Assembly (NCBI GenBank): GCA_944371445.1 | Contig: CALVXR010000094.1 | Span: 1-54,262, forward strand | Length of the DNA stretch: 54,262 bases | Origin: an uncultured Bacilli bacterium | GTDB taxonomy: Bacteria > Bacillota_I > Bacilli_A > RF39 > UBA660 | Direction: 5' to 3' | In this document: one piece after another, positions 1 to 54,262 of the stretch | How positions within the stretch are numbered: the stretch's first letter is position 1 | Layout of the letters: every line of letters begins with the position of its first letter | Translations under genes and position numbers: made by a program | Notes under the pieces: generated by a model | Seen by the model: only the letters and a program-made list of their open reading frames with translations | Database searches by the model: none | Told to the model about the DNA's origin: nothing

Positions 1-265
1 ATATTATACAGTTGAACATAATAAACAAGTTTATTCTCATGTATCTTCATATGGGGAAAGGGGCATTTTGCCTTTTTATCAAAAACTTGTTTTTTATTTA
101 TGTTTTTTTAAAGCAATAGCATATAATTCATCAAAAATTGATTTTTGGATTTAATTTACTTATATTTTTTAACAATAAAGATAGGGTTTGGGACATTTCC
201 CACAAAAGAATTTCGTGCGGGAGTACAAATTCAGTGCTGGCTAGACAATAAATATACTCACATAA

Positions 266-298
266 GCAAAAAACACTACCATATTTCAGATAGTGTTT
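266..298 (-). terminator. Rho-independent terminator after the 99-aa ORF
   Basis: 8-bp inverted repeat AAACACTA (271-278) / TAGTGTTT (291-298). On the - strand the stem runs into a T-tract (A-run 268-273 on +). It lies 7 nt past the stop at 305. Confidence 0.5.
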
Positions 299-304
299 AT
301 TCAT

Positions 305-604
305 TTAATAATATCTTTTTAATCTTAATGGATTATTATTTACTATTTTTAGATTATATTTTATTCTTAATATTTCTTCTATTTTAGATATTAATTTTTT
401 TGTATCACAGTTTATATTAAATACATCTTTTGCAGAATTAATATGATTATAAAGTGGTGAATCACATAAACATTTTCTACTATAGCTATTTGCTATATAA
501 AATGCTACTACATCAGGAATAATATAATTAATCATATACTTACTGAAATTATTATAAAAAGGTAGATATTTTTGATTCCATTCTTTTTCTGTTATATCAC
601 ACAT
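305..604 (-). CDS. Hypothetical 99-aa protein, translationally coupled to the tnpV-like gene
   Basis: ORF overlaps the tnpV-like stop by 8 nt and is followed by a hairpin terminator. No family recognised. Confidence 0.5.
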   Translation of the reverse strand: MCDITEKEWNQKYLPFYNNFSKYMINYIIPDVVAFYIANSYSRKCLCDSPLYNHINSAKDVFNINCDTKKLISKIEEILRIKYNLKIVNNNPLRLKRYY

Positions 605-947
605 AGATATACTCCTTTAATATAATTTCTTCAGCTCTATTTTTTATATTATTCATACTTTTTATCCACAGTAATTGTTGACTACCTTTCATTTCTTCAT
701 TTATATTTTCTTTTTCAGCAAGTACCTTTATTAATTCATTTACTTTATCTTCTACTAATTCATCTATTTCATGTAAATATTTATTTAATTCATCATTCAT
801 AAGTAATTTAATATATAAACTTTTCTTATTATTTTTAATATAATCTAATTTCAATAATCCATATTTTCTTATATTATATTGTTCTTTATTTCCTAATATC
901 AAATTAGGTAATAAAGAATCACCTTTTCTAGTGTAACTAATATTCAT
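597..947 (-). CDS. tnpV: TnpV-like transposon-associated protein
   Basis: 116 aa. It matches my memory of the TnpV family of Tn4451-type and other clostridial integrative elements in three segments: N-terminal Y-T-R-x-G-D-x-L-L-P-[ND]-L, the central LHEIDELVE...LIKVLAEKE helix, and C-terminal QLLWIKSMNNIKNRAEEIILKEYIY. RBS GAGGAAA upstream. Confidence 0.7.
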   Translation of the reverse strand: MNISYTRKGDSLLPNLILGNKEQYNIRKYGLLKLDYIKNNKKSLYIKLLMNDELNKYLHEIDELVEDKVNELIKVLAEKENINEEMKGSQQLLWIKSMNNIKNRAEEIILKEYIYV

Positions 948-972
948 AACATTTCCTCATTTCTTTTTATAT

Positions 973-1281
973 TTAGGCTTTAATTGTTATACATTTATTT
1001 GTTACAATTTGACCTTCGCCACCTCCTGCATTTATGTGATTAGATAAAACTATAACATTACTATTATCTCCATAAGCTTTTAATATTCTATTCACTCTTT
1101 CAGTAGGACTAACTGTCTCATCACTATCTCTAACTAAAGTAACCGGTATACCTAATTTTTTAAACTCATCATACATAAGTTTTGATATTTTAAGAGTTAA
1201 ATCTTTTTCTACAATTCCGTTACCACTTGCTCCCCCATCATCTCCACCATGACCAGCATCTATAACAATATTATAATTCAT
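973..1281 (-). pseudogene. Truncated N-acetylmuramoyl-L-alanine amidase (Amidase_3 N-terminal half only)
   Basis: 102 aa starting MNYNIVIDAGHGGDDGGASGNG..EKD and reaching SNHINAGGGEG, then 12 unrelated residues and a stop. The C-terminal half of the domain is absent and only 25 nt remain before the tnpV start. A strong RBS (AGGAGG) is retained. Confidence 0.6.
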
Positions 1282-1334
1282 ACAATAACCTCCTAATAAT
1301 AGTGTATGCTTTCTATATAAAAGTGCTATAAAAT

Positions 1335-1366
1335 AAAAATTTAGTATGCAAAAATTGACATACTAA
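1335..1366 (-). terminator. Rho-independent terminator after the P-type ATPase gene
   Basis: TTAGTATG (1341-1348) / CATACTAA (1359-1366), followed by a T-rich tail on the - strand. Confidence 0.55.
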
Positions 1367-1380
1367 ATTAATTTAATAAT

Positions 1381-4029
1381 CTAACTTAATTTTTCATTTT
1401 TTCTCTTAATATATTTATAGAATTCCATTACAATTAAAACTATTATAGATATCATAAATAAATATAATAATTTATCAATAGAAACAGAATGAGTTTTTAA
1501 AAACACACTTAAAGTTTCAACTTCCATTACAATTACTTGTAATACTATAGCAGACACTATACTGAATATGATAAGTGGATTTTCAAATAAGTTAATTTTA
1601 AATATAGATTCTTTTTCACTCTTACAATTAAGTACATGCATATTTTGTATAAATACCATTAGAGCCATAATATATCCTCTAGCAATACTTTCATCTATAT
1701 GAAGTACATTTATACAAATATACCATACAAAGAATACAACTAATCCAATAGTAAGTCCCGCAACCATAACTTCAAGTAAAAGTTCTTTATTAAAGATTGA
1801 ATCTTTTACACTTCTAGGTTTTTCTTCCATAATATTTTTTTCTGCTTTTTCAAAAGATAAAGCAAAATCTTGAAGTCCGTCTGTTACTATATTAAGCCAC
1901 AATAACTGTATAGCAACAAGAGGCATAGGTAAATTAAATACTATTGATAACATAAAAAACAATACTTCAGCAAGACCACACGATAATAACATATAACTTA
2001 CTTTTCTTATATTACTATAAGCATTTCTACCTTCTTTAATGCCAGCTACTATAGATTTAAAATTATCATCCAAAATAATCATAGATGCAGTCTCTTTAGC
2101 TACATCAGTACCACTTCCCATAGCAACACCTATGTTAGCTGCTTTTAATGCTGGAGCATCATTTACTCCGTCACCTGTAACTGCTATAAATTCTCCTTGT
2201 CTTTTATAAGATTCAACTATTTCTAATTTTTGAAGTGGAGTCACTCTTGTAAATATTTTCTTTTCACTAACAAATTTATCAAATTGTTCTTTTCCTTTTT
2301 TCAAAAACAATTCTACTTCTTCACCAATAGTTACTTCTTCATAGTGAGTTGCTAAAGTAAGTTCTTTTGCTATTGCAAAAGCAGTAAGTGGATGATCTCC
2401 TGTAATCATTGACACTTTTATTCCAGCAGTTTGACATTCTTCTATTGCTTTTTTTACTTCTTTTCTAACTGGATCAATAAAAGCTACTAACCCTATAAAG
2501 GTTAAATCCTTTATATCACTCTCATTATAGTCATCTTTTTCCTCGATAACAGTATCTGCAAGTGCTATAACTCTATAACCTTCTTTAGCTAAACTTTCAT
2601 TTTGCATATTAATTTTCTCTATATCTAAATCTTCTATTTTATTTTTACTCTTCATCTTATTTGAATAAAATAAAATCTTTTCAAGAGATCCTTTTACAGT
2701 ACAGTGAACCTCATTATTTCTTCTATAAAAAGCAGCAGAATATTTATTTTCAGATTCATAAGGAATTAATTTTAAAACTTCAACATCTCTTTCATTTATA
2801 CCAGCTTTTAAACCTAAAATTTTAAATGCAATATCTATAGAATCCCCCATAGTTTCAATTTTTTCTTCTTTTTTTACTATACTTTCATTATTTACAAATC
2901 CTAATAGCGCTATTTCTTTTGCTTTTTCTATATCATTTCCTTTTATAGTTCCTTCTATATTATATCCAATACCATCTACAAGATAAGTTTCATCATCAGG
3001 TAGTACTATTTTTTTGGCTGTTTGTTCATTAACTGTAAGTGTTCCAGTTTTATCAGTAGCAATTACTGTACAGCTTCCTAAACTTTCAACTGAATTAAGT
3101 TTTTTTACAATAACATTCTTTTTAGCCATCTTATTAGATGCTATAGTAAGTGCCATAGTAAGAGCAAGTGGTAATCCTTCTGGCATTGCTGATACTGAAA
3201 GTGCTATTACTGATAAAAAGATTTCTTTTCCATCAACATTTTTAATAAATAGCAATATTGTTAAAATAATAGCAATTATTACAACTAATAAACTTATTTG
3301 TTTAGAAAATTTTTCCATTCTAATTGTAAGAGGAGACTTAGTTTCTTTTGTTTCATGTACCGAAGTTGCTATTTTACCAATTTCAGTATTAGAACCAATA
3401 TCAGTAACTACTGCAACTGCTCTTCCTCTTGTTATTGTAGTTCCAGCATAAATCATATTTGTTCTATCACCTAAAGGTGTATTTATATCTAAAACCTTAT
3501 TAGTTTTATTTTCTTGTATACTTTCTCCAGTAAGCACAGCTTCATCTATTTGAAGATTTTCACTTTCAATTATTCTATGGTCTGCACTTACCTTATCACC
3601 TGATTTTAAATATACAATATCACCTATAGTTATTTCATGTGAATCAAGTAAAACTTCTTTTCCATTTCTCTTTACTAGTACTTTTACTTCTACTAACTTA
3701 GATAAACTTTCAGCAGTTCTTTCAGCTTTAAATTCTTGTACAGTTCCCATTATTAAATCAACTACAATAATAAAGATGATTGCAATAGCATCTATTACTT
3801 CTCCAATAATAAACGAAAAAATAACAGTAATTATTAATAATATAACAATTGGATCAAATAATTGTTTTAATAATATCAAAAAGAAATTAGCTTTCTTTTT
3901 TTCTGGTAAAACATTTTTTCCGTATTTTTCTATTCTTTTTAACGCTTCTTCATTTGTAAGTCCATTTAAATTTGTATTTAATTTTTCTAATGTTTCTTCA
4001 GCTGTTTTATTATACCACATATTTAACAC
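1381..4029 (-). CDS. Cation-translocating P-type ATPase, P2A (Ca2+-pump-like)
   Basis: 882 aa. Contains TGES (LTGESIQ), phosphorylation motif DKTGTLT, hinge TGDGVNDAPALK, the M4 motif PEGLP and multiple TM segments. Confidence 0.93.
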   Translation of the reverse strand: MLNMWYNKTAEETLEKLNTNLNGLTNEEALKRIEKYGKNVLPEKKKANFFLILLKQLFDPIVILLIITVIFSFIIGEVIDAIAIIFIIVVDLIMGTVQEFKAERTAESLSKLVEVKVLVKRNGKEVLLDSHEITIGDIVYLKSGDKVSADHRIIESENLQIDEAVLTGESIQENKTNKVLDINTPLGDRTNMIYAGTTITRGRAVAVVTDIGSNTEIGKIATSVHETKETKSPLTIRMEKFSKQISLLVVIIAIILTILLFIKNVDGKEIFLSVIALSVSAMPEGLPLALTMALTIASNKMAKKNVIVKKLNSVESLGSCTVIATDKTGTLTVNEQTAKKIVLPDDETYLVDGIGYNIEGTIKGNDIEKAKEIALLGFVNNESIVKKEEKIETMGDSIDIAFKILGLKAGINERDVEVLKLIPYESENKYSAAFYRRNNEVHCTVKGSLEKILFYSNKMKSKNKIEDLDIEKINMQNESLAKEGYRVIALADTVIEEKDDYNESDIKDLTFIGLVAFIDPVRKEVKKAIEECQTAGIKVSMITGDHPLTAFAIAKELTLATHYEEVTIGEEVELFLKKGKEQFDKFVSEKKIFTRVTPLQKLEIVESYKRQGEFIAVTGDGVNDAPALKAANIGVAMGSGTDVAKETASMIILDDNFKSIVAGIKEGRNAYSNIRKVSYMLLSCGLAEVLFFMLSIVFNLPMPLVAIQLLWLNIVTDGLQDFALSFEKAEKNIMEEKPRSVKDSIFNKELLLEVMVAGLTIGLVVFFVWYICINVLHIDESIARGYIMALMVFIQNMHVLNCKSEKESIFKINLFENPLIIFSIVSAIVLQVIVMEVETLSVFLKTHSVSIDKLLYLFMISIIVLIVMEFYKYIKRKNEKLS

Positions 4030-4033
4030 CTCT

Positions 4034-4765
4034 TTATATTATTACTGCACCATCTACTGATAAAATAGCACCACTAATATAACTAGCCATATCAGATGCT
4101 AAAAACAGAAATGCATTTGCTACATCTTCTTTTGTTCCAATACGTTTAAGAGGAATATTATTTATAAGAGGTTCTATCATCTCTTTTGGAAGATTTTCTA
4201 CCATATCTGTTTTTATTATTCCAGGAGCTACTGCATTTACTCTTATATTATATTTTCCAAGTTCACGTGCTAATGACTTTGTAAGCCCATTTAAAGCTGA
4301 TTTACTTGCAGGATAAGCACATCCACTTGGCTGCCCATATAAACTTACTACTGAGCTAGTATTAAGAATTACGCCACCATTTTCTTTTAAGTAAGGTAAA
4401 ACTTCTTTAGAACAATTAAATACTGCATTTAAATTTATATCTATTACTTTTTTAAAATCATCATAAGTATATTCTTCTAATTTTTTTCTATCTGATACAC
4501 CAGCATTATTTACTAATATATCTATTTTTCCATATATTTCTTTTATTTTAGCAAAAGTTTCTTTTATTTCATTTGGATCATTTAAATTAGGATAAAATCC
4601 TATTACTTCTCCTTTTTCTTTTAAAGTGCCTAAAGCTTTATCCACACTTTCTTTTTTACTACCAAAAATAGCTATTTTAGCACTATTTTCTAAGTATTTT
4701 TCTGCAACCATATACCCAATACCTCTTGTAGCGCCAGTTATAATTGCAACTTTTCCTTCTAACAT
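4034..4765 (-). CDS. Short-chain dehydrogenase/reductase (FabG-like oxidoreductase)
   Basis: 243 aa. Contains TGATRGIG, NNAG and the catalytic Y-x3-K (YPASK). Confidence 0.88.
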   Translation of the reverse strand: MLEGKVAIITGATRGIGYMVAEKYLENSAKIAIFGSKKESVDKALGTLKEKGEVIGFYPNLNDPNEIKETFAKIKEIYGKIDILVNNAGVSDRKKLEEYTYDDFKKVIDINLNAVFNCSKEVLPYLKENGGVILNTSSVVSLYGQPSGCAYPASKSALNGLTKSLARELGKYNIRVNAVAPGIIKTDMVENLPKEMIEPLINNIPLKRIGTKEDVANAFLFLASDMASYISGAILSVDGAVII

Positions 4766-4774
4766 AAATCCCTC

Positions 4775-6046
4775 CTATTTTATTTTTCTTATAAAATCAT
4801 TCATTGTTGTTGTACTAACTATCGAATATCTTGGAATTAAATATGGATTACTTCCTACCACAGCACTTTGATTTTTCCCAATAAATGCTAATTTAAATCC
4901 TGCTTCTTTTAAATTTTCTATAGCATAATTATTATATTCATAAAATGGATAAGCAAATGCAATCACATCTCCACCTATAATTTCTTTAGACTTTTTTAAA
5001 TCTTCTTGTATTTTATCTTTTGATAAGCACTTTATTCCGCCACCTTGGCCACCAGAACAAACTCCCTGATTATGTAAATCATGACCATGTGACTGCACCT
5101 CTACATATGGTGAATTAAACTTTTCTCTCTCAAAGAAACTTGTTATTAAAAATAATGTTGCTCTTTTATTATATTTTTCCATTATTTCAGGTAAAATAGT
5201 ATCAGTTCCAAGTGCTCCATCATCTACTGTTATTAAAACACTTTTTTCTGGAAGTCTTATTTTTCCTGTTATAAATTTATAAAATTCATCTATTGTAACA
5301 GTATAATAATCATTATTTGATAAATATTCTATTTGTTTTTCAAAAGTACTCTTCTTTAAACATATTATTTCCTTACACCTATTATCGCCGTCTTCATAAA
5401 AGAAATGATAATTTAATACGGGCATAGATTTAGCATACACATCACTATTTACTTTTTCTGTTTTTTCTATATTTTCTTCTTTAGGGTAATATAATCCATT
5501 ATGGTATCTAATAAATTTCTTAGTACCATCTTTCATCAAAACATCACTTGTAATAGTACCTTCTATATCGAATACTAGTTTATCATTTTCATCATAAAGT
5601 TTTATTTTATTTAGAGTTATTTTTTCTCCAAAAGATATATATTTATCATAATTTACTTTCTTAAAACTTAAATTATCTATTTTTTCTGCACTATTATATT
5701 TTATATAATAAGGTATTTCTACAAGTTCATAATATGTAGAATCATCATATGGTTTCAATGTAAATTCTAAACTTTCACCTATTGTACCTATTTCTATATA
5801 TTCATTGTTTTCTTTTTTATATAAAGCCGTATTTTCTTTTGTTTTTATATAATTGTTATAATTTTCTTTAGCGTCTTTTTTTATTTCTTCTTCTATTTTT
5901 TCGATTTTATTATTTATATCTTCTTTATTTTTAATATATTTTTCATCGTTTTTTTTATTTATTAAAAATGTAAAAAGAAAAGTAAGTGATAAAACAACTA
6001 TAAAAAATATAATTATAATAAAAGCTATTTTAAACATTTTTTTCAT
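4775..6046 (-). CDS. Membrane-anchored polysaccharide deacetylase family protein
   Basis: 423 aa. It has an N-terminal TM helix and a Lys/Glu-rich linker. The C-terminal NodB-type domain has TVDDG and HGHDLH motifs. Confidence 0.8.
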   Translation of the reverse strand: MKKMFKIAFIIIIFFIVVLSLTFLFTFLINKKNDEKYIKNKEDINNKIEKIEEEIKKDAKENYNNYIKTKENTALYKKENNEYIEIGTIGESLEFTLKPYDDSTYYELVEIPYYIKYNSAEKIDNLSFKKVNYDKYISFGEKITLNKIKLYDENDKLVFDIEGTITSDVLMKDGTKKFIRYHNGLYYPKEENIEKTEKVNSDVYAKSMPVLNYHFFYEDGDNRCKEIICLKKSTFEKQIEYLSNNDYYTVTIDEFYKFITGKIRLPEKSVLITVDDGALGTDTILPEIMEKYNKRATLFLITSFFEREKFNSPYVEVQSHGHDLHNQGVCSGGQGGGIKCLSKDKIQEDLKKSKEIIGGDVIAFAYPFYEYNNYAIENLKEAGFKLAFIGKNQSAVVGSNPYLIPRYSIVSTTTMNDFIRKIK

Positions 6047-6092
6047 ATTACCACCTACTATTTATAGTATATCAAAATGGTATGAATAATGC

Positions 6093-6125
6093 AAAAAAAA
6101 AGACAATTTTTTTATTTTTGTCTTT
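6093..6125 (-). terminator. Rho-independent terminator after htrA
   Basis: AAAGACAA (6099-6106) / TTGTCTTT (6118-6125). The - strand stem is followed by T9. It abuts the stop at 6126. Confidence 0.65.
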
Positions 6126-7202
6126 TTATGCTTCTTTTGTTAAATGTATTGTAGTTTCTTTTAAGTCTTTTCCTCTAAAATATTTTACTTTTACTTTATC
6201 TCCAACTGAATATTGATATAGTGCATGCCTAAATGTTGCAAGAGATGTTACTTTTTCATCGCCAAATTCAACAATTACATCCCCACTTTCAAATCCTGCA
6301 TCTTTAGCTGGACTACCATCTTGTACTGTAACTACAACTACACCTTCTTCAATTGAATCATCTATCATAATACCACTTTTATAAAGTAAATATGTATTTT
6401 GTACATCTGTCATTTCTATACCGACAAGTGGTCTTTTAATAGCTTCTCCTTTTTCTAGCTTTTCAACTGTTGTCATTGCAAGTTCAATAGGTATTGCAAA
6501 TCCCATTCCCTCCACTTCATCTTTCACAAGTTTAACGGAATTAACACCTATTACTTCACCATTTATATTAACAAGTGGTCCACCACTATTTCCAGGATTT
6601 ATTGCGGCATCTATTTGAATTACTTCCATAAGTCCTGAATCTTCTACTTCTATAGTTCTATCTTTACCTGATATTATTCCTTTAGTAACTGTTCCCATAT
6701 ATTCTTCACCAAGTGGTGATCCTACTGTAAAAATAGTATCACCAATTTCGGAATCACTACTCTTTCCTATTGATGCTATACTCATTACAGCGTCTTTGTC
6801 TATCGATAATACAGCAATATCAGAGTATTCATCACTACCTAATAATTTAGCTGTAACTTCTGTTCCAGCGTTATTTTTTATTTTTACTTCGTCGGAATCT
6901 GCCACTACATGATGATTTGTTATTAAATATCCACTTGTATCATCTTTTTTATAAACAAATCCTGTACCAGTACTAATAAGCTGTCCTCTTTTATATGCTT
7001 TTACTAAAACAACAGCATCATAAACTTTATCAACTGCACTTTTAATTGTATTTTCTTCTTTTATTGTTATATTTTCTGCAGTACCATTTGTTTCTTCAGT
7101 TAGTGGAAAATAATGAAATACCATTACTGTTCCTGATATTCCTATAAAAAATGCTAAAATGATAAAAGTTACATATATTATTTTTTGTTTATTTTCTTTC
7201 AT
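6126..7202 (-). CDS. htrA: HtrA/DegP-family serine protease with PDZ domain
   Basis: 358 aa. N-terminal TM anchor, trypsin-like core (TNHHVV His, GNSGGPL Ser motif) and a C-terminal PDZ-like region. Confidence 0.9.
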   Translation of the reverse strand: MKENKQKIIYVTFIILAFFIGISGTVMVFHYFPLTEETNGTAENITIKEENTIKSAVDKVYDAVVLVKAYKRGQLISTGTGFVYKKDDTSGYLITNHHVVADSDEVKIKNNAGTEVTAKLLGSDEYSDIAVLSIDKDAVMSIASIGKSSDSEIGDTIFTVGSPLGEEYMGTVTKGIISGKDRTIEVEDSGLMEVIQIDAAINPGNSGGPLVNINGEVIGVNSVKLVKDEVEGMGFAIPIELAMTTVEKLEKGEAIKRPLVGIEMTDVQNTYLLYKSGIMIDDSIEEGVVVVTVQDGSPAKDAGFESGDVIVEFGDEKVTSLATFRHALYQYSVGDKVKVKYFRGKDLKETTIHLTKEA

Positions 7203-7212
7203 TTATTCCTCC

Positions 7213-8145
7213 TTAATCAATATTTTCTATATCTCGCCAATTTTCAGGAAATCCAATCCTATTTAATATACTTATGAGTGGAACAGTATCTACTTTTCCA
7301 TCTAATTTATCTATTTCATAGCTTATTTCCCCAATTAAATCAGAAAATTGTTCTTCTGTAAGCATTTGTTTCATTATAATAAGCACTGCAAACAAATCAT
7401 TTTTTCCATATATATATTCATCTTCTCTTTTATCAATATTTAAAATTTTATGATATCTTGTATCTGGTATTACTTTTTGTGTTCTATGATCATATAAAAT
7501 TTCTTCATGAGCACATAAGTTTCTAAAGTTAGATAGTATTGATAAATATACAGATAATGATTCTGGATCTATCTTATAAAATTTACTTATAATTTCTTTA
7601 TCTTCTTCTTTTAGTATATTATAAAATTCAGAAATAATACCAAAAGATAATACTTTTACAAGAATCCACATTGGTATATAACCATAATTGTTTATGTAGT
7701 GCATTGTTGCAGTATGTTGTAATCCATTAGTTCTAATTTGTCTTCTCATTTTATTAAGTACATCGTGTACTTGCCTTACTCTAAGAGTATCTTGAGTAAA
7801 ATTCTGTGGATTTAAATAATCTTTGTCTTTATGTCCATACTTTTTTGACATTTGATAACTGATTATTGATTTTATATTATTTTCGATTATAAGTATATGT
7901 TTAAACATTATATTTCTTAAATATCTATCAAAACAAAATGTTGCATATAGTTCTTCAAAAGTAGTTCCCTCTATAAAAATTTTATCTTTATTTGCTTTCA
8001 TAAATAAGTGTCTATAACCACTTATAAAAAAGTAGTTTTCCCTAAAAAGAAGCTCTTTTGTTTTTTCATAATCATTTATAGTAAGGCCTTTTTCTTTTAG
8101 AATATCTATTTGTTCATCTAATGTTTTAAAAATCTTTGTTCTCAT
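7213..8145 (-). CDS. Abi_2-family (AbiD/AbiF-like) abortive-infection protein
   Basis: 310 aa. Family-typical N-terminus (TLDEQIDILKEKGLTI.D..K..E.L.RENYFFISGY), F.FDR.LR, and C-terminal L.ILSNFRNLCAHEE.LYD. Confidence 0.82.
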   Translation of the reverse strand: MRTKIFKTLDEQIDILKEKGLTINDYEKTKELLFRENYFFISGYRHLFMKANKDKIFIEGTTFEELYATFCFDRYLRNIMFKHILIIENNIKSIISYQMSKKYGHKDKDYLNPQNFTQDTLRVRQVHDVLNKMRRQIRTNGLQHTATMHYINNYGYIPMWILVKVLSFGIISEFYNILKEEDKEIISKFYKIDPESLSVYLSILSNFRNLCAHEEILYDHRTQKVIPDTRYHKILNIDKREDEYIYGKNDLFAVLIIMKQMLTEEQFSDLIGEISYEIDKLDGKVDTVPLISILNRIGFPENWRDIENID

Positions 8146-8160
8146 ACTCTCACCACAATA

Positions 8161-8217
8161 ATTATATCACAAATAATATGAAAAAAATATGGAATTTTTA
8201 TGTGATTTTTGTGTGAT
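8161..8217 (-). promoter_or_regulatory. Putative promoter (extended -10) with ATCACA/TGTGAT hexamer repeats upstream of the Abi gene
   Basis: The - strand reads TGATATAAT (8169-8161), about 15 nt upstream of the RBS GGTGAGAG. ATCACA hexamers on the - strand at 8217-8212 and 8206-8201. An inverted copy overlaps the -10 (8166-8171 on +). Confidence 0.35.
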
Positions 8218-8224
8218 TTTACTA

Positions 8225-8920
8225 TTATGATAATTTATAATATTTAAGTATTCCTTCTGTTATAATGTTTGCTAGTGTCTGCTGATGATTATTTTGTTTT
8301 AATAGGTATCTATCGTTTGCGTTAGATAGAAAACCAGCTTCTACAAGAATTCCTAATTTTTCAACTTTTCTATGCAAGTATATATTTGTAAGTTCTTTTA
8401 CTTCCCTTGTCGTACTAAAATTATTTTTAAACTCTTTATAAATATAATCAGCTAATTTTTTATTTTCAGGATTTATATCATCATAAAATATTTGAGCACC
8501 TCTCCAGTTTTCACTATTTTCAGCATTTAAATGAATAGATATATACATATCAGTATCAGAATTATTTATTATTTCAATTCTTTTTGCTAAATCGCTTCTT
8601 TTTTTACTATTTGTATATTTTACAGATAAATCATAATCATCATATCTGGTCATATACACTATAGCACCTAGATTTTCCAAATTATTCTTTAGTTTTTTAC
8701 TTATAGAAAGATTAATATCTTTTTCCATTATATTTTTATACATTGCTCCTGGATCTCTTCCCCCATGTCCCGGATCAATATATATAACTTTTCCAATTAA
8801 TGGTAGGTTATTTTCTCTTCCAGTTACTGTATAAAAAGACATAAAGAATAATGTAAATAATAAAAACATAAATGTTTTATACTTTAACATATTATCACCT
8901 ATATAATTATATGTATACAA
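8225..8920 (-). CDS. cwlD: Germination-specific N-acetylmuramoyl-L-alanine amidase CwlD
   Basis: 231 aa. Signal/anchor, then GKVIYIDPGHGGRDPGA, YISIHLNA, W.GAQIFY and LVEAGFLSN. This is collinear with B. subtilis CwlD as I remember it. Confidence 0.88.
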   Translation of the reverse strand: MYTYNYIGDNMLKYKTFMFLLFTLFFMSFYTVTGRENNLPLIGKVIYIDPGHGGRDPGAMYKNIMEKDINLSISKKLKNNLENLGAIVYMTRYDDYDLSVKYTNSKKRSDLAKRIEIINNSDTDMYISIHLNAENSENWRGAQIFYDDINPENKKLADYIYKEFKNNFSTTREVKELTNIYLHRKVEKLGILVEAGFLSNANDRYLLKQNNHQQTLANIITEGILKYYKLS

Positions 8921-9021
8921 TAAAAATTACTAAACAAAAAATATTATGTTATATAGTTAATAATAGGTAATTTGATAAATTATTTAAAAAATATTTATTA
9001 CATTATTAATAAATAAAATAT

Positions 9022-9058
9022 AAAACCCCAATTCAATCTAATATTGAATTGGAGTTTT
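9022..9058 (-). terminator. Strong hairpin terminator closing the Tad-like operon
   Basis: 10-bp stem CCAATTCAAT (9028-9037) / ATTGAATTGG (9043-9052) with a 5-nt loop. T-tracts follow on both strands. Confidence 0.7.
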
Positions 9059-9103
9059 AAACTTCTTACTACTTAATTTACTTAATTAAATTCAATAATT
9101 TTA

Positions 9104-9580
9104 TTAATTTCCTAATATTCCCATTGTTTTTGTTTCACCATAAACGGGAAGTTCTAACAAAGATGAAATAATAGGTATTTCAAAATACATATAAGCTGTT
9201 ACACCATAAAATTTTTGCTCAATATCACCATTTTTAGTAGTGACTTCTTCTATACAGTATTTGTAATCGCTATTAGTTGAAACTGCCTTCCAATTAGTAT
9301 TGTGATTACTTCCAATCGAATAAGCATCCTTTTTATAATGATAATCATTATTAGAACATCCTTTGTTTGATATTCTATATCCAGTTTCTCCTAAAAATGT
9401 ATTTATTTGCTTTTGCGCTTCTAAAGTATATCCATTATTTTCTTCAATTATACTTATTATCCTATTTTTGACTTTATATGCTTTAGTATAATTTATTGAT
9501 CCAGCAAACAATACCAAAAATATAATTACAAATATTATTATAAGATTAACAATAAATGTTTGCCCAATTGCTTCTCTCAT
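9104..9580 (-). CDS. Prepilin-like membrane-anchored protein, paralog A (pseudopilin/TadE-like by architecture only)
   Basis: 158 aa. Short charged leader MREAIG, then a ~22-residue hydrophobic helix. Paralogous to 9592-10071, sharing GYRI, YCI.E, YGV..Y.Y..IP and PVY.ET plus two conserved Cys. Confidence 0.5.
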   Translation of the reverse strand: MREAIGQTFIVNLIIIFVIIFLVLFAGSINYTKAYKVKNRIISIIEENNGYTLEAQKQINTFLGETGYRISNKGCSNNDYHYKKDAYSIGSNHNTNWKAVSTNSDYKYCIEEVTTKNGDIEQKFYGVTAYMYFEIPIISSLLELPVYGETKTMGILGN

Positions 9581-9591
9581 GAAATCACCTA

Positions 9592-10071
9592 CTAAGTTCT
9601 AAATTTATATATTCTTTCTGTTTCTGAATAAACAGGAATTGCTAAATACTGGTTAAACATTGGAATATCCATATAAATGTATGTAACAACTCCATATGTA
9701 AAATAATTATCTTTGTCTTTTGGAAATTCATATATGCAGTATCTAAAATTTTGATTTCCATTACTACTATATGCTTTTGTCATAAGTCTACCTGTTTCAG
9801 TTTTTCCATCTTTTGTAGTATGAGTCCTTGTAGTTTTACATTTAGATGCTCCATTATTATCAATTCTGTAACCAAAAGTTGTTAAAAAATTGTTTATCTC
9901 TTTATATGCCAAATCATTATATCCTTCATGGTTTTCAATCGCATTTTCTATACCACTATTAACTTTAAATGCTCTCATATAATTCATTATTGCTGCTATA
10001 AACACAAATGTTAAAATTAAAAATATAATTATAAAATTTAACAAAAATGTAGTACCTATACTCTGTTTCAT
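9592..10071 (-). CDS. Prepilin-like membrane-anchored protein, paralog B
   Basis: 159 aa. Leader MKQSIG plus a hydrophobic helix, with the same conserved blocks and Cys pair as paralog A. RBS AAGGAG. Confidence 0.5.
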   Translation of the reverse strand: MKQSIGTTFLLNFIIIFLILTFVFIAAIMNYMRAFKVNSGIENAIENHEGYNDLAYKEINNFLTTFGYRIDNNGASKCKTTRTHTTKDGKTETGRLMTKAYSSNGNQNFRYCIYEFPKDKDNYFTYGVVTYIYMDIPMFNQYLAIPVYSETERIYKFRT

Positions 10072-10080
10072 TATAACTCC

Positions 10081-10866
10081 TTATAATTGCATCATTGACA
10101 TCATAGAGATTAATAAAAGGACTAGAATTCCACAACCTGTTGTACATAACATCATCATTGTTTTATTTTCCATTTTTTCTAATCTCTCCTTATATTTTTG
10201 TTCACGAGCTTTATTTTGTAGTGATGAAACAGTTCTAGCAAACATCATCAATTGCTCTTGTTTATTTTCTTGTGATCCTAAACCTAAACGATATAATAAA
10301 CGCATCATACGCATTGAATCACGTACTGGATATTCTTTAGCAAAATCCATATATGGATCAACAGATGAGTCACCTGCTTCTATTTTTGCGATTAATTTTT
10401 TTAATCCTGGAACAAAAATTTTTGGAGCAGTTGCTATAGAACGATTTATAGCAACTGGAACTGTATAATGCTGTACTAAAATCTCTAGACTCTTTAAATA
10501 ATAAGGTAACATTTGATTTATTGTATGTAAATTTTTCTTATAAAAAGATTGTAAATCCATATATTCTAACTTAAATACAACAAATCCAATTATTATAGCA
10601 ACTAAAACAGTAATAAAATTTAAATTTGACATTGAAAATACAAATAAAGATACAACTATTGCCAATAACCCATTAGTTATTCTCTTATTAAAACTAACAT
10701 TTATATCTTTTGATTCACCATATTTTAAACTAAACAAAAATTTATAATCGTCTTCCATTAAAAATTTAAATAATGGTTCAACATCTTGAATAAATTTTTT
10801 AGCATCTATATTTTTATTGTAAATTAATATGAAAAGTGTAATTACTAATATTACTATAAATTCCAT
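10081..10866 (-). CDS. TadC-like platform protein (single T2SSF-type domain)
   Basis: 261 aa. TM helices flank a cytoplasmic helical domain. Its start overlaps the upstream stop (TAATG). It lies next to the CpaF-like ATPase and a second such protein, as TadB/TadC do. Confidence 0.65.
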   Translation of the reverse strand: MEFIVILVITLFILIYNKNIDAKKFIQDVEPLFKFLMEDDYKFLFSLKYGESKDINVSFNKRITNGLLAIVVSLFVFSMSNLNFITVLVAIIIGFVVFKLEYMDLQSFYKKNLHTINQMLPYYLKSLEILVQHYTVPVAINRSIATAPKIFVPGLKKLIAKIEAGDSSVDPYMDFAKEYPVRDSMRMMRLLYRLGLGSQENKQEQLMMFARTVSSLQNKAREQKYKERLEKMENKTMMMLCTTGCGILVLLLISMMSMMQL

Positions 10867-11771
10867 TATTCAGCACCTACATTCTCATTATAATATTTTT
10901 CACCATTTAATAAAAATCCAGTATTAATAATTATGATTAGGTGTAATATAACTTGTATATACCAACTTTTTAACATATTTATATATGTATCTACTCCAAG
11001 TAAAAATTGAACTAACATAACCATTAAATACAATACTATACCAAATTGTAAGAATTTTTTATGGAAAGTAGCTCTATCTACTCTATCACGATATACATTT
11101 TCAACAAGCATATCTATATCTTGTGACATATTTTCAAGGGCTTCTCCTGCATCCCTTGAACCCTCATTAGTAATTTGAGTAAATAATTGATGCATATTTT
11201 TTACAATATAAAAGTCATATTTATTATTCATATAAGAAATTGATTCATCAATAGATCCATTTTCATATGCTAAATCAATCATAACTTTTACATCACTACG
11301 TACAGGATCTTCCAAAACACCTGACTCATAAACTCCTTCTAGAGATTTTACAAATGATTGAGTAGTAGCAAATTCCATTATAGTATTAGTAGTATATATT
11401 TGTATTTGCTCAAATATATATTCACTATAAATTCTTTTACATCTAAGATAAGTTAAATATGGAATTACAAGAATAGATATAAACATATAAACAATAGAAA
11501 TAATAAGATTATAAAAATATAGATAAGTTATGATAAAAGCACCTATAGAAAATACACAAATTTGAATTGTATATTGTTTTTTCGTATATTCCTGTCCTAG
11601 TTCTTTTACTTTTTTCCTTATTTCTTTATATGAATAAGGCATATATTTTTCGTATAAAAATGATGTTTTTCCAGAAACATACTTATATACACTTTCACCT
11701 TTACTACTTCTTGATGCCCATATAAAGATAATTATCAAAATTATTAACAATAACACTATAAAATCTAACAT
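10866..11771 (-). CDS. TadB-like platform protein (single T2SSF-type domain)
   Basis: 301 aa. N-terminal TM, two central TM helices, a helical cytoplasmic domain (..NEGSRDAGEALENMSQDI..) and C-terminal TM helices. RBS AGAGGTGA. Confidence 0.65.
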   Translation of the reverse strand: MLDFIVLLLIILIIIFIWASRSSKGESVYKYVSGKTSFLYEKYMPYSYKEIRKKVKELGQEYTKKQYTIQICVFSIGAFIITYLYFYNLIISIVYMFISILVIPYLTYLRCKRIYSEYIFEQIQIYTTNTIMEFATTQSFVKSLEGVYESGVLEDPVRSDVKVMIDLAYENGSIDESISYMNNKYDFYIVKNMHQLFTQITNEGSRDAGEALENMSQDIDMLVENVYRDRVDRATFHKKFLQFGIVLYLMVMLVQFLLGVDTYINMLKSWYIQVILHLIIIINTGFLLNGEKYYNENVGAE

Positions 11772-11788
11772 AACATCACCTCTTATCT

Positions 11789-13204
11789 TTAATATTTATC
11801 ACTACTATCATTGTACATTGAAATATTGGTATTATTCACTTTATTAAAAATTTGATTATTATTAACTCCTATATTTTCTTGATTTGTCGGTATATTCTGT
11901 TTTTTTTCTAAATCTTGATTATTGTATAAATTATTCATAGGGATTGGTTGTTTATTTTGTACTTGAATATTTTGATTATTGTATAAGTTATTAGCAGGAA
12001 TTGATTGTCTACTTTGTGTTTGAATATTTAAACTACTATTATTTTGATTATTTGAAGTAGCTAAATCGTTATTCAAGAAAATATTATTAATTACAGGATT
12101 ATCTTTTTGTAAATTAACTTCTTGTGCAACAGAAGATACTTTTGTTTCTGATTCATTAATAAGATTTTCTGGCAAAACAACACCTTGTGCATCTAAATAA
12201 TCTATTAAATATTTAGATGGTTTTTTTCTTGTGACATGCCCTGTTGTTGTCTTTCTATAAATGACATTATACTCAGCTTTGTTATCTTCTGTAACATAAA
12301 ATTCTGTTACTTCTGCTATTTCTCTTCTAAATCTTTTTGTCTCTTTATCTTGATATCCTCTTATATATACACCTAATTGAACATATCTATAAATTGATTT
12401 TAAAAACTGGTCTATTTCTTGATTTGTCTCCAACAAACTATACATACGATTAGGTATAGAAGCAGCCTTATCAGCATGAATAGTTGATAAAATATAGTGA
12501 CCTGATGAAATTGAGTTTCTAACTGCTAAAACTGCCTCAGCACTACGAACTTCCGAAAGTAAAATCCATTTAGGATTTTGTCTCATACATGTTACTAAAA
12601 CCTCAGAATATGATGCTATATTATTAGTTTTCATTGTAACTATATCTCTATGTGGAAAAATTTTATCTAAATGAAGTTCAAGAGTATCTTCTATAGTTAT
12701 TATTTTTTCATTTTCTTTTGTATGAGCAGCTAAATATTTTATAAATTCTGTTTTTCCTGAACCAGTTTCACCACAGGCAATTATATTACAATGTCCTTGT
12801 ACACAATATATCAAAAAATCATGTATATCAAGATCAATATATTTATCTGCTAAAAGTTTATCTTTTTCTAGTCTTATTTTTGCTGGTGTTTTACGTATAA
12901 CAACTGCTATACCATTACGTGCAATAGATTCATGAACAAAATTAAGACGAAGTTCATCACCTTCGGCATCCAAAAATGGCTGAGCCATATTGAATGCCTT
13001 CCCCATAACATTTGAACATTGAAAAGCTAATTTTTCCATGAATGAATTGTTTATTTTTTCATCTTCTATTCTATATAAGCCTCTTGATAGTGTTTTAATC
13101 CAAACTTGTCCACCATTACTATATGAAATATCGGTTACATCATCATTTTCTAAATATGGTTTTAATGCCCCAAAATCTATTTGGGCAAACATTCCATCAT
13201 TCAT
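11789..13204 (-). CDS. CpaF/TadA-family (VirB11-like) secretion ATPase with an Asn/Gln-rich C-terminal tail
   Basis: 471 aa. Contains VTDISYSNGGQVWI, VIRK, Walker A GETGSGKT, ITIEDT.EL, MRQNP..ILLSEVRS.EA and GH..LSTIHA. The last ~110 aa are low-complexity N/Q-rich. Confidence 0.88.
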   Translation of the reverse strand: MNDGMFAQIDFGALKPYLENDDVTDISYSNGGQVWIKTLSRGLYRIEDEKINNSFMEKLAFQCSNVMGKAFNMAQPFLDAEGDELRLNFVHESIARNGIAVVIRKTPAKIRLEKDKLLADKYIDLDIHDFLIYCVQGHCNIIACGETGSGKTEFIKYLAAHTKENEKIITIEDTLELHLDKIFPHRDIVTMKTNNIASYSEVLVTCMRQNPKWILLSEVRSAEAVLAVRNSISSGHYILSTIHADKAASIPNRMYSLLETNQEIDQFLKSIYRYVQLGVYIRGYQDKETKRFRREIAEVTEFYVTEDNKAEYNVIYRKTTTGHVTRKKPSKYLIDYLDAQGVVLPENLINESETKVSSVAQEVNLQKDNPVINNIFLNNDLATSNNQNNSSLNIQTQSRQSIPANNLYNNQNIQVQNKQPIPMNNLYNNQDLEKKQNIPTNQENIGVNNNQIFNKVNNTNISMYNDSSDKY

Positions 13205-13209
13205 AAAGC

Positions 13210-14061
13210 TTAATTTACCTTTTCTACTGAATTATTATTTAATAAATTATCTTTTTGCATTTCTTCTTCTGCTTTTATTTCATCATTAGGTACTGTTTTA
13301 GCATTTATAAAGTCTTGTAATGTTTGTGAACTTACTATTGTTGCATTTTCTTCTTCTTCAGCATCTAAACTTGTTCCGTGTGGAACTGGAAATAATTCCA
13401 CTGAATAGCTTGATAAATAGCTTGCTTTTCTAAGTAAAATATTCATATTTTGATCTAATGCGAATATTAAGAACGCAGGTATTCTACTTTCAGTAGTATT
13501 TTCAAAAACATGTTTTCCTTCTGCATCCTTTACGGCTAATACTTTTACATTTTCAAGTAATTTACCAACCATAATTTGTCCAGCATCATTTTCAGCTTTC
13601 ATATATAAGTCTATATAATTTCCTGGGAATATTGAATTTCCATAAGTAGAATCTAAAGTTACTGGGAAATTATATGGTACTTTACCTTCTGGAATATCAA
13701 CAAAAGCTGCATCTGGTAAATCATCTTCTGTTATAACTGCTTCACGATAAAACATACTTCCTTTTGGTATAATTGTATTATAATTACTATACTTTCCAAC
13801 TACTGCTGCAGCTGTTGTATATACATTATTAGGCACTGCTTTGCTAGCCATATCTATATATGTTATTAAATCATCTGTAATTTTTGTTCTTGGTTGAATA
13901 GTCTCAGCTGCTACGGGAATATTTGGAACAGGTTCAATTGCATTATTTACTTGAATTTTATAACCAATGAACAGTACAGCAACTATTGCTACTACTCCTA
14001 AAATTGTAACTGTATTTTTATTTTTAAATAACCTTTTTAAAGACATTTGTAAATTTTTCAT
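13210..14061 (-). CDS. CpaB-like Flp-pilus assembly protein (N-terminal anchor, SAF/RcpC-like domains)
   Basis: 283 aa. TM anchor, then VPVAAETIQPRTKITDDL...VGKY....IPKG and ...PGNYIDLYM...VKVLAV. This layout is typical of CpaB, with an acidic tail. Confidence 0.7.
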   Translation of the reverse strand: MKNLQMSLKRLFKNKNTVTILGVVAIVAVLFIGYKIQVNNAIEPVPNIPVAAETIQPRTKITDDLITYIDMASKAVPNNVYTTAAAVVGKYSNYNTIIPKGSMFYREAVITEDDLPDAAFVDIPEGKVPYNFPVTLDSTYGNSIFPGNYIDLYMKAENDAGQIMVGKLLENVKVLAVKDAEGKHVFENTTESRIPAFLIFALDQNMNILLRKASYLSSYSVELFPVPHGTSLDAEEEENATIVSSQTLQDFINAKTVPNDEIKAEEEMQKDNLLNNNSVEKVN

Positions 14062-14085
14062 ATAATCCTCTCCTTTTTATCTTTA

Positions 14086-14499
14086 TTAATATGGTGTTTC
14101 TAAAATTGCATCTAATTTATTTGATAATTGAACCTCTACTACTTCTTTTCCCTGTTCTTTAGAAACATTTGATTTAACTTTTGTTCTCACCTCTAAACTA
14201 ACTTTAGGTGGTGTCTCATTTACATCATAAATACTAATTTCATATGTATTACTTAAAGAAGCACTTTCAGCAAATCTTCTTACAAAATTCTCTACGAATT
14301 TTTCTCGATTAATTTTAATAACACCACTTTGTCTATATGCATTTAAATCTACTGCATCATACATAGCTGCTTCTGTTACTTCTCTAACCAATGTATAATT
14401 CTGTTCACTTGTATTAGTAAGAGTTTGAAAAAAGAATATAAATGCAATTGCGGTAACACCTATTGTTATTATTAGTATTCCCCAAAACGACTCTTTCAT
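14086..14499 (-). CDS. Prepilin-like small membrane-anchored protein (third member)
   Basis: 137 aa. Leader MKESFWG followed by a hydrophobic helix, then a soluble ~100-aa domain. RBS AAGGAGAG. Confidence 0.45.
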   Translation of the reverse strand: MKESFWGILIITIGVTAIAFIFFFQTLTNTSEQNYTLVREVTEAAMYDAVDLNAYRQSGVIKINREKFVENFVRRFAESASLSNTYEISIYDVNETPPKVSLEVRTKVKSNVSKEQGKEVVEVQLSNKLDAILETPY

Positions 14500-14513
14500 T
14501 TAAACTCTCCTTT

Positions 14514-16958
14514 CTAATAACGGCATCCTTCAAATTCACTTCCTGTTTTTTGATAACATGCACTAGCATTTTTATCAACACCGTAAGCACCTGAAGGGTC
14601 TTTTAAAAATTCACTTAAACATTCTGAACCATCTTTTTGACCATTGATATTTTTTCCATAGCATTTTAAATTAAAATCTTGATATCCACCATATTTTAAT
14701 CTTGAACGATTATAGTTTATAATTGCTCTAGTATTTGCTGGTGTTAAGACAATTTTATATAATGGCTCTTTCTTACTATATACATCCTGTGGATTACTTA
14801 AACCTCTGTTATTCAATATTTTAGCTTTTACTAAATCTCTACTATTCCAATTTGCACCCGGATATCTACCATTTACATCTAAGTTAAATCCTGTAATTCC
14901 TGCTTTTAAATCTTTACTAGGAAATGGATTTCTAAGTGAAATAGTTCTATATATGATATTTAAATTTCCCCCTTCTGGATTTTCTCCAGATGGGCAAACA
15001 ATATCTTTACAATAATTTATAGCTTGTGATTCAGAAAAACCTTTTGCAATCATTTCTTCAACACATCCTGTAATATCCATCCATTCTGTAGTACCATCAT
15101 CTTTATTTCTTGGGCACTCATATTCTGGAGGATTTCCAGTACAATATTTATCAACACAACTTTGATATGTATTTCCTGCATTAACACATTTTTCAACACT
15201 TATATGTTGATAAGGTTCAGGACAATATTTAGGTTTATCTTCACATATTAAATCAGTTGGATCTAATGTTACATCATTACAATATTTTTCAATTTCTGTT
15301 GGACAATTTTCTCCGCCACTATTTGCTACTTTACACCATAAATCTTCTCCTGCATGTTCTGTTCCAGGTGGACAAATACATGGAGCTGGTTTATCATTGG
15401 TTACTTCGTAATTACATACATAATCTGATAAAGCATCATTTGCTACAGAATTAAATATTCCTTTTGAACCAATTTTAAAATCATATAATTGCATTGTTTT
15501 TTTACCAGTAATAGTTTCATTTAGTGATACAGGTAAAATTCCGTTATTGTATGTTATTATATCTTCATCATTTCCAGTTTTCTTACTAGAATATTTTTTA
15601 GTTGATGTATTGTAATATCTATATAATTCATCTGGTAATTTTAATGACACTTTTCTTTCAGCAATTAGATCTTCATCATATTTGTATCCTGTTAGATTGT
15701 AATATTCGTCTTTAGTATATACATGACCTGTAGAACTTTTAATATCTAGTGTTTCACTATCAAATTTGTATTCTTTGTCATTATATTTTATTTTAATATT
15801 TGTTTCAAAATTATCATATAATTCATCTATATTAGGAGTATATCCTCCACAAGAATTACCAACTTTTGTACATAACCTTCTACCAACTATATTTAACTGA
15901 TGTTTATCATTTATTGAAGTTCCAAATGATGGCCATATAAAATATCTACCTACATTTACAGCTGGAAGAACATTACCTGGAAGTTCCATCTCTACAGTTT
16001 CTCTACAATATATTTTACAATCAGAATTTACTTGTTTAACTAATCTTCCATATTGACTAGCATTTTCTACTTTTTCCCCAGAATCACAGTCTGTCTTTTC
16101 AAAAGTCTCGTAAAAATTTATTTTGTTTCCTTTGTTAGTATTTGTACATTTAAGTTGTCCTGGATTTGCTTTTGTAACAAATTTGTAACAACTATTAAAA
16201 ATTTTCTCTGGTGGGTTTATAATATTATAACCATAACCATGTCTTTGATCTGCTATTAAACTAACATCATTTGTTTGATTTTTTTGATGTGCAGTAATTC
16301 CTATATCATCTAAATCTGTACTTAATAATGTACTTTGATTTGCCCATCGATCTGGGTTTGAAGTACCACCATACTTTCTAAATACTTCTTTTATGGTCAT
16401 AAGTTTAAGCGCACCTGTTTTTGGTAAAGCAAACTGCCATATTGGCTCAATCAAAAACCTATAACCTTGACTATTATAATTTATTTTAGAATCAGATGGT
16501 AAAGTTAAAGAGGCAGGATTTACACCCATATCATCTAATAGCTCAAGTGAGTGTTCTTTTCCATCTTTTCCTGTATAATACTCTTTTAACCATGCATCAT
16601 CATAATAACATGGTTCATATGGTCCAGCTTTATCTTTTTTACAGGTATTTATATTTAAATTATAAATTACCTTATTACCACTTTTTTCAAGTAAATCTTT
16701 ATATTTAGTACTATTAACTATATATACAGGGTTACCAATCTTATTCCAATTAGTTCCATCATAGTAAATTAGCTCTATTTGTACAGCAGTAAAATGTGTA
16801 TTATCCCACGTACATGGATATTTAAATCTGGGACTACATGTACCTACACCTGGAACAGATCCTCCTCCGGTTCCATTATAATCTGCTTTTACTATTTCAA
16901 TATTAAAAGCACAAAATGTAATTAACATTACAAATACAATTTTAAAGTAATTTTTCAA
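14514..16958 (-). CDS. Large secreted cysteine-rich protein of unknown function
   Basis: The longest ORF starts with GTG at 16967. A TTG at 16958, 8 nt after GGAGG, is the likelier start and gives a Sec signal peptide MKNYFKIVFVMLITFCAFNIEIVKA. About 30 Cys in the mature protein, no C-terminal anchor, no family recognised. Confidence 0.75.
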   Translation of the reverse strand: MKNYFKIVFVMLITFCAFNIEIVKADYNGTGGGSVPGVGTCSPRFKYPCTWDNTHFTAVQIELIYYDGTNWNKIGNPVYIVNSTKYKDLLEKSGNKVIYNLNINTCKKDKAGPYEPCYYDDAWLKEYYTGKDGKEHSLELLDDMGVNPASLTLPSDSKINYNSQGYRFLIEPIWQFALPKTGALKLMTIKEVFRKYGGTSNPDRWANQSTLLSTDLDDIGITAHQKNQTNDVSLIADQRHGYGYNIINPPEKIFNSCYKFVTKANPGQLKCTNTNKGNKINFYETFEKTDCDSGEKVENASQYGRLVKQVNSDCKIYCRETVEMELPGNVLPAVNVGRYFIWPSFGTSINDKHQLNIVGRRLCTKVGNSCGGYTPNIDELYDNFETNIKIKYNDKEYKFDSETLDIKSSTGHVYTKDEYYNLTGYKYDEDLIAERKVSLKLPDELYRYYNTSTKKYSSKKTGNDEDIITYNNGILPVSLNETITGKKTMQLYDFKIGSKGIFNSVANDALSDYVCNYEVTNDKPAPCICPPGTEHAGEDLWCKVANSGGENCPTEIEKYCNDVTLDPTDLICEDKPKYCPEPYQHISVEKCVNAGNTYQSCVDKYCTGNPPEYECPRNKDDGTTEWMDITGCVEEMIAKGFSESQAINYCKDIVCPSGENPEGGNLNIIYRTISLRNPFPSKDLKAGITGFNLDVNGRYPGANWNSRDLVKAKILNNRGLSNPQDVYSKKEPLYKIVLTPANTRAIINYNRSRLKYGGYQDFNLKCYGKNINGQKDGSECLSEFLKDPSGAYGVDKNASACYQKTGSEFEGCRY

Positions 16959-17004
16959 ATGGTTCACCTCCCAATTATAACCATTAGTCTAATACCTTTA
17001 CACT

Positions 17005-17023
17005 ATTATAACACATTATACCA
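17005..17023 (-). promoter_or_regulatory. Possible internal promoter: two tandem extended -10 elements upstream of the Cys-rich gene
   Basis: The - strand reads TGGTATAAT (17023-17015) and TGTTATAAT (17013-17005), in the only sizeable intra-operon gap (16968-17050). Confidence 0.35.
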
Positions 17024-17050
17024 TTTTTTTTCATTTTTTTCACTATAACT

Positions 17051-17689
17051 TTAAAACAATGAACTTTCTTTTTTTCTTTTCCAAATAATAAAGGAAATTA
17101 GACTAATTATAAATAATGGCAATATTATATAATAATAATTTAAATAGAATCTAAATAATTTATCATAAAACCCTAATTGTTCTTCTTTTTTATTATTTTC
17201 TTCATTATCTTTAAGGCTATTTTTATAATCTTCTACTAATTTAACTATCTCTTCCGCACTATAATTATATTTTGTCCATTTTTGACAAAATTTTTGTTCT
17301 TCTAAACCATTACAAATGGGATCTTTATACCATTTATTATATCCTGGAAACGTAAAATATTTAGATAATACATTACTTCCAGAGCAAGCTGGTAAATTTG
17401 AATAAAATTTAAATCTATAACTTTCATTTGGATTATATCCATACAATATGATTTCACTTGAAGAATAATAATATACATTTCCACTTCGTAAATCTTTAAA
17501 ATATAATAAAGGAGATAAATTAGAAATTATTAAATTATATTTTTCAGTATTTTCATCAAATATTGGTGTAAATTTTACATTACTTGCAAGTTTATTCATT
17601 TTCACTATTTCCTGATCTGTGCAAGATGCACTTACAGCATTAGGAAAAATAAATAACAAACATAGTAAAATAATTAATTTCTTTTTCAT
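17051..17689 (-). CDS. Secreted, C-terminally anchored protein of unknown function
   Basis: 212 aa. Signal peptide MKKKLIILLCLLFIFPNAVSA, five Cys after the signal-peptide region, and a C-terminal TM helix followed by KRKKE. RBS AGGAGGA. Confidence 0.7.
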   Translation of the reverse strand: MKKKLIILLCLLFIFPNAVSASCTDQEIVKMNKLASNVKFTPIFDENTEKYNLIISNLSPLLYFKDLRSGNVYYYSSSEIILYGYNPNESYRFKFYSNLPACSGSNVLSKYFTFPGYNKWYKDPICNGLEEQKFCQKWTKYNYSAEEIVKLVEDYKNSLKDNEENNKKEEQLGFYDKLFRFYLNYYYIILPLFIISLISFIIWKRKKESSLF

Positions 17690-17698
17690 ATTCTCCTC

Positions 17699-19270
17699 CT
17701 ATTTTAAATAATATTTGTAAATTTTTTCCCTTATATTAAATTCTATCCATATCCTGTTAGCATTTACTATATCTCGGTTCGCTTCTATATAATAGACATC
17801 TTTTTGATTAGTATCATTTGGAATAACATAATTAAAGTTATCTATACTATTTACTGAATTATTTATACTATAATAAATAACTCCATAATTATCAAGTAAG
17901 CTAACAAAATTATTTATTTTTTTATTTTTACTATCTAAGAAACTAGCTTCTATTTTAAGTAAAGCTTTATCTAAATTTCCAGAGAAAGATGGATATACAT
18001 ATTCACTTGATAATACACAATCATTTTCTTTAATACAATAATTATAATTATTTTTAAATATTGTATTTACTTGATATGAGTTGATTTTCAAAGTACCACT
18101 TTTTAATATTGTTTTACTTAAGTCTATTGAAGTACCTAAGTTTACCTCTTTAATTTCTGTTTCTCCTTCTACTTTTTCAGGATTTACTTTTATCTTTGTC
18201 TCCTTTATACCATCTTTTTTATAAACAATATACATATTATAATTTATAAAACTATTAGGTACCTCATAAATTAACATATATTCTACAGGATTATTATTTA
18301 TTTTTTCTTTATTATAACCTACCCCTAAATCATAAAATCTATTAATATAATTTTTATTATGGTAAAATTTTTGACCATTTATTTCTAATGGTAAAAAAGT
18401 AGGTTCCAAATATTCTTCTTCTCCAAACATATTATTAATACGAAAATTTATTAACACATAAGTTTTTAATTTGTTTTCGTTTCCATAAATATCTTTATTG
18501 GTATATAAACTACTATTAAATGTTACAGAAAAATTACCAATTTCAACATTTTCACCTAGTTTATAAACTTTATTAACTACTTTTATATTGAAAATAATTA
18601 AACCAAAAATTATTATAAATAAAGCAATGCTTGATATAGTTATTAACAATTTATTTTCAATAATAACATATTTAAGATTTCTTTTAAATTTATTTAAATT
18701 TCTTTTAAATTTACCTTCCTCAAATTCTACATTAAATTCAAATTCTTCATTATCATTTGCTTTAATATCTAAATCTTCTAGATCTTTTGAAAAATCAAAT
18801 TTTTTGAAATTAAATCCTATTCCTCTAATTATATTTATAACAGTACAAACACTTTGAAGAATTAACATTGTATTAATTAAATCTTGATTTAATTTTAAAG
18901 TACGCACATCTATTAAATTTATTTCAAGAGAAATAAAAGTATTTGTTACATAATAATATAAAATAATTGAAACAAAGCAGATCAATATACTTATAAAGTA
19001 AAAAGTTATAGGTTTTTTCTTATATCTCATTAATAAAAGTATAATTGTATAACCAATAATTAATAAAAATAGTAAGAAAATTATAACTATAGGAATAGTT
19101 TCTTTGACAAATTCAGGAGTCAATAGTGATACTGGTGAATCAATGTATTCATTAAAAAATAAAGATATGTTATATATTTTAAAAACAATATAACATAAAA
19201 TAGCACTAAATATTAAATGGATTAGCTTGAAATTCTTAATTAAAAACGCATATGGTTTTCTAAGTATCAT
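17699..19270 (-). CDS. Polytopic membrane protein with a large extracytoplasmic beta-rich domain (unknown function)
   Basis: 523 aa. About 4 N-terminal TM helices, a charged linker, one further TM, then a ~300-aa Asn/Tyr-rich domain. It is the first gene of the operon. RBS AAAGGGG. Confidence 0.7.
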   Translation of the reverse strand: MILRKPYAFLIKNFKLIHLIFSAILCYIVFKIYNISLFFNEYIDSPVSLLTPEFVKETIPIVIIFLLFLLIIGYTIILLLMRYKKKPITFYFISILICFVSIILYYYVTNTFISLEINLIDVRTLKLNQDLINTMLILQSVCTVINIIRGIGFNFKKFDFSKDLEDLDIKANDNEEFEFNVEFEEGKFKRNLNKFKRNLKYVIIENKLLITISSIALFIIIFGLIIFNIKVVNKVYKLGENVEIGNFSVTFNSSLYTNKDIYGNENKLKTYVLINFRINNMFGEEEYLEPTFLPLEINGQKFYHNKNYINRFYDLGVGYNKEKINNNPVEYMLIYEVPNSFINYNMYIVYKKDGIKETKIKVNPEKVEGETEIKEVNLGTSIDLSKTILKSGTLKINSYQVNTIFKNNYNYCIKENDCVLSSEYVYPSFSGNLDKALLKIEASFLDSKNKKINNFVSLLDNYGVIYYSINNSVNSIDNFNYVIPNDTNQKDVYYIEANRDIVNANRIWIEFNIREKIYKYYLK

Positions 19271-19359
19271 ATTATCTACCCCTTTATTCTATATATAGTA
19301 TAACCTAAAAATAAAAAAAAAAAAAGTAATTTACGATTTTTTCATAAATATACTCGTTA

Positions 19360-20010
19360 TTATGTAAATATATTAAATGGATATCTACTAGGCAAATCAA
19401 GGCTAAATTCCATATATTCTTTTTTTATCGGGTGTATAAAACCTATTGTTTTAGAAAAAAGTGCAATTTGTATACCTTTTTTAGTATTTTTATTATATTT
19501 TTGGTCTCCTACTAGAGGTAATCCTCTATCTGAAAATTGAACTCTTATTTGATGCGATCTTCCTGTTTCTAATTTTATTTCGACTAAACTTTTACCTTCT
19601 TTATATTTTAAAACTTTATAATATAAGGTAGCTTCTTTCCCATTTTTATCAACTTTAACTATATTATTTTTTTTGTCTTTTAGAAGTCTATCTTTGAATA
19701 TTCCTTCTTTAGGTTCTAATTTACCATCTATTACTGCATAATATATTTTTTTTAATTTTTTTTCTCTTATCTCATTAGATAGTCTTGATGCCGCTTTACT
19801 TGTTTTAGCAAATACCATTATTCCGCCTACTGGTCTATCCAATCTATGAACTAAACCTAAATAAACATTACCTTCTTTGTTATACTTTTCTTTTAAATAT
19901 TCTTTGATAATTGTAATCATATCTTTATCTTTGCTAATATCTTCTTGTACAGGAATATTAGGCTTTTTTTCAACAACTATAATATGATTATCTTCATATA
20001 TTATATTCAT
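19360..20010 (-). CDS. RluA-family pseudouridine synthase
   Basis: Contains the HRLDRPVGG motif and SHQIRVQ. The ATG at 20010 forms an ATGA overlap with the upstream stop, whereas the longest ORF starts at a TTG at 20037. Confidence 0.9.
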   Translation of the reverse strand: MNIIYEDNHIIVVEKKPNIPVQEDISKDKDMITIIKEYLKEKYNKEGNVYLGLVHRLDRPVGGIMVFAKTSKAASRLSNEIREKKLKKIYYAVIDGKLEPKEGIFKDRLLKDKKNNIVKVDKNGKEATLYYKVLKYKEGKSLVEIKLETGRSHQIRVQFSDRGLPLVGDQKYNKNTKKGIQIALFSKTIGFIHPIKKEYMEFSLDLPSRYPFNIFT

Positions 20011-20873
20011 TGTTCCCATCTTCCATATATACCACAAGGAAGTAGCATATTATCTTTTTCTATTGGAAGTGCTACTTCACCGGCTGTTATCTTGCCATTT
20101 GGGTACTTTTTAAGTAATGTTGTCTTCAAAATGTTCTCAAGGACTATACTAGAAATTCCTGTTGTATAAGAGTTAATTGTGAAGAATAAAGGATTATCAC
20201 TTAATATCTTAATACATTCTGTAATTAAATTGTAAATATTTTGTTCAAATTTCCAAACTTCTCCATTAGGTCCTCTTCCATAACTAGGAGGATCCATTAT
20301 AATCGCATCGTATTTATGTCCTCTTCTAAATTCTCTTTGTACAAATTTAAGGCAATCATCAACTATAAATCTTATTTTATTATTTTCTAAATGTGACAAA
20401 TGCATATTCTCTTTAGCCCATTCAGTCATTCCTTTAGAAGCGTCAACATGAACAACTTCTACGGCTCCCGCTTTAGAACATGCCATAGTAGCAGCGCCTG
20501 TATAAGCAAATAAATTTAAAACTTTTATTTCTCTACCAGAATTTCTGATTTTATTCATCATAAAATCCCAATTTACAGCTTGTTCTGGAAATAAACCTGT
20601 ATGTTTAAAATTAGTTGGAGATACTTTAAAAGTTAAATCTTTATAATCTATAGTCCAAGAATCTTTTAACTTAGTATAAAAGTTCCAATATCCGCCACCT
20701 TTATTGCTTCTTATATAATGACCATCTACGTTTTTCCATTTTTCATCATAAGTTGCGTTCCATATTGCTTGAGGGTCTGGTCTTCTAAGTATAACACCTT
20801 TCCATGATTCTAATTTTTCTCCACCACCTGCATCTATTATTTTATAGTCTTTCCATTCATTACTAATTTTCAT
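20007..20873 (-). CDS. Class I SAM-dependent rRNA methyltransferase (RlmI/RlmK-like)
   Basis: 288 aa. Contains LNLFAYTGAATMA (SAM motif I) and IIMDPPSYGRG. Confidence 0.82.
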   Translation of the reverse strand: MKISNEWKDYKIIDAGGGEKLESWKGVILRRPDPQAIWNATYDEKWKNVDGHYIRSNKGGGYWNFYTKLKDSWTIDYKDLTFKVSPTNFKHTGLFPEQAVNWDFMMNKIRNSGREIKVLNLFAYTGAATMACSKAGAVEVVHVDASKGMTEWAKENMHLSHLENNKIRFIVDDCLKFVQREFRRGHKYDAIIMDPPSYGRGPNGEVWKFEQNIYNLITECIKILSDNPLFFTINSYTTGISSIVLENILKTTLLKKYPNGKITAGEVALPIEKDNMLLPCGIYGRWEQ

Positions 20874-20910
20874 AAAATCACCTACAGTTATTTTAACATA
20901 TTTTAATATA

Positions 20911-20940
20911 TAATAAAAGAAGCTTATTTATCAGCTTCTT
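20911..20940 (-). terminator. Hairpin overlapping the ftsH stop codon
   Basis: AAGAAGCT (20917-20924) / AGCTTCTT (20933-20940), with a T-rich tail on the - strand. Confidence 0.45.
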
Positions 20941-22915
20941 CTAGTTTTTTTATAAGTTCTTCTTTATTTAATTTAGAATATCCTTCTATTTTCATTTCTT
21001 TTGCTATTTCACGAAGTTCAGCAACTGTTAAGTCTTCATAACTCATTTCTTTTAAATTGCTTTCTTCTTCTATTTCTTCTTTTGGCATTTCACCATTTTT
21101 TACTAAATAATCAATTTGTTCTTTAGTAAGTGTTTCATGTTCTAATAAAGCATTAGCAATTAAATCTAATAAATTTCTATTTTCTTTAATTGTTTTTTCA
21201 GTTACTTTATAACAGTCACCAATTATTTTTCTCATTTCTTCATCTATTTCAAATGCAACTTGAGATGAAAAATTACGAGTTTTATTATAGTCTCTTCCTA
21301 AGAATACACTTGATTCTTGATGTTCGAATTGTACAGGTCCTAAAGAACTCATACCATATTCGGTTACCATAGCACGCGCTATTTTAGTAGCTTTTTCAAA
21401 GTCATTATGTGCTCCAGTAGTTATTTCTTTAAATACTATTTCTTCAGCAACACGTCCTGCAAGTAATCCACTTATACTTTCTAAAAGTTCTTTTTTAGTT
21501 GATAAATAAGTTTCTTCTTTTGGAAGCATTAAGTTATATCCTCCAGCAGAACCTCTTGGTACTATAGTTATTTTTTGAACCTCATTAGCACCATCTAAAC
21601 AAAGTCCTAATACTGCGTGACCTGCTTCATGATAAGCAACAACTTTTCTTTCATGTTCTGTATATTTATGGCTTTTTTTAGCTGGTCCCATAAGAACTCT
21701 ATCATGAGCTTCATCTATTTCAGACATTGTAATAAATGGTTTATTACGTCTCACTGCAAGTAACGCTGCTTCATTAAGTAAATTCTCTAAATCAGCACCA
21801 CTAAATCCTACAGTTCTTTTTGCAATATTTGATAAAGTTATTCCTTTAGCAAATATTTTATTTCTTGCATGTACTTCAAGTATTTCTTCTCTACCTTTAA
21901 TATCTGGTAAATTAACTGTTACTTGTCTATCAAATCTACCTGGTCTAAGTAGTGCTGGATCTAGTACATCTGGTCTATTTGTAGCAGCAATAATTATTAT
22001 TCCTTCGTTAGCACCAAAACCATCCATTTCTGTAAGTAATTGGTTTAAAGTTTGTTCTCTTTCATCATGTCCGCCACCAAGTCCAGCACCTCTTTGTCTA
22101 CCAACTGCATCTATTTCATCAATAAATATTAAACATGGTGCATTTTGTTTTGCTTGTTTAAACATATCACGAACTCTTGAGGCACCTACACCTACGAATA
22201 GTTCAACAAATTCTGAACCACTTATATAATAAAATGGTACACTTGCTTCACCAGCTACTGATCTAGCTAGTAAAGTTTTACCAGTTCCTGGAGGACCTAC
22301 TAATAGTACTCCTTTAGGTATTCTAGCACCTAATCTTTGGAATTTCTTAGGATTTTTTAAGAAATCTATAAGCTCACTAACTTCTTCTTTTTCTTCTTCA
22401 AGTCCAGCTACATCTTTAAATGTAACTTTTCTTGCATCTTCATTAAGTCTTGCTCTACTTTTTCCAAAGTCCATAGACTTATTAGCACTACCCATTTGTC
22501 TAGAAATAAAGAAGAAACCAGCACCTAGTATTATTACCATAGGAAGTACATTTACTAAAAATAATAAGAATGTACTAGACTCTGGATCAGCTACAGTTTT
22601 TATTTTGAATTCTTTTTCTTCTCCAACTTCTAAAAGTTTAGCCATTACTTCATTTGAAAGTGGAACTCTTAAGAAAAATGATTCATTTTCTTCATAATCA
22701 GACATTGTACCTGTTATTTCATATACTTGCGCTCTGCTTCTTGGAGTTATTACAACTTCTTCTACTTCTCCTTTAGCAGCATCTTTCATAAATTCATCAT
22801 ATGTAAGTATGTTAACTTTTTGATTTAAAAAATCAAATACAAACATAACTACAACTATAAAAATAAATATGAATAAATAGGGGATTAAACCTTTTTGAAC
22901 ACTTTTTTTATTCAT
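20924..22915 (-). CDS. ftsH: ATP-dependent zinc metalloprotease FtsH
   Basis: 663 aa. Two TM helices, Walker A GPPGTGKT, the DEIDA box, the SRH region and the zinc motif HEAGHA. Confidence 0.97.
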
Positions 22916-22929
22916 TAATATCTCCTTTC

Positions 22930-24255
22930 TTAATAATACTTAAGTATTATATCACATTTTTCTTCTTTTGACTTATTAAATTTAGATTTTTTTAATCCTG
23001 GAAGCCAAACTATATTTTCTTTTGCATCTACTACTACTGGATATAAATCTCTTTCTAATATATCTATTTTTTCATCTATAAAAATATCTTTTATTTTTTT
23101 ACTTCCTAACATACCTTTTATATTTATTCTATCTCCTCTTTTTCTATTTCTAACATATAGTGGTAAAGTAACATCTTTGTAAGATAGCCTGCATATATCA
23201 TTACCATTTTCTTTAGTACTTTCAATCACTTCAATATTATGTCCATTAGGTAAATTTACATAATCTATTATCTCTATTTCATAATCTTCTTTTTTTTCTT
23301 CTTTTTGAGTAAGATAAAATGTGTTATATGATTTAACTGCTATTACATTATTAGGTAAATGCATAATTATATTAGATTTATCTGAAATAATTAATTCGTA
23401 TATAAGTTCTGCGTGTTTATCTGTTATAAGCATTAAATCATCCTGATAATATGATTCTAACATAGAATAAATTATTTTCATTTTTATAACATGTTCTTCT
23501 AAATTCCATTTTTCTATATCTAATATATTTTTAGAACATATTTCTTTTAATTTTTCCTTTACTACCTTATCTATATAATCATTATATTCAAGTAATGTCC
23601 TACTAAATTTATAGAACTTTTTATGAACATCTCTATCTTCATCTTTTAAATGAGGAAGTATATATTTTCTATATCTGTTTCTAGTATAAACATCTTTATA
23701 ATTAGATTTATCTATCGCATATTTTATATTATTTTTATTACAGTATTCTTCTATTTCTTTTTTTATAACGCCTATAAGTGGTCTTACAATTAAATATGTA
23801 TCCATTTTAACTATTTTTGAAAAACCACTATAACCTTTTAGTGTAGAACCTCTAACTATTCTCATTAAAATAGTTTCCATTAAATCATCACCATGATGAG
23901 CAGTAAGTAAATATTTTGCTTTATATTTTTTTACTATTTCATTAAAATAATTATATCTTATAGTTCTAGCTTCATTATGAAAATTATCATCACCATATTT
24001 ATCTATTTTCATATATTCGAAAATTATGTTATTTTTTATACAGTAATTTTCTACCATAATTTTTTCTTCCGCACTTTCTTTTCTTAAATTATGGTTTACA
24101 TGAGCACATATTACTTTTATATTTTTATTTTGTTTTACACGTACCATCAAATCTAAAAGTGCCATAGAATCAGGTCCACCGGATACTGCTACTACTATAT
24201 TATCATTATCTTCTATATAAGCTTTATTATTCAAAAAATCGTATGCTTCCTGCAC
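22930..24255 (-). CDS. tilS: tRNA(Ile)-lysidine synthetase TilS
   Basis: 441 aa. PP-loop SGGPDS, with the canonical position upstream of ftsH. GTG start. Confidence 0.92.
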   Translation of the reverse strand: MQEAYDFLNNKAYIEDNDNIVVAVSGGPDSMALLDLMVRVKQNKNIKVICAHVNHNLRKESAEEKIMVENYCIKNNIIFEYMKIDKYGDDNFHNEARTIRYNYFNEIVKKYKAKYLLTAHHGDDLMETILMRIVRGSTLKGYSGFSKIVKMDTYLIVRPLIGVIKKEIEEYCNKNNIKYAIDKSNYKDVYTRNRYRKYILPHLKDEDRDVHKKFYKFSRTLLEYNDYIDKVVKEKLKEICSKNILDIEKWNLEEHVIKMKIIYSMLESYYQDDLMLITDKHAELIYELIISDKSNIIMHLPNNVIAVKSYNTFYLTQKEEKKEDYEIEIIDYVNLPNGHNIEVIESTKENGNDICRLSYKDVTLPLYVRNRKRGDRINIKGMLGSKKIKDIFIDEKIDILERDLYPVVVDAKENIVWLPGLKKSKFNKSKEEKCDIILKYY

Positions 24256-24327
24256 ATTATCACTTCCTAGCTAAAATATATTTTATCAGTGTTTATATAA
24301 AAGTACAAGCTAAATAACTTATTATAT

Positions 24328-24356
24328 AAAAAGTAGACACGTTTTTTTATGTCTAC
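24328..24356 (-). terminator. Rho-independent terminator after the ung/kinase-like pair
   Basis: GTAGACA (24333-24339) / TGTCTAC (24350-24356), followed by T5 on the - strand. Confidence 0.6.
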
Positions 24357-25615
24357 TATAAATGATTAATTTCTTGTTTTTCTTTCATATATCTATCTAT
24401 CATTTTATTATATGGAATAAAATTGAGACCATACTTATATAATTTACCCCACGGTATATTATATTCATAAAAAATTAAATCAGTATCTATGATTGCTAAT
24501 TCACCCGCTTTTCTTGGCATTTTATTTTTACCAATTAATCCTACTGTTTCCTCACTGACATATATATCATATGAATTACTATCTTTTAAAAGTCTTCCTA
24601 TATTTTCTCTTCTTGGATCTACCCATACAATTCCACTATCCATTAATTCTTTAAAAATCATATAAACATCATCATCTGTTATATTTTTAGTATCCACAAA
24701 GTCACTTACTTCTATATATAAATCACCTATTTTTCTTCTAAGTAAAGGATATAATATTCTATCATGATTAGGAATTTCATGAACAAATCTTGAATTACCT
24801 GTTTTTAAAACTAAATTTCCAATTCTATATACTTTACTAGATGCACCTTCTTTTATATATTGTATATTTTCTAGCTTACTATTTGTCAGTTCTAATACTT
24901 CTTTTATTATTTGTTCAAGAATGGTCTTATAAATAGAATTTTTAAATTTATTACTATCTATATTATATATTGAAGAATATATTTCATCCTGATATTTTTT
25001 TATTAAACTATTATAATATAATGTATCACTTGTTGTTTTCAGTATTAATAAAAAATCAGGAGTACATTCTATGTTTTTAAATATTTCTTCTAAATAAATA
25101 ATATTATCTTTGATTTCATTTATAAAGCTCTCTAAAATATTACCGTGCAAATACTTTAACATATTCTTTATTAAATATATGATATCATCTTCTTTTAGAA
25201 ATTCTAATAAATTACTTTCCTTTAACATAACTTTTCTAGTTATAATATCTAACGAGTATTTTTTAAATAATTCTGAAAAATCTTCATTAGTTCTTAACTT
25301 TTTTAAGATTTCTTTATTTTTTTCATATTCTTTGATTAATTTAAAAAACATTTCCTCTCTTAAAATATTTATACTATTTATTAGGATATTATAATATTCA
25401 TCTTTGGTAAGTTTATAGTAAAGTTCATAAACATGATGTGCTAATACATGTTCTTCAAATAACTTCTTATATATAACATCAGTACATAAAGATACTATAT
25501 CATCGTTTGTAAAAATTTCTAAATTTTTTAAATTACCAATTTCATTGATATTTTCTTCTGCTCTATTTTTATTTTCTATTAATAAATTATATATTTTTGA
25601 ATGATTTATCCCCAT
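24356..25615 (-). CDS. Hypothetical protein: helical N-domain plus a C-terminal protein-kinase-like module
   Basis: 419 aa. The C-terminal ~170 aa carry EGASSKVY (Gly-loop-like), VLK, WVDPRRENIG (D-x4-N catalytic-loop-like) and IIDTD (metal-binding Asp). The ORF overlaps the ung stop by 10 nt. Confidence 0.45.
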   Translation of the reverse strand: MGINHSKIYNLLIENKNRAEENINEIGNLKNLEIFTNDDIVSLCTDVIYKKLFEEHVLAHHVYELYYKLTKDEYYNILINSINILREEMFFKLIKEYEKNKEILKKLRTNEDFSELFKKYSLDIITRKVMLKESNLLEFLKEDDIIYLIKNMLKYLHGNILESFINEIKDNIIYLEEIFKNIECTPDFLLILKTTSDTLYYNSLIKKYQDEIYSSIYNIDSNKFKNSIYKTILEQIIKEVLELTNSKLENIQYIKEGASSKVYRIGNLVLKTGNSRFVHEIPNHDRILYPLLRRKIGDLYIEVSDFVDTKNITDDDVYMIFKELMDSGIVWVDPRRENIGRLLKDSNSYDIYVSEETVGLIGKNKMPRKAGELAIIDTDLIFYEYNIPWGKLYKYGLNFIPYNKMIDRYMKEKQEINHL

Positions 25616-26259
25616 TTAATTTCACCAAGTCCATCTTTTTTTAAATATTCATTTGTTTTTGAAAATGGTTTACTTCCGAAAAAGCCACGGGATGCTGATA
25701 AAGGTGATGGATGAGCTGACTCAATAATATGATGTACTTTATTAGTAATAAGCTCTTTTTTACTTCTTGCATAACTTCCCCATAATATAAACACAATTGG
25801 AGTTTTTCTTAAATTTAAATATCTAATTAAATTATCAGTGAATATCTCCCAGCCATGATTTCTATGTGAAAGTGGTGTATCTTTAACTACTGTTAAAACA
25901 CTATTTAAAAGAAGTACTCCCTCTTTTGCCCAGTCTGTTAAATCATTTTCATTTCTTTCTATTTCTAAATCATTTTTAAGTTCTTTAAAAATATTATTAA
26001 GAGATGGTGGTCTTCTAACACCTTCTCTTACAGAAAAAGAAAGTCCATGTGCCTCTCCTTCTCCGTGATAAGGATCTTGACCTAGTATTACTACTTTTAC
26101 ATCATTATAATCTGTTAATTTTAAAGCATTAAATATATTTTTATATTCTGGATAGATTATTTTATGTTTGTATTCATCTTTCACAAAAGTTCCTAAATGA
26201 TTAAAATATTCTTTTTTCATTTCTTTTTCTAGTATTTTATCCCAAGTTTTATTTATCAT
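25606..26259 (-). CDS. ung: Uracil-DNA glycosylase
   Basis: 217 aa. Contains GQDPYH and HPSPLS motifs. Confidence 0.95.
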   Translation of the reverse strand: MINKTWDKILEKEMKKEYFNHLGTFVKDEYKHKIIYPEYKNIFNALKLTDYNDVKVVILGQDPYHGEGEAHGLSFSVREGVRRPPSLNNIFKELKNDLEIERNENDLTDWAKEGVLLLNSVLTVVKDTPLSHRNHGWEIFTDNLIRYLNLRKTPIVFILWGSYARSKKELITNKVHHIIESAHPSPLSASRGFFGSKPFSKTNEYLKKDGLGEIKWG

Positions 26260-26288
26260 ATTACCACCATTTATAGTTTATCATATAT

Positions 26289-27575
26289 TTATTTTTTTTT
26301 AAATGTATTTATTATTTCATACCTTAATTTATATAATGCATAAACATTTATAATAGCAAGCAAACCAACCATTATATCTACAAATGACCATATAAAGCTA
26401 GATGGTAGTATACATCCAATAAATAAAACTACTATAGTTATTAATTTTAATAATATTAAATAACTTTTTTTTATATTATTTGAAAAATATTTTAAACTAG
26501 ATTCACCATCATAATATCCCGTTAATATTGTTGAAAATGAAAATAATAGAATTGATATAAATATTATAATATTGCCTATCATTCCTAAGTGATGTACAAA
26601 TGAAAATTGTGTTATCTCTATTCCATTAATATCTTTTATATCAAGATTTTCATATGGAGATGTTAAAATTATAAAAGCAGTTGATGTACATACTAACATG
26701 GTTGTTATATAAACTCCTAACATCTGTAAATATCCTTGACCTTTCGCATCTTTACTTTCTACTGTTGAAGATGCTATAGCACCTGTCCCAAGTCCTGCTT
26801 CATTTGTAAATATTCCTCTTTGTACACCTATTATAAACATGGGTATAAATGATGTAAAAAAAGATTTAAAATTAAGTGCTTCCTTAAAGATTTTACTTAT
26901 AATAAAAGGCATCTTTCCAATATTTTTTAGACAAATATATATACTTGTACCAACATATAATATAATCATAAAAGGTACTATTTTAGAAGTTATATTAGAT
27001 ATTTTTTCTATTCCTCCAAATATTATAAAAAAAGTAATTGCTGACAAAATTATTCCTATTAATACCGGCGAAATATTTATCATTTCTGTTACAGATTTTG
27101 TTATGGTGTTTGCTTGTATTCCTAGAAAGCCAAATATATAACTTACTATTACTACTACCGCATAAATGCTACCTAGTTTTTTATTACCAAGACCTTTTTT
27201 TATATAATAACTAGGACCACCTTTATATATATCACCATAGTCTTTCTCTTTATATTTTATACCAAGTATTGTTTCTCCAAAAGATAGTGAAGCGCAGAGT
27301 ATTGAAATAAGCCACATCCAAAATATTGTACCTACTCCTCCTAGATATATAGAAAGAGCTATTCCAGCAATAGATCCTACACCTATTCTTCCTGCAAGTA
27401 CCATCAATAAAGTTTTATATGGTTTTATTCCTTTAGTAGTTTTAACTGTTAAACTTTTAAACATACGAGTAAAATGAACTTGTACAAATTTTAGTTTAAA
27501 AGAAAAATATAAACCCATTGTTACAAGCAAAACAGAAGAAATAGCCCATATTAATTTATTTATATATTCTATCAC
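26289..27575 (-). CDS. Alanine/glycine:cation symporter (AGCS family)
   Basis: 428 aa. Polytopic, with GGPSYYI and F.NEAGLGT motifs. GTG start after AGGTGA. Confidence 0.88.
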   Translation of the reverse strand: MIEYINKLIWAISSVLLVTMGLYFSFKLKFVQVHFTRMFKSLTVKTTKGIKPYKTLLMVLAGRIGVGSIAGIALSIYLGGVGTIFWMWLISILCASLSFGETILGIKYKEKDYGDIYKGGPSYYIKKGLGNKKLGSIYAVVVIVSYIFGFLGIQANTITKSVTEMINISPVLIGIILSAITFFIIFGGIEKISNITSKIVPFMIILYVGTSIYICLKNIGKMPFIISKIFKEALNFKSFFTSFIPMFIIGVQRGIFTNEAGLGTGAIASSTVESKDAKGQGYLQMLGVYITTMLVCTSTAFIILTSPYENLDIKDINGIEITQFSFVHHLGMIGNIIIFISILLFSFSTILTGYYDGESSLKYFSNNIKKSYLILLKLITIVVLFIGCILPSSFIWSFVDIMVGLLAIINVYALYKLRYEIINTFKKK

Positions 27576-27631
27576 AGTATCACCTAATTAATACTATGAT
27601 TATAAATATTATTAATGTTATTTTTATTTAC

Positions 27632-27657
27632 AAAAAAATATAGGTATTTAACCTATA
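27632..27657 (-). terminator. Rho-independent terminator overlapping the rsmA stop
   Basis: TATAGGT (27639-27645) / ACCTATA (27651-27657), followed by T7 on the - strand. Confidence 0.6.
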
Positions 27658-28480
27658 AATTATTAGCAATATCAATAAATATATCTATAGATAGATTCTC
27701 TGCTCTAACAGATAAATCATAGCCATATTTTTTTAATATTTCTTCTATTTTATCTAAATTATAACCTTTTAAATTATTTCTAATTGTTTTTCTTTTTTGA
27801 ACAAAACTATCTCTTACTAATTTAAAAAATAATTCTTCATTTTTTACAGATTTATTTACATTTTTTTTAGTAAATTCTACTACTATACTATCTACATTAG
27901 GTTTTGGTATAAAAACATTTTTACTTATATCAAGTATTTTTTTAACTGAAAAGTAATAATTTAGAAAGATAGATAAAGAACCATAATCTTTACATCCAGG
28001 TTCTGCTTTAAATCTATCTCCTACTTCTTTTTGAACCATAACTACTATTTTTTCTACATTAAGTTTATCTTCTATTATCTTAAGTATTATAGGAGTAGTT
28101 ATATAATATGGTAAATTAGCTACTACATATATTTTTTTATAATTATACTTACTTAATTCTTCTTTTACATTTGCTTTTAAAAAGTCTTCATAAATGATTT
28201 TATAATTATCAAATTCTTTTAAATTATCATTAAGTATTTCTTTTAAAGAAGTATCTATTTCATAACATAAAACAAATCCAGCTTTGGGTGCTAACTTAGA
28301 TGTTAAAGAACCAGCACCAGGCCCTATCTCAAGTACTAAAGTATCTTTATCTACATTTGCTTTATATACTATAGATGTAACTATATTTTCATCTATAATA
28401 AAATTTTGACCGAATTTTTTCTTAAAATAAAATTCATTTTCTTCTAAATTTTCTTTCATACTTTTTGGTGAATACTTCAT
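27653..28480 (-). CDS. rsmA: 16S rRNA (adenine1518/1519-N6)-dimethyltransferase RsmA/KsgA
   Basis: 275 aa. Contains KKKFGQNFI, EIGPGAGSLT and NLPYYITTPI. Confidence 0.95.
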   Translation of the reverse strand: MKYSPKSMKENLEENEFYFKKKFGQNFIIDENIVTSIVYKANVDKDTLVLEIGPGAGSLTSKLAPKAGFVLCYEIDTSLKEILNDNLKEFDNYKIIYEDFLKANVKEELSKYNYKKIYVVANLPYYITTPIILKIIEDKLNVEKIVVMVQKEVGDRFKAEPGCKDYGSLSIFLNYYFSVKKILDISKNVFIPKPNVDSIVVEFTKKNVNKSVKNEELFFKLVRDSFVQKRKTIRNNLKGYNLDKIEEILKKYGYDLSVRAENLSIDIFIDIANNL

Positions 28481-29400
28481 TGTTTTTGCCTCACTTTATT
28501 TGCCATTTCTTCTATTTTTTTAAATCTATGATGTAGTCCAGATTTTGTTATTTTGTTTCCTGTTTCTTTAGTAATTATTTCACTTAATTCAAGTAGAGAT
28601 ACTTCTTGATATTTCATCCTATAAATAGCTACTTCTTTTACTTTTTCATCTAATAAATCTAAAAGACCATTTTCATCTAAAAATTCTATATCCATAAGCT
28701 GTTTATTAGCAGTTCCTATTATTTTATCTACATTTGCTTGTTCACAGTTATTAAGTCTATTAGCTTTATTTTTATTGTCTCTATATATTCTTATATCTTC
28801 GTAATAAAACATAGCTTTAGTAGCTTTAATAAGTTTTAAAAAATCACTTATTTTTTCACTTTCTTTTATATAAATCATATATTTATTTTCTCTTTTAAGT
28901 ACCTTACTGTTTAGATTATATTTATTAAGTAGTTTAGATATGAAATTAGCATATTCTAAATTTGATGTAACAAATTCTAAATGATATCTAGAAGTTTTAG
29001 GATCATTTATACTACCAATACTTAAAAATAAACCACATAAATAAGATTTTATAAGTTCATCATCATCTATGATAAAGTTCGGAGGAATTAATAATTCTTT
29101 CCCATTTTCTATAATACCTAGATCTTCTAAAATAATATTTTTTTTATTACTTATTTCTATCATATAAATATAACTTTTTTTAAAATTATATCCTTTTCTT
29201 ACAGCTACTTTAATAGGTATATCATATAATTTTTTTATTAATTTATATATGTATTTAGCAACACTAGCATTCTCTGTACTTATTTTTATTTTATCTTCAA
29301 TTACATTATTTCTAATAATAGCTGATAAAAAAGAAATCTCTTCTAATTTAAGTCTTGATATAGATATTATTTCGTTTTTAACATTTGAAGTAAAAGACAT
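28477..29400 (-). CDS. whiA: DNA-binding protein WhiA
   Basis: 307 aa. Starts MSFTSNVKNE with LAGLIDADG-like halves and a C-terminal HTH (SGLHHRFKKI). It follows yvcK, as in Bacillus. Confidence 0.92.
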   Translation of the reverse strand: MSFTSNVKNEIISISRLKLEEISFLSAIIRNNVIEDKIKISTENASVAKYIYKLIKKLYDIPIKVAVRKGYNFKKSYIYMIEISNKKNIILEDLGIIENGKELLIPPNFIIDDDELIKSYLCGLFLSIGSINDPKTSRYHLEFVTSNLEYANFISKLLNKYNLNSKVLKRENKYMIYIKESEKISDFLKLIKATKAMFYYEDIRIYRDNKNKANRLNNCEQANVDKIIGTANKQLMDIEFLDENGLLDLLDEKVKEVAIYRMKYQEVSLLELSEIITKETGNKITKSGLHHRFKKIEEMANKVRQKQ

Positions 29401-29401
29401 A

Positions 29402-30352
29402 TTAATCCTCTATTATATATGAAAATATATCTGAACTAAGTTTTATTACATTATGTCTTATAACATTATCTTCTATTACTGCATATTTATTAGTAATTAC
29501 TTTAGATACAATATTTTTAAGTTCTTTTAAATCTACATCAACTATATCTTTTTGCTCCAATGTTTCATATTTTTTTACTAGTTTTTTATTTATTTTACCA
29601 GTATTTACTATAATACAATCTATTTTTTTCTTTCCTAAATATTTATTTAATGTATTTATATGATCACTTGCTTTATAATTATCAGTCTCTCCTGGCTGAG
29701 TCATCATATTACATACATACATAAGTTTTGCTTTACTTTTATCTATTGTATTTATTACATCTTTGCTTATTAAATTAGGAATAATGCTTGTAAATAAACT
29801 TCCCATACTAAATATAATTAAATCAGCTTCTTTTAAAGATTTTATAACTGATTTAGGTATTTCTGGTTCATCTTTATAGAAAACTTTTCTTATATTAGAT
29901 TCATAATTTGTTATATTATGTTCTCCTTCTATAATTTTTCCATCTTCCATTTCACCCATTAAAATAACATTATCCTCAGTAAGAGGAAGTACTTTTCCTT
30001 TTAAATTTAAAACTTTTCCAAGTGATTCTATTCCATCAGACATATTACCTGTGATATTAGATAGTGCTGTTAGTAAAAGATTTCCTACTGTGTGGCCATC
30101 TAAATCACTAGTTGTATTAAATCTATAATTAAATAGTTCTTCTACAAGTGGTTCTGTTTCAGAAAGAGATACTAAAACTCTTCTTATATCACCTACTGCT
30201 GGTGTATTAAATTCTTCTCTAAGTCTTCCTGTGCTTTTTCCATCATCACAAACTGATACAACTGCAGTTATATCAAGTGGAAATTCTTTAAGACCTTTTA
30301 AAAGTGTGGACATTCCTGTTCCACCACCTAAAATTACAACTTTCTTTTTCAT
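29402..30352 (-). CDS. yvcK: YvcK-family gluconeogenesis/cell-shape factor (UPF0052, CofD-like)
   Basis: 316 aa. Contains VVILGGGTGMST and PAVGDIR. Synteny is trxB...yvcK-whiA. Confidence 0.9.
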   Translation of the reverse strand: MKKKVVILGGGTGMSTLLKGLKEFPLDITAVVSVCDDGKSTGRLREEFNTPAVGDIRRVLVSLSETEPLVEELFNYRFNTTSDLDGHTVGNLLLTALSNITGNMSDGIESLGKVLNLKGKVLPLTEDNVILMGEMEDGKIIEGEHNITNYESNIRKVFYKDEPEIPKSVIKSLKEADLIIFSMGSLFTSIIPNLISKDVINTIDKSKAKLMYVCNMMTQPGETDNYKASDHINTLNKYLGKKKIDCIIVNTGKINKKLVKKYETLEQKDIVDVDLKELKNIVSKVITNKYAVIEDNVIRHNVIKLSSDIFSYIIED

Positions 30353-30361
30353 ATATTCCCC

Positions 30362-31261
30362 CTATAAAACTAAGTATTTTTTTATACTATTTGCAGCTAT
30401 TGCTGCTTCCCCTGCTGCGGTTGTAAGTTGATAAAGATTTTTTTTGATACTATCACCCGCTGCATAAATACCATTTATATTAGTTTTCATATTATTATCT
30501 ACTACTATATATCCATTATCTACACTTAAATTCAAGTTTTTTAAATATGAGACATTAGGTTCATATCCAATAAAGACAAATATACCATCTACTTTTAAAG
30601 AACCATTATTAAGTATTACTTCATTTACTTTGCCATTTTCTTCTTTTATTTCTTCTATAGTAGTATTATATTTTATTTCAGCATTTTCTATGTTTTCTAA
30701 TTTTTCTTTTAATACATTTTCACTTCTTAGATTTTCGCCTCTATATAAAAGAGTTACTTTATGAGCTATATTTGTTAAATAAATAGCTTCAGTTACAGCA
30801 GATGAACCTCCACCTACTACAACAACATCTTTATCTTTGTAAAATGCACCATCACAAGTAGCACAATAACTTATTCCTCTTCCAATTAATTTATCTTCAT
30901 TACTTATATTTAATTTTCTAGGTATTCTACCAGTTGCTAATAATATAGTTTTAGCTTTATATTTATCTTTCTTTGTAATTATTACCTTGTCTTCTCCATC
31001 TTGTATATCAATTACTTCATCAAAAATAAAAGGAACTTTAAGTTTTTCTACTTGATTATATATATTCATAGCAAGACTAGACCCATCTACTTTATCAAAA
31101 CCAGGATAATTTTCAATCGCTGGTGTTTTTACCATTTGACCTCCTGGCATCTCTTTTTCAATAATAGCAACGTTTATATTTTCTCTTTTTAAATAAATTG
31201 CAGCTGTCATACCTGCAATTCCAGCACCTATTATAATAGTATCAAACTCTGTCACTTTCAT
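30362..31261 (-). CDS. trxB: Thioredoxin-disulfide reductase
   Basis: Contains IIIGAGIAG, the redox motif CATCDG and GGGSSA. The ATG at 31261 lies 5 nt after GGAGG, whereas the longest ORF starts at 31291. Confidence 0.94.
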   Translation of the reverse strand: MKVTEFDTIIIGAGIAGMTAAIYLKRENINVAIIEKEMPGGQMVKTPAIENYPGFDKVDGSSLAMNIYNQVEKLKVPFIFDEVIDIQDGEDKVIITKKDKYKAKTILLATGRIPRKLNISNEDKLIGRGISYCATCDGAFYKDKDVVVVGGGSSAVTEAIYLTNIAHKVTLLYRGENLRSENVLKEKLENIENAEIKYNTTIEEIKEENGKVNEVILNNGSLKVDGIFVFIGYEPNVSYLKNLNLSVDNGYIVVDNNMKTNINGIYAAGDSIKKNLYQLTTAAGEAAIAANSIKKYLVL

Positions 31262-32063
31262 TCGCCTCCGGTTTCCTATATAAATTTTCAAATGGAGAAC
31301 CTTTTTTACTAAACATAAATAATACTATTCCAGCAATAATCATAATTATTGATACAAGCTGAGCTACTTTTATATCACCAAACATTAAACTATCTTGTCT
31401 TAAACCTTCTATATAACATCTACCAATTCCATACCATATTAAATAAATACTTGTAAGCATACCTACTTTTAATCTTTTTATTTGTCTAACAATAAGTAAA
31501 ATAATAAATCCTATTAAATTCCATACAGATTCATAAAAAAATGTTGGTATATAATATGTTCCACCTATATTCATTCCTTTTATAACAAAATCTGGTATAG
31601 GAAGACTTTGCAAATGAGCAAGAGTTGTTGCTGGTCCATACGCTTCCCCATTCATAAAGTTTCCCCATCTACCAATTACCTGACCAATAATTACTGAAAC
31701 TACTGCAATATCTAATAGTCTTAAAAATCTAACTTTATATTTTTTTGTATAAAAATATGTAAAAATAATTCCTGCTATTAAACCACCGTGTATAGCAAGA
31801 CCACCTTCCCATACTTTTAATATATCTATTAAACTATCTTTATAATAATTAAAGTTAAATATAACAAAATATAATCTTGCACCTATTATAACTATTGGTA
31901 CTAAATAGAAAAAATAATTTGTCATAAAATTTTCACTAATATTATTTTTTTTGGCTTCTTTTAAAGCCATTACACCTCCTACTAAGAATGCAATTAGTAA
32001 TATTACTGAATACCAGTATATTTTAACTATACCAAAATCTAAAAATATATTATTCATAACCAT
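31242..32063 (-). CDS. lgt: Prolipoprotein diacylglyceryl transferase
   Basis: 273 aa. Polytopic, with W.GGLAIHGG and GRWGNF.NGE motifs. Confidence 0.93.
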   Translation of the reverse strand: MVMNNIFLDFGIVKIYWYSVILLIAFLVGGVMALKEAKKNNISENFMTNYFFYLVPIVIIGARLYFVIFNFNYYKDSLIDILKVWEGGLAIHGGLIAGIIFTYFYTKKYKVRFLRLLDIAVVSVIIGQVIGRWGNFMNGEAYGPATTLAHLQSLPIPDFVIKGMNIGGTYYIPTFFYESVWNLIGFIILLIVRQIKRLKVGMLTSIYLIWYGIGRCYIEGLRQDSLMFGDIKVAQLVSIIMIIAGIVLFMFSKKGSPFENLYRKPEANESDRV

Positions 32064-32463
32064 TCTCCTTTTTAATTATTGGTTTAATTACTATATTATC
32101 TATTATATGTCTCATTATTGATATTAATATAGCTACTATAAAACTCATAAAAATTCCTCTAATTATAAAGTGTTTTCCTAATATAAAGTGTACTATATGA
32201 AGAATAAATACATTTATAAAAGGATAAAATAGTCCTAAAGTTAAAGCTGTTATTGGAATAGTAAGCCATACTATAACAGGTTTTATTGTTTTATTTAGAA
32301 TATGTATTATAAAGGATGCAATAAATCCATATAATCCATAGTTAGAGTTATCTATATAAATTGTTTTAGGAAATATTATTGATACTGCTATTAAAATAAG
32401 TCCATAACAAAATATTGAGATAAATAATTCAAATAAAAATCTTATTATTTTATTAACTTTCAT
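32050..32463 (-). CDS. Phage-holin-family-4 (YvlD-like) membrane protein
   Basis: 137 aa with 4 TM helices and the motif LTIPITALTLGLF..FINV. Its position near uvrB/lgt matches the Bacillus yvl region. Confidence 0.65.
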   Translation of the reverse strand: MKVNKIIRFLFELFISIFCYGLILIAVSIIFPKTIYIDNSNYGLYGFIASFIIHILNKTIKPVIVWLTIPITALTLGLFYPFINVFILHIVHFILGKHFIIRGIFMSFIVAILISIMRHIIDNIVIKPIIKKENGYE

Positions 32464-32509
32464 TAAACCACCTTACATAATTATATCATATATAATTTAT
32501 ATTTAATAA

Positions 32510-34456
32510 TTAATTTACTTTCATTTCAAATAAGATATCTCTAAGTTCCATAGCTCTTTCAAAATCTAAATTTTTAGCTGCTTCTTTCATTTCATTTTCT
32601 ATTGTTTCCATTATTTTTTGTTTATCTTTTTTACTCATTTTCTCTTCTTTTACTTCTTTTACTTCGCTATTATTTGTAATAAGTTCTCTTATTTCTTTTT
32701 GAATTGTTTTAGGTACAATATTATGTTTTTTATTATACTCTTCTTGTATTTTTCTTCTTCTTTCTGTTTCTTTAATAGCTAAAGCCATTGAATCACTTAT
32801 TATATCTGCATACATAATAACATGACCTTTACTATTACGCGCTGCTCTTCCTATTGTTTGAATTAAACTTCTTTCACTTCTTAAGAATCCTTGTTTATCA
32901 GCATCCATAATAGCTATTAAACTAACTTCTGGAATATCAATTCCTTCTCTAAGTAAGTTTATTCCAACTACTACATCATATTTACCAAGTCTTAAATCTC
33001 TTATAATTCTAAGTCTTTCAAAAGTTTTTACTTCATTATGAAGATAAGCTACTTTAATATCTAATTTTTTTAGATAATCTGTAAGTTCTTCTGCCATACG
33101 TATAGTAAGAGTTGTAATTAAAACTCTTTCATTATTATTTTTTCTTATATGAATTTGTTCTACTAAATCATCTATTTGTCCTTTAGTTGGTTTTACTTCT
33201 ATAGTAGGATCTAAGAGTCCAGTTGGTCTTATTATCTGTTCTACTATTTTATTTGTTTTAGATTTTTCATAATCTCCTGGTGTTGCTGATACATAAATAA
33301 CATTATCAGTTTTCTTTTCAAATTCTTCAAATTTTAAAGGTCTATTATCTTTAGCACTTGGAAGTCTAAACCCATAATCAACTAATACACTCTTTCTTGC
33401 TTGATCACCATTGTACATAGCTTTAACCTGGGGTATTGTTACATGGGATTCATCTATTACAAGTAAATAATCATCTCCAAAGAAATCCATTAATGTAGTA
33501 GGTGTTTCTCCTGATTGTTTAAGTGCTAAATGTCTAGAATAATTTTCTACACCTCTACAAAATCCTGTTTCTGATAGCATTTCTATATCATAATTTGTTC
33601 TTTCCATTAGTCTTTGGTATTCAAGTAATTTATTATTTTCTTTAAAATATTTTAATCTTTCATCTAGTTCTTCTTTTATATTGTTAACTGCTATTTTTAA
33701 TTTTTCTTCACTTGTTACAAAGTGACTGGCAGGAAATATTGTTGTAGCTTTTTTTGCTGATATTACTGTTCCTGTAAGTAAATCAAATTCATAAATTTTA
33801 TCTATTTCATCTCCAAAAAAATCTACTCTTATTCCTTTTCCATGCCATCCAATTGGAACTATTTCTAATATATCTCCTCTTACTCTAAACGTACCTCTTT
33901 TTAAATCTAAATTATTTCTTTCATAGTACATATCAACTAGTTTAGTAAGTATTTCATCTCTATCTACTTCTTCACCTTCTTTTAAAGTAATTGTTTTTTT
34001 TCTGTATTCTTCTATTTCTCCTATACCATATATACAAGAAACAGAAGCTACTACTATAACATCTTTAGAAGATAAAAGAGATGCTGTTGCGGAATGTCTA
34101 AGTTCATCTATTTCATCATTTATTGAAGCATCTTTTTCAATATAAGTATCTGTTTTAGCTACGTATGCTTCTGGCTGATAATAATCATAATAAGATACAA
34201 AATATTCAACATGATTATGGGGAAATAGTTCTTTAAGTTCTCCATATAATTGTCCTGCAAGTGTTTTATTATGTGCGAGTACTAAGGTAGGTTTATTTAC
34301 TTCTTTTATAACATTAGCTATTGTAAAAGTTTTTCCAGTACCTGTGGCTCCTAATAATATTTGTTTTTTTTCACCATTATTTATTCCATTTACAAGTGAA
34401 TTTATTGCTTCTGGTTGATCTCCACTTGGTTTAAATTTAGATACTAATTCAAACAC
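32510..34456 (-). CDS. uvrB: Excinuclease ABC subunit B
   Basis: 648 aa. Contains [12 protein letters not shown] and a C-terminal UVR domain ([12 protein letters not shown]). GTG start after AGGAGGGA. Confidence 0.97.
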
Positions 34457-34683
34457 AATAATCCCTCCTAAATTTAATCATTTTCTTAAAACATAAACTA
34501 GCCTTTTTAGAAATATTATTTAATTTTTTTTAAACTCTTAATGAAAAAATACCAACAAATCTTTTCTAATTTATTATTCAATATATTAATGTTATAAAAT
34601 ATTATACAAATTATTACTTTTATATAATTACTTTTCTATATAATATTTATACTATACACTTTTTTATAATATAATGAAATTAT

Positions 34684-35247
34684 TTATAAACTATTTTTTA
34701 AAAATTTTAATACTTCCATAGTTATAGGACTAATATATTTATTTTCCTTGTTTAATTTTTTTATTTTATTTTCTATACATATAATCATAGATTTTTTTAT
34801 ATTAATATAAGCCATTTTTCTCTCTTCTTCTATTCCTTCATAATTTTTTCCGGGTTCTATTTTATCAGCTACAAATACAATGATATCTAGCAAATTCATA
34901 TTGACATCACCAAACGTATGATACTTTATTGCATTACATATTTCATTAGATAGATTATAATTTTTTTTAGCTATTATACTTCCTATATCAGCATGTAAAT
35001 TTTTTTTATTTTCTACTTTTAACAAATCCTTTGATAAATTATATTTATCTATTATCTGTCTATTTTTTTCATCTGAATATTCTTTTGCAATATCGTGAAC
35101 AAGTCCAGCTAAATAAGCTTTTTGTTCATCTATATTATAATGTTTAGCTAACTTTTGTGATTCTTCAGCTACCCTTAATGAATGATTATATCTATATTCA
35201 GATAGTGTATTTTTTAAATCATTTTTTATTCTTTCCAATAATTCCAT
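34684..35247 (-). CDS. yqeK: HD-domain bis(5'-nucleosyl)-tetraphosphatase YqeK
   Basis: 187 aa. Contains RYNHSLRVAE, GLVHDIAKE, IKYHT and VADKIEP, collinear with B. subtilis YqeK. Confidence 0.83.
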   Translation of the reverse strand: MELLERIKNDLKNTLSEYRYNHSLRVAEESQKLAKHYNIDEQKAYLAGLVHDIAKEYSDEKNRQIIDKYNLSKDLLKVENKKNLHADIGSIIAKKNYNLSNEICNAIKYHTFGDVNMNLLDIIVFVADKIEPGKNYEGIEEERKMAYINIKKSMIICIENKIKKLNKENKYISPITMEVLKFLKNSL

Positions 35248-35303
35248 AAAATCTCCTTTAAAAAAACTTCATATTATGATTATATCACATATGAAGTTAA
35301 TAA

Positions 35304-37415
35304 CTATTTATATAATGTAATTTTTATTTCATATCTATCATTTAAATCCATCTCATCAGAATCTAATCTATGTCCCATTCTCTCTAATCTATCAGTTATA
35401 TTTCTAATCATTTGTATTGCTTCTCTCATATTAAATGAAAGAGGCGCTGAAATGTTAATTTCTGGTTCTTTTTCTTTAGGAAGAGGTACTGTATTTATTG
35501 TTTCTAATACAGGTTCTTCTTTTGTATCAAAATTATTTTCTATTATATTAGAAACTGGTGGAATAGTAATACTTGGTGTTGATTCTACTATTGGTTCATT
35601 TATTGTTTCTGAATTTATATTTGATTCAATATCAGGTACCATATTTGTTTCTTCTTTTATACCAATATTATTTTCTTCAATAATTGGTGCTGATGGGATA
35701 GTACTTGGTATTGGTTCTGCTATTGGTTCGATTACTGATTCAGTATTTACTTTATTTGATTCAATATTAGGTATCATATTTGTTTCTTCACTTATACCAA
35801 AATTATTTTCTTCAACAATTGGTGCTGATGGGATAGTACTTGGTATTGGTTCTGCTATTGGTTCAATTACTGATTCAGTATTTACTTTATTTGATTCAAT
35901 ATTAGGTACCATATTTGTTTCTTCTTTTATACCAATATTATTTTCTTCAATAATTGGTGCTGATGGAATAATATTTGGTGTTGGTTCTGTTATTGGTTCA
36001 ATTACAGACCCTACACTTGTATCATTTTTAACATTACTATTATTATTTTCATTTATTCCAACATATTGATTTTCTTGTATATTACTTGTATTAGGTATAT
36101 TTTCAATATTTTGTGGATAAACATCTTTTACTTTAACTGGTTCAATAACAGGATTATTAAATACATTTGAACTAAAATCTACGTTATTTATAGATTCATT
36201 ATTAGCTTGTACATTATTTATAATAGGTGTTCCCAATATTTTAGAATCATCATTAAAAATAGATCCACCTATTATTCTTCCACCATTACTTTCAGATGCA
36301 TTATCATTTTCTTCCATTCTATTTTGCATACTAGGCATTACATCAAAAAATCTTCCTTTTGGCATCATATTATTAGAATTATTTTCTGATATATTTCCTG
36401 TACTTTGCATTAAATCTATATTATTTTTTTGATTATTAAAAGATATATCAGTAGCTTCTCTTTCAATTTTATCTATATCCATAAATCCTGGATTAATAAC
36501 ATTATTATGAGTAATATTTGTATTTGGTTCTATTACATTGTTTTCAAATTCTTTATTAGCTACTTTTTCATTTGAATTATTAAAAGAGCCAATACTTTCC
36601 ATATTATTATTTTGATTACTTACTGGACTTATATCATTAATGTTACTAGAACTATTTTCAATAGTTACACTAGGAATATTAAAACTATTCATTGGATCAT
36701 TTGGATTCATTGCATTTTCCTCCTTTTTATCTTCTATTTTAAAAGAATTAATTATATCTAATATTTCTACTTCTTCTGGAGTAGGTATAAAACTTTTAAC
36801 CTTTTCTTCATCATTATTTTCTAATATTTTTTTTATTTCTTCATCAGTTTTTCTTACTGTTAATCTTTCATTTATTATTCTGTGAAGCATTTCTTCTTGC
36901 TTTACTTTATTTTTTAATTTAAGTAAAGAACGTGCATGTCTTTCAGATATTTTATTTTCCATTAAAGCATCTTGAACTTTTTCTGATAATTGTAAAAGTC
37001 TTAATTTATTAGCAATAGCTGGCTGACTAATACCTAATTTATCAGCAAGTTTTTCTTGCGTAATAGTCCCCATATCTAATATTTTTTTGTATGAAATAGC
37101 TTCTTCTATTGCAGTTAAATCTTCTCTTTGAACATTTTCAATAAGAGCTACTTCAGAACTTATTTCATCAGAAAAATTTTGAACTATAGCTGGTATTGAA
37201 GAAAGTCCTGCAAGTTGTGATGCTTTATATCTTCTTTCACCTGCTATTATTTCATATTTATTTCCTACTTGTCTTACTGTTATAGGTTGTATTACTCCGT
37301 ATTTTTTTATAGACTCTGAAAGTTCATTTAATTTATCTTCATTAAATGCTATACGAGGTTGAAACCTATTAGGTAAAATATCATTAATATTTATTTGAAT
37401 TATTTTAGGCTCCAT
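35304..37415 (-). CDS. noc: Noc-like ParB-family protein with a ~450-aa low-complexity insertion
   Basis: 703 aa. The first ~200 aa contain ILPNRFQPR, IIAGERRYKA, LIENVQRE, IANKLRLLQL...ISERHARSLL and LTVRKTDEEIKKIL. The last ~40 aa read MREAIQMIRN...YEIKITLYK. Both ends align with my memory of B. subtilis Noc rather than Spo0J. Confidence 0.8.
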   Translation of the reverse strand: MEPKIIQININDILPNRFQPRIAFNEDKLNELSESIKKYGVIQPITVRQVGNKYEIIAGERRYKASQLAGLSSIPAIVQNFSDEISSEVALIENVQREDLTAIEEAISYKKILDMGTITQEKLADKLGISQPAIANKLRLLQLSEKVQDALMENKISERHARSLLKLKNKVKQEEMLHRIINERLTVRKTDEEIKKILENNDEEKVKSFIPTPEEVEILDIINSFKIEDKKEENAMNPNDPMNSFNIPSVTIENSSSNINDISPVSNQNNNMESIGSFNNSNEKVANKEFENNVIEPNTNITHNNVINPGFMDIDKIEREATDISFNNQKNNIDLMQSTGNISENNSNNMMPKGRFFDVMPSMQNRMEENDNASESNGGRIIGGSIFNDDSKILGTPIINNVQANNESINNVDFSSNVFNNPVIEPVKVKDVYPQNIENIPNTSNIQENQYVGINENNNSNVKNDTSVGSVIEPITEPTPNIIPSAPIIEENNIGIKEETNMVPNIESNKVNTESVIEPIAEPIPSTIPSAPIVEENNFGISEETNMIPNIESNKVNTESVIEPIAEPIPSTIPSAPIIEENNIGIKEETNMVPDIESNINSETINEPIVESTPSITIPPVSNIIENNFDTKEEPVLETINTVPLPKEKEPEINISAPLSFNMREAIQMIRNITDRLERMGHRLDSDEMDLNDRYEIKITLYK
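35576..36010. repeat. About 3.2 tandem copies of a 135-bp (45-aa) in-frame repeat inside the noc-like gene
   Basis: Unit starts at 35621, 35756 and 35891 (TTGATTCAATAT...). Copies differ at only a few positions. The encoded unit is SVIEPIAEPIPSTIPSAPI.EENN.GI.EETNM.PNIESNKVNTE. Confidence 0.9.
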
Positions 37416-37460
37416 ACACGTGCCTCCCTACTTTATTCTTTTATAAATACATAATACTAT

Positions 37461-37499
37461 ATTTTGGGAAATAATTCAATAAAATTTTGGGAAATAATT
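37461..37499. promoter_or_regulatory. Two perfect 16-bp direct repeats (ATTTTGGGAAATAATT) upstream of the noc-like gene
   Basis: Copies at 37461-37476 and 37484-37499 (23-bp period). Each contains GGGAAATA, the right half of the 16-bp Noc-binding-site palindrome TATTTCCCGGGAAATA. Confidence 0.4.
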
Positions 37500-37601
37500 T
37501 TAATAATTTATAATTTTTGATTTTATTTAATTTTTATTTGGTAATTTTTACCATTTGTTTTTTATTTATAATTAGTGTATGTTAAAAATGAGGTGGTAAA
37601 A

Positions 37602-38063
37602 ATGAATTATATTTTATATAACAAAAACAAATTAAATGATAAAATTGTGCAAGAAAAAATCCTATCTTTTTTTAATTTAAACTATAAATCATTTATATAT
37701 TTTTTAGATATTAAAAATGATACAATACATTACTTATTATTTGGTAAAAAAATAGAATTAATACAAATTATTTTTCAAAAAAAAGTATGGAATTATAAAA
37801 ATAATATTTCTATTTTAGAAGAAGCTTTAAATAGAAAAAAATATGTTAAAAATTATATTTCTTATATAGATAAAATAACTCAGTATAACCTATTATTATT
37901 TGATAATAATTATAATTATGAAGTCAAAGATTGGTATTTTAAAGATAGCAATAATTATTTTACTAGTGATATATATTCTATTCTTTTATATAATTTATAT
38001 TTTATAGAAAAAAAAGAAAATTTTAAATATAAAGAACTTTCTAATTTTATATATAATTTATAA
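37602..38063 (+). CDS. Hypothetical Asn/Tyr/Lys-rich protein (the only + strand ORF left of oriC)
   Basis: ATG at 37602 lies 6 nt after GAGGTGG. The longest ORF starts with GTG at 37575. No family recognised. Its 3' end overlaps the rsmG 3' end by 6 nt. Confidence 0.4.
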   Translation: MNYILYNKNKLNDKIVQEKILSFFNLNYKSFIYFLDIKNDTIHYLLFGKKIELIQIIFQKKVWNYKNNISILEEALNRKKYVKNYISYIDKITQYNLLLFDNNYNYEVKDWYFKDSNNYFTSDIYSILLYNLYFIEKKENFKYKELSNFIYNL

Positions 38064-38762
38064 TGGTTTTTTCTTAATATCACTATATTTTCTAGGATAT
38101 TTTTTATCTGTTTCTTTTAATTTTTTAAAAACTGGTATTGTTCTTTCACTATTTTCTATAGGAAGATAAAATCTATTTATTTTTTCTAGTTTAATATTTA
38201 ATATTTTTTCTTCTTTATCTATATTTATAAGTTCACTATCTATGCTTGCTTTTAATGGAGCAAATACACCACCTACTTTTACAAGTGGAATAGAATATTC
38301 AAGTAAGATAGGAAGACGTGCTACTGCTCTACATGTTACTAAATCAAACTTTTCTCTTACTTTTTTAGCATATTCTTCTGCCCTTTCATTATATACTTCT
38401 ATATTTTTTAATTCTAATTCTTTTATAACTTCTTTTAAGAAAATTATTCTTTTGTTAAGTGAATCTACTAGAGTTATATGAATATTTGGAAAAACTATTT
38501 TAAGAACTATTCCAGGAAATCCAGCACCAGTTCCTATGTCACATAATGAATTTATCTCTTTTAAATTTATATATTTATTTAAAGTTAAACTATCATAAAA
38601 GTGTTTTAAATAAACATCTTTTTTTTCTGTTATACCTGTTAAATTTATTTTTTCATTCCATTCTATTAATAATTTATAGTAATTTTCTAGTTTTTTTAAT
38701 TTTTCTTCATCTATGTCTATATTAAGTTCTTTTAAAGCATCTATAAATTCATTAGTTTGCAT
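38058..38762 (-). CDS. rsmG: 16S rRNA (guanine527-N7)-methyltransferase RsmG (GidB)
   Basis: 234 aa. Contains DIGTGAGFPG and CRAVA, and lies downstream of mnmG. Confidence 0.93.
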   Translation of the reverse strand: MQTNEFIDALKELNIDIDEEKLKKLENYYKLLIEWNEKINLTGITEKKDVYLKHFYDSLTLNKYINLKEINSLCDIGTGAGFPGIVLKIVFPNIHITLVDSLNKRIIFLKEVIKELELKNIEVYNERAEEYAKKVREKFDLVTCRAVARLPILLEYSIPLVKVGGVFAPLKASIDSELINIDKEEKILNIKLEKINRFYLPIENSERTIPVFKKLKETDKKYPRKYSDIKKKPL

Positions 38763-40620
38763 TTTTTACTCCTTTTTTTATATATACCATTAAAATAGCT
38801 ATATCAGATGGATTTACACCACTTATTCTAGTTGCTTGTCCTATTGAGGTAGGTCTTATTTCTTTTAGTTTTTCTCTTGCTTCACTTGCTATATTTTTTA
38901 TATCATCATAGTTTATATTTTCAGGTATTTTTTTATTTTCAAGTTCAACCATTTTTCTAGCTTCTTCTTCTGTTTTCTTTAAATAACCTTCATATTTATT
39001 CATAAGTTCTACTTGATTTTTTATTTCTTCTTCATATGGTATATCTATAAAATGAGTTATATTTTCCATATTGAATTCTTGTCTTTTAAGCAAGTTATAA
39101 AGTGTTATTGAGTCTTTTAATATAGGACTTCCTACTTTTTCAAAATATTCATTTACTTCTTTTTTAGGAGTTATTTTTGTTTCTTTTAGTAAATTTATTA
39201 ATTCATTTATTTTATTTTTTTTATCTATTAATTTTTTATATCTTTCTTCATCTATTAAACCTACTTTATAACCATATTCTCTTAATCTTAAATCAGCATT
39301 ATCGTTTCTTAAAAGCAATCTATATTCTGCTCTTGATGTAAGCATTCTATAAGGATCTCTTACTCCTTTAGTAATTAGATCATCTATTAGAACTCCTATA
39401 TATCCATCATTTCTTTTAAGTATTAATGGTTCTTTTTCTTCTATTTTAAGTGCAGCATTTATACCGGCTATTAAGCCTTGACAAGCAGCTTCTTCATAAC
39501 CGCTTGTTCCATTTATTTGTCCTGCAGTAAATAAGTTTTCAATTATTTTTGTTTCTAGAGATTGTTTAAGCTGTGTTGGATATATTGCATCATATTCAAT
39601 CGCATAACCATATTTTACTATTTTAGCATTTTCAAGTCCTGCTAGACTATGCACCATTTCTTCTTGTACTTCTTCTGGCATACTTGTTGAAAATCCTTGA
39701 AGATATATTTCATCATAATATAAACTTTCTGGTTCTATGAATAGTTGATGTCTTTCTTTATCAGCAAATCTTACTACTTTATCTTCAATAGATGGACAGT
39801 ATCTTGGACCTATTCCTTTTATATCATCTAGTCCTCCATACATACTTGATTTATTTAAGTTATCTCTTATTATTTTATGAGTTTTTTCATTTGTATAAGT
39901 TAAGTAACAAGGTACTTGTTTATCTACTTCATAAAAACCTTTATGGTCATGACTAAATGTATATAATTTATCAGCACCTTCTTCAAGTGATACTTTAGAA
40001 TAATCTATAGAATTTTTATCTATTCTTTGTGGTGTTCCTGTTTTAAGTCTTATTATTTTAAAACCTAGTCTTTTTAGATTATCACTTAAAAACATTGATG
40101 GTTTCTCACCATGTGGACCTGATCTAGTTCTAGAACTTCCTCTTAAAATATCTGCTTTCATATATGTTCCAGTAGTTAAAACAACTGCTTTTGCTTCAAT
40201 TTTTTCACCATTTTCAAGTACTACACCATATATTTTGTTATCTTTTACAAGTAAGTCTTCTACTAAACTTTCTTTTATATCTAAGTTAGGTGTATTAAAA
40301 AGTGTTTTTTGCATTTCTTTAGGATATGTTACTTTATCTGCTTGTGCTCTAAGTGATTGTACTGCTGGTCCTTTTTTAAAGTTTAACATTTTCATTTGTA
40401 ATAATGTTTTATCGGCGTTGTATCCCATTTCCCCACCTAAAGCATCTATTTCTCTTACTATTATTCCTTTAGCACTTCCACCAATTGATGGATTACAAGG
40501 CATAGTAGCTATATTTTCTATTCTACCTGTTATAAGTAATGTTTTATGATTTTTACGAGCTGCTGCAAGTGCTGCTTCACATCCAGCGTGTCCTCCACCT
40601 ACTACTATTATTTCATACAT
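38752..40620 (-). CDS. mnmG: tRNA uridine 5-carboxymethylaminomethyl modification enzyme MnmG (GidA)
   Basis: The ATG at 40620 follows AGAGGTGGA and gives MYEIIVVGGGHAGCEA. The longest ORF starts at 40644. Confidence 0.97.
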   Translation of the reverse strand: MYEIIVVGGGHAGCEAALAAARKNHKTLLITGRIENIATMPCNPSIGGSAKGIIVREIDALGGEMGYNADKTLLQMKMLNFKKGPAVQSLRAQADKVTYPKEMQKTLFNTPNLDIKESLVEDLLVKDNKIYGVVLENGEKIEAKAVVLTTGTYMKADILRGSSRTRSGPHGEKPSMFLSDNLKRLGFKIIRLKTGTPQRIDKNSIDYSKVSLEEGADKLYTFSHDHKGFYEVDKQVPCYLTYTNEKTHKIIRDNLNKSSMYGGLDDIKGIGPRYCPSIEDKVVRFADKERHQLFIEPESLYYDEIYLQGFSTSMPEEVQEEMVHSLAGLENAKIVKYGYAIEYDAIYPTQLKQSLETKIIENLFTAGQINGTSGYEEAACQGLIAGINAALKIEEKEPLILKRNDGYIGVLIDDLITKGVRDPYRMLTSRAEYRLLLRNDNADLRLREYGYKVGLIDEERYKKLIDKKNKINELINLLKETKITPKKEVNEYFEKVGSPILKDSITLYNLLKRQEFNMENITHFIDIPYEEEIKNQVELMNKYEGYLKKTEEEARKMVELENKKIPENINYDDIKNIASEAREKLKEIRPTSIGQATRISGVNPSDIAILMVYIKKGVKNAN

Positions 40621-40644
40621 ACTTCCACCTCTTTTGCTTTTCAT

Positions 40645-40673
40645 ATTATACTAGTTTTTTTATAAAAATACAA
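40645..40673 (-). promoter_or_regulatory. Sigma-A-type promoter for mnmG-rsmG
   Basis: On the - strand: TTGTAT (40673-40668), 17-nt spacer, TATAAT (40650-40645). Confidence 0.5.
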
Positions 40674-40697
40674 ATAAAAAAAGACAATAATGTCTTT
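40672..40697 (-). terminator. Rho-independent terminator overlapping the ZIP gene stop
   Basis: AAAGACA (40680-40686) / TGTCTTT (40691-40697), followed by a T-run on the - strand. Confidence 0.6.
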
Positions 40698-41508
40698 AAC
40701 CTAAAGCTACATCTAATATCATCATTACAGAAAAACCTATTAAAGTAAATAAAGCCATTAAATCTTTACTTTTATTTGTTTGACTTTCTGGTATTAATTC
40801 TTCTACTACTACATATATCATAGCACCTGCTGCAAATGAAAGTAAAAATGGAAGTAAATACTGCACTTTTAAAACAAGTAATGCTCCAAGTAAAGCTGAT
40901 ATTGGCTCTACTATACCACTTAAACTTCCAAGTAAAAATGATTTAGTTCTAGAGTGTCCTTCTCTTCTAAGTGGAATAGATACTGCACTTCCCTCTGGAA
41001 AATTTTGAAGACCAATTCCAAGTGCTAATACAATAGCAGACGCAATTGTATTTCCAGCTATTCCATAATACACAGAACCAAAAGCTACACCTACTGCTAA
41101 ACCTTCTGGTATATTATGAAGAGTTATTGAAAAAATAAGCATTAAACATCTTTTAAATCCATCTTTTCTATTTTCATTTCTTTTTTTAGGATGTTTTTTT
41201 ATATAATATCTGTATATATTATCTCCTATATATAATATAAGACCTCCACTAAAAAATCCTAGGAATGCTATTAACCAAGAATTTAATTTTAAATTTTCAG
41301 CCATTTCTATTCCAGGGGAAAGTAATGACCAAAAAGATGCTGCTATCATAACGCCTGCTGCAAATCCAAGCATTCCATCCATTATTGTTTTATTTATTTT
41401 TTTAAAGAAAAATACAACTCCTGCTCCAAGTGCAGTTATAGAGAATGTAAATAATCCTGCTATAAAAGCACACAAAACTGGATTTGTATTTTCTAAAAAA
41501 TTAACCAT
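40696..41508 (-). CDS. ZIP-family divalent metal transporter (ZupT-like)
   Basis: 270 aa. Polytopic, with HNIPEGLAVG and QNFPEG motifs. Confidence 0.88.
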   Translation of the reverse strand: MVNFLENTNPVLCAFIAGLFTFSITALGAGVVFFFKKINKTIMDGMLGFAAGVMIAASFWSLLSPGIEMAENLKLNSWLIAFLGFFSGGLILYIGDNIYRYYIKKHPKKRNENRKDGFKRCLMLIFSITLHNIPEGLAVGVAFGSVYYGIAGNTIASAIVLALGIGLQNFPEGSAVSIPLRREGHSRTKSFLLGSLSGIVEPISALLGALLVLKVQYLLPFLLSFAAGAMIYVVVEELIPESQTNKSKDLMALFTLIGFSVMMILDVALG

Positions 41509-41518
41509 AGATCACCTC

Positions 41519-42877
41519 TTATTTACCTAAACAAAATTGACTAAATAGTTGATCTATAAGTTCATTAGTATATGTTTCTCCTATTATTTCCCCTAAAGTA
41601 TTCCAAGCTTCTTTTAAATCTATTTCTGCTATGTCTATAGGCATTTCGTTTTCTAAAGATTCTATAGAACTTTCTATACTATTAAGTGATTTTTTAAGAA
41701 GTGCTATACTCCTAGCATTAGTTAAATAAGTTGGATTTTCTTTTTCTAGTACTTCTAATTCATACATTTTTATTATTTTATCTTTTAATTCTTTTATTCC
41801 TCTGTTTTCTATAGTACTCATATATACTATATTATCTTTATTATCTAATTTATTTTCATCTAATTTTTTATCTAAATCTATTTTATTAATTATAACAATA
41901 TGATTTTTTTCTTTTACTTTTTCATATATTTCCATATCTTCTTTAGTTATTTCTTCATTATTATTTAAAACAAATAAAACAAGTTCTGCTTTATCAATAA
42001 GTTCATAACTTTTCTTAACACCAATATGTTCTACTTTATCATCTGTTTTTCTAATACCAGCAGTATCTATCATGTTAAGCATAACACCATCTAAATTAAT
42101 AGTTCCTTCTACTATATCTCTAGTAGTACCTGGAATATCTGTTACAATAGCTTTTTCTTCTTCTAATAAAGCATTAAGTAAACTACTTTTTCCTACATTT
42201 GGTCTACCTACTATAGAAGTTGTTATACCTTCTTTTATTATTTTAGCACTTTTACTTTCTTTAAGTATTTTATACATTTCTTCTTTTATTTTATTTAAAT
42301 TTGGAAGTAATTCACTTTCAGTAAGTACTTTTATATCATTATATTCTGGATAATCAATATTAACTTCTATATTAGCAAGTATTTCTACTATTTTACTTCT
42401 TAAATCATGAATCATTTTAGAAGTACTACCACTTAACTGTTTTATAGCTAAATTCATACTTTTTTCTGTTTTTGATTCAATTAAATCCATTACACCTTCT
42501 GCTTCTATTAAATCAATTCTTCCATTTAAAAAGGCTCTTTTTGTAAATTCTCCAGGTTCAGCAAGTCTACATCCATTTATTAATAGTAATTCAAGTACTT
42601 TTTTAGTAGGAGCTATTCCACCATGGCAGTTTATTTCTACTACATCTTCAGTTGTAAAACTTTTTGGTCCTTTCATAATACTTACTAAAACCTCATCAAC
42701 TATTTTATCACTATCCATTATATGTCCATAGTTTATAGTATGTGTAGGCACTTTACTTAAATCTTTTCCTTTAAATATTTTATTTACTATATTAATTGAA
42801 TCTGCTCCACTTACTCTTATTATAGATATAGATCCTATTCCAAGAGAAGTTGCGATTGCAGCTATTGTATCATTCAT
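41519..42877 (-). CDS. mnmE: tRNA modification GTPase MnmE (TrmE)
   Basis: 452 aa. G-domain GRPNVGKSS and DTAG, with the C-terminal FCLGK. Confidence 0.97.
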   Translation of the reverse strand: MNDTIAAIATSLGIGSISIIRVSGADSINIVNKIFKGKDLSKVPTHTINYGHIMDSDKIVDEVLVSIMKGPKSFTTEDVVEINCHGGIAPTKKVLELLLINGCRLAEPGEFTKRAFLNGRIDLIEAEGVMDLIESKTEKSMNLAIKQLSGSTSKMIHDLRSKIVEILANIEVNIDYPEYNDIKVLTESELLPNLNKIKEEMYKILKESKSAKIIKEGITTSIVGRPNVGKSSLLNALLEEEKAIVTDIPGTTRDIVEGTINLDGVMLNMIDTAGIRKTDDKVEHIGVKKSYELIDKAELVLFVLNNNEEITKEDMEIYEKVKEKNHIVIINKIDLDKKLDENKLDNKDNIVYMSTIENRGIKELKDKIIKMYELEVLEKENPTYLTNARSIALLKKSLNSIESSIESLENEMPIDIAEIDLKEAWNTLGEIIGETYTNELIDQLFSQFCLGK

Positions 42878-42881
42878 AAAA

Positions 42882-43391
42882 TCACTTCTTTCTTTTTTTT
42901 AATCCTAAATACATAGGTAAATCTTTAGGGCGTGCAAATACAGACATAGAAACGTATTTATCTGCCATTGTAACAACCCAGCTTTCTGGATATTTAGGAG
43001 GTTTTATATTAAGAGGAAACATATGTCTTATTATTATATTTTTTATTTTTGGTGTCATTAGATGAGGAAATTCTCTTTTAGCATTCTTATAAGCCTCAAA
43101 AGCATGAACAAATCCATGCATATCTCTAAATCTTTTAGGTTTCTCTGCATTTTGCCAAGGTTTATCATAAAAGTCATGTAAAAGTCCACCTATTGCAGCA
43201 CTTTGTGCATCTAAATGAAGTTTTTTTGCCCATCTGTATGAGAGGAATGCTACTTTCATAGAATGGTCATAAACACTTTCATCTCCATGATGAGGAAAAT
43301 TTTTTCTTCTTTTAAATTCTTCATTATTAAGTATTTCTGAAACTATTTTTAAAAATTCTATTTTTGTATATTTATATTTTTCTTTATTCAT
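42882..43391 (-). CDS. HD-domain phosphohydrolase
   Basis: 169 aa. Contains H..ESVYDHS and GGLLHDF. Confidence 0.78.
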   Translation of the reverse strand: MNKEKYKYTKIEFLKIVSEILNNEEFKRRKNFPHHGDESVYDHSMKVAFLSYRWAKKLHLDAQSAAIGGLLHDFYDKPWQNAEKPKRFRDMHGFVHAFEAYKNAKREFPHLMTPKIKNIIIRHMFPLNIKPPKYPESWVVTMADKYVSMSVFARPKDLPMYLGLKKRKK

Positions 43392-43414
43392 AAAAGTCCC
43401 CTTTTCTATATGAT

Positions 43415-43443
43415 ATTATATATAATTTTTTATAAAAATACAA
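43415..43443 (-). promoter_or_regulatory. Sigma-A-type promoter for the HD-mnmE-ZIP unit
   Basis: On the - strand: TTGTAT (43443-43438), 17-nt spacer, TATAAT (43420-43415). It shares a 19-nt identical core with the mnmG promoter. Confidence 0.5.
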
Positions 43444-43449
43444 ACAAAA

Positions 43450-43472
43450 AGAAAAAAGAACGCAAGGTTCTT
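43450..43472 (-). terminator. Hairpin terminator overlapping the jag stop
   Basis: AAGAAC (43456-43461) / GTTCTT (43467-43472), followed by a T-rich tail on the - strand. Confidence 0.45.
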
Positions 43473-44079
43473 AATCTTTGTATTTAATTACTGTACATCT
43501 ATTAGGTTCTTCTCCAACACTTTCAGTCTCTAAATCAGCATATTCATTAATAATATTATGAACAAATCTTCTTTCATAAGAATTCATAGGATCTAATTTA
43601 GCATCCACTTTAGAATTAATTACTTCTTTAGCAACTCTTCTAACGACTTTTTCTAATTTATTTAATTGTTTTTCTCTGTAACCTGATACATCTATATTTA
43701 CTTTAATATGCATATCCGTTTTAATATTTAACATACTTCTTACTAATGTTTGTAAAGATCTCATTGTTTTACCATCTTTACCTATTAAAATAGAATTATT
43801 ATTAGAATCTAAATATACTTTAAATATATTATCTTCTTCTTCTACTTTAGTTTCTATTTTTATATTCATTAAATTTCCTGTTTCTAAGATAAAAGATTTA
43901 ATTTCATTTTTAATTTCTTCTTTAGTTACAAGAACTATATTATACTTTGATTTTTTTAAAAGACCTTTTGTTTCTTCTTCTATATTATAAATAACTTCTC
44001 TTTCACTTGCATTTGCTTCTTCTAATGCTTTATTTAAAACAGATTCTTTTGTTTTTCCTTCTAACTTTATTATATTCAT
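43471..44079 (-). CDS. jag: Jag/KhpB RNA-binding protein (Jag_N, KH, R3H)
   Basis: 202 aa. The C-terminal R3H motif is L.PMNSYERRFVH. It lies downstream of yidC. Confidence 0.9.
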   Translation of the reverse strand: MNIIKLEGKTKESVLNKALEEANASEREVIYNIEEETKGLLKKSKYNIVLVTKEEIKNEIKSFILETGNLMNIKIETKVEEEDNIFKVYLDSNNNSILIGKDGKTMRSLQTLVRSMLNIKTDMHIKVNIDVSGYREKQLNKLEKVVRRVAKEVINSKVDAKLDPMNSYERRFVHNIINEYADLETESVGEEPNRCTVIKYKD

Positions 44080-44081
44080 TA

Positions 44082-45020
44082 TTACTTCTCCTTTTTTACA
44101 ATTAAATTTTGAACTATTGTAAATGTACTATTTGTTATCCAGTATAAAGCAATTCCAACACTTACTGATAAAGATGCAATAGAAATAAATATTATCATCA
44201 TATTAGTCATCATTTTCATTTGTTTTTCTTGTTCTTCGCTCATAGCGGCTGTTTTATTTAATTTAATAGAAAAATATGTTGCAGCTATTACTAAAACAAT
44301 TATAATTACATAAGCAAAATTTCCTTTTGAAAAAGCTGCCATTGGACTTGTTCCTAAATGAAATATTAAGAATTTATCTTCAAATAAAGCTGGAATTCTA
44401 CTAAGTGATTCATAGAATGCAAAGAAAAGTGGTATTTGTAAAAATGAAAATAAACATCCTGACATTGGATTAATATTATACTCTTTATAAACATTCATCA
44501 TTTCTTGAGATTTTTGCATCATTACTGCTTGATCATTCATATTTTTATTTTTATATTTTTTCTCTATATTTTGAAGTGCTGGTTGAGCTTTCTTCATATT
44601 TTCAGATTGTACTGCTGTTTTTTTAGTAATTGGATATAATATTAAGCGAATTAATATAGTTATTAAAATAACTGCAAGTCCATAACTTTTTATAAGCTCC
44701 CCTACTTTTATAATAAACCAAGCTAGAGGTTTTATAAATACAGTTGTCCAGATACCTTCATAACCACCATCTGTTATTTTAAATTCCGAACATTTTGGTA
44801 ACTTATCTACATCTACACCATTTGCCTTATATTGTTTTATAGTTTCCTTTGTTTCTTTGCTATTACCTTCTGGCTTACATATAATATTTGCTGTTAAACT
44901 TTGTCCTGTAATATTATTAACAACTGGTTTTTTATCTTTATCTTTAAGTACTTGAGTACATCCAGTTAAAGAAATAACCATAACTAATATTACAGATAAT
45001 TTTAGTAGTTTATTTTTCAT
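44082..45020 (-). CDS. yidC: YidC/SpoIIIJ membrane-protein insertase (lipoprotein)
   Basis: 312 aa. Lipobox LTGC and a conserved polytopic core (..LYPIT..Q...M...QP). Confidence 0.93.
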   Translation of the reverse strand: MKNKLLKLSVILVMVISLTGCTQVLKDKDKKPVVNNITGQSLTANIICKPEGNSKETKETIKQYKANGVDVDKLPKCSEFKITDGGYEGIWTTVFIKPLAWFIIKVGELIKSYGLAVILITILIRLILYPITKKTAVQSENMKKAQPALQNIEKKYKNKNMNDQAVMMQKSQEMMNVYKEYNINPMSGCLFSFLQIPLFFAFYESLSRIPALFEDKFLIFHLGTSPMAAFSKGNFAYVIIIVLVIAATYFSIKLNKTAAMSEEQEKQMKMMTNMMIIFISIASLSVSVGIALYWITNSTFTIVQNLIVKKEK

Positions 45021-45357
45021 AACATTCTCCTTTTAATATATTTAATTTTTTACATAATTTAAATAAATCTGTTTCCATTTCATTAAAACTTCTATCTAAG
45101 ATGCTCTTTCTAACTATTATAATACAATTAAAATTATTTTGATAGATATTTTTATCTAAAATATTTTTTATTCTTCTCTTTATCTTATTTCTTACAACAG
45201 CTTTTCCTATTTTTTTAGAAACAGAAAATCCAAAATGATAAATATCATTAGTATTCTTTTCTATATATATTATATAATCCTTATATTTAATAGAATTATT
45301 ATTTTTAATTATTCTAGAAAATTCCCTACTTTCTTTTAAGATATTTATTTTCTTCAT
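45010..45357 (-). CDS. rnpA: Ribonuclease P protein component
   Basis: The ATG at 45357 follows GGAGTG. Contains GFSVSKKIGKAVVRNKIKRR and lies downstream of rpmH. Confidence 0.9.
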   Translation of the reverse strand: MKKINILKESREFSRIIKNNNSIKYKDYIIYIEKNTNDIYHFGFSVSKKIGKAVVRNKIKRRIKNILDKNIYQNNFNCIIIVRKSILDRSFNEMETDLFKLCKKLNILKGECYEK

Positions 45358-45371
45358 ATATAAGCACTCCA

Positions 45372-45401
45372 ATCAAAAAACCCACTGAAATATTTCAGTG
45401 G
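45372..45401 (-). terminator. Hairpin plus T6 between rpmH and rnpA (probable partial terminator)
   Basis: CCACTGA (45382-45388) / TCAGTGG (45395-45401), followed by GTTTTTT on the - strand. Confidence 0.5.
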
Positions 45402-45407
45402 TCATAA

Positions 45408-45530
45408 TTAATGAACTAAAGCTTTACGTCCTTTTCTTCTACGACGTGAAATAATATTATTTTTCATACGAGCGAAAAATCCTTGTTTTTTAGCTTTTTT
45501 TCTATTATTTGGTTGATATGTTCTTTTCAT
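45408..45530 (-). CDS. rpmH: 50S ribosomal protein L34
   Basis: Not in the ORF track because it is under 60 aa. Hand translation gives [40 protein letters not shown]. Confidence 0.95.
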
Positions 45531-45574
45531 CTATAAACACCTCCTAATTTTTTATAATCTCTGTCGCTTTCATA

Positions 45575-45603
45575 ATTATATAGATAAAAACTCATTTTGT
45601 CAA
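45575..45603 (-). promoter_or_regulatory. Consensus sigma-A promoter of rpmH
   Basis: On the - strand: TTGACA (45603-45598), exactly 17 nt of spacer, TATAAT (45580-45575). Confidence 0.7.
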
Positions 45604-45605
45604 AT

Positions 45606-45650
45606 AAAATTTTAACTTTAAAACAAAATTTTAACTTTAAAACAAAATTT
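45606..45650. repeat. 2.4 copies of a 19-bp AT-rich tandem repeat (AAAATTTTAACTTTAAAAC)
   Basis: Perfect copies at 45606-45624 and 45625-45643, with a partial third copy to 45650. It sits between the rpmH -35 and the first DnaA box. Confidence 0.85.
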
Positions 45651-45654
45651 ATAC

Positions 45655-45983
45655 TGTGGAAAATAAAACAATTTTATATTTTTATATTTTTTCCACAATA
45701 TTCGACAAAATCAAACATAGTTTTGTGTTTATAATTATTGTGGATAATTGTATAAAAAATTCTATATAAATAAAGGTTTTTTCCTTATATTTACTGTTAT
45801 CCACAGTAAAAGTGGAATATTAATTAACACTTATTTTATTATGTATATTAGTTTTCCACATTTTTGTTGAAAACTCTATTTTTTCTTTATAAATAAAGAA
45901 GTTATAAAGTGGATAATTAAGTGGAATAGATGTGGATACTAATTTTTTCCACTTTTTCCTTATTTTTCCTTGTTTTTTCCACA
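45655..45983. promoter_or_regulatory. oriC part 1: DnaA-box cluster upstream of dnaA
   Basis: Perfect TTATCCACA boxes at 45739-45747 (reverse) and 45797-45805. One-mismatch boxes at 45655-63, 45689-97, 45852-60, 45908-16, 45931-39 and 45975-83. Confidence 0.85.
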
Positions 45984-46030
45984 TTTTTGCATTAAAATAG
46001 TAGGTAATGAAAAGACGGAAATAGTAGGGG

Positions 46031-47392
46031 GTGGATTATTTGGATATCAATAGTATTTGGTCAAATTTTCTAAGTAAAATAAAGGAAAATACCAATTCAA
46101 TGATTTATGAAACTTGGTTCATGGATACTAAATTATTAGAGCTTAATGAAACAAAAGCAAAAGTATTAGTACCAATGCATGTGCATAAAAAATTTTTAAA
46201 GGAAAATTATAGTGATTTAATTGAAAATATTTTCACAGAAATAACAGGTTCTAACTTTTCTTTTGAATATTTAACCGAAGAAGAAGTGGAAAAAAACATT
46301 GAAATAGATACTGATGATATAGGTGTTCCATCAATATCTAATTTTGAAACTAATTTAAAACCACAATATCAATTCGAAAATTTTATAGTAGGGCAGAGTA
46401 ATAAATTTGCACGTACAACTGCACTAGCTGTTGCTGATAAACCTGGTCTTATGTATAATCCTTTATTTATATATGGAAGTAGTGGACTTGGAAAAACTCA
46501 TTTAATGCATGCAATCGGTAATTATATTGTTAAAAATTCCAAAAAGAGAGTTTTATATGTAACAAGTGAACAGTTTGTTAATGACTTTATTGATTTATCT
46601 AGAAAGAATAGGGAAGGAGATAATATTGATGAAGTCAGAGAATTTAAAAGAAAATATAGAGATATTGATGTATTAATGATAGACGATATTCAGTACTTGC
46701 AGATAGCAAATAGTGCTCAACAAGAATTTTTCAACACATTTAATGATCTCTATGGAAATAATAAACAAATAATAATTTCTTCAGACAGATCACCTGATGA
46801 TTTAAATAAACTTGAACAAAGACTTCAAACAAGATTTAATTGGGGAATAACTACTGATATATTACCTCCTGACTTTAAACTTAGAATTGATATTATAAAT
46901 AAGAAAATAGAAGGTAATCCAATGGCTAGTTCTTTTCCAGAAGAAGTAAAAGAATATATTGCTAGTAACTGTATAAGTGACATTAGAAAGTTAGAAGGAT
47001 CAATTACAAGAATTATGGCATACGCTACCATAATGAATAGTTCTGAAATAACTATTGATTTAGCTATCGAAGCATTAAGAGACTACTTTGTAAAAAGTGT
47101 TACTTCAAAAAATAAAATAGATCAAGTACAACAACTTATCGCAAGTAATTATAATATTACTGTAGAAGAATTAAAAAGTAAAAGAAGAGTTGCTTCTATT
47201 GCAGTACCAAGACAAATTGCTATGTATATATGTAGAGTAAAACTTGAAGAATCCCTTCCTAAAATAGGAATAGCATTCGGTGGGAAAGATCATACAACAG
47301 TTATGCACTCTGTGGATAAGATAAAAAAAGAAATTTTAAAAGATAAAAATTTAGAAATTCAAATTGAAAAAATAGTTGAACAAATAAAATAA
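46031..47392 (+). CDS. dnaA: Chromosomal replication initiator DnaA
   Basis: 453 aa. Walker A GSSGLGKTHL, DDIQ, and C-terminal domain IV (RQIAMYI..., GGKDHTTVMH). The start is either GTG at 46031 or TTG at 46040, which lies 9 nt after GGGGG. Confidence 0.97.
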   Translation: MDYLDINSIWSNFLSKIKENTNSMIYETWFMDTKLLELNETKAKVLVPMHVHKKFLKENYSDLIENIFTEITGSNFSFEYLTEEEVEKNIEIDTDDIGVPSISNFETNLKPQYQFENFIVGQSNKFARTTALAVADKPGLMYNPLFIYGSSGLGKTHLMHAIGNYIVKNSKKRVLYVTSEQFVNDFIDLSRKNREGDNIDEVREFKRKYRDIDVLMIDDIQYLQIANSAQQEFFNTFNDLYGNNKQIIISSDRSPDDLNKLEQRLQTRFNWGITTDILPPDFKLRIDIINKKIEGNPMASSFPEEVKEYIASNCISDIRKLEGSITRIMAYATIMNSSEITIDLAIEALRDYFVKSVTSKNKIDQVQQLIASNYNITVEELKSKRRVASIAVPRQIAMYICRVKLEESLPKIGIAFGGKDHTTVMHSVDKIKKEILKDKNLEIQIEKIVEQIK

Positions 47393-47540
47393 AGTGGAAA
47401 ACTTTTTATAAATGTGTAAAAATATATAATTATACACAATTTTAAACCTCTTTTTTTCCTTATAAAATAAGGGAAAGTAATACTTTTTCCACATTTTCCA
47501 CATCTATAATAAAAATAATAAAATATATAATATATAAAAA
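47393..47540. promoter_or_regulatory. oriC part 2: DnaA boxes plus an AT-rich candidate unwinding element between dnaA and dnaN
   Basis: Boxes AGTGGAAAA (47393-47401) and TTATACACA (47430-47438), plus two abutting TTTTCCACA boxes (47485-47493, 47494-47502). A ~35-nt near-pure A/T tract follows. Confidence 0.75.
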
Positions 47541-47550
47541 GGAGAAGATT

Positions 47551-48672
47551 ATGAAATTAAAAATTAAACAAAATATACTTATGGAACATTTAAATTATGC
47601 AATAAAAGGAATATCAAATAAAAATTTAATTCCTATATTAAACTGTATTAAATTTGAACTTACGAATGAAGGTTTATATTTAATGAGTACAGATAATGAT
47701 ATTGCTATTAAAACATTTATAGATAAAAAAAATATAGAAAACATAGATACTTTAGGAGATGTAGTAGTTTCTGGTAAATATATATATGATATTATAAGAA
47801 AATTACCTAATACTTTTATTAATATAGAAGAAGTAGATGATTCAAGACTATATATTTATACAGATAATTCATCATTTTATTTAAATTGTAATTTAGTAAG
47901 TGATTTTCCAGCTTTAGATCTTCAAGATCATAAAAATCCAGTTATAATATCTCAAAAATTACTAAAAACAATTTATTCACAAACATCATTCGCAACCTCT
48001 ACACAGGAAACTAGACCAATATTAACAGGAATTAATTTTAAAATATTCAATAATATTATGGAATGTACTGCTACTGATTCATATCGTTTAGCTAAAAAAA
48101 TAGTTAATATAAATCAAACTATGGAAGAAGAAATAAATGTTACAATTCCAACAAAAAATCTTGGTGAACTTGTTAAAATGTGTACAAGTGAAGAAGATAT
48201 GATAGAAATGCATATTTTTAATAATAAAATTATCTTTAAATTTAACAATATTATTATGCTTTCAAGTTTAATTAATGGTACGTATCCAGATACTTCTAAA
48301 TTAATACCAGAAACATTTAATATAAATATAAAAACAAATTTAAATGATTTATTTGCTGCAATCGATAGAGCATCACTACTTACAAATGAAAATGAAAAAA
48401 ATACTATTCATTTCGAAAGTAGGGGAGATGAGGCAATTATTTCATCTAATATACCAGAAATTGGTAATGTAGAAGAAAAAATATATGTTAATAAAGAAGA
48501 AAATGATGATATAAGAATTTCATTTAGTTCAAAATATATGATGGACGCTATTAAAACATTAGATTCAACTGATGTTACACTTCATTTTAATAGTGAAATT
48601 ACACCAATTATTATAAAAAGTCCAGAAAATGATAACTTAATTCAATTAATTTTACCAATTAAAACATATTAA
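47551..48672 (+). CDS. dnaN: DNA polymerase III beta sliding clamp
   Basis: 373 aa in the canonical position. Contains RPILTGINF and a three-domain length. RBS AAAGGAG. Confidence 0.96.
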   Translation: MKLKIKQNILMEHLNYAIKGISNKNLIPILNCIKFELTNEGLYLMSTDNDIAIKTFIDKKNIENIDTLGDVVVSGKYIYDIIRKLPNTFINIEEVDDSRLYIYTDNSSFYLNCNLVSDFPALDLQDHKNPVIISQKLLKTIYSQTSFATSTQETRPILTGINFKIFNNIMECTATDSYRLAKKIVNINQTMEEEINVTIPTKNLGELVKMCTSEEDMIEMHIFNNKIIFKFNNIIMLSSLINGTYPDTSKLIPETFNINIKTNLNDLFAAIDRASLLTNENEKNTIHFESRGDEAIISSNIPEIGNVEEKIYVNKEENDDIRISFSSKYMMDAIKTLDSTDVTLHFNSEITPIIIKSPENDNLIQLILPIKTY

Positions 48673-48701
48673 ACTGTTGAAAAATATTAACAGTTTTTTT
48701 T
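48672..48701 (+). terminator. Rho-independent terminator after dnaN
   Basis: AACTGTT (48672-48678) / AACAGTT (48689-48695), followed by a T-run. Confidence 0.65.
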
Positions 48702-48811
48702 ATTTTTATATAAAAACGACAAAATTAAACAAAATTCGACAAAAACTAGGTGTATAAGAGAGGAAATCAAATGACTTATCAAATAAGTTATTTGTAGGGG
48801 GAGGTGAGCAA

Positions 48812-49258
48812 ATGCTTAATAATTACGAAATCAATTATGATACTATTGCAGTTTTACCTATAGATGAGAAAATATCAAAAGTGATTGAAGCAGATAACAC
48901 ATTTATAGTAAATAAAAACGCTACAGAAATAGTAAATCATAGTTGCAAATATTTTGGAAGCTCATTAACAGGTAGAAAAGAAGGAACTAAAGCTCTAATG
49001 GGGATTAGTTACAAAGCACCAATAATTATAGAAGAAACTAAAAGTTTAATCTTTTTTCCGACGAGTTCTCCAAGGTTTAATACATGTTCATGGATTTCTC
49101 TAAATCATATATGTGATTATATGAAATTAAATAAAGGTTCGCAAATTAATTTCAAAAATGGAGAGGTTTTGGAACTAAATATTTCTTATGGTTCTTTAGA
49201 AAATCAAGTTTTAAGAGCAACACGTTTAGAATCTATATTAAGACATAGAAAAATATAA
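48812..49258 (+). CDS. comK: ComK-family protein (short form)
   Basis: 148 aa. Several blocks are collinear with B. subtilis ComK: TIAVLP, SCKYFGSSL.GRKEGT, APIII, IFFPT.S and C.WISL. ISYGSLENQVLRATRL also corresponds to ISYNSFENQVYRTAWL. Strong RBS GGGGGAGGTG. Confidence 0.78.
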   Translation: MLNNYEINYDTIAVLPIDEKISKVIEADNTFIVNKNATEIVNHSCKYFGSSLTGRKEGTKALMGISYKAPIIIEETKSLIFFPTSSPRFNTCSWISLNHICDYMKLNKGSQINFKNGEVLELNISYGSLENQVLRATRLESILRHRKI

Positions 49259-49307
49259 GGAAAATAGGCCAAAAAAAGCTTATTTTCTTTTATTTTACCT
49301 AAATTTA

Positions 49308-49316
49308 TGATATAAT
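49308..49316 (+). promoter_or_regulatory. Extended -10 element (TGATATAAT) upstream of recF
   Basis: TG at 49308-49309 and TATAAT at 49311-49316. No good -35 element. Confidence 0.4.
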
Positions 49317-49394
49317 TATGAGTAGGTATAGGAGTACCTACTTAGCGTGTATTTATAAAATAGCGTTCTTTTTTACGCTATAAAGGGGGCAGGT

Positions 49395-50495
49395 ATGTTT
49401 TTAAAGAATATAAAATTACAAAACTTTCGTAATTATGATTCTATTAATTTAAAACTTGATTCAAAAATTAATATTATATATGGAAAAAATGGTCAAGGAA
49501 AAACAAACTTGCTAGAAGCTATTTATTTTCTAGGAATAACTAAATCTCATAGAGTAAGTGAAGAAAATAGCTTACTAAAAAAAGATAAATTAATAGCTAA
49601 AATAAGTGGAAAACTTTATAAAGGTGATTTTTATCGTAATCTTGAAATTAATATTTCAAAAAATGGTAAAAAAATTATGGTAGATGGCGATAATTTAAAA
49701 AAAATAAGTGATTATTTAAATTATCTTAATGTTATCATTTTTTATCCAGAAGATTTAGATATAATGAAAGGATCCCCTAGTGTAAGAAGAAAGTTTATAA
49801 ATACAGAATTAAGTGAACTTCAAAGTAATTATTATATAGTTTTAAATGAGTATACAAAATTATTAAAAATGCGAAATGAATATTTAAAAAATGATTGTTT
49901 TGATATTAATTATTTTAATATTTTAACTTCTTATTTTATAGATAAAGCTGTTTTACTTTATAAAATGAGACAAAAGTTTATATTAAGAATAAATGAATAT
50001 ATAAGTGATATTTATTTTGATATTATGCATCTTGATAATTTCTATGTTAAATATAAAATAGAAGATTTTGAAGAAGAAGAAATAAGTAAAGATATGCTTT
50101 TAAAATTATATGATGATATAAAAAATGAAGAACGAATAATGAGGAAAACACTTTTTGGACCACATAAGGATGACATGGAGTTTTATTTAAATGGAGAAAA
50201 TATGAAACTTTATGCATCACAGGGACAGCAAAGAGCAGCTATAATTGCATTTAAACTTGCAGAGATAGAATTATATAAAAAATATAGACAAGATACTCCT
50301 ATATTGTTATTAGATGATGTATTTAGTGAATTAGATGAAGATAAAAGAAATAATTTATTAAAATACATAAACAGAGATATTCAAACAATTATAACAACTA
50401 CAGAATTATCTACGATAGATGAGAAGATACTAAAAAAAGCTAAATTAATAGAAATAGATAATGGAAATGTAGTAAAACAAGAAGAGGTGAATTAA
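49395..50495 (+). CDS. recF: DNA replication and repair protein RecF
   Basis: 366 aa. Contains FRNY, Walker A GKNGQGKTN, signature SQGQQR and Walker B LLLDDV. Confidence 0.95.
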   Translation: MFLKNIKLQNFRNYDSINLKLDSKINIIYGKNGQGKTNLLEAIYFLGITKSHRVSEENSLLKKDKLIAKISGKLYKGDFYRNLEINISKNGKKIMVDGDNLKKISDYLNYLNVIIFYPEDLDIMKGSPSVRRKFINTELSELQSNYYIVLNEYTKLLKMRNEYLKNDCFDINYFNILTSYFIDKAVLLYKMRQKFILRINEYISDIYFDIMHLDNFYVKYKIEDFEEEEISKDMLLKLYDDIKNEERIMRKTLFGPHKDDMEFYLNGENMKLYASQGQQRAAIIAFKLAEIELYKKYRQDTPILLLDDVFSELDEDKRNNLLKYINRDIQTIITTTELSTIDEKILKKAKLIEIDNGNVVKQEEVN

Positions 50496-52430
<1,935 letters not shown>

Positions 52431-52442
52431 GAGGGATATTTT

Positions 52443-54262
52443 ATGGATAAGATAATACATAAAAATATTGTTACAGAAATTAGAGATTCATTCTTAGAAT
52501 ATTCCATGAGTGTTATTGTAGCACGTGCACTTCCTGATTTAAGAGATGGTTTAAAACCAGTTCATAGAAGAATTTTATATTCTATGTATGAATCAGGATA
52601 TACTCCAGATAAAGCACATCGTAAAAGTGCCAGAATTGTCGGAGATGTAATGGGAAAATACCATCCACATGGAGATTCATCTATATATGATGCGATGGTA
52701 AGAATGGCGCAAGACTTTAGTTATAGATATATGCTTGTAGATGGCCACGGAAATTTTGGTAATATGGATGGTGATGGCGCAGCTGCAATGCGTTATACAG
52801 AAGCTAGACTTGCCAAAATTTCTATGGAAATGATTAGAGATATTAATAAAAATACTGTTGATTTTGCTCCAAACTTTGATGAAACAGAAAAAGAACCTGT
52901 TGTATTACCTAGTAGATTTCCTAATATTTTAGTCAATGGTACTATGGGTATTGCTGTAGGTATGGCAACTAATATACCACCTCATAACATAAGTGAGGTT
53001 ATAGATGGCTGTGTAGCCTATATCGATAACAGTGATATTACTACTTTAGAATTAATGTCACATATTAAAGGTCCAGATTTTCCTACTGCTGGTGTAATAC
53101 TTGGAAATAGTGGAATAAAAAAGGCTTACGAAACAGGAAAGGGAACAATTGTTCTCCGTGGTCGTACTGAAATAGAAGAAACAAGTAATAAAACTAGAAT
53201 TATTATTACAGAACTTCCTTATCAAGTAAATAAAGCTGAATTTCAAAAGAGAATTGCTGAGCTTGTAAGAGATAAAGTAATAGATGGAATTGCAGATTTA
53301 CATGATGAATCTAACCTGGAAAATGGTGTTAGAATTGTTGTTACATTAAAAAGAGATGCAAATGCTAATGTTGTACTTAATAATTTATATAAACATACAC
53401 AACTACAAACAAGCTATGGTATAAATTTACTAATGTTAGATCAAGGTCAACCACGTATATTACCTCTTAAAGATATAATTAGTAAATATATCGATTATCA
53501 AAAAGAAATAATCATAAGAAGAACTAAATTTGAATTAGATAAAGCAGAAAAAAGAGTTCATATTTTAGAAGGATTTAAAATAGCTTTAGATAATTTGGAT
53601 GAAGTTATTAAAATAATTAGAAATAGTGAAACAGATGTAATAGCAAAAGAAACTTTAATTAGTCGTTTTGGCTTATCTGATGTACAAGCCGATGCTATAT
53701 TAGAAATGAAATTACGTCGTTTAACAGGATTAGAAAGAGAAAAAATAGAGAACGAACTTGCAGAATTATTAAAAGAAATCGAACGTTTACGTGGTATTTT
53801 AGCAAGTGAAGAAAAAGTTTTAGCTATCATTAAAGAAGAACTTATCGATATTAAAAATCGTTATGGTGATGAAAGAAAAACAGAAATAGATATGACAGCA
53901 GTTGACTTTATTGAAGATGAAGCTCTAATTCCTGTTGAAAATATTGTTATTACTTTAACTAACAAAGGTTATATTAAAAGAGTTAATAGTGAAACATATA
54001 AAACACAAAATCGCGGTGGAGTAGGAGTTAAAGGAATGAGTACAAATGAAGAAGACTTTGTTGAACACTTAATTTCAATGACTACTCATGATTATTTGTT
54101 AATATTTACAAATAAAGGTAAGGTTTATAGGGTAAAAGGCTACGAAATTCCTCTTTATAATAGACAATCTAAGGGATTACCAATTGTTAATTTACTTCCA
54201 ATTGAAAAAGATGAGTTTGTAAAATCAATGCTAAAGGTTGAAAATGATGATTCTTCTAAATA
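52443..54262 (+). CDS. gyrA: DNA gyrase subunit A (3' end beyond the window)
   Basis: Not in the ORF track because it runs off the window end. Hand translation from ATG 52443 gives [48 protein letters not shown]... and includes GDSSIYD. RBS AGGAGGGA. Confidence 0.96.

Follow-up and report, generated by a model that had tools for sequence, protein, structure and literature searches.

A putative Tad-like type IV filament assembly operon and its short form in an uncultured gut Bacilli bacterium

Introduction

Ten genes on contig CALVXR010000094.1 of an uncultured Bacilli bacterium raise the question of which machine is encoded when the core of a type IV filament system is recognizable and several usual components are missing. 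The whole analyzed stretch of 54,262 nucleotides is referred to as the window. A divergent surface-filament or secretion machine of a monoderm spore-former had originally been predicted for this locus. A Tad-like type IV filament core is indeed present; the locus is no singular case, as the module is widespread and, in most relatives, lies next to type IV secretion system (T4SS) genes. Likewise, the spore-forming host found no backing, with no sporulation-specific family among the Pfam-scanned window genes and with relatives labelled as Bacilli, Tenericutes or Mollicutes MAGs, one of them a circular genome of 1.2 Mb. On balance, the ten genes probably represent one operon, which encodes a divergent Tad-like module for type IV filament assembly in a low-GC gut bacterium with a cell wall and a single membrane.

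Results

Organization of the operon

An ORF scan of the window revealed ten intact, co-oriented and tightly packed ORFs (Table 1), exactly at the predicted coordinates, with intergenic distances of 9, 83, 14, 24, 5, 17, -1, 9, and 11 nt in 5' to 3' direction along the operon, the negative value being a TAATG overlap. Most genes are preceded by a ribosome binding site of the GGAG/AGGAG/GAGG type, but not every gene as had been claimed: the site of the ATPase gene W6 is weak (aaaagg), and W3 has an ambiguous start, either GTG or a TTG three codons downstream, the latter being more likely because the database protein P0391 comprises 814 aa. The operon is closed by a strong terminator, the stem of which is longer than the 10 bp originally described (17 pairs including one G-T, 5-nt loop, T-run). 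In the gap between W2 and W3, GTGAAA and TATAAT separated by a 17-nt spacer, together with an upstream TG, form a possible internal promoter.

Table 1. Features of the ten-gene operon in the window.
Feature	Description	Position	Strand	Basis
W1	Polytopic membrane protein, 523 aa	17699..19270	-	ORF
W2	Signal peptide and C-terminal TM anchor, 212 aa	17051..17689	-	ORF
Promoter-like site	Possible internal promoter in 83-nt W2-W3 gap	17015..17043	-	Consensus scan alone
W3	Cys-rich secreted/surface protein with Sec signal, 814-817 aa	14514..16967	-	ORF
W4	DUF5411 protein, 137 aa	14086..14499	-	PF17424
W5	CpaB/RcpC-like bitopic protein, 283 aa	13210..14061	-	RcpC, SAF, TIGR03177 scores
W6	Secretion-superfamily ATPase, CpaF/TadA - FlaI - VirB11 group, 471 aa	11789..13204	-	T2SSE
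W7	Platform protein, TadC-like position, 301 aa	10866..11771	-	Profile alignments
W8	Platform protein, TadB-like position, 261 aa	10081..10866	-	Profile alignments
W9	Pilin-like protein, 159 aa	9592..10071	-	Leader and hydrophobic helix
W10	Pilin-like W9 paralogue, 158 aa	9104..9580	-	Alignment to W9
Terminator	Intrinsic terminator closing the operon	9021..9059	-	Stem-loop and T-run

ATPase, platform, and CpaB-like protein

Judged by its profile matches, W6 is a hexameric-type secretion ATPase (Pfam T2SSE PF00437, 2.8e-26). Its top NCBIfam matches, VirB11 (TIGR02788, 4.7e-32) and the TadA conjugal ATPase (TIGR03819, 2.1e-28), both score far under their cut-offs, and in the PDB it is closest to FlaI (69 bits), CpaF (65 bits), and VirB11 (58 bits), in agreement with the CpaF/TadA type assumed beforehand. 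Among annotated ATPases, the closest are VirB11-like ones from conjugation operons of the pLS20 family; they share 30-33% identity with W6, as does CpaF/VirB11 of Priestia koreensis. The protein ends in a N/Q-rich tail of ~120 aa.

The two single-domain platform proteins of the TadB/TadC kind were recovered as well, as W7 and W8 align to the N-terminal and C-terminal halves, respectively, of a split two-domain membrane platform of the PilC/GspF type. W7 had no direct Pfam or PDB match and only 225 relatives at E<1e-3 among 1.84 billion representatives; two of 20 distant relatives matched T2SSF (best 6.3e-4). W7 aligned along positions 4-296 of a profile in which fused relatives of ~490-500 aa are included, and W8 along positions 272-511 (E 1.1e-22, 69.5 bits; still 1.5e-22 after removal of W7 and its close relatives). 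The AF2 model of W7 (pLDDT 82, pTM 0.72) gave a single specific Foldseek match, the cytoplasmic domain of EpsF (2vmb_B; prob 0.90, TM 0.63 on the target, rmsd 3.6 A), with a poor E of 1.9. Profile comparisons linked W7 to a P. koreensis protein named 'type II secretion system F family protein' by PGAP (1.8e-14; 1.9e-39 with a diverse profile) and to gene 38 of the pLS20 family (1e-19), and W8 to the P. koreensis gene following this T2SSF gene (1.3e-15) and to pLS20-family gene 39 (7.7e-5).

W5 consists of an N-terminal TM, a SAF-like, and a RcpC-like region. The proposed CpaB-like anchored protein is thus retained as a CpaB/SAF-type bitopic protein, albeit under the curated cut-offs: 3.1e-6 and 27.5 bits for RcpC PF16976 (cut-off 28.8), 1.7e-11 and 43.9 bits for CpaB TIGR03177 (cut-off 71), and 0.0045 for SAF. 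The PDB contained no sequence match to W5, and its profile matched a P. koreensis 'SAF domain-containing protein' at 1.9e-37.

DUF5411 and pilin-like proteins

Three prepilin-like proteins had been proposed, of which W9 and W10 are convincing, whereas W4 resembles them merely in its N-terminal 23 residues, with a Gly that is not invariant. W4 is composed of an N-terminal anchor (MKESFWG and a TM) and a small globular domain matching DUF5411 (PF17424, 5.1e-52), with 64-86% identity among relatives. Its profile matched a P. koreensis 'DUF5411 family protein' (1.2e-7) and pLS20-family gene 36 (3.4e-5 in a search space of 28 proteins); by these matches, W4 is a conserved signature subunit of the system family.

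W9 features the leader MKQSIG, a hydrophobic helix of ~22 residues, and a domain of ~110 aa with two conserved Cys. The leader consensus among 62 homologues is M-[KR]-[EQ]-x-x-[GAS]. W10 (leader MREAIG) is 41% identical to W9 in the alignment, and in relatives both are kept as a pair behind the platform genes. No pilin family, TadE or PDB entry was matched by either protein, and DUF4320 was matched by one of the 62 W9 members, at 0.008. The W9 profile found weak matches to a 128-aa gene of P. koreensis (2.9e-4) and to the DUF4320 gene 40 of the pLS20 family (0.023). The sequence features characterize W9 and W10 as pilin-like with a short class-III-type leader, and both are candidates for minor pilins or pseudopilins.

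Envelope proteins

As anticipated, the three large envelope proteins could not be placed in any Pfam or PDB family; W1, W2, and W3 are fast-evolving orphans. According to our own topology reading, W1, the first gene in most loci, possesses four N-terminal TM, an acidic conserved cytoplasmic loop (~149-205), a fifth TM, and a beta-rich extracellular part of ~290 aa with a weak DUF4352/Ig-like signal; the invariant D130 is predicted in an outside loop. DUF4352 scored 0.0038 for W1 and was matched by four of 34 relatives (best 7.9e-5), and a Cna-type adhesin was the sole PDB profile match (E 0.05). W1 was rejected as an A24 peptidase, in line with the original prediction, since none of the polytopic ORFs of the window contains a GxGD-type motif. 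W2 has no significant Pfam or NCBIfam match. Its ectodomain contains four conserved Cys, and P16, C23, C102, C126, and C135 are kept in at least 95% of 72 homologues.

W3 is variable over its N-terminal two thirds and conserved over the C-terminal ~150 aa (NIIYRTISLxNPFP...GRxPGxNWN); homologues range from 680 to 1284 aa. A profile with 32 homologues retrieved no Pfam or PDB match, and the AF2 model, of mediocre quality (mean pLDDT 64.8), no Foldseek match at E<1e-3 in PDB or BFVD. The slot of W3 is taken by the Tie adhesin in pLS20-type operons and by an Ig-like protein in P. koreensis, neither of which shows detectable homology to W3. Its position and evolutionary rate make it a candidate adhesin or filament-associated protein.

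All ten genes are under purifying selection, with dN/dS of ~0.1-0.2 in the core (W7 ~0.10, W8 ~0.12, W10 ~0.2), measured at saturated dS, versus ~0.4-0.6 in the envelope proteins (W1 ~0.37, W2 ~0.46, W3 ~0.62). In otherwise near-identical genomes, the operon is an island of divergence with 50-86% nucleotide identity versus 90-97% in the flanks, and with dS of ~1 versus ~0.3, as expected for an exposed surface structure.

Relatives and the short form

The absence of a Flp-size pilin, an A24 peptidase, and TadZ was confirmed for the window: beyond the three proposed prepilin-like proteins, no small pilin-like ORF occurs in the 54 kb, and the Pfam-scanned flanking genes include neither a prepilin peptidase nor a ParA/TadZ-like protein. 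It is, however, not a property of the system. At least 351 species genomes contain relatives, most of them from uncultured gut Bacilli/Mycoplasmatota, and the comparison of 80 genome loci revealed the same ten-gene order across dozens of genomes, as the suggested check of neighborhood conservation had called for. In most relatives, a Cys-rich pilin of 57-100 aa is encoded after the second platform gene and ahead of the pilin-like genes, followed by a cytoplasmic protein of ~330 aa (X12), so that the 'missing' parts reflect a lineage-specific short form. A full monoderm T4SS directly follows the module in most relatives (VirB2-like pilins, VirB6, VirB3, VirB4, wall hydrolase, VirD4 coupling protein). 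This adjacency holds in both search directions, with Tad-like genes directly upstream in ~35 of 40 T4SS-anchored loci. The four relatives closest to the window (L012, L019, L046, L052) have the short form as well, together with the same downstream amidase and, where the locus extends that far, Abi_2 and HtrA.

It is very improbable that the short form is an evolutionary remnant of a lineage which lost the pilin, X12, and the T4SS, with ten genes decaying or devoid of a filament function. Major pilin, X12, and all T4SS genes are indeed absent within the 54 kb, and the loci L020 and L029 end even sooner, at W8. Nevertheless, all ORFs are intact, four or more further species-level genomes have the same short form, and the core retains its low dN/dS. 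Moreover, T4SS clusters lie apart from the Tad-like genes in L148, L150, L160, and L161, so partner genes may lie elsewhere. The short form may rely on genes beyond the 54-kb contig.

Discussion

Proposed function

In the favored reading as a filament assembly module, the W6 ATPase would drive the W7/W8 platform and thereby lift W9/W10 from the membrane, which might stack to a short filament or pseudopilus across the cell wall after trimming of their leaders by an unlinked peptidase. W1, W2, and W3 would be the surface-exposed, fast-evolving parts, with W3 as a likely adhesive or filament-associated cargo. The Flp-size pilin of the relatives carries the same leader motif as W9/W10, which argues for a filament. 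A related operon of DUF5411, CpaF, and PilC in Clostridia, predicted as membrane machinery (PMC9523054), also speaks for such a module. Since no major pilin occurs in the window and no prepilin peptidase at 163 loci and the window, filament assembly and leader cleavage stay putative.

A pseudopilus-driven, T2SS-like device that pushes the Sec-exported W3, perhaps also W2, through the thick wall without forming a long adhesive pilus is improbable. The short form retains solely minor-pilin-like proteins, as in endopilus systems, and W3 is always encoded in the operon, but nothing links its export to the machine, a subunit of major-pilin size is present in most relatives, and T2SS-type secretion is not known to be established in any monoderm. 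The classification of the related clostridial operon as secretion-related by Miller et al. speaks for such a device.

Comparison with known systems

It appears rather unlikely that the locus belongs to an ordinary adhesion pilus of the Tad type (IVc), functionally independent of any T4SS and with flp, tadV, and tadZ encoded at other genomic sites. Hallmarks of Tad systems are present with the CpaB-like protein, the ATPase of the CpaF group, and the pair of single-domain platform proteins, and prepilin peptidases are frequently unlinked or shared (PMC6668835). In addition, the version on the P. koreensis plasmid occurs on its own and, according to our own motif reading, includes ORFs resembling TadZ and TadV. 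Nevertheless, the pilin of the relatives lacks the G/xxxxEY motif of Flp pilins, there are no TadE or Flp family matches, every equivalog score is far under its cut-off, and the W6 scores do not favor CpaF over FlaI or VirB11. Likewise, W1-W3 and DUF5411 do not belong to the Tad system, T4SS adjacency is near-universal in relatives, and the core genes are arranged as in a conjugation operon.

The placement in a conjugative T4SS, named beforehand as a finding that would speak against a divergent machine, applies in part, given the nearest ATPases, the T4SS adjoining most relatives, and colinear conjugation genes. We favor the filament module as a stand-alone short form of a system that in most relatives includes a major pilin, the ~330-aa protein, and an adjoining T4SS. 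Its ancestral role was probably to establish filament-assisted contact between cells for a machine that transfers DNA or protein; in the lineage of the window, probably only contact or adhesion is left of this role. The core matches the P. koreensis plasmid locus annotated as DUF5411 / SAF / CpaF-VirB11 / T2SSF, and it runs colinear to genes 36-40 within the conjugation operon of the pLS20-family plasmids of Bacillus. These genes are listed as 'Unknown' (PMC8557374) and follow the same order of a DUF5411-like protein, an ATPase, two platform-like proteins, and a DUF4320-like protein.

Operon Organization and Genomic Setting

Ten minus-strand genes, named W1 to W10 in order of transcription, form a compact operon that was found exactly where the original prediction had placed ten co-oriented reading frames (see table). 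The intergenic gaps amount to 9, 83, 14, 24, 5, 17, -1, 9, and 11 nt, the negative value representing the TAATG overlap of W7 and W8. Ribosome-binding sites of the GGAG type precede most of the genes, where a GGAGG-like site had been expected on each of them, and the site of the ATPase gene W6 is weak. The start codon of W3 is probably a TTG three codons in, as the corresponding database protein (P0391) comprises 814 aa. The 83-nt gap preceding this gene contains an extended -10 promoter-like site, recognized by consensus match only.

The window has a G+C content of about 25%, and the sign of its GC skew flips near 46 kb, next to an ORF which is taken, by position, as dnaA. On one side, the operon is neighbored by the housekeeping genes tilS, ftsH, a SAM methyltransferase gene and an RluA-type synthase gene, and on the other by genes of an Amidase_3 enzyme, an Abi_2 protein, HtrA, a polysaccharide deacetylase, an SDR protein and a P-type ATPase. 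Farther genes in the window include ung, ksgA, whiA, trxB, lgt, uvrB, parB, rsmG, mnmG, mnmE, and jag. The housekeeping neighbors and the skew switch therefore place the operon on the chromosome, approximately 27-37 kb from oriC. A mobile-element origin was considered and ruled out by the housekeeping flanks (rluA-like, methyltransferase, ftsH and tilS; amidase and HtrA), which are the same in the closest relatives. In addition, W7 gave no plasmid match and DUF5411, the family of W4, no match in IMG/VR.

Several further features of the window were recorded. A TnpV transposon-protein gene adjoins a 102-aa Amidase_3 fragment, apparently a truncated copy from the amidase family, of which an intact member lies next to the operon. 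Directly downstream of the operon, the abortive-infection-like Abi_2 gene separates this amidase from HtrA, and it occupies the same place in the related loci L012, L019, and L074. The ParB homologue has 703 aa, with its N-terminal and HTH domains occupying the first ~200 residues only; no Pfam family was matched by the other ~500 residues at E<=1e-5. Likewise, two ORFs of 419 and 162 aa are without a Pfam match at this threshold, the latter being, left of oriC, the sole ORF of 100 aa or more on the plus strand outside larger minus-strand ORFs. Between lgt and uvrB, a stretch that otherwise consists of housekeeping genes encodes a membrane protein of the Phage_holin_4_2 family (6.7e-15).

Coordinates of the operon genes and of other features in the window
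Feature	Position	Strand	Length	Description
W1	17699-19270	-	523 aa	orphan envelope protein
W2	17051-17689	-	212 aa	orphan envelope protein
W3	14514-16967	-	817 aa	orphan envelope protein
W4	14086-14499	-	137 aa	DUF5411 protein
W5	13210-14061	-	283 aa	CpaB/SAF-like
W6	11789-13204	-	471 aa	T2SSE-type ATPase
W6 tail	11789-12150	-	last ~120 residues	N/Q-rich, low-complexity
W7	10866-11771	-	301 aa	platform half
W8	10081-10866	-	261 aa	platform half
W9	9592-10071	-	159 aa	pilin-like
W10	9104-9580	-	158 aa	pilin-like
Hairpin and T-run	9059-9021	-	17-pair stem	closes the operon
TnpV gene	597-947			transposon protein
Amidase_3 fragment	973-1281		102 aa
Abi_2 gene	7213-8145			abortive-infection-like
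Amidase	8225-8920			intact copy
ORF	24356-25615	-	419 aa
Phage_holin_4_2 gene	32050-32463			membrane protein
ParB homologue	35304-37415		703 aa
ORF	37575-38063	+	162 aa
ORF at skew switch	46031-47392			taken as dnaA by position

Components of the Filament Machinery

A type IV filament (TFF) is generically defined by an ATPase, an inner-membrane platform and a major pilin, and the peptidase may be encoded elsewhere (Denise et al., 2019). The window contains a T2SSE-type ATPase and, beside it, a platform of the GspF/PilC/TadBC type. In Pfam, W6 matches T2SSE (PF00437) at 2.8e-26, with 92.5 bits against a cut-off of 24.9. The scores against the curated NCBIfam equivalogs all stay far below their cut-offs, with 111 bits for VirB11 (TIGR02788), 99.5 for the conjugal TadA (TIGR03819, cut-off 373), 82 for FlaI and 78 for ComGA. 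Among the sequences of solved structures, FlaI (69 bits), CpaF (65), and VirB11 (58) were matched, CpaF thus ranking no higher than FlaI, and W6 belongs to the CpaF/FlaI/VirB11 group as a deep member. The tail of W6 contains 32 N and 14 Q per 120 residues and carries loose repeats of the form IPxNNLYNNQ; the length of the ATPase among relatives (359-489 aa) varies mostly in this part.

The platform proteins W7 and W8 show no direct Pfam match, PF00482 included, and no usable one in a profile search of PDB sequences. A full-library search with W7 revealed only 225 relatives among 1.84 billion representatives. T2SSF was matched by two of 20 full-length distant relatives, and the profile of W7 relatives includes fused proteins of ~490-500 aa, to which W7 aligns at 4-296 and W8 at 272-511 (E 1e-22). 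Because each of them aligns to one half of the fused relatives, W7 and W8 represent the halves of a split two-domain PilC/GspF-type protein, and the fission of TadC and TadB was described with the same logic (PMC6668835). This relation is seen only via the diverse profile with fused relatives; hhalign of W7 versus W8 with alignments of close relatives (Neff 1.6) gave nothing. The AlphaFold model of W7 (pLDDT 82, pTM 0.72) had one specific Foldseek match, namely the cytoplasmic domain of EpsF (probability 0.90, target TM 0.63, rmsd 3.6 A, E 1.9), and for the W7 homologue on a Priestia koreensis plasmid the NCBI pipeline (PGAP) gives the name "type II secretion system F family protein". Hence the operon contains, as in Tad systems, two adjacent single-domain platform genes, which overlap by 1 nt.

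The adjoining W5 is CpaB/SAF-like at scores below the thresholds (RcpC PF16976, 27.5 bits versus 28.8; SAF, 0.0045; TIGR03177, 1.7e-11 and 43.9 bits versus a cut-off of 71), and a profile search gave no PDB sequence match. W4 belongs to DUF5411 (PF17424, 5e-52); its N-terminus reads MKESFWG, with the Gly not being invariant among homologues. A role of DUF5411 as pilin was considered and dropped: the hhalign match to W9 and W10 is limited to the N-terminal membrane anchor, and DUF5411 is therefore not counted as a pilin and is treated as an assembly subunit.

The paralogues W9 and W10 (41% identical) each feature a six-residue leader, a hydrophobic helix of ~22 residues and a domain of ~110 aa. 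Class III signal peptides need a small residue at the last leader position, and across 62 homologues of W9 and W10 the leader follows the pattern M-[KR]-[EQ]-x-x-[GAS]. No pilin family was matched by the two proteins, and a PDB profile search gave no usable match; among the 62 homologues, TadE (PF07811) was matched by none and DUF4320 by one, at 0.008. The operon thus comprises a TFF-type ATPase, a split platform, a CpaB-like protein, DUF5411 and two pilin-like proteins, and the reading of the locus as a type IV filament system holds.

The absence of three Tad components from the window was likewise confirmed. No Flp-size pilin was found in the window, TadZ is missing from the operon according to the Pfam scan, and an A24 prepilin peptidase is represented neither by a polytopic ORF with a GxGD-type motif nor among the Pfam-scanned window genes. 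Such an A24-like ORF is also absent from all 163 related loci, and an unlinked peptidase, or none, is thus a trait of the family. W1 was examined as a candidate for this enzyme and rejected, as a GxGD-type motif is missing and a topology reading places the invariant Asp of W1 (D130) in a loop predicted to be outside. The locus could also be an ordinary Tad locus whose flp, tadV, and tadZ genes are unlinked. The CpaF-group ATPase, the two platform genes and the CpaB-like protein agree with this reading, the below-threshold Tad scores and the adjacency of most relatives to a T4SS speak against it, and we regard it as rather unlikely.

Direct scans of Pfam and NCBIfam revealed nothing significant for W1, W2, W3, and W7-W10. 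W1 gave a weak DUF4352/Ig-like signal, W2 features a signal peptide, a C-terminal anchor and four conserved Cys, and W3 is a Cys-rich protein with a Sec signal and a conserved C-terminal motif. Profile searches of PDB sequences with W1 and W3 led to no usable match, and the AF2 model of W3 (pLDDT 64.8) had no Foldseek match at E<1e-3 in PDB or BFVD. Accordingly, W1, W2, and W3 remain orphan envelope proteins. The number of exported Cys-rich proteins (W2, W3, and the X9 protein of relatives) is unusual for an anaerobic Firmicute-type organism.

Relatives and Their Association With a T4SS

A scan with a DUF5411 alignment, covering one genome per species, identified 351 genomes with a relative. 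The best 80 of them are uncultured gut MAGs labeled Bacilli, Tenericutes, Mollicutes or Candidatus Faecisoma (Mycoplasmatota incertae sedis), and one of these is a circular genome of 1.2 Mb (JBAMOY010000001). The order W1-W8 is kept almost everywhere. In most relatives, W8 is followed by X9, W9, and W10, and by X12. X9 comprises 57-100 aa, starts with MKEAAG/EANMTV(V/I)TIILIG... and ends in a short Cys-rich tail; it is Flp-sized and shares its leader type with W9 and W10, without featuring the Flp EY motif or matching a Flp family. X12, a cytoplasmic protein of ~330 aa, contains a KQSGATT stretch that resembles a P-loop. Pfam support, a PDB match and similarity to the ParA-like proteins of P. 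koreensis are all lacking; X12 is at best a putative TadZ, with the P-loop-like motif as the one indication.

This long form adjoins a type IV secretion system (T4SS), which comprises T4SS_pilin-type genes (one to three), TrbL/VirB6, a VirB3-like protein, a VirB4 ATPase along with a TraC-like N-domain, a hydrolase of the wall that is either SpoIID-like or of the M23 plus NlpC/P60 kind, a protein of 215-260 aa and the coupling protein VirD4 (T4SS-DNA_transf, 3.6e-57). Beyond the T4SS, the ORF starts are similar in the four loci L084, L092, L100, and L110, and Pfam analysis of L084 revealed a rhodanese and a VTT/DedA protein. No relaxase was found among the Pfam-scanned ORFs downstream of X18, one of the T4SS-side genes, in L084 and L110. 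In a search anchored on the T4SS, 40 metagenome loci extended far enough upstream, and in ~35 of them (counted from the gene-order table) the Tad-like genes come directly before the T4SS; in L148, L150, L160, and L161 they do not. As the adjacency appears from both search directions, the Tad-like module and the T4SS form a conserved supercluster, yet they are separable.

Some details of the relatives deserve mention on their own. The N-terminus of X9 is almost invariant, MKEAAGEANMTV(V/I)TIILIG, and its short tail shows a CC...C...C pattern (e.g., L001 13194-13415, L084 2705-2926). In L078, two tandem 58-aa pilin genes occur without a Cys-rich tail. Some loci (L078 14378-16732, L100 1276-3699) feature a polytopic gene product of ~785-805 aa (MKSKIKWLL...DLGAQYQYLF...), encoded after the second platform gene and ahead of the pilin genes. 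The T4SS half of the long form contains one to several T4SS_pilin (PF18895)-like genes and also encodes secreted Cys-rich proteins with a pilin-like hydrophobic C-terminus (e.g., L084 4931-7298, 16879-18735). An array of seven such secreted proteins stands in place of the Tad-like module in L148 and L150 (L148 127-7246), and was likened to the VirB2-like arrays in Patescibacteria (PMC12102498).

The window belongs to a short-form subclade, together with L012, L019, L046, and L052, in which the operon stops at W10. X9 (the gap between W8 and W9 measures 9 nt), X12, and the T4SS are absent, and the same amidase, Abi_2, and HtrA genes follow downstream wherever the locus reaches. VirB4 is the marker ATPase of every T4SS, and a tblastn search with the available T4SS-side proteins of L001 (X12-X18, with VirB4 represented by its TraC-like N-terminal part) gave nothing credible in the window; neither VirD4 nor a relaxase occurs among its Pfam-scanned genes. 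The gene set that the original prediction called non-canonical is actually the short form, specific to one lineage, of a family that is widespread, and the assumption of a spore-forming host found no support.

Homologous Genes in Plasmids

The two best groups of plasmid matches in a tblastn search with W6 were the conjugative Bacillus plasmids of the pLS20 family, where the protein is called "VirB11-like ATPase", and a plasmid of P. koreensis. In pBatNRS213 (OK210094.1), a member of the pLS20 family, the conjugation operon begins with the Tie adhesin, proteins of 65 aa and 126 aa (gene 36), the VirB11-like protein (37), proteins of 267 aa (38) and 245 aa (39), and a DUF4320 protein of 120 aa (40), followed by several proteins of 47-78 aa, two of 363 aa, VirD4, VirB6, proteins of 103 and 192 aa, VirB4, VirB8, and VirB1. 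Within a search space of 28 proteins, the DUF5411 profile matched gene 36 (~126 aa, N-anchored) at 3.4e-5, W6 matched gene 37 at 7e-41 with 30% identity, the diverse W7 profile matched gene 38 at 1e-19, and gene 39 was matched by both the W8 profile (7.7e-5) and the diverse W7 profile (3.5e-6). Accordingly, four of the five genes 36-40 show colinear homology to the core of the window. Gene 40 of the pLS20 family is weakly similar to the pilin-like proteins, as was observed beside the matches of genes 36, 38, and 39 to DUF5411 and the platform halves (pBatNRS213 locus L164, 10402-13927). The genes flanking VirB11 are, as far as homology and gene order tell, a sub-module common to the window and pLS20, and no proof of a T4SS in the window; these similarities suggest that genes 36-40 form a type-IV-filament-like sub-module within a Gram-positive conjugation operon. 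The nearest annotated kin of the family sit in conjugation operons, which partly agrees with an outcome that the original prediction had counted against itself; the window contains no T4SS genes.

In the description of the pLS20 family, genes 36 and 38-41 carry the entry "Unknown", and pilus homologues are said not to be encoded (PMC8557374). A full-text search of incomplete coverage turned up no publication in which pLS20 is connected to Tad, TadB, GspF or PilC. Like the long-form relatives, pLS20 features VirD4, VirB6, a VirB3-like protein, VirB4, VirB8, and VirB1 downstream of the core, and it has a large adhesin, Tie, upstream, which is unrelated to W3. Unlike the window operon, which is chromosomal, close to oriC and accompanied by no T4SS or relaxase within 54 kb, pLS20 is a plasmid with a relaxase and lacks the CpaB/SAF gene as well as W1 and W2.

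The locus of the P. koreensis FS-1 plasmid (NZ_CP061869.1, 157-170 kb) encodes a large Ig-like surface protein of 993 aa, DUF5411 (1.2e-7), a SAF protein (W5 profile, 1.9e-37), a ParA-like protein of 274 aa, a CpaF/VirB11 ATPase (1e-55, BLASTP), a T2SSF family protein (1.8e-14), a W8-like protein (1.3e-15), and a 128-aa pilin-like protein resembling W9 and W10 (2.9e-4). It stands alone without a T4SS, as in the window, and differs in being plasmid-borne and in having no W1 or W2 homologues. Upstream of the DUF5411, SAF, ATPase, and T2SSF genes (L165, 2897-4979), a 493-aa ORF with receiver-like and ParA-like parts and a polytopic 172-aa ORF are both annotated as "hypothetical". The 493-aa and 274-aa ParA-like ORFs read as candidates for TadZ-like proteins, and the motifs of the 172-aa ORF (ITDVKELKTYN, SPGDTKM; D...YN, GDxK) would fit a TadV/A24-like one, for which a PDB sequence search was empty. 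These additional genes have no homologue in the window or its relatives.

Selection and Divergence of the Operon

Comparison of the window with L019 (CALXJE010000019.1) and L012, at saturated dS, gave dN/dS values of ~0.10-0.12 for the platform, ~0.2 for the ATPase, the CpaB-like protein, DUF5411 and W9/W10, and 0.37-0.62 for W1-W3; the core is thus under selection. As a further reading, the short form might be a decaying remnant, and its lack of X9, X12, and the T4SS would be in line with such a loss. Nevertheless, the short form looks functional because of its intact ORFs and the dN/dS pattern, and decay seems highly improbable.

A scan of the region 7000-24400 against L019 revealed a pronounced island of divergence. 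The flanks share a nucleotide identity of 92-97% upstream and 90-91% downstream, with flanking proteins being 94-99% identical at a dS of 0.27-0.35 (tilS, ftsH, methyltransferase), whereas the ten-gene operon shows 50-86% nucleotide identity and a dS of 0.8-1.3. Genes at the boundaries have intermediate dS values (RluA-like 0.56, amidase 0.76, Abi_2 0.55). Since synonymous sites are also far more diverged, fast protein evolution alone does not account for the island, which points either to a recombinational exchange of the entire operon or to a polymorphism of long standing; the operon behaves as a hypervariable island, swapped by recombination or balanced. Such islands would be common at loci of exposed surface structures.

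Proposed Function and Significance

In the mechanism proposed here, the W6 ATPase would power the W7/W8 platform, and W9 and W10, together with X9 where present, would be built into a wall-crossing filament or pseudopilus; an unlinked peptidase would cleave behind the small residue of the leader. W1-W3 would represent the exposed parts, with W3 as a potential adhesin or tip-associated cargo. The ancestral task may have been cell-cell contact serving a transfer machine, of which the short form in the window would retain the contact or adhesion function only. Alternatively, the machinery could be a pseudopilus-type system for the secretion of W3. The Sec signal of this protein and its place in the operon are compatible with such a role, yet secretion of W3 by the machinery appears improbable to us.

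The core of the operon is homologous and colinear to the pLS20-type conjugation sub-module and joined to a T4SS in most relatives. We tentatively put forward the possible, if still doubtful, reading that the Tad-like module is an integral and previously unrecognized filament-building half of a monoderm T4SS class, which would comprise pLS20-family operons and the chromosomal, relaxase-less clusters of reduced-genome gut Bacilli. Gram-positive conjugation systems are generally described without a pilus or similar structure (PMC11730352; PMC8557374). If the integral role of the module holds true, such "pilus-less" transfer systems would make a pilus or pseudopilus of the type IV filament kind for mating-pair formation or wall penetration. 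Moreover, the window would demonstrate that the filament half can persist alone, as a hypervariable surface organelle swapped by recombination between close lineages.

With regard to the question of how Gram-positive conjugation bridges the thick wall and finds a partner, the locus family suggests a concrete lead. A TFF module occurs in or beside the T4SS clusters of monoderms, both on pLS20 plasmids and on the chromosomes of uncultured species of the gut, which number in the hundreds. The pLS20 genes 36 and 38-41 thereby receive names and testable roles in a host that is open to genetics. In uncultured gut Bacilli with reduced genomes, the locus represents a conserved and fast-diversifying surface apparatus close to oriC, which may be involved in contact with other cells. 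Its interest lies more in monoderm T4SSs and the pLS20 genes 36-41 than in an isolated oddity.

Comparison With Known Systems

The Tad/Flp systems of Caulobacter (Cpa) and Aggregatibacter (Tad) have a CpaF-group ATPase, two adjoining single-domain platform genes, a CpaB/RcpC-like protein and small pilin-like proteins downstream in common with the window, and Tad can occur in monoderms without a secretin (PMC6668835). The window differs by having no Flp-motif pilin and no TadV, TadZ or TadE/TadF match, with every curated score below its cut-off, and its family differs by DUF5411, the three orphan envelope proteins and the T4SS association. The tad locus of Bulleidia was considered as kin and set aside as canonical Tad and unrelated (PMC12786226). 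A literature search for RF39 with pili or secretion systems found no account of the module.

An operon of DUF5411, CpaF, PilC and an internalin-like protein was predicted in Roseburia, Ruminococcus, and Eubacterium as uncharacterized membrane machinery (Miller et al., 2022; PMC9523054). As in the window, DUF5411 is accompanied there by a CpaF-type ATPase and a PilC/GspF-type platform, as well as by hydrophobic proteins of very small size and a large protein at the surface. The Clostridial operon differs in encoding one 434-aa PilC-like platform family instead of two split genes, as well as internalin-like and CpaD-like proteins, and no T4SS link was reported (PMC9523054). The locus described here adds a third variant of DUF5411 systems, featuring a split platform, a CpaB-like protein and three orphan envelope proteins, to the Clostridial ones predicted by machine learning only (PMC9523054).

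The T4SS of Patescibacteria is relaxase-less, chromosomal and of the MPF-FATA type, with VirB2-like pilin arrays near dnaA (PMC12102498). That account makes no mention of "Tad", names VirB11 only in a diderm-type system, and describes no such module attached to the T4SS (PMC12102498). The long-form relatives resemble Patescibacteria in their reduced genomes, the chromosomal T4SS, genes of the T4SS_pilin (PF18895) type and the lack of a relaxase in the cluster. The window operon lies near oriC as the Patescibacterial T4SS lies near dnaA, with the window itself containing no T4SS genes, and the locus parallels the relaxase-less T4SS of Patescibacteria (PMC12102498).

Follow-up and report, generated by a model that had tools for sequence, protein, structure and literature searches.

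PilY1 and PilC are large, Sec-exported tip adhesins of type IVa pili that are not pilins themselves and are encoded together with pilin-like genes. PilY1 joins a conserved C-terminal part to a variable N-terminal one, is thought to ride the filament via minor pilins, and is not disulfide-rich. In pLS20, the module of genes 34-40 comprises the adhesin TIEpLS20, p36, the "VirB11" protein p37, and p38, p39 and p40 (PMC8092201, PMC8557374). TIEpLS20 is an experimentally shown adhesin that bears a signal peptide but lacks a sorting signal; no mechanism that would anchor it is known, and how such anchorless adhesins are held and presented is an open question (PMC8092201). Here, a 54,262-nt stretch of DNA from an uncultured Bacilli bacterium (the window) is analysed, in which a secreted, Cys-rich protein is encoded within an operon that resembles the pLS20 module on the one hand and the Tad/Flp (type IVc) machines on the other. 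We propose, at slightly better than even odds (about 0.55), that this Cys-rich protein is an adhesin or cargo displayed by a Tad-like filament machine.

A cysteine-rich protein in a conserved Tad-like cassette

The earlier note, a first reading of the window, had described an open reading frame of 817 aa at 14514-16967. The frame is real, but it lies on the minus strand (the plus strand at the gene's coordinates is full of stops) and its likely start is TTG 16958 (Table 1). The mechanical frame begins at GTG 16967, which falls within the Shine-Dalgarno site GGAGG (16971-16967), and the 814-aa form is identical to the database cluster member P0002. Residue numbers here follow the 817-aa numbering. 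As the earlier note had read it, the protein is secreted and anchorless: its signal-peptide cleavage site is kept in relatives as VKA/xYNG (the slash marks cleavage, here and below), and no further hydrophobic segment or recognisable anchor was found beyond the signal peptide.

Table 1. Features of the cassette and of the Cys-rich protein, in window coordinates
Feature	Coordinates	Strand	Remarks
Terminator-like hairpin	9021..9059	-	17-bp stem; operon end
Two pilin-like paralogs, 159 and 158 aa	9104..10071	-	Leaders MKQSIG/TTF and MREAIG/QTF; 2 Cys each
Two polytopic membrane proteins, 301 and 261 aa	10081..11771	-	TadB and TadC positions
CpaF/TadA/VirB11/FlaI-clade ATPase, 471 aa	11789..13204	-	N/Q-rich tail
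CpaB/RcpC-like protein, 283 aa	13210..14061	-	
DUF5411 protein, 137 aa	14086..14499	-	N-terminal membrane helix, then small alpha/beta domain; constant downstream neighbour
Cys-rich secreted protein gene	14514..16958	-	814 aa from TTG 16958; stop codon 14514-16
Conserved C-terminal domain, residues 663-817	14517..14981	-	4 Cys; proposed docking domain
Cys-rich module, residues 516-662	14982..15422	-	15 Cys at 518-658; mostly short helices; pLDDT 60-85
Middle beta-rich domain, residues 256-515	15423..16202	-	In 189/195 members; pLDDT mostly >85
"YNG head", residues 29-255	16203..16883	-	Gly-rich linker, then alpha/beta domain; AF2 pLDDT >90
Sec signal peptide	16884..16958	-	...IEIVKA/DYNG; cleavage after VKA (residue 28)
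Shine-Dalgarno site GGAGG	16967..16971	-	Precedes TTG 16958 by 8 nt
Two overlapping extended -10-like elements, TGGTATAAT and TGTTATAAT	17005..17023	-	In the 83-bp gap upstream of the Cys-rich gene
Upstream partner, 212 aa	17051..17689	-	Signal peptide, 4 mature Cys, C-terminal TM anchor
First cassette gene, 523 aa	17699..19270	-	About 5 TM segments and an extracellular beta-rich domain

Homology searches place the Cys-rich protein in a sizeable, unannotated family. Among 5.8 billion proteins it has 14 close homologs and 72 that match its C-terminal region; the family comprises 272 cluster representatives at E<1e-3, 125 of them at E<1e-30, and is found in 64 species genomes. All 161 representatives retrieved are Cys-rich, and nearly all of the full-length ones have a signal-peptide-like N-terminus. 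When the protein and 17 relatives were scanned against Pfam, NCBIfam and PHROGs, no match was obtained, even at E<=10; searches of PDB sequences with a family profile and a head profile gave nothing meaningful (for the head, nothing at E<=10); and tblastn of the Cys-rich and DUF5411 proteins against 72,556 plasmids gave no match. The AF2 model of the full protein (pLDDT 80.8) has no match in PDB or BFVD at E<=1e-3 by Foldseek, a comparison that the earlier note had recommended. Neither the model as a whole nor its head thus has a detectable structural relative, solved or viral, so that a binding function has to be argued from context.

That context is constant. At 57 of 63 species loci the Cys-rich gene is followed immediately by DUF5411, and at 51 of the 63 it is preceded by a gene for a relative of the 212-aa protein. 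Relatives among gut and rumen Bacilli have the same cassette, and of 24 genomes searched within the taxonomic family, 23 have DUF5411. Even where sequence similarity is lost, the slot is filled by a large signal-peptide protein with 26-49 Cys. The pair of Cys-rich protein and DUF5411 is tandemly duplicated in two loci (L027 and L084), and in one genome (L031) DUF5411 is fused to a 49-Cys extension. Judged by gene order across these genomes, the Cys-rich protein is a constant element of the conserved Tad-like cassette in small-genome gut and rumen Bacilli. The earlier assignment of the gene to a pilus-like operon therefore holds, and the Cys module, for which the earlier note had proposed an iterative homology search, does recur in other Tad-like loci. 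Neither of the two outcomes that the earlier note had named as grounds for abandoning its proposal was found, namely clear homology to a known enzyme or adhesin family unrelated to filaments, and absence of homologs from syntenic loci of relatives.

The machine itself is Tad-like. The ATPase has a T2SSE domain; in NCBIfam it scores best against the models for VirB11 and TadA, without reaching the cut-off of either, and its best PDB sequence matches are FlaI, CpaF and VirB11, so that an ATPase of the TadA/CpaF clade, as a Tad or type IVc host system would have, is encoded in the locus. The short Flp-type pilin and the prepilin peptidase expected of such a system lie elsewhere in the genome: a 77-aa Flp-like pilin (MKESAG/EANITV..., cleavage predicted) at C99:11025-11258, and a peptidase of the Peptidase_A24 type at C43:286-615. 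Adjoining the Flp-like pilin on contig C99 is a TadZ-like candidate, named from a shared N-terminus and its gene position only. The two polytopic proteins that stand where TadB and TadC would be expected show 70-83% conservation between relatives and match neither Pfam (T2SSF) nor NCBIfam models. The DUF5411 model gave nothing significant in Foldseek, with faint NTF2/VirB8-like matches at probabilities of 0.04-0.35, and some DUF5411 proteins lack the Gly of the putative cleavage site; DUF5411 may be a pilin or an assembly protein.

The earlier note had also suggested that an extended -10 pair could give the Cys-rich gene separate expression, and an internal promoter at 17005..17023 is plausible. 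Both TGnTATAAT elements are present (17023-17015 and 17013-17005). Only the window and its three nearest relatives show a widened gap at this position, and in three of the four it contains a TGnTAnAAT element; promoter-like matches in this AT-rich region number 74 against 91.7 expected from shuffled controls, and are thus not above controls. A promoter of its own in this clade would suit an independent wall-associated protein that shares the operon without depending on the machine. So would its Sec export, for which no special exporter is needed, and the existence of some family members outside the cassette, as extra paralogs in L059, L066, L069, L071, L073 and L091. However, the protein adjoins DUF5411 in those 57 of 63 species at identities down to ~25%, and its gene either overlaps the one upstream or lies no more than 24 bp from it at 47 of 51 loci. 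We consider such independence very improbable.

Cysteine pairing and its candidate catalysts

The protein contains 31 Cys, of which C19 lies in the signal peptide and 30 remain in the mature chain. Fifteen are packed between DYVCNYE (DNA 15425-15405) and KDIVCPSG (15008-14985), at residues 518-658, where ~1.4 would be expected in 141 residues by a Poisson model (P(>=15) ~3e-11). The earlier count of about 30 mature Cys, an even number with half in one module, is therefore correct, and all four motifs singled out with it (CICPPG, YCPEP, CVDKYC and NYCKDIVC) are there. Within this genome the density is as unusual as had been supposed: by a crude ORF set, the protein has the highest Cys count of all, and Cys makes up 3.8% of its residues versus 0.99% in the genome overall and 0.74% in signal-peptide-only proteins. 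The module is present in 181 of 195 family members, 60 of which carry 2-3 partial copies.

Conservation of these residues is high. Twenty-seven Cys are invariant across 8 full-length homologs, and those of the C-terminal half are retained in 89-100% of 195 members. Where Cys are lost, they tend to be lost together: across the 195 members, co-loss is strongest for 109-120 (phi 0.81), 44-52 (0.63) and 530-555 (0.61), followed by 604-609 (0.49), 769-783 (0.43) and 545-575 (0.34). Congruent with pairwise loss, the mature Cys count is even in 48 of 50 "YNG-type" members over a range of 24-86 (p=2e-12); of the 22 members that carry the motifs of a thioester domain (TED), 20 have an odd count. The parity groups were drawn up after inspecting the sequences, and related sequences are not independent. 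An odd count is expected of the TED members because a thioester needs one unpaired Cys. An even-number bias of Cys in exported proteins is the oxidative-folding criterion of Daniels et al. (PMC2823432), and by that measure the YNG-type members (48/50) look like substrates of Dsb-type oxidative folding. Taken together, these patterns indicate that the family's Cys are conserved and behave as pairs, and we infer that all 30 mature Cys of this protein form 15 intramolecular disulfides, which would rigidify it outside the cell. The contrast in parity between this head type (even) and thioester-type heads (odd) offers a simple, reusable test that needs only sequences.

The earlier note had left a disulfide-knotted module and a metal-binding module side by side. 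Even parity and pairwise loss across the family fit disulfide pairs and are not expected of metal sites. That the Cys instead bind metal (Zn or Fe-S clusters) would accord with the likely habitat, a reducing, anaerobic gut or rumen, with the moderate confidence at which the module is modelled, and with the lack of any detected DsbA/DsbB-type system. But the protein has no CxxC motif and no CxxH knuckle, its close spacings running from C-x1-C to C-x10-C, and no conserved His partners are seen in the invariant alignment columns. The genome, moreover, encodes exported CXXC thioredoxins, and relatives have the genes for such proteins next to the cassette. Metal binding is accordingly disfavoured, and we give it only a slim chance.

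A BdbD/DsbA-like oxidoreductase, for which the earlier note had proposed a search, was not found in this genome: searches for DsbA (PF01323), Thioredoxin_4 (PF13462), DsbB (PF02600) and VKOR (PF07884), which did detect control genomes, gave nothing, and no CcdA/DsbD was found; the genome being 91% complete, "not found" here stops short of proven absence. Two exported thioredoxins are encoded, namely a membrane-anchored double thioredoxin (CGYC and CSHC) and a lipoprotein-like CSHC thioredoxin, and in four other genera an exported thioredoxin gene divergently adjoins the cassette. Because no DsbA/DsbB-type system was found, these exported thioredoxin-fold CXXC proteins are proposed to catalyse or proofread the disulfides. 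The organism is probably an anaerobe, which counts against 15 disulfides, given the oxidising power that they would need. If the pairing holds, exported thioredoxins would be indicated as oxidative folding catalysts in bacteria without DsbA/DsbB, and the protein would be a counter-example to the rule that Firmicutes exclude cysteines from exported proteins (PMC2823432).

Exchange of heads and the proposed role

The C-terminal domain is the constant part of the family. A single copy, marked by the motifs IIYRTISLxNPFPSK, GRYPGxNWNS and YNR..GYxDF, is present in 193 of 195 members, whereas the YNG head type is found in only 39 of the 195. Strongly conserved as it is, the domain is modelled with moderate to low confidence (pLDDT 40-84), its predicted fold being small and alpha/beta. 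In two distant cassettes, L022 and L023, the head of the Cys-rich protein retains 6-8% identity versus 41-43% for the C-terminal domain. More generally, identity between relatives is 28-44% for the Cys-rich protein versus 64-83% for the machine core, so that it evolves much faster than the machine core that it accompanies. By these comparisons, heads have been exchanged between lineages while the C-terminal domain was retained.

Some of the exchanged heads are familiar. Relatives with the same chassis show FC[LIM][DN] and AQxAxW motifs in their heads, 22 of them carrying both, and the sole PDB match of the relatives' head profile is SaTIE-TED (6fx6, E=0.022); thioester-type heads are known from adhesins (PMC8092201). 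The protein in the window is of another kind. Neither TED motif ([YFL]C[ILMV][DENQ] or (T/A)QxA(I/V)W) occurs in it, no TED Pfam match appears at E<=10, no TED entry is among the best 50 Foldseek PDB matches, all with E>0.01, of the full model, in which the head stands at pLDDT >90, and its 30 mature Cys, an even number, would leave none unpaired for a thioester. The notion that the YNG head is a degenerate TED was rejected; the motifs are missing, and hhalign against the relatives' TED-type heads gives a probability of 0.06%.

Rapid evolution and head swapping bear on a reading in which the protein would belong to the structure of the machine, for example as a wall-spanning collar or conduit, the monoderm counterpart of the secretin/RcpA layer around the filament. 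Its presence in nearly every cassette, just ahead of the CpaB/RcpC-like gene, and its secretin-like combination of conserved C-terminal and variable N-terminal domains would fit such a part, and disulfides would suit a rigid extracellular ring. A ring component would not be expected, however, to be the fastest-evolving protein of its cassette, to have whole heads exchanged, thioester-type ones included, to vary in size and from 24 to 135 in Cys number among members, or to be tandemly duplicated with its partner in some genomes, and no secretin or other structural family was detected. We regard a structural role as unlikely.

A marginally better case, though still an unlikely one, can be made for a released substrate. 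Here the machine would be a type II secretion-like pseudopilus that drives the folded, disulfide-rich protein across the thick wall, the protein an effector, toxin or enzyme acting at a distance, and the C-terminal domain its recognition signal. The absence of an anchor would be explained, a single C-terminal domain under variable N-terminal parts is how export signals often look, some genomes have extra paralogs outside the cassette, and a "secretion-related" role was predicted for DUF5411 operons by Miller et al. (PMC9523054). Against release, searches of Pfam, NCBIfam, PHROGs and PDB and by Foldseek revealed no family or fold of an enzyme or toxin, and the thioester-type heads of relatives are of a sort known from adhesins (PMC8092201). 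Furthermore, the numbers of the protein, of DUF5411 and of the anchored 212-aa partner roughly match one another, and one DUF5411-Cys-rich fusion exists, which argues for a stable complex rather than release.

We therefore favour the displayed adhesin or cargo. The conserved C-terminal domain would dock onto the machine via DUF5411, the 212-aa anchored partner and/or the pilin-like subunits, and the variable head would be the ligand-binding end. An adhesin, which the earlier note had listed among its options as a tip adhesin, is suggested by the genomic context, the evolutionary rate, the swapping in of thioester-type heads and the analogy with pLS20; its place at the tip would be conjectural. 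A broader picture combines these elements into an uncharacterised Gram-positive display system of anaerobic, small-genome gut Bacilli in which a machine like Tad, or like p36-40 of pLS20, presents C-terminally docked adhesins with swappable heads and from 12 to >40 disulfides, served by dedicated thioredoxins without DsbA/DsbB; in its entirety this is tentative, and we would sooner bet against it than on it. If the main reading is true, the cargo of a widespread, unstudied surface machine of uncultured gut and rumen Bacilli is defined.

Comparison with described systems

With the Tad/Flp systems (type IVc; the Caulobacter Cpa, Aggregatibacter Tad and Bifidobacterium breve Tad machines) the cassette and its genome share the ATPase clade, a CpaB/RcpC-like protein, two platform-like proteins, a Flp-like pilin, a prepilin peptidase and pilin-like minor subunits. 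Flp pilin leaders are of the G/xxxxEY type and differ from the MKEAAG/EAN and MREAIG/QTF leaders here. We know of no described Tad system with a large Cys-rich secreted protein, with DUF5411, or with the 523-aa and 212-aa proteins, and the Cys-rich protein has no Pfam, NCBIfam or PDB similarity that would make it RcpA, TadD, TadG, TadE/F or TadZ. With PilY1/PilC it has in common Sec export, its non-pilin nature and the pattern of conserved C-terminal and variable N-terminal parts. This likeness is one of function by analogy; the proteins resemble each other neither in sequence nor in fold, Pfam gives no PilY1/PilC match, and no beta-propeller is predicted in the Cys-rich protein. The class II TIE adhesins (SaTIE, BaTIE and EfmTIE86) resemble the relatives' TED-type heads rather than this protein, which differs in having neither TED motif, an even number of Cys and no TED match in Pfam, PDB sequence, Foldseek or hhalign searches.

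The pLS20-type module offers a parallel in gene order. Among plasmids, the best matches of the ATPase are in the pLS20 family, and the DUF5411, ATPase, TadB-like, TadC-like and pilin-like proteins each match their positional counterpart in pBamB1895, where the counterparts sit downstream of a 767-aa TIE-type adhesin. By phmmer the matches to pLS20-type genes are collinear, that of the ATPase at 1.6e-50 and the others weak (E-values from 1e-3 to 4e-5, with only 16 proteins in the database); hhalign of DUF5411 with p36 gives a probability of 1.3%. No homology of the Cys-rich protein itself to TIE was found, either by tblastn against plasmids or by hhalign (19 columns, E=0.32, not significant). 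When the family's C-terminal domain is aligned with TIE, only the region of the NPFP motif aligns, [DN]PFP being present in 4 of 5 TIE C-termini, and a C-terminal domain shared with TIE adhesins is unproven.

The two systems differ in several respects. TIE has a TED, CnaB-type stalk domains and a single Cys, whereas the protein here has a novel head and 30 Cys; the pLS20 module belongs to a conjugation operon, whereas the window's cassette is chromosomal, among housekeeping genes, and additionally has the CpaB-like gene, the 5-TM protein and the 212-aa partner. The gene order agrees: both begin with a large protein that is secreted and anchorless, followed by a small one with an N-terminal TM helix, a CpaF/VirB11 ATPase, a pair of polytopic membrane proteins and a small protein resembling a pilin. 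By analogy, the adhesin reading would parallel both the anchorless TIE ahead of the pLS20-type module and the non-pilin adhesins of the PilY1 type, and, if true, it suggests the hypothesis that TIEpLS20-type adhesins are presented by the adjacent VirB11/CpaF module.

The cysteine-rich gene and its cassette

The cysteine-rich protein is encoded on the minus strand by the third of ten same-strand genes in a Tad-like cassette (see table), and the plus strand over the same stretch is crowded with stops. The 817-residue open reading frame proposed in the earlier note is real, and its start likely lies slightly further downstream. The mechanical start, GTG 16967, falls inside the Shine-Dalgarno site GGAGG (16971-16967); TTG 16958, located 8 nt downstream of GGAGG, is the better candidate and gives 814 aa, the length of database entry P0002. 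Residue numbering throughout follows the 817-aa form. The composition described in that note holds up: of 31 cysteines, C19 lies within the signal peptide and 30 remain in the mature chain, half of them (15, at residues 518-658) in a single module containing all the motifs that were quoted. Likewise, a Sec signal peptide (...IEIVKA/DYNG) is present, with neither a second hydrophobic segment nor a recognizable anchor. In a crude whole-genome ORF set from the 1.19-Mb, 25.5% GC source genome, cysteine makes up 0.99% of all residues and 0.74% of those in signal-peptide-only proteins, compared to 3.8% in this protein, which has the highest cysteine count of any ORF in the set. The module's 15 cysteines in 141 residues compare with about 1.4 expected (Poisson tail of about 3e-11, by our own arithmetic). 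Small ORFs of extreme cysteine content also occur, one in the source genome (C78:385-807, 140 aa, 15 Cys) and one in a relative's locus (L036:137-610, 157 aa, 18 Cys).

Features of the cassette, of related genes and of the cysteine-rich protein. Identities compare the window cassette with those of relatives L001, L003, L022 and L023; plasmid matches are to pBamB1895, with E values from a database of 16 proteins; domains are from the AF2 model, with census counts in 195 family members.
Feature	Location	Description	Identity	pBamB1895 match (E)
Cassette gene 1		523-aa protein, ~5 TM segments	35-51% (joint range of genes 1 and 2)	
Cassette gene 2		212-aa protein: signal peptide, 4 mature Cys, C-terminal TM anchor	35-51% (joint range of genes 1 and 2)	
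Cassette gene 3	14514-16967 (-)	Cys-rich protein	28-44%	
Cassette gene 4		DUF5411, 137 aa	64-68%	128-aa protein (4.6e-4)
Cassette gene 5		CpaB/RcpC-like protein	54-75%	
Cassette gene 6		ATPase of CpaF/TadA/VirB11/FlaI clade	74-79%	CpaF/VirB11 protein (1.6e-50)
Cassette genes 7-8		two polytopic membrane proteins, TadB and TadC positions	70-83% (TadB-like), 70-76% (TadC-like)	267-aa protein (3.5e-5, TadB-like), 243-aa protein (6.3e-5, TadC-like)
Cassette genes 9-10		two pilin-like paralogs, leaders MKQSIG/TTF and MREAIG/QTF	44-61%	120-aa protein (1e-3)
Hairpin	9059-9021	strong, terminator-like; closes cassette		
Flp-like pilin	C99:11025-11258	77 aa, MKESAG/EANITV..., 6 Cys; likely major pilin		
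TadZ-like gene	adjoining the pilin; the two together span C99:9905-11258	344 aa; named solely from shared N-terminus and gene position		
Prepilin peptidase	contig C43			
Double thioredoxin	C28:2592-3386	membrane-anchored, CGYC and CSHC		
Thioredoxin	contig C78	lipoprotein-like, CSHC		
Cassette-adjoining thioredoxin genes	L025:10046-10531; L036:2212-2694; L032:3666-4124; L033:11862-12314	loci of relatives		
Gly-rich linker	residues 22-40	disordered		
Head (YNG head, residues 29-255)	residues ~45-255	alpha/beta, pLDDT >90; census 39/195		
Middle domain	residues 256-515	beta-rich; census 189/195		
Cys module	residues 516-662	short helices, pLDDT 60-85; census 181/195, 2-3 partial copies in 60		
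C-terminal domain	residues 663-817	pLDDT 40-84; census 193/195, exactly one copy each		

The cassette is flanked by housekeeping genes (FtsH, TilS, KsgA, WhiA, Lgt, a pseudouridine synthase and a P-type ATPase), and its locus is therefore chromosomal. Further filament genes reside on other contigs of the genome. In most relatives the pilin and TadZ-like pair follows the TadC-like gene inside the cassette, and in the source genome it stands on contig C99 behind a small HTH-type gene; counterparts of the 344-aa TadZ-like gene come after pilin genes in other cassettes. An N/Q-rich, repetitive stretch of about 110 aa forms the C-terminal tail of the ATPase (window 11789-12130) and is absent from the 368-372-aa orthologs of L022 and L023. 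Separate from the Tad-like cassette, giant pilin-like proteins are unusually numerous in the genome: at least 10 (~350-774 aa) start with the classical type IV pilin leader KGFTLIELLAVI and are spread over contigs C3, C6, C12, C35, C45, C47, C81, C84 and C91.

The 83-bp gap upstream of the cysteine-rich gene contains TGGTATAAT (17023-17015) and TGTTATAAT (17013-17005), each with a weak -35 element, and promoter-like matches across the region do not exceed those in shuffled controls. An enlarged gap (62-116 bp) is confined to the window and the three relatives nearest to it, with a TGnTAnAAT element in three of these four; at the remaining 47 loci the genes overlap or stand no more than 24 bp apart. 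A clade-specific putative internal promoter is plausible from the sequence pattern.

Pairwise behavior of the cysteines

The cysteines are retained, and lost, in a manner that speaks to their chemistry. Twenty-seven are invariant across eight full-length homologs, and in the C-terminal half each is retained by 89-100% of 195 members. Among the same 195, cysteines disappear in pairs: 109-120 (phi 0.81), 44-52 (0.63) and 530-555 (0.61), followed by 604-609 (0.49), 769-783 (0.43) and 545-575 (0.34). Parity, the strongest result, points the same way. Counted after removal of the signal peptide, the mature total is even in 48 of the 50 members with the mature N-terminus xYNGxGG (p=2e-12, for groups defined post hoc and related sequences that are not independent), over totals from 24 to 86, a range that implies many separate gains and losses preserving parity. 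Conversely, 55 of the 62 members with a cysteine no more than 12 residues from the cleavage site, about a third of the family, have an odd total; entries P0011, P0028, P0035 and P0042 and loci L041, L044 and L054 provide examples. FC[LIM][DN] and AQxAxW motifs of the thioester domain (TED) occur in 22 of these 62, 20 of them odd, and the head profile of the TED-motif members has a sole PDB match, the class II SaTIE-TED (6fx6, E=0.022). Odd totals thus fit "all paired plus one thioester cysteine", and even totals fit "all paired"; on these sequence counts, thioester-type and other heads appear separable by parity alone.

Taken together, parity, pairwise loss and the absence of any CxxC motif from the cysteine-rich protein favor disulfides over metal sites. 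Of the earlier note's options, the disulfide-knotted module thereby gains support, and a metal-binding module becomes highly improbable.

The enzymes that would form such bonds are not those anticipated. The check proposed earlier, for a BdbD/DsbA-like thiol-disulfide oxidoreductase, came back negative: the 91%-complete genome yielded no DsbA, Thioredoxin_4, DsbB, VKOR or CcdA/DsbD, each search being positive in control genomes. Two exported thioredoxin-fold proteins are encoded instead, away from the cassette, and four other genera have a gene for such a protein next to the first cassette gene, divergently oriented. This adjacency ties exported thioredoxins to the cassette circumstantially. 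Daniels et al. describe cysteine as kept out of exported proteins in Firmicutes, and an even-number bias as the sign of a working disulfide-forming system (PMC2823432). Judged by its sequences, the present family runs against that exclusion rule, yet displays the even-number bias.

A conserved base and exchangeable heads

The family is widespread within narrow taxonomic bounds. The cysteine-rich protein has no match in Pfam, NCBIfam or PHROG, and nine long members likewise carry no Pfam domain; the searchable literature yielded no description of the family, nor the databases an annotation. A word-indexed search returned 14 relatives with the whole protein and 72 with residues 500-817 alone, and an exhaustive search 272 cluster representatives at E<1e-3, 125 of them at E<1e-30. 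The 161 sequences retrieved span 294-2044 aa (mostly 800-1350) with 1.4-6.8% Cys, and nearly all full-length members have a signal-peptide-like N-terminus. In a species-representative genome collection, 64 species have a member, all metagenome-assembled genomes from gut or rumen (human, mouse, rabbit, chicken, deer), labeled Bacilli, Bacillales, Tenericutes, Firmicutes CAG:884, CAG:822 or Ca. Coprosoma. Among 400 genomes sampled phylum-wide, matches fall solely in the window's taxonomic family and one other.

In close relatives all ten genes recur as an identical cassette with the same chromosomal surroundings, and the core gene order is kept in relatives at a mere 27-30% identity. Recurrence in syntenic loci, which the earlier note had made a test, is pronounced: among 63 species loci in which a family ORF was called and a downstream gene is present, DUF5411 directly follows the cysteine-rich gene in 57, and the previous gene is a relative of the 212-aa protein in 51. 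Of 24 genomes from the window's taxonomic family, 23 contain DUF5411, and in all 16 of this sample that match the cysteine-rich family, the match stops immediately before DUF5411. Slots without a sequence match are still occupied by secreted proteins, 800-1296 aa long and containing 26-49 Cys, and a few paralogs are situated outside cassettes. An unrelated passenger, merely resident in the operon, is very improbable beside this linkage; a structural collar, a fixed part of the machine, would share it, and we consider that reading quite unlikely given how the sequence evolves.

The cysteine-rich protein is the most divergent product of the cassette, and its divergence is uneven. In the distant cassettes L022 and L023, the head retains 6-8% identity, the C-terminal domain 41-43% and the Cys module 32-45%. 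The AF2 model (77-sequence alignment; pLDDT 80.8, pTM 0.52) gives the modular layout in the table, and a census by sub-profiles shows how often the parts occur in the family. A conserved base with a fast-changing, exchangeable head would show, at the sequence level, the pattern expected of a surface-exposed binding protein. Foldseek of the model against PDB and BFVD gave nothing at E<=1e-3, and a PDB search with family and head profiles no match; the known enzyme or adhesin family, unrelated to filaments, that the earlier note had weighed against its proposal did not emerge.

Several loci depart from the standard arrangement. The pair of cysteine-rich and DUF5411 genes occurs in tandem at L027 and L084, where the module of 212-aa-like, cysteine-rich and DUF5411 genes is doubled before one CpaB/ATPase set (L027:2283-10845, genome G021). 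At L027 the cysteine-rich proteins have diverged (830 aa/47 Cys; 800 aa/37 Cys), and the DUF5411 copies are identical in their first 30 residues and profile scores. These tandem modules look like alternative cargo cassettes. Elsewhere, DUF5411 continues into a 650-aa extension bearing 49 Cys and CxxC-rich repeats (L031:3640-5991, G022) or, in another genus, is joined to a domain judged by eye to be VanY/M15-like (SAHNTGCAVDV, EWWHY; L036:7051-8577, G024).

Proposed display by the filament machine and a possible pLS20 precedent

The cysteine-rich protein is modular, Sec-exported, devoid of a recognizable anchor, with cysteines behaving as pairs, and is a fixed, fast-evolving partner of the Tad-like cassette with interchangeable heads. 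A mechanism can be proposed in which the exported thioredoxins would make 15 disulfides, stiffening the protein; the conserved C-terminal domain would dock to DUF5411, the 212-aa protein and/or pilin-like subunits; and the head would bind a ligand. That the C-terminal domain is well conserved and poorly modeled as a monomer would fit folding against a partner. A ligand-binding head on a docked protein would amount to an adhesin displayed by the filament machine, and a disulfide-stiffened, C-terminally docked adhesin is the reading we prefer, at a probability of roughly 0.55. Lacking an anchor, the protein might instead be a released substrate of the machine; we regard release as unlikely. Of the "tip adhesin" in the earlier note, the adhesin half is probable from the fast, swappable head and the machine linkage.

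A non-pilin adhesin on a type IV filament-like machine is already known from PilY1. A further parallel comes from plasmids. Within the searchable literature DUF5411 is mentioned by one paper, in which its operon type is predicted to be secretion-related (PMC9523054). The best plasmid matches of the window ATPase, at 30-33% identity, are in pLS20-family Bacillus plasmids. In pBamB1895 of this family, five cassette proteins each best match their positional counterpart, downstream of a gene for a 767-aa TIE-type (thioester) adhesin. These E values were computed over a set of 16 sequences, and in hhalign DUF5411 aligns only weakly with p36 (1.3% probability). For the small parts, homology is therefore suggested, not proven. 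In pLS20, genes 36 and 38-40 are listed as "unknown" and gene 37 as "putative VirB11" (PMC8557374).

The cysteine-rich protein itself is not homologous to TIE; the sole aligned stretch, its NPFP region against DDPFP close to the TIE C-terminus, is not significant (E=0.32). By none of the tests does it qualify as a thioester adhesin: both TED motifs are missing, the cysteine count is even, and Pfam detects no TED even at E<=10. Nor is the YNG head a TED: its profile has no PDB match, its hhalign alignment to the TED-type heads of relatives has a probability of 0.06%, and no TED fold appears in the best 50 Foldseek matches despite a confident head model. All TED tests being negative, the YNG head is a different and as yet unrelated domain carried by the shared chassis. 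IIYRTISLxNPFPSK, the motif best conserved in the family, lies in the C-terminal domain (window 14517-14981) and is weakly like P[IV]..D[DN]PFP.G.P.GW, found toward the C-terminal end of anchorless TIE adhesins from pLS20-type plasmids (L101:7198-7557, L102-L105); [DN]PFP occurs in four of five TIE C-termini, and the likeness may be taken as an unproven hint. The product of pLS20 gene 34, TIEpLS20, is a class II thioester-domain adhesin of 778 aa that is secreted, is required for conjugation in liquid medium and has no sorting signal and no known anchoring mechanism (PMC8092201). By inference, the pLS20 module would be a further precedent for a non-pilin adhesin borne by a filament.

Follow-up and report, generated by a model that had tools for sequence, protein, structure and literature searches.

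A Noc-like ParB protein in which an Asn-rich segment of about 450 residues separates the DNA-binding domain from the C-terminal domain, and in which the membrane-targeting peptide of Noc is not evident, raises the question of what such a protein does in the cell. The gene is located at 35304..37415 on the minus strand (coordinates including the stop codon) of the window, that is, the whole stretch of DNA analyzed here (54,262 nt, from an uncultured Bacilli bacterium), and encodes 703 amino acids from an ATG start with a GGGAGG ribosome-binding site 7 nt upstream. It was identified from its open reading frame, its Pfam and NCBIfam matches, its matches to solved structures (7NG0, 7NFU, and 7OL9), and its placement in the Noc clade. 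The protein consists of three parts, all encoded on the same strand: a ParB N-domain with a helix-turn-helix (HTH) domain (residues 1-204), a 451-aa linker (residues 205-655), and a 48-aa folded C-terminal domain. The CTP-binding ParB N-terminal domain spans residues 5-96 (37128..37403; Pfam PF02195, 115.5 bits, 1.2e-33; pLDDT, 81-94), and the HTH DNA-binding domain (HTH_ParB) spans residues 98-198 (36822..37124; Pfam PF17762, 110.8 bits, 4.1e-32; also supported by the alignment with Noc and Spo0J). The C-terminal domain (residues 656-703; 35307..35450; pLDDT, 92-96), composed of a helix (661-679) and two strands, was kept in all relatives compared.

Our phylogenetic data indicated that the protein belongs with Noc rather than with Spo0J, as an earlier sequence-only reading had proposed. 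In a maximum-likelihood tree (IQ-TREE; 54 proteins, 255 columns), the two clades were split with 100/100 support: the Noc clade held B. subtilis Noc, Geobacillus Noc, our protein, and all of its long relatives, whereas the Spo0J clade held B. subtilis Spo0J and the 296-aa ParB encoded elsewhere in the same genome. The long-linker family formed a clade of its own (99/96 support). The best sequence match in the PDB was also a Noc (7NG0, 204.8 bits, versus 171.6 bits for Spo0J 6SDK), the fold matched Noc 7NFU (TM-score, 0.75), and the top NCBIfam match was the Noc model TIGR04285. The native protein aligned to this model over residues 4-207 (model positions 1-205 of 255), and removal of the linker in silico extended the alignment end to end (1-255 of 255), with the C-terminal domain covering positions 206-255; the collinearity with Noc at both ends, claimed earlier for the first ~200 residues and the C-terminal end, is therefore real. 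The scores (283.9 bits native; 287.9 bits without the linker) were below the curated cut-off of 315 bits, which an outgroup Noc (L030) passed with 354.4 bits. The linker alone was rejected as the cause of the low score because the linker-free construct also fell short. Judged from its sequence, the protein is a Noc-lineage paralogue of ParB in a remodelled form shared across a family of uncultured gut Bacilli with small, low-GC genomes.

The differences from the partition protein were equally clear. The protein shares the ParB/CTPase fold and loading sites near the origin with the Spo0J/ParB-parS systems of Firmicutes, but differs in its recognition residues and its DNA site. The parS-type residues (R173 and G201) were not present, with Q131 and R159 in their place, whereas the other ParB of the genome carries the parS-type R and G (SRSH...SMGHAR). 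The ParA-interacting N-terminal peptide (LG[RK]GL...), by which Spo0J stimulates ParA, was absent, and no ParA gene was found in the neighborhood within the window. The neighbors of the gene are rsmG (38058..38762, minus strand; Pfam GidB, 179.4 bits), a small head-on ORF, an HD-domain gene, and uvrB; the order mnmG-rsmG-noc was seen in nearly all relatives. That soj-spo0J does not adjoin the gene had been noticed from the letters, and our genome-wide search for parA/parB located a separate canonical pair on contig C33, after rplM-rpsI. This Spo0J bears an N-terminal LGRGLEQLF peptide, Soj is encoded beside it, and the genome has its own parS array. Partition is thus probably retained by Spo0J.

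The folded core of the protein has all the features of a ParB/Srx-fold CTPase clamp (ParB_N, HTH_ParB, and a folded C-terminal domain, with fold matches to ParB and Noc structures). The N-domain carries the motifs PNRFQPR (15-21), GERRYK (59-64), and ENVQRE (93-98), in which R62 and N94 correspond, at the sequence level, to the CTP-binding residues R89 (GERR) and N121 (ENxQR) of Noc. Over the CTP-binding and DNA-binding domains, identity to the Noc proteins of B. subtilis, Geobacillus thermoleovorans, and Staphylococcus aureus (TIGR04285; 7OL9, 7NFU, 7NG0, and 6Y93) is about 50%, and the specificity residues (Q, K, and R), the 16-bp NBS, the gene position after rsmG, and the collinear C-terminal domain are likewise shared. 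The protein departs from Noc in its sub-threshold family score and in the third arginine of GERRxRA, which is a lysine (K64; GERRYKA) throughout the family.

The most pronounced departure at the N-terminus is the loss of the membrane anchor. Canonical Noc has an N-terminal amphipathic membrane-targeting helix (~10 aa) and a conserved helix α2; the membrane-targeting helix, without which B. subtilis Noc cannot support occlusion, is caged by the domain that binds CTP (PMC8429893). Our alignment showed that the protein starts 4 residues ahead of the first β-strand, and it lacks a counterpart of the ~26 N-terminal residues of canonical Noc, which comprise the membrane-targeting helix α1 and the caging helix α2. 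The open frame is 707 aa long, with an in-frame stop 4 codons before the ATG, and an N-terminal extension is therefore impossible; the suspected lack of the amphipathic peptide was thereby borne out. The same holds for the family, in which 24 of 24 aligned proteins begin no more than 17 residues (mostly no more than 5) from the first β-strand. Of six aligned outgroup Nocs, three are extended at the N-terminus by a hydrophobic segment of ~20-40 aa.

The second departure is the linker, into which a DBD-CTD hinge of ~10 residues in Noc has grown (35451..36803, 451 aa). The middle segment had been described as Asn-rich and of low complexity, which agrees with its composition (N, 18%; I, 15%; E, 12%; S, 9.5%; P, 9%); it is also strongly acidic (net charge, -48; pI, 4.1), and AlphaFold2 gave a pLDDT below 50 along its whole length except for one short helix. 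Linker length among family members ranged from 81 to 451 aa, ours being the longest among the homologues and relatives compared. The apparent insertion is, from these comparisons, a lineage-wide expanded DBD-CTD linker that carries conserved short motifs. Three such motifs are located in its proximal half, in a fixed order across homologues, and the distal half is Pro/Glu-rich and variable in length. Motif C (NPNDPMNSFNIPSVTIEN; residues 237-254; 36654..36707), with the consensus N-D-P-M-N-x-F-N-I-P-x-x-P-I-I (FNIP), was detected as F[NDTE][IL]P in 55 of 120 homologue linkers versus 6.3 in shuffled sequences. Motif A (NPGFMDIDKIEREATDI; residues 308-324; 36444..36494) was present in 80 of 120 homologues versus 0 in shuffles; its pattern is NPGFMDIDKIE..A.DI, with the D, I, A, D, and I columns 97-100% conserved. 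This motif contains the sole predicted helix in the linker (314-320; block pLDDT, 73), an acidic helix with a 3-4-3 hydrophobic stripe. Motif B, or KFF/GKFF (PKGRFFDVMPSM; residues 352-363; 36327..36362), follows motif A at a distance of about 50 aa (median, 53 aa) and is itself followed by an acidic run; [KR]FF occurred in 107 of 120 homologues versus 2.7 in shuffles. All three motifs were unchanged between orthologues of 64-77% identity despite diverged flanks.

The net charge of -48 and the acidic amphipathic helix of motif A suggest that the motifs dock a protein partner rather than lipid. We favor, with a probability of roughly 0.55, the reading that the remodelled Noc would act as an origin-localized CTP clamp whose linker motifs dock such a partner. 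None of the other proteins of the genome carries motif A, B, or C, and a search with linker residues 300-370 matched only the same ParB family; with the A-B module found only in that family, these data give no pointer to the partner. Candidates encoded in the genome include FtsZ, FtsA, SepF, EzrA, two DivIVA paralogues, Soj, Spo0J, SMC-ScpAB, DnaA, and DnaN. The small head-on ORF (37575-38063) was rejected as a partner, since it is restricted to the genus of our organism and so cannot account for family-wide motifs. Motif C was also considered as a β-clamp-binding motif (Q-hydrophobic-x-L/I-P, Hda type) and rejected, the Gln position being 27% conserved and occupied by Ser in our protein.

The same motifs leave room for a membrane tether, an alternative that we consider possible though doubtful, in which motif B (G-K/R-F-F-N/D-hydrophobic-hydrophobic) is a relocated or re-invented membrane-targeting sequence; as in canonical Noc, DNA near the origin would be pulled to the membrane, but by a motif far out on a long leash instead of at the N-terminus. 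Motif B has the widest distribution among the linker motifs, and hydrophobic N-terminal peptides of similar core sequence occur in outgroup Nocs (MASLFNILS, GLFDFLG, and MNIFSG). Its KFFN[MIL][FL] pattern is also similar to the RFFGL or LFNIL core of canonical Noc membrane helices, the B. subtilis helix having an RFFGLG-type core. A precedent for an origin-to-membrane link is S. aureus RicO, which is reported to bind DNA and to carry an amphipathic helix (bioRxiv 10.64898/2026.03.06.710092). However, motif B is very short, AlphaFold2 predicted no helix for it (pLDDT, ~47-50), and the acidic run behind it, together with the overall charge of the linker, is unfavorable for binding to anionic bacterial membranes. 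Moreover, caging by the CTP-binding domain (PMC8429893) is out of reach for an internal motif 150 residues away, so regulation of the kind found in canonical Noc would not be possible.

Where the clamp would load was approached through its DNA site. NBS specificity depends on Q173 and R201 (Caulobacter ParB numbering) together with a lysine at 179 and/or 184, one lysine at either position being enough (Jalal 2020, PMC7383237). The residues of our protein at positions 173, 179, 184, and 201 are Q131, K137, Q142, and R159, and its Q131, K137, and R159 agree with this rule, from which NBS binding is predicted. A perfect 16-bp NBS (TATTTCCCGGGAAATA) was found once in the 1.19-Mb genome, versus 0.0002 expected, ~17.6 kb from dnaA. 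At least one perfect NBS was present in six of six genomes of the genus, and the four NBS that could be placed within the genus were all origin-proximal, in different genes or spacers. Across the family, an NBS with at most one mismatch occurred in 56 of 61 genomes versus 5 of 61 for a reversed control. The site varied with the protein: it was present in 24 of the 27 genomes whose ERHAR protein was checked and absent (0/6) in lineages without a noc-like gene or with R201→G variants, although three relatives with a normal-looking protein had no NBS in their draft assemblies.

In relatives, the sites often adjoin parS. The gyrA-tadA spacer was the location of NBS interleaved with parS, in one tandem array, in six of six sister genera examined, and an NBS lay within 63 nt of a parS in 40 of 100 genera versus 0 for the control. 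Relatives usually had 1-7 NBS, although one genome had 23, and most of the sites fell in clusters of about 1 kb beside parS. The genus of our organism has one full NBS and none within the parS array, so the amount of loaded protein may be small. A literature search for a long-linker Noc variant or for mixed parS/NBS arrays returned no description of either.

These distributions weigh on a second alternative, in which nucleoid occlusion by the protein is chromosome-wide and of the classical B. subtilis type, with the long linker no more than a tolerated spacer. Its position in the Noc clade and its Noc-type specificity residues would fit, as would the division genes: FtsZ, penicillin-binding proteins, and DivIVA are encoded, and no MinD was found in the 91%-complete genome, so a safeguard of the division site would be useful. 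The B. subtilis sites, however, are scattered around the chromosome (PMC8429893), whereas a chromosome-wide scatter of many NBS was not seen in our genome, with its single full site near the origin, nor does it match the clusters beside parS in relatives. The membrane helix that occlusion requires in B. subtilis is also missing, and the conserved motifs speak against a passive spacer. We consider this alternative improbable.

A third alternative is that the protein serves mainly as a KorB-type transcriptional regulator or silencer of its own promoter, through NBS half-sites, and of the genes around its loading sites. Upstream of the gene, a promoter-like element (TTGAAT-17-TATTAT; 37451..37499, minus strand; from the sequence and a promoter scan) contains two direct repeats with the NBS half-site TATTTCCC, one inside the spacer and the other immediately 5' of the -35 element. 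This design recurred in five related genomes (G001, G002, G006, G007, and G011), and in three genera a full NBS lies no more than ~300 bp upstream of noc. KorB is reported to be a ParB-type clamp able to silence promoters (PMC11790492). Nevertheless, half-sites are not known to load Noc, the NBS of relatives are mostly located in the non-coding array with parS instead of in promoters, and the full NBS of the genus lies inside a coding sequence, mfd or an rsmI-like gene. Autoregulation would also leave a motif-bearing tether of 450 aa unexplained, and we regard a mainly regulatory role as quite improbable.

The distal, Pro/Glu/Ile/Asn-rich part of the linker contains a 135-bp (45-aa) tandem repeat. 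About 3.2 copies at 35576-36010 had been counted from the letters, and TRF returned nearly the same (3.3 copies at 35570..36005, minus strand, residues ~465-634; 90% matches, no indels). A separate repeat search yielded three full copies at 35618-36022 (100/95/87%) and a degenerate fourth (~75%). The comparison of copy number across strains that the sequence-only reading had called for revealed a 99%-identical protein, from an independent assembly, with exactly one 45-aa unit fewer, and a 77%-identical relative bears its own version of the repeat. The one-unit difference and the relative's own version fit a recent, variable expansion. Such variability might be read as neutral decay, with the insertion being AT-bias low-complexity junk plus replication-slippage repeats without function, given the 24.6% GC genome, the Asn/Ile-rich linker, its range of lengths among relatives (81-451 aa), the unrelated internal repeats in 25 of 120 homologues, and the loss of the gene in one genus; this is very improbable and largely refuted by conservation, since the frame is intact in 77 of 79 family genomes, the folded domains are 98-100% identical in orthologues only 77% identical overall, the key columns of motif A are nearly invariant across 120 homologues, and the cognate NBS is upheld against strong AT pressure.

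Returning to the origin-localized clamp, a working model can be outlined as follows. Dimers would load at origin-proximal NBS, perhaps also at the half-sites of their own promoter, and would then bind CTP, forming a closed clamp that spreads locally. The former hinge, now an acidic tether whose distal half would be a spacer lengthened by tandem duplication, would carry motifs A (acidic amphipathic helix), B (KFF), and C (FNIP), through which the complex at the origin region would be docked to a protein of the division or segregation machinery. The outcome would be an occlusion or positioning device that is origin-localized instead of chromosome-wide, acting beside Soj-Spo0J-parS yet separately from it. 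With the anchor lost, a motif-bearing linker gained, and NBS only near the origin, the way in which the protein couples chromosome and division probably departs from that of textbook Noc. More tentatively, Noc may have been turned from a chromosome-wide DNA-membrane tether into an origin-bound clamp that loads beside ParB on a shared or neighboring centromere, with three docking motifs on an acidic leash recruiting a division or segregation protein. This could provide Min-independent, origin-referenced placement of the division site or positioning of the origin, with leash length tuned by repeat expansion.

Two known systems offer partial parallels. KorB of plasmid RK2 is a ParB-type clamp with output through a recruited protein and a flexible linker before a small C-terminal dimerization domain, as proposed for our protein; it differs in being plasmid-borne and in using OB sites and the partners KorA and IncC. 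The KorB linker measures tens of residues, not hundreds. RicO is a functional analogy only: it is reported to bind specific DNA sequences near the origin and to tether the origin region to a cellular structure through a short distal motif, a C-terminal amphipathic helix shown to bind the membrane (bioRxiv 10.64898/2026.03.06.710092), whereas the tether motifs of our protein are internal and acidic.

Models of Noc rest on a CTP-gated N-terminal membrane helix and on chromosome-wide sites, and our protein lacks both; at least 77 of the 79 family genomes sampled have nonetheless retained the protein along with its DNA specificity and sites. The long-linker, anchor-less form appears to be a variant within the known Noc lineage, for which CTP binding, clamping, NBS binding, and a partner are predicted, and it offers a natural test of which functions are open to a Noc clamp in the absence of membrane binding. 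The family is also relevant to the question of how short linear motifs within a disordered linker may give a ParB paralogue a new output. Partner finding could draw on motifs A, B, and C as peptides and on the NBS as reagents, and the covariation of protein variant with NBS presence ties a DNA-binding protein to its site in silico, which is rare. What is specific to this locus is modest: the longest linker compared, a strain-variable repeat, and a genus without NBS in its parS array that has kept one perfect site.

The noc-like gene (35304-37415, minus strand) encodes a 703-aa protein from an ATG start, with a ribosome-binding site (GGGAGG) 7 nt upstream and an in-frame stop four codons 5' of the ATG (open frame, 707 aa). 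Pfam assigned ParB_N to residues 5-96 and HTH_ParB to residues 98-198. The top NCBIfam model was nucleoid_noc (TIGR04285), which scored 283.9 bits and was matched at positions 1-205 of its 255 (curated cut-off, 315 bits). When the linker was excised in silico, the query aligned with this model end to end (1-255/255; 287.9 bits, still below the cut-off), indicating that its final ~50 residues correspond to the Noc C-terminal domain. AlphaFold2 prediction based on an 80-sequence family alignment yielded pLDDT values of 81-96 for residues 1-204 and 92-96 for residues 656-703 (one helix and two strands), and values below 50 throughout the linker, except for a short helix at residues 314-320. The linker (residues 205-655) is biased in composition (N 18%, I 15%, E 12%, S 9.5%, and P 9%) and strongly acidic (net charge, -48; pI 4.1). 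The sequence-only reading of a Noc-like frame, collinear with Noc at both ends and interrupted by a low-complexity, Asn-rich segment of ~450 aa, was thus borne out, and that segment is predicted to be disordered.

The assignment to Noc rather than Spo0J was supported by several lines of evidence. A maximum-likelihood tree of 54 proteins, comprising the long proteins of relatives, their ~295-aa proteins, Noc/ParB-like genes from other families of the class, and PDB entries for B. subtilis and G. thermoleovorans Noc and B. subtilis Spo0J, separated Spo0J and Noc clades with a support of 100/100, and the query and all long relatives formed one clade (99/96) on the Noc side, as had been proposed. 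PDB sequence searches ranked Noc first (7NG0, 204.8 bits; 7OL9, 187.6 bits) ahead of Spo0J (6SDK, 171.6 bits), and the fold search retrieved Noc 7NFU (TM-score, 0.75; RMSD, 2.9 Å over 197 columns). Four positions (173, 179, 184, and 201 in Caulobacter ParB numbering) set the preference for the Noc-binding site (NBS) versus parS, and one lysine at 179 or 184 suffices (Jalal et al. 2020, PMC7383237); the query carries Q131, K137, Q142, and R159, versus Q, K, K, and R in canonical Noc. The CTP-binding residues R89 and N121 of Noc are kept as R62 and N94. These data show that the query belongs to the Noc lineage and that its NBS-type recognition residues and CTP motifs are intact. Every long-linker family member has GERRYKA versus GERRxRA in Noc/ParB (37224-37241, minus strand; residues 59-64), a clade-specific change of the third arginine to lysine in the CTP-binding arginine patch.

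The host genome (1.19 Mb, 100 contigs, 91% complete, 24.6% GC) contains exactly two ParB_N genes. The second encodes a 296-aa protein whose N-terminus carries a ParA-stimulating peptide (KKRALGRGLEQLF) and whose recognition residues are of the parS type; this gene lies on contig C33, immediately 3' of a gene for a 273-aa ParA/Soj protein; no soj-spo0J pair stands beside the noc-like gene, as initially noticed. This canonical soj-spo0J operon (C33:21075-22767, minus strand) has been relocated just 3' of rplM-rpsI, with a gene for an MscS-like channel after it; several other genera in the family still have soj-spo0J adjoining noc.

Canonical Noc requires its first 10 residues for membrane binding, and a second N-terminal helix cages the membrane-binding residues until CTP is bound (PMC8429893), whereas the query lacks both elements. 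Its N-terminus (MEPKIIQININDILPNRFQPR) places four residues before the first strand, and the upstream stop confirms the suspected absence of the membrane-targeting peptide. The N-terminus is comparably short in 24/24 aligned family proteins. Of six Nocs taken as an outgroup from other families of the Bacilli, three have a hydrophobic N-terminal extension of roughly 20-40 residues (e.g., MASLFNILS, GLFDFLG); that of a fourth is short (MNIFSG). Our data therefore show that the N-terminal anchor has been lost in the query.

The long-linker form characterises the lineage as a whole: long noc-like frames were found in 24/24 same-family genomes of a first sample (340-655 aa; query, 707 aa) and in 77/79 genomes of a second (323-689 aa), the query linker being the longest among the relatives and homologues compared. 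Family linkers are otherwise unalignable, with three islands recurring in fixed order: motif C (N-D-P-M-N-x-F-N-I-P-x-x-P-I-I; FNIP-type core in 55/120 homologues, 6.3 in shuffled linkers), motif A (N-P-G-F-M-D-[IV]-[DN]-K-I-E-x-x-A-x-D-I; 80/120, shuffled 0), and motif B ((P)-G-[KR]-F-F-[ND]-[MIL]-[FL] and then an acidic run; 107/120, shuffled 2.7), which follows A at a median distance of 53 residues. In the 77%-identical orthologue motif A is identical to that of the query, and in the 64%-identical one it differs at three positions; the motif B core changes at most from R to K in both, and the motif flanks are diverged or deleted. No other protein of the host genome carries motif A, B, or C or the A-B module, and the module was found in no other protein family within a 5.8-billion-sequence collection, within the limits of the search tool. 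Motif A forms the sole predicted helix of the linker, with a 3-4-3 hydrophobic stripe (I314, I317, A321, and I324) on an acidic background, and we read it as a putative protein-docking helix. The main alternative is that motif B may act as an internal membrane-targeting peptide; its resemblance to the hydrophobic N-terminal core of Noc favours this, and the strong negative charge of the linker argues against it.

The 45-aa repeats lie C-terminal to motif B, in a distal stretch of the linker that is rich in Pro and Glu, with the unit PIAEPIPSTIPSAPI(I/V)EENN(I/F)GI(K/S)EETNM(V/I)PNIESNKVNTESVIE. The near-identical 135-bp tandem array was recovered by Tandem Repeats Finder (35570-36005; 3.3 copies, 90% matches, zero indels), and a repeat search resolved three complete units (100/95/87%) together with a fourth that has decayed. 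Copy number appears to differ between strains: a 99%-identical protein from another assembly (658 aa) has exactly one unit fewer, with short-read collapse or expansion possible in both assemblies. A 77%-identical protein has its own diverged version of the repeat. Unrelated internal repeats (periods, 10-149 aa) occur in 25/120 homologues, so tandem duplication is the usual route of length change in the linker spacer. Collectively, these observations show that the linker is acidic and disordered, that it carries conserved motifs, and that its repeat spacer is variable.

The canonical 16-bp NBS (TATTTCCCGGGAAATA) occurs once in the host genome, within mfd (C83:3976-3991; mfd, 3037-6312), against an order-2 Markov expectation of 0.0002, and is its second most surprising 16-bp palindrome after parS. 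The 3' end of the window joins contig C55, with GyrA continuing from residue 606 to 607 across the junction, and C55 adjoins C83 by synteny with a congener; this contig order places the NBS ~17.6 kb right of dnaA. The gyrA-tadA spacer, ~9 kb right of dnaA, contains seven tandem parS sites with a 37-bp period (C55:662-899), of which two are perfect (TGTTTCACGTGAAACA), four have one mismatch, and one has two. In a congener, the array comprises ten sites and its period is 63 bp. A cognate NBS is thus maintained near the origin.

Across the family, NBS matches with at most one mismatch were present in 56/61 genomes, usually 1-7 per genome, versus 5/61 for a reversed control pattern. In all six sister genera inspected, NBS and parS sites are interleaved in tandem units in the gyrA-tadA/dnaX spacer, and an NBS lies within 63 nt of a parS in 40/100 genera (control, 0). 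The array of the query's genus is parS-only, and 6/6 of its genomes have at least one perfect NBS; in the four of these genomes where it was placed, its position shifts between mfd, a gene resembling rsmI, and an intergenic spacer, yet stays near the origin. Congeneric sites lie in the rsmI-like gene neighbouring mfd or in a spacer near mnmE/mnmG; in other genomes, they lie elsewhere in mfd (G019, another genus) or inside dnaX (G016). Outgroup Bacilli with short Noc have few, imperfect, and scattered matches. The noc-like gene has been lost in genus g104 (both genomes, G117 and G135) and is absent from the incomplete G070; none of the three has a canonical NBS. The same holds for G008, G124, and the sister-family genome G025, where SEGHAK replaces SERHAR (R201 to G). 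The copies of these latter genomes are divergent (GGRRYEA or SEGHAK), and PNRFQPR is degraded in G025. An NBS is present in 24/27 genomes with a checked ERHAR protein; the Fisher p for the covariation is 7.6e-5, a value overstated because the relatives are not independent (roughly three independent events).

We infer that the query would clamp CTP-dependently at origin-proximal sites while its linker motifs dock onto a protein partner, the resulting system being origin-localised beside a separate Soj-Spo0J-parS system. Our literature search found no published description of an anchor-less long-linker Noc or of mixed parS/NBS arrays. The window adds the longest linker among the compared proteins, a strain-variable 45-aa repeat, a genus with the NBS purged from its parS array yet one perfect site kept, and a covariation test of protein variants against NBS presence.

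Genes for FtsZ, two DivIVA-like proteins, and five transpeptidases of the penicillin-binding-protein type are present in the host genome, and MinD was not detected at the family threshold in the 91%-complete assembly; the organism is therefore walled, and its division uses FtsZ but apparently not Min. A head-on 162-aa ORF (37575-38063, plus strand) between rsmG and the noc-like gene has no Pfam match, and its homologues (35-45% identity) occupy the identical slot in four congeners only; it is thus genus-specific, which rules it out as a family-wide Noc partner. Two direct repeats with an NBS half-site (TATTTCCC) lie 5' of the noc-like gene (37451-37499, minus strand), one in the spacer of a promoter-like element (TTGAAT-17-TATTAT) and the other just upstream. 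This design recurs in five related genomes, and autoregulation of the noc-like gene is therefore possible. Three further genera have a complete NBS no more than ~300 bp 5' of noc.
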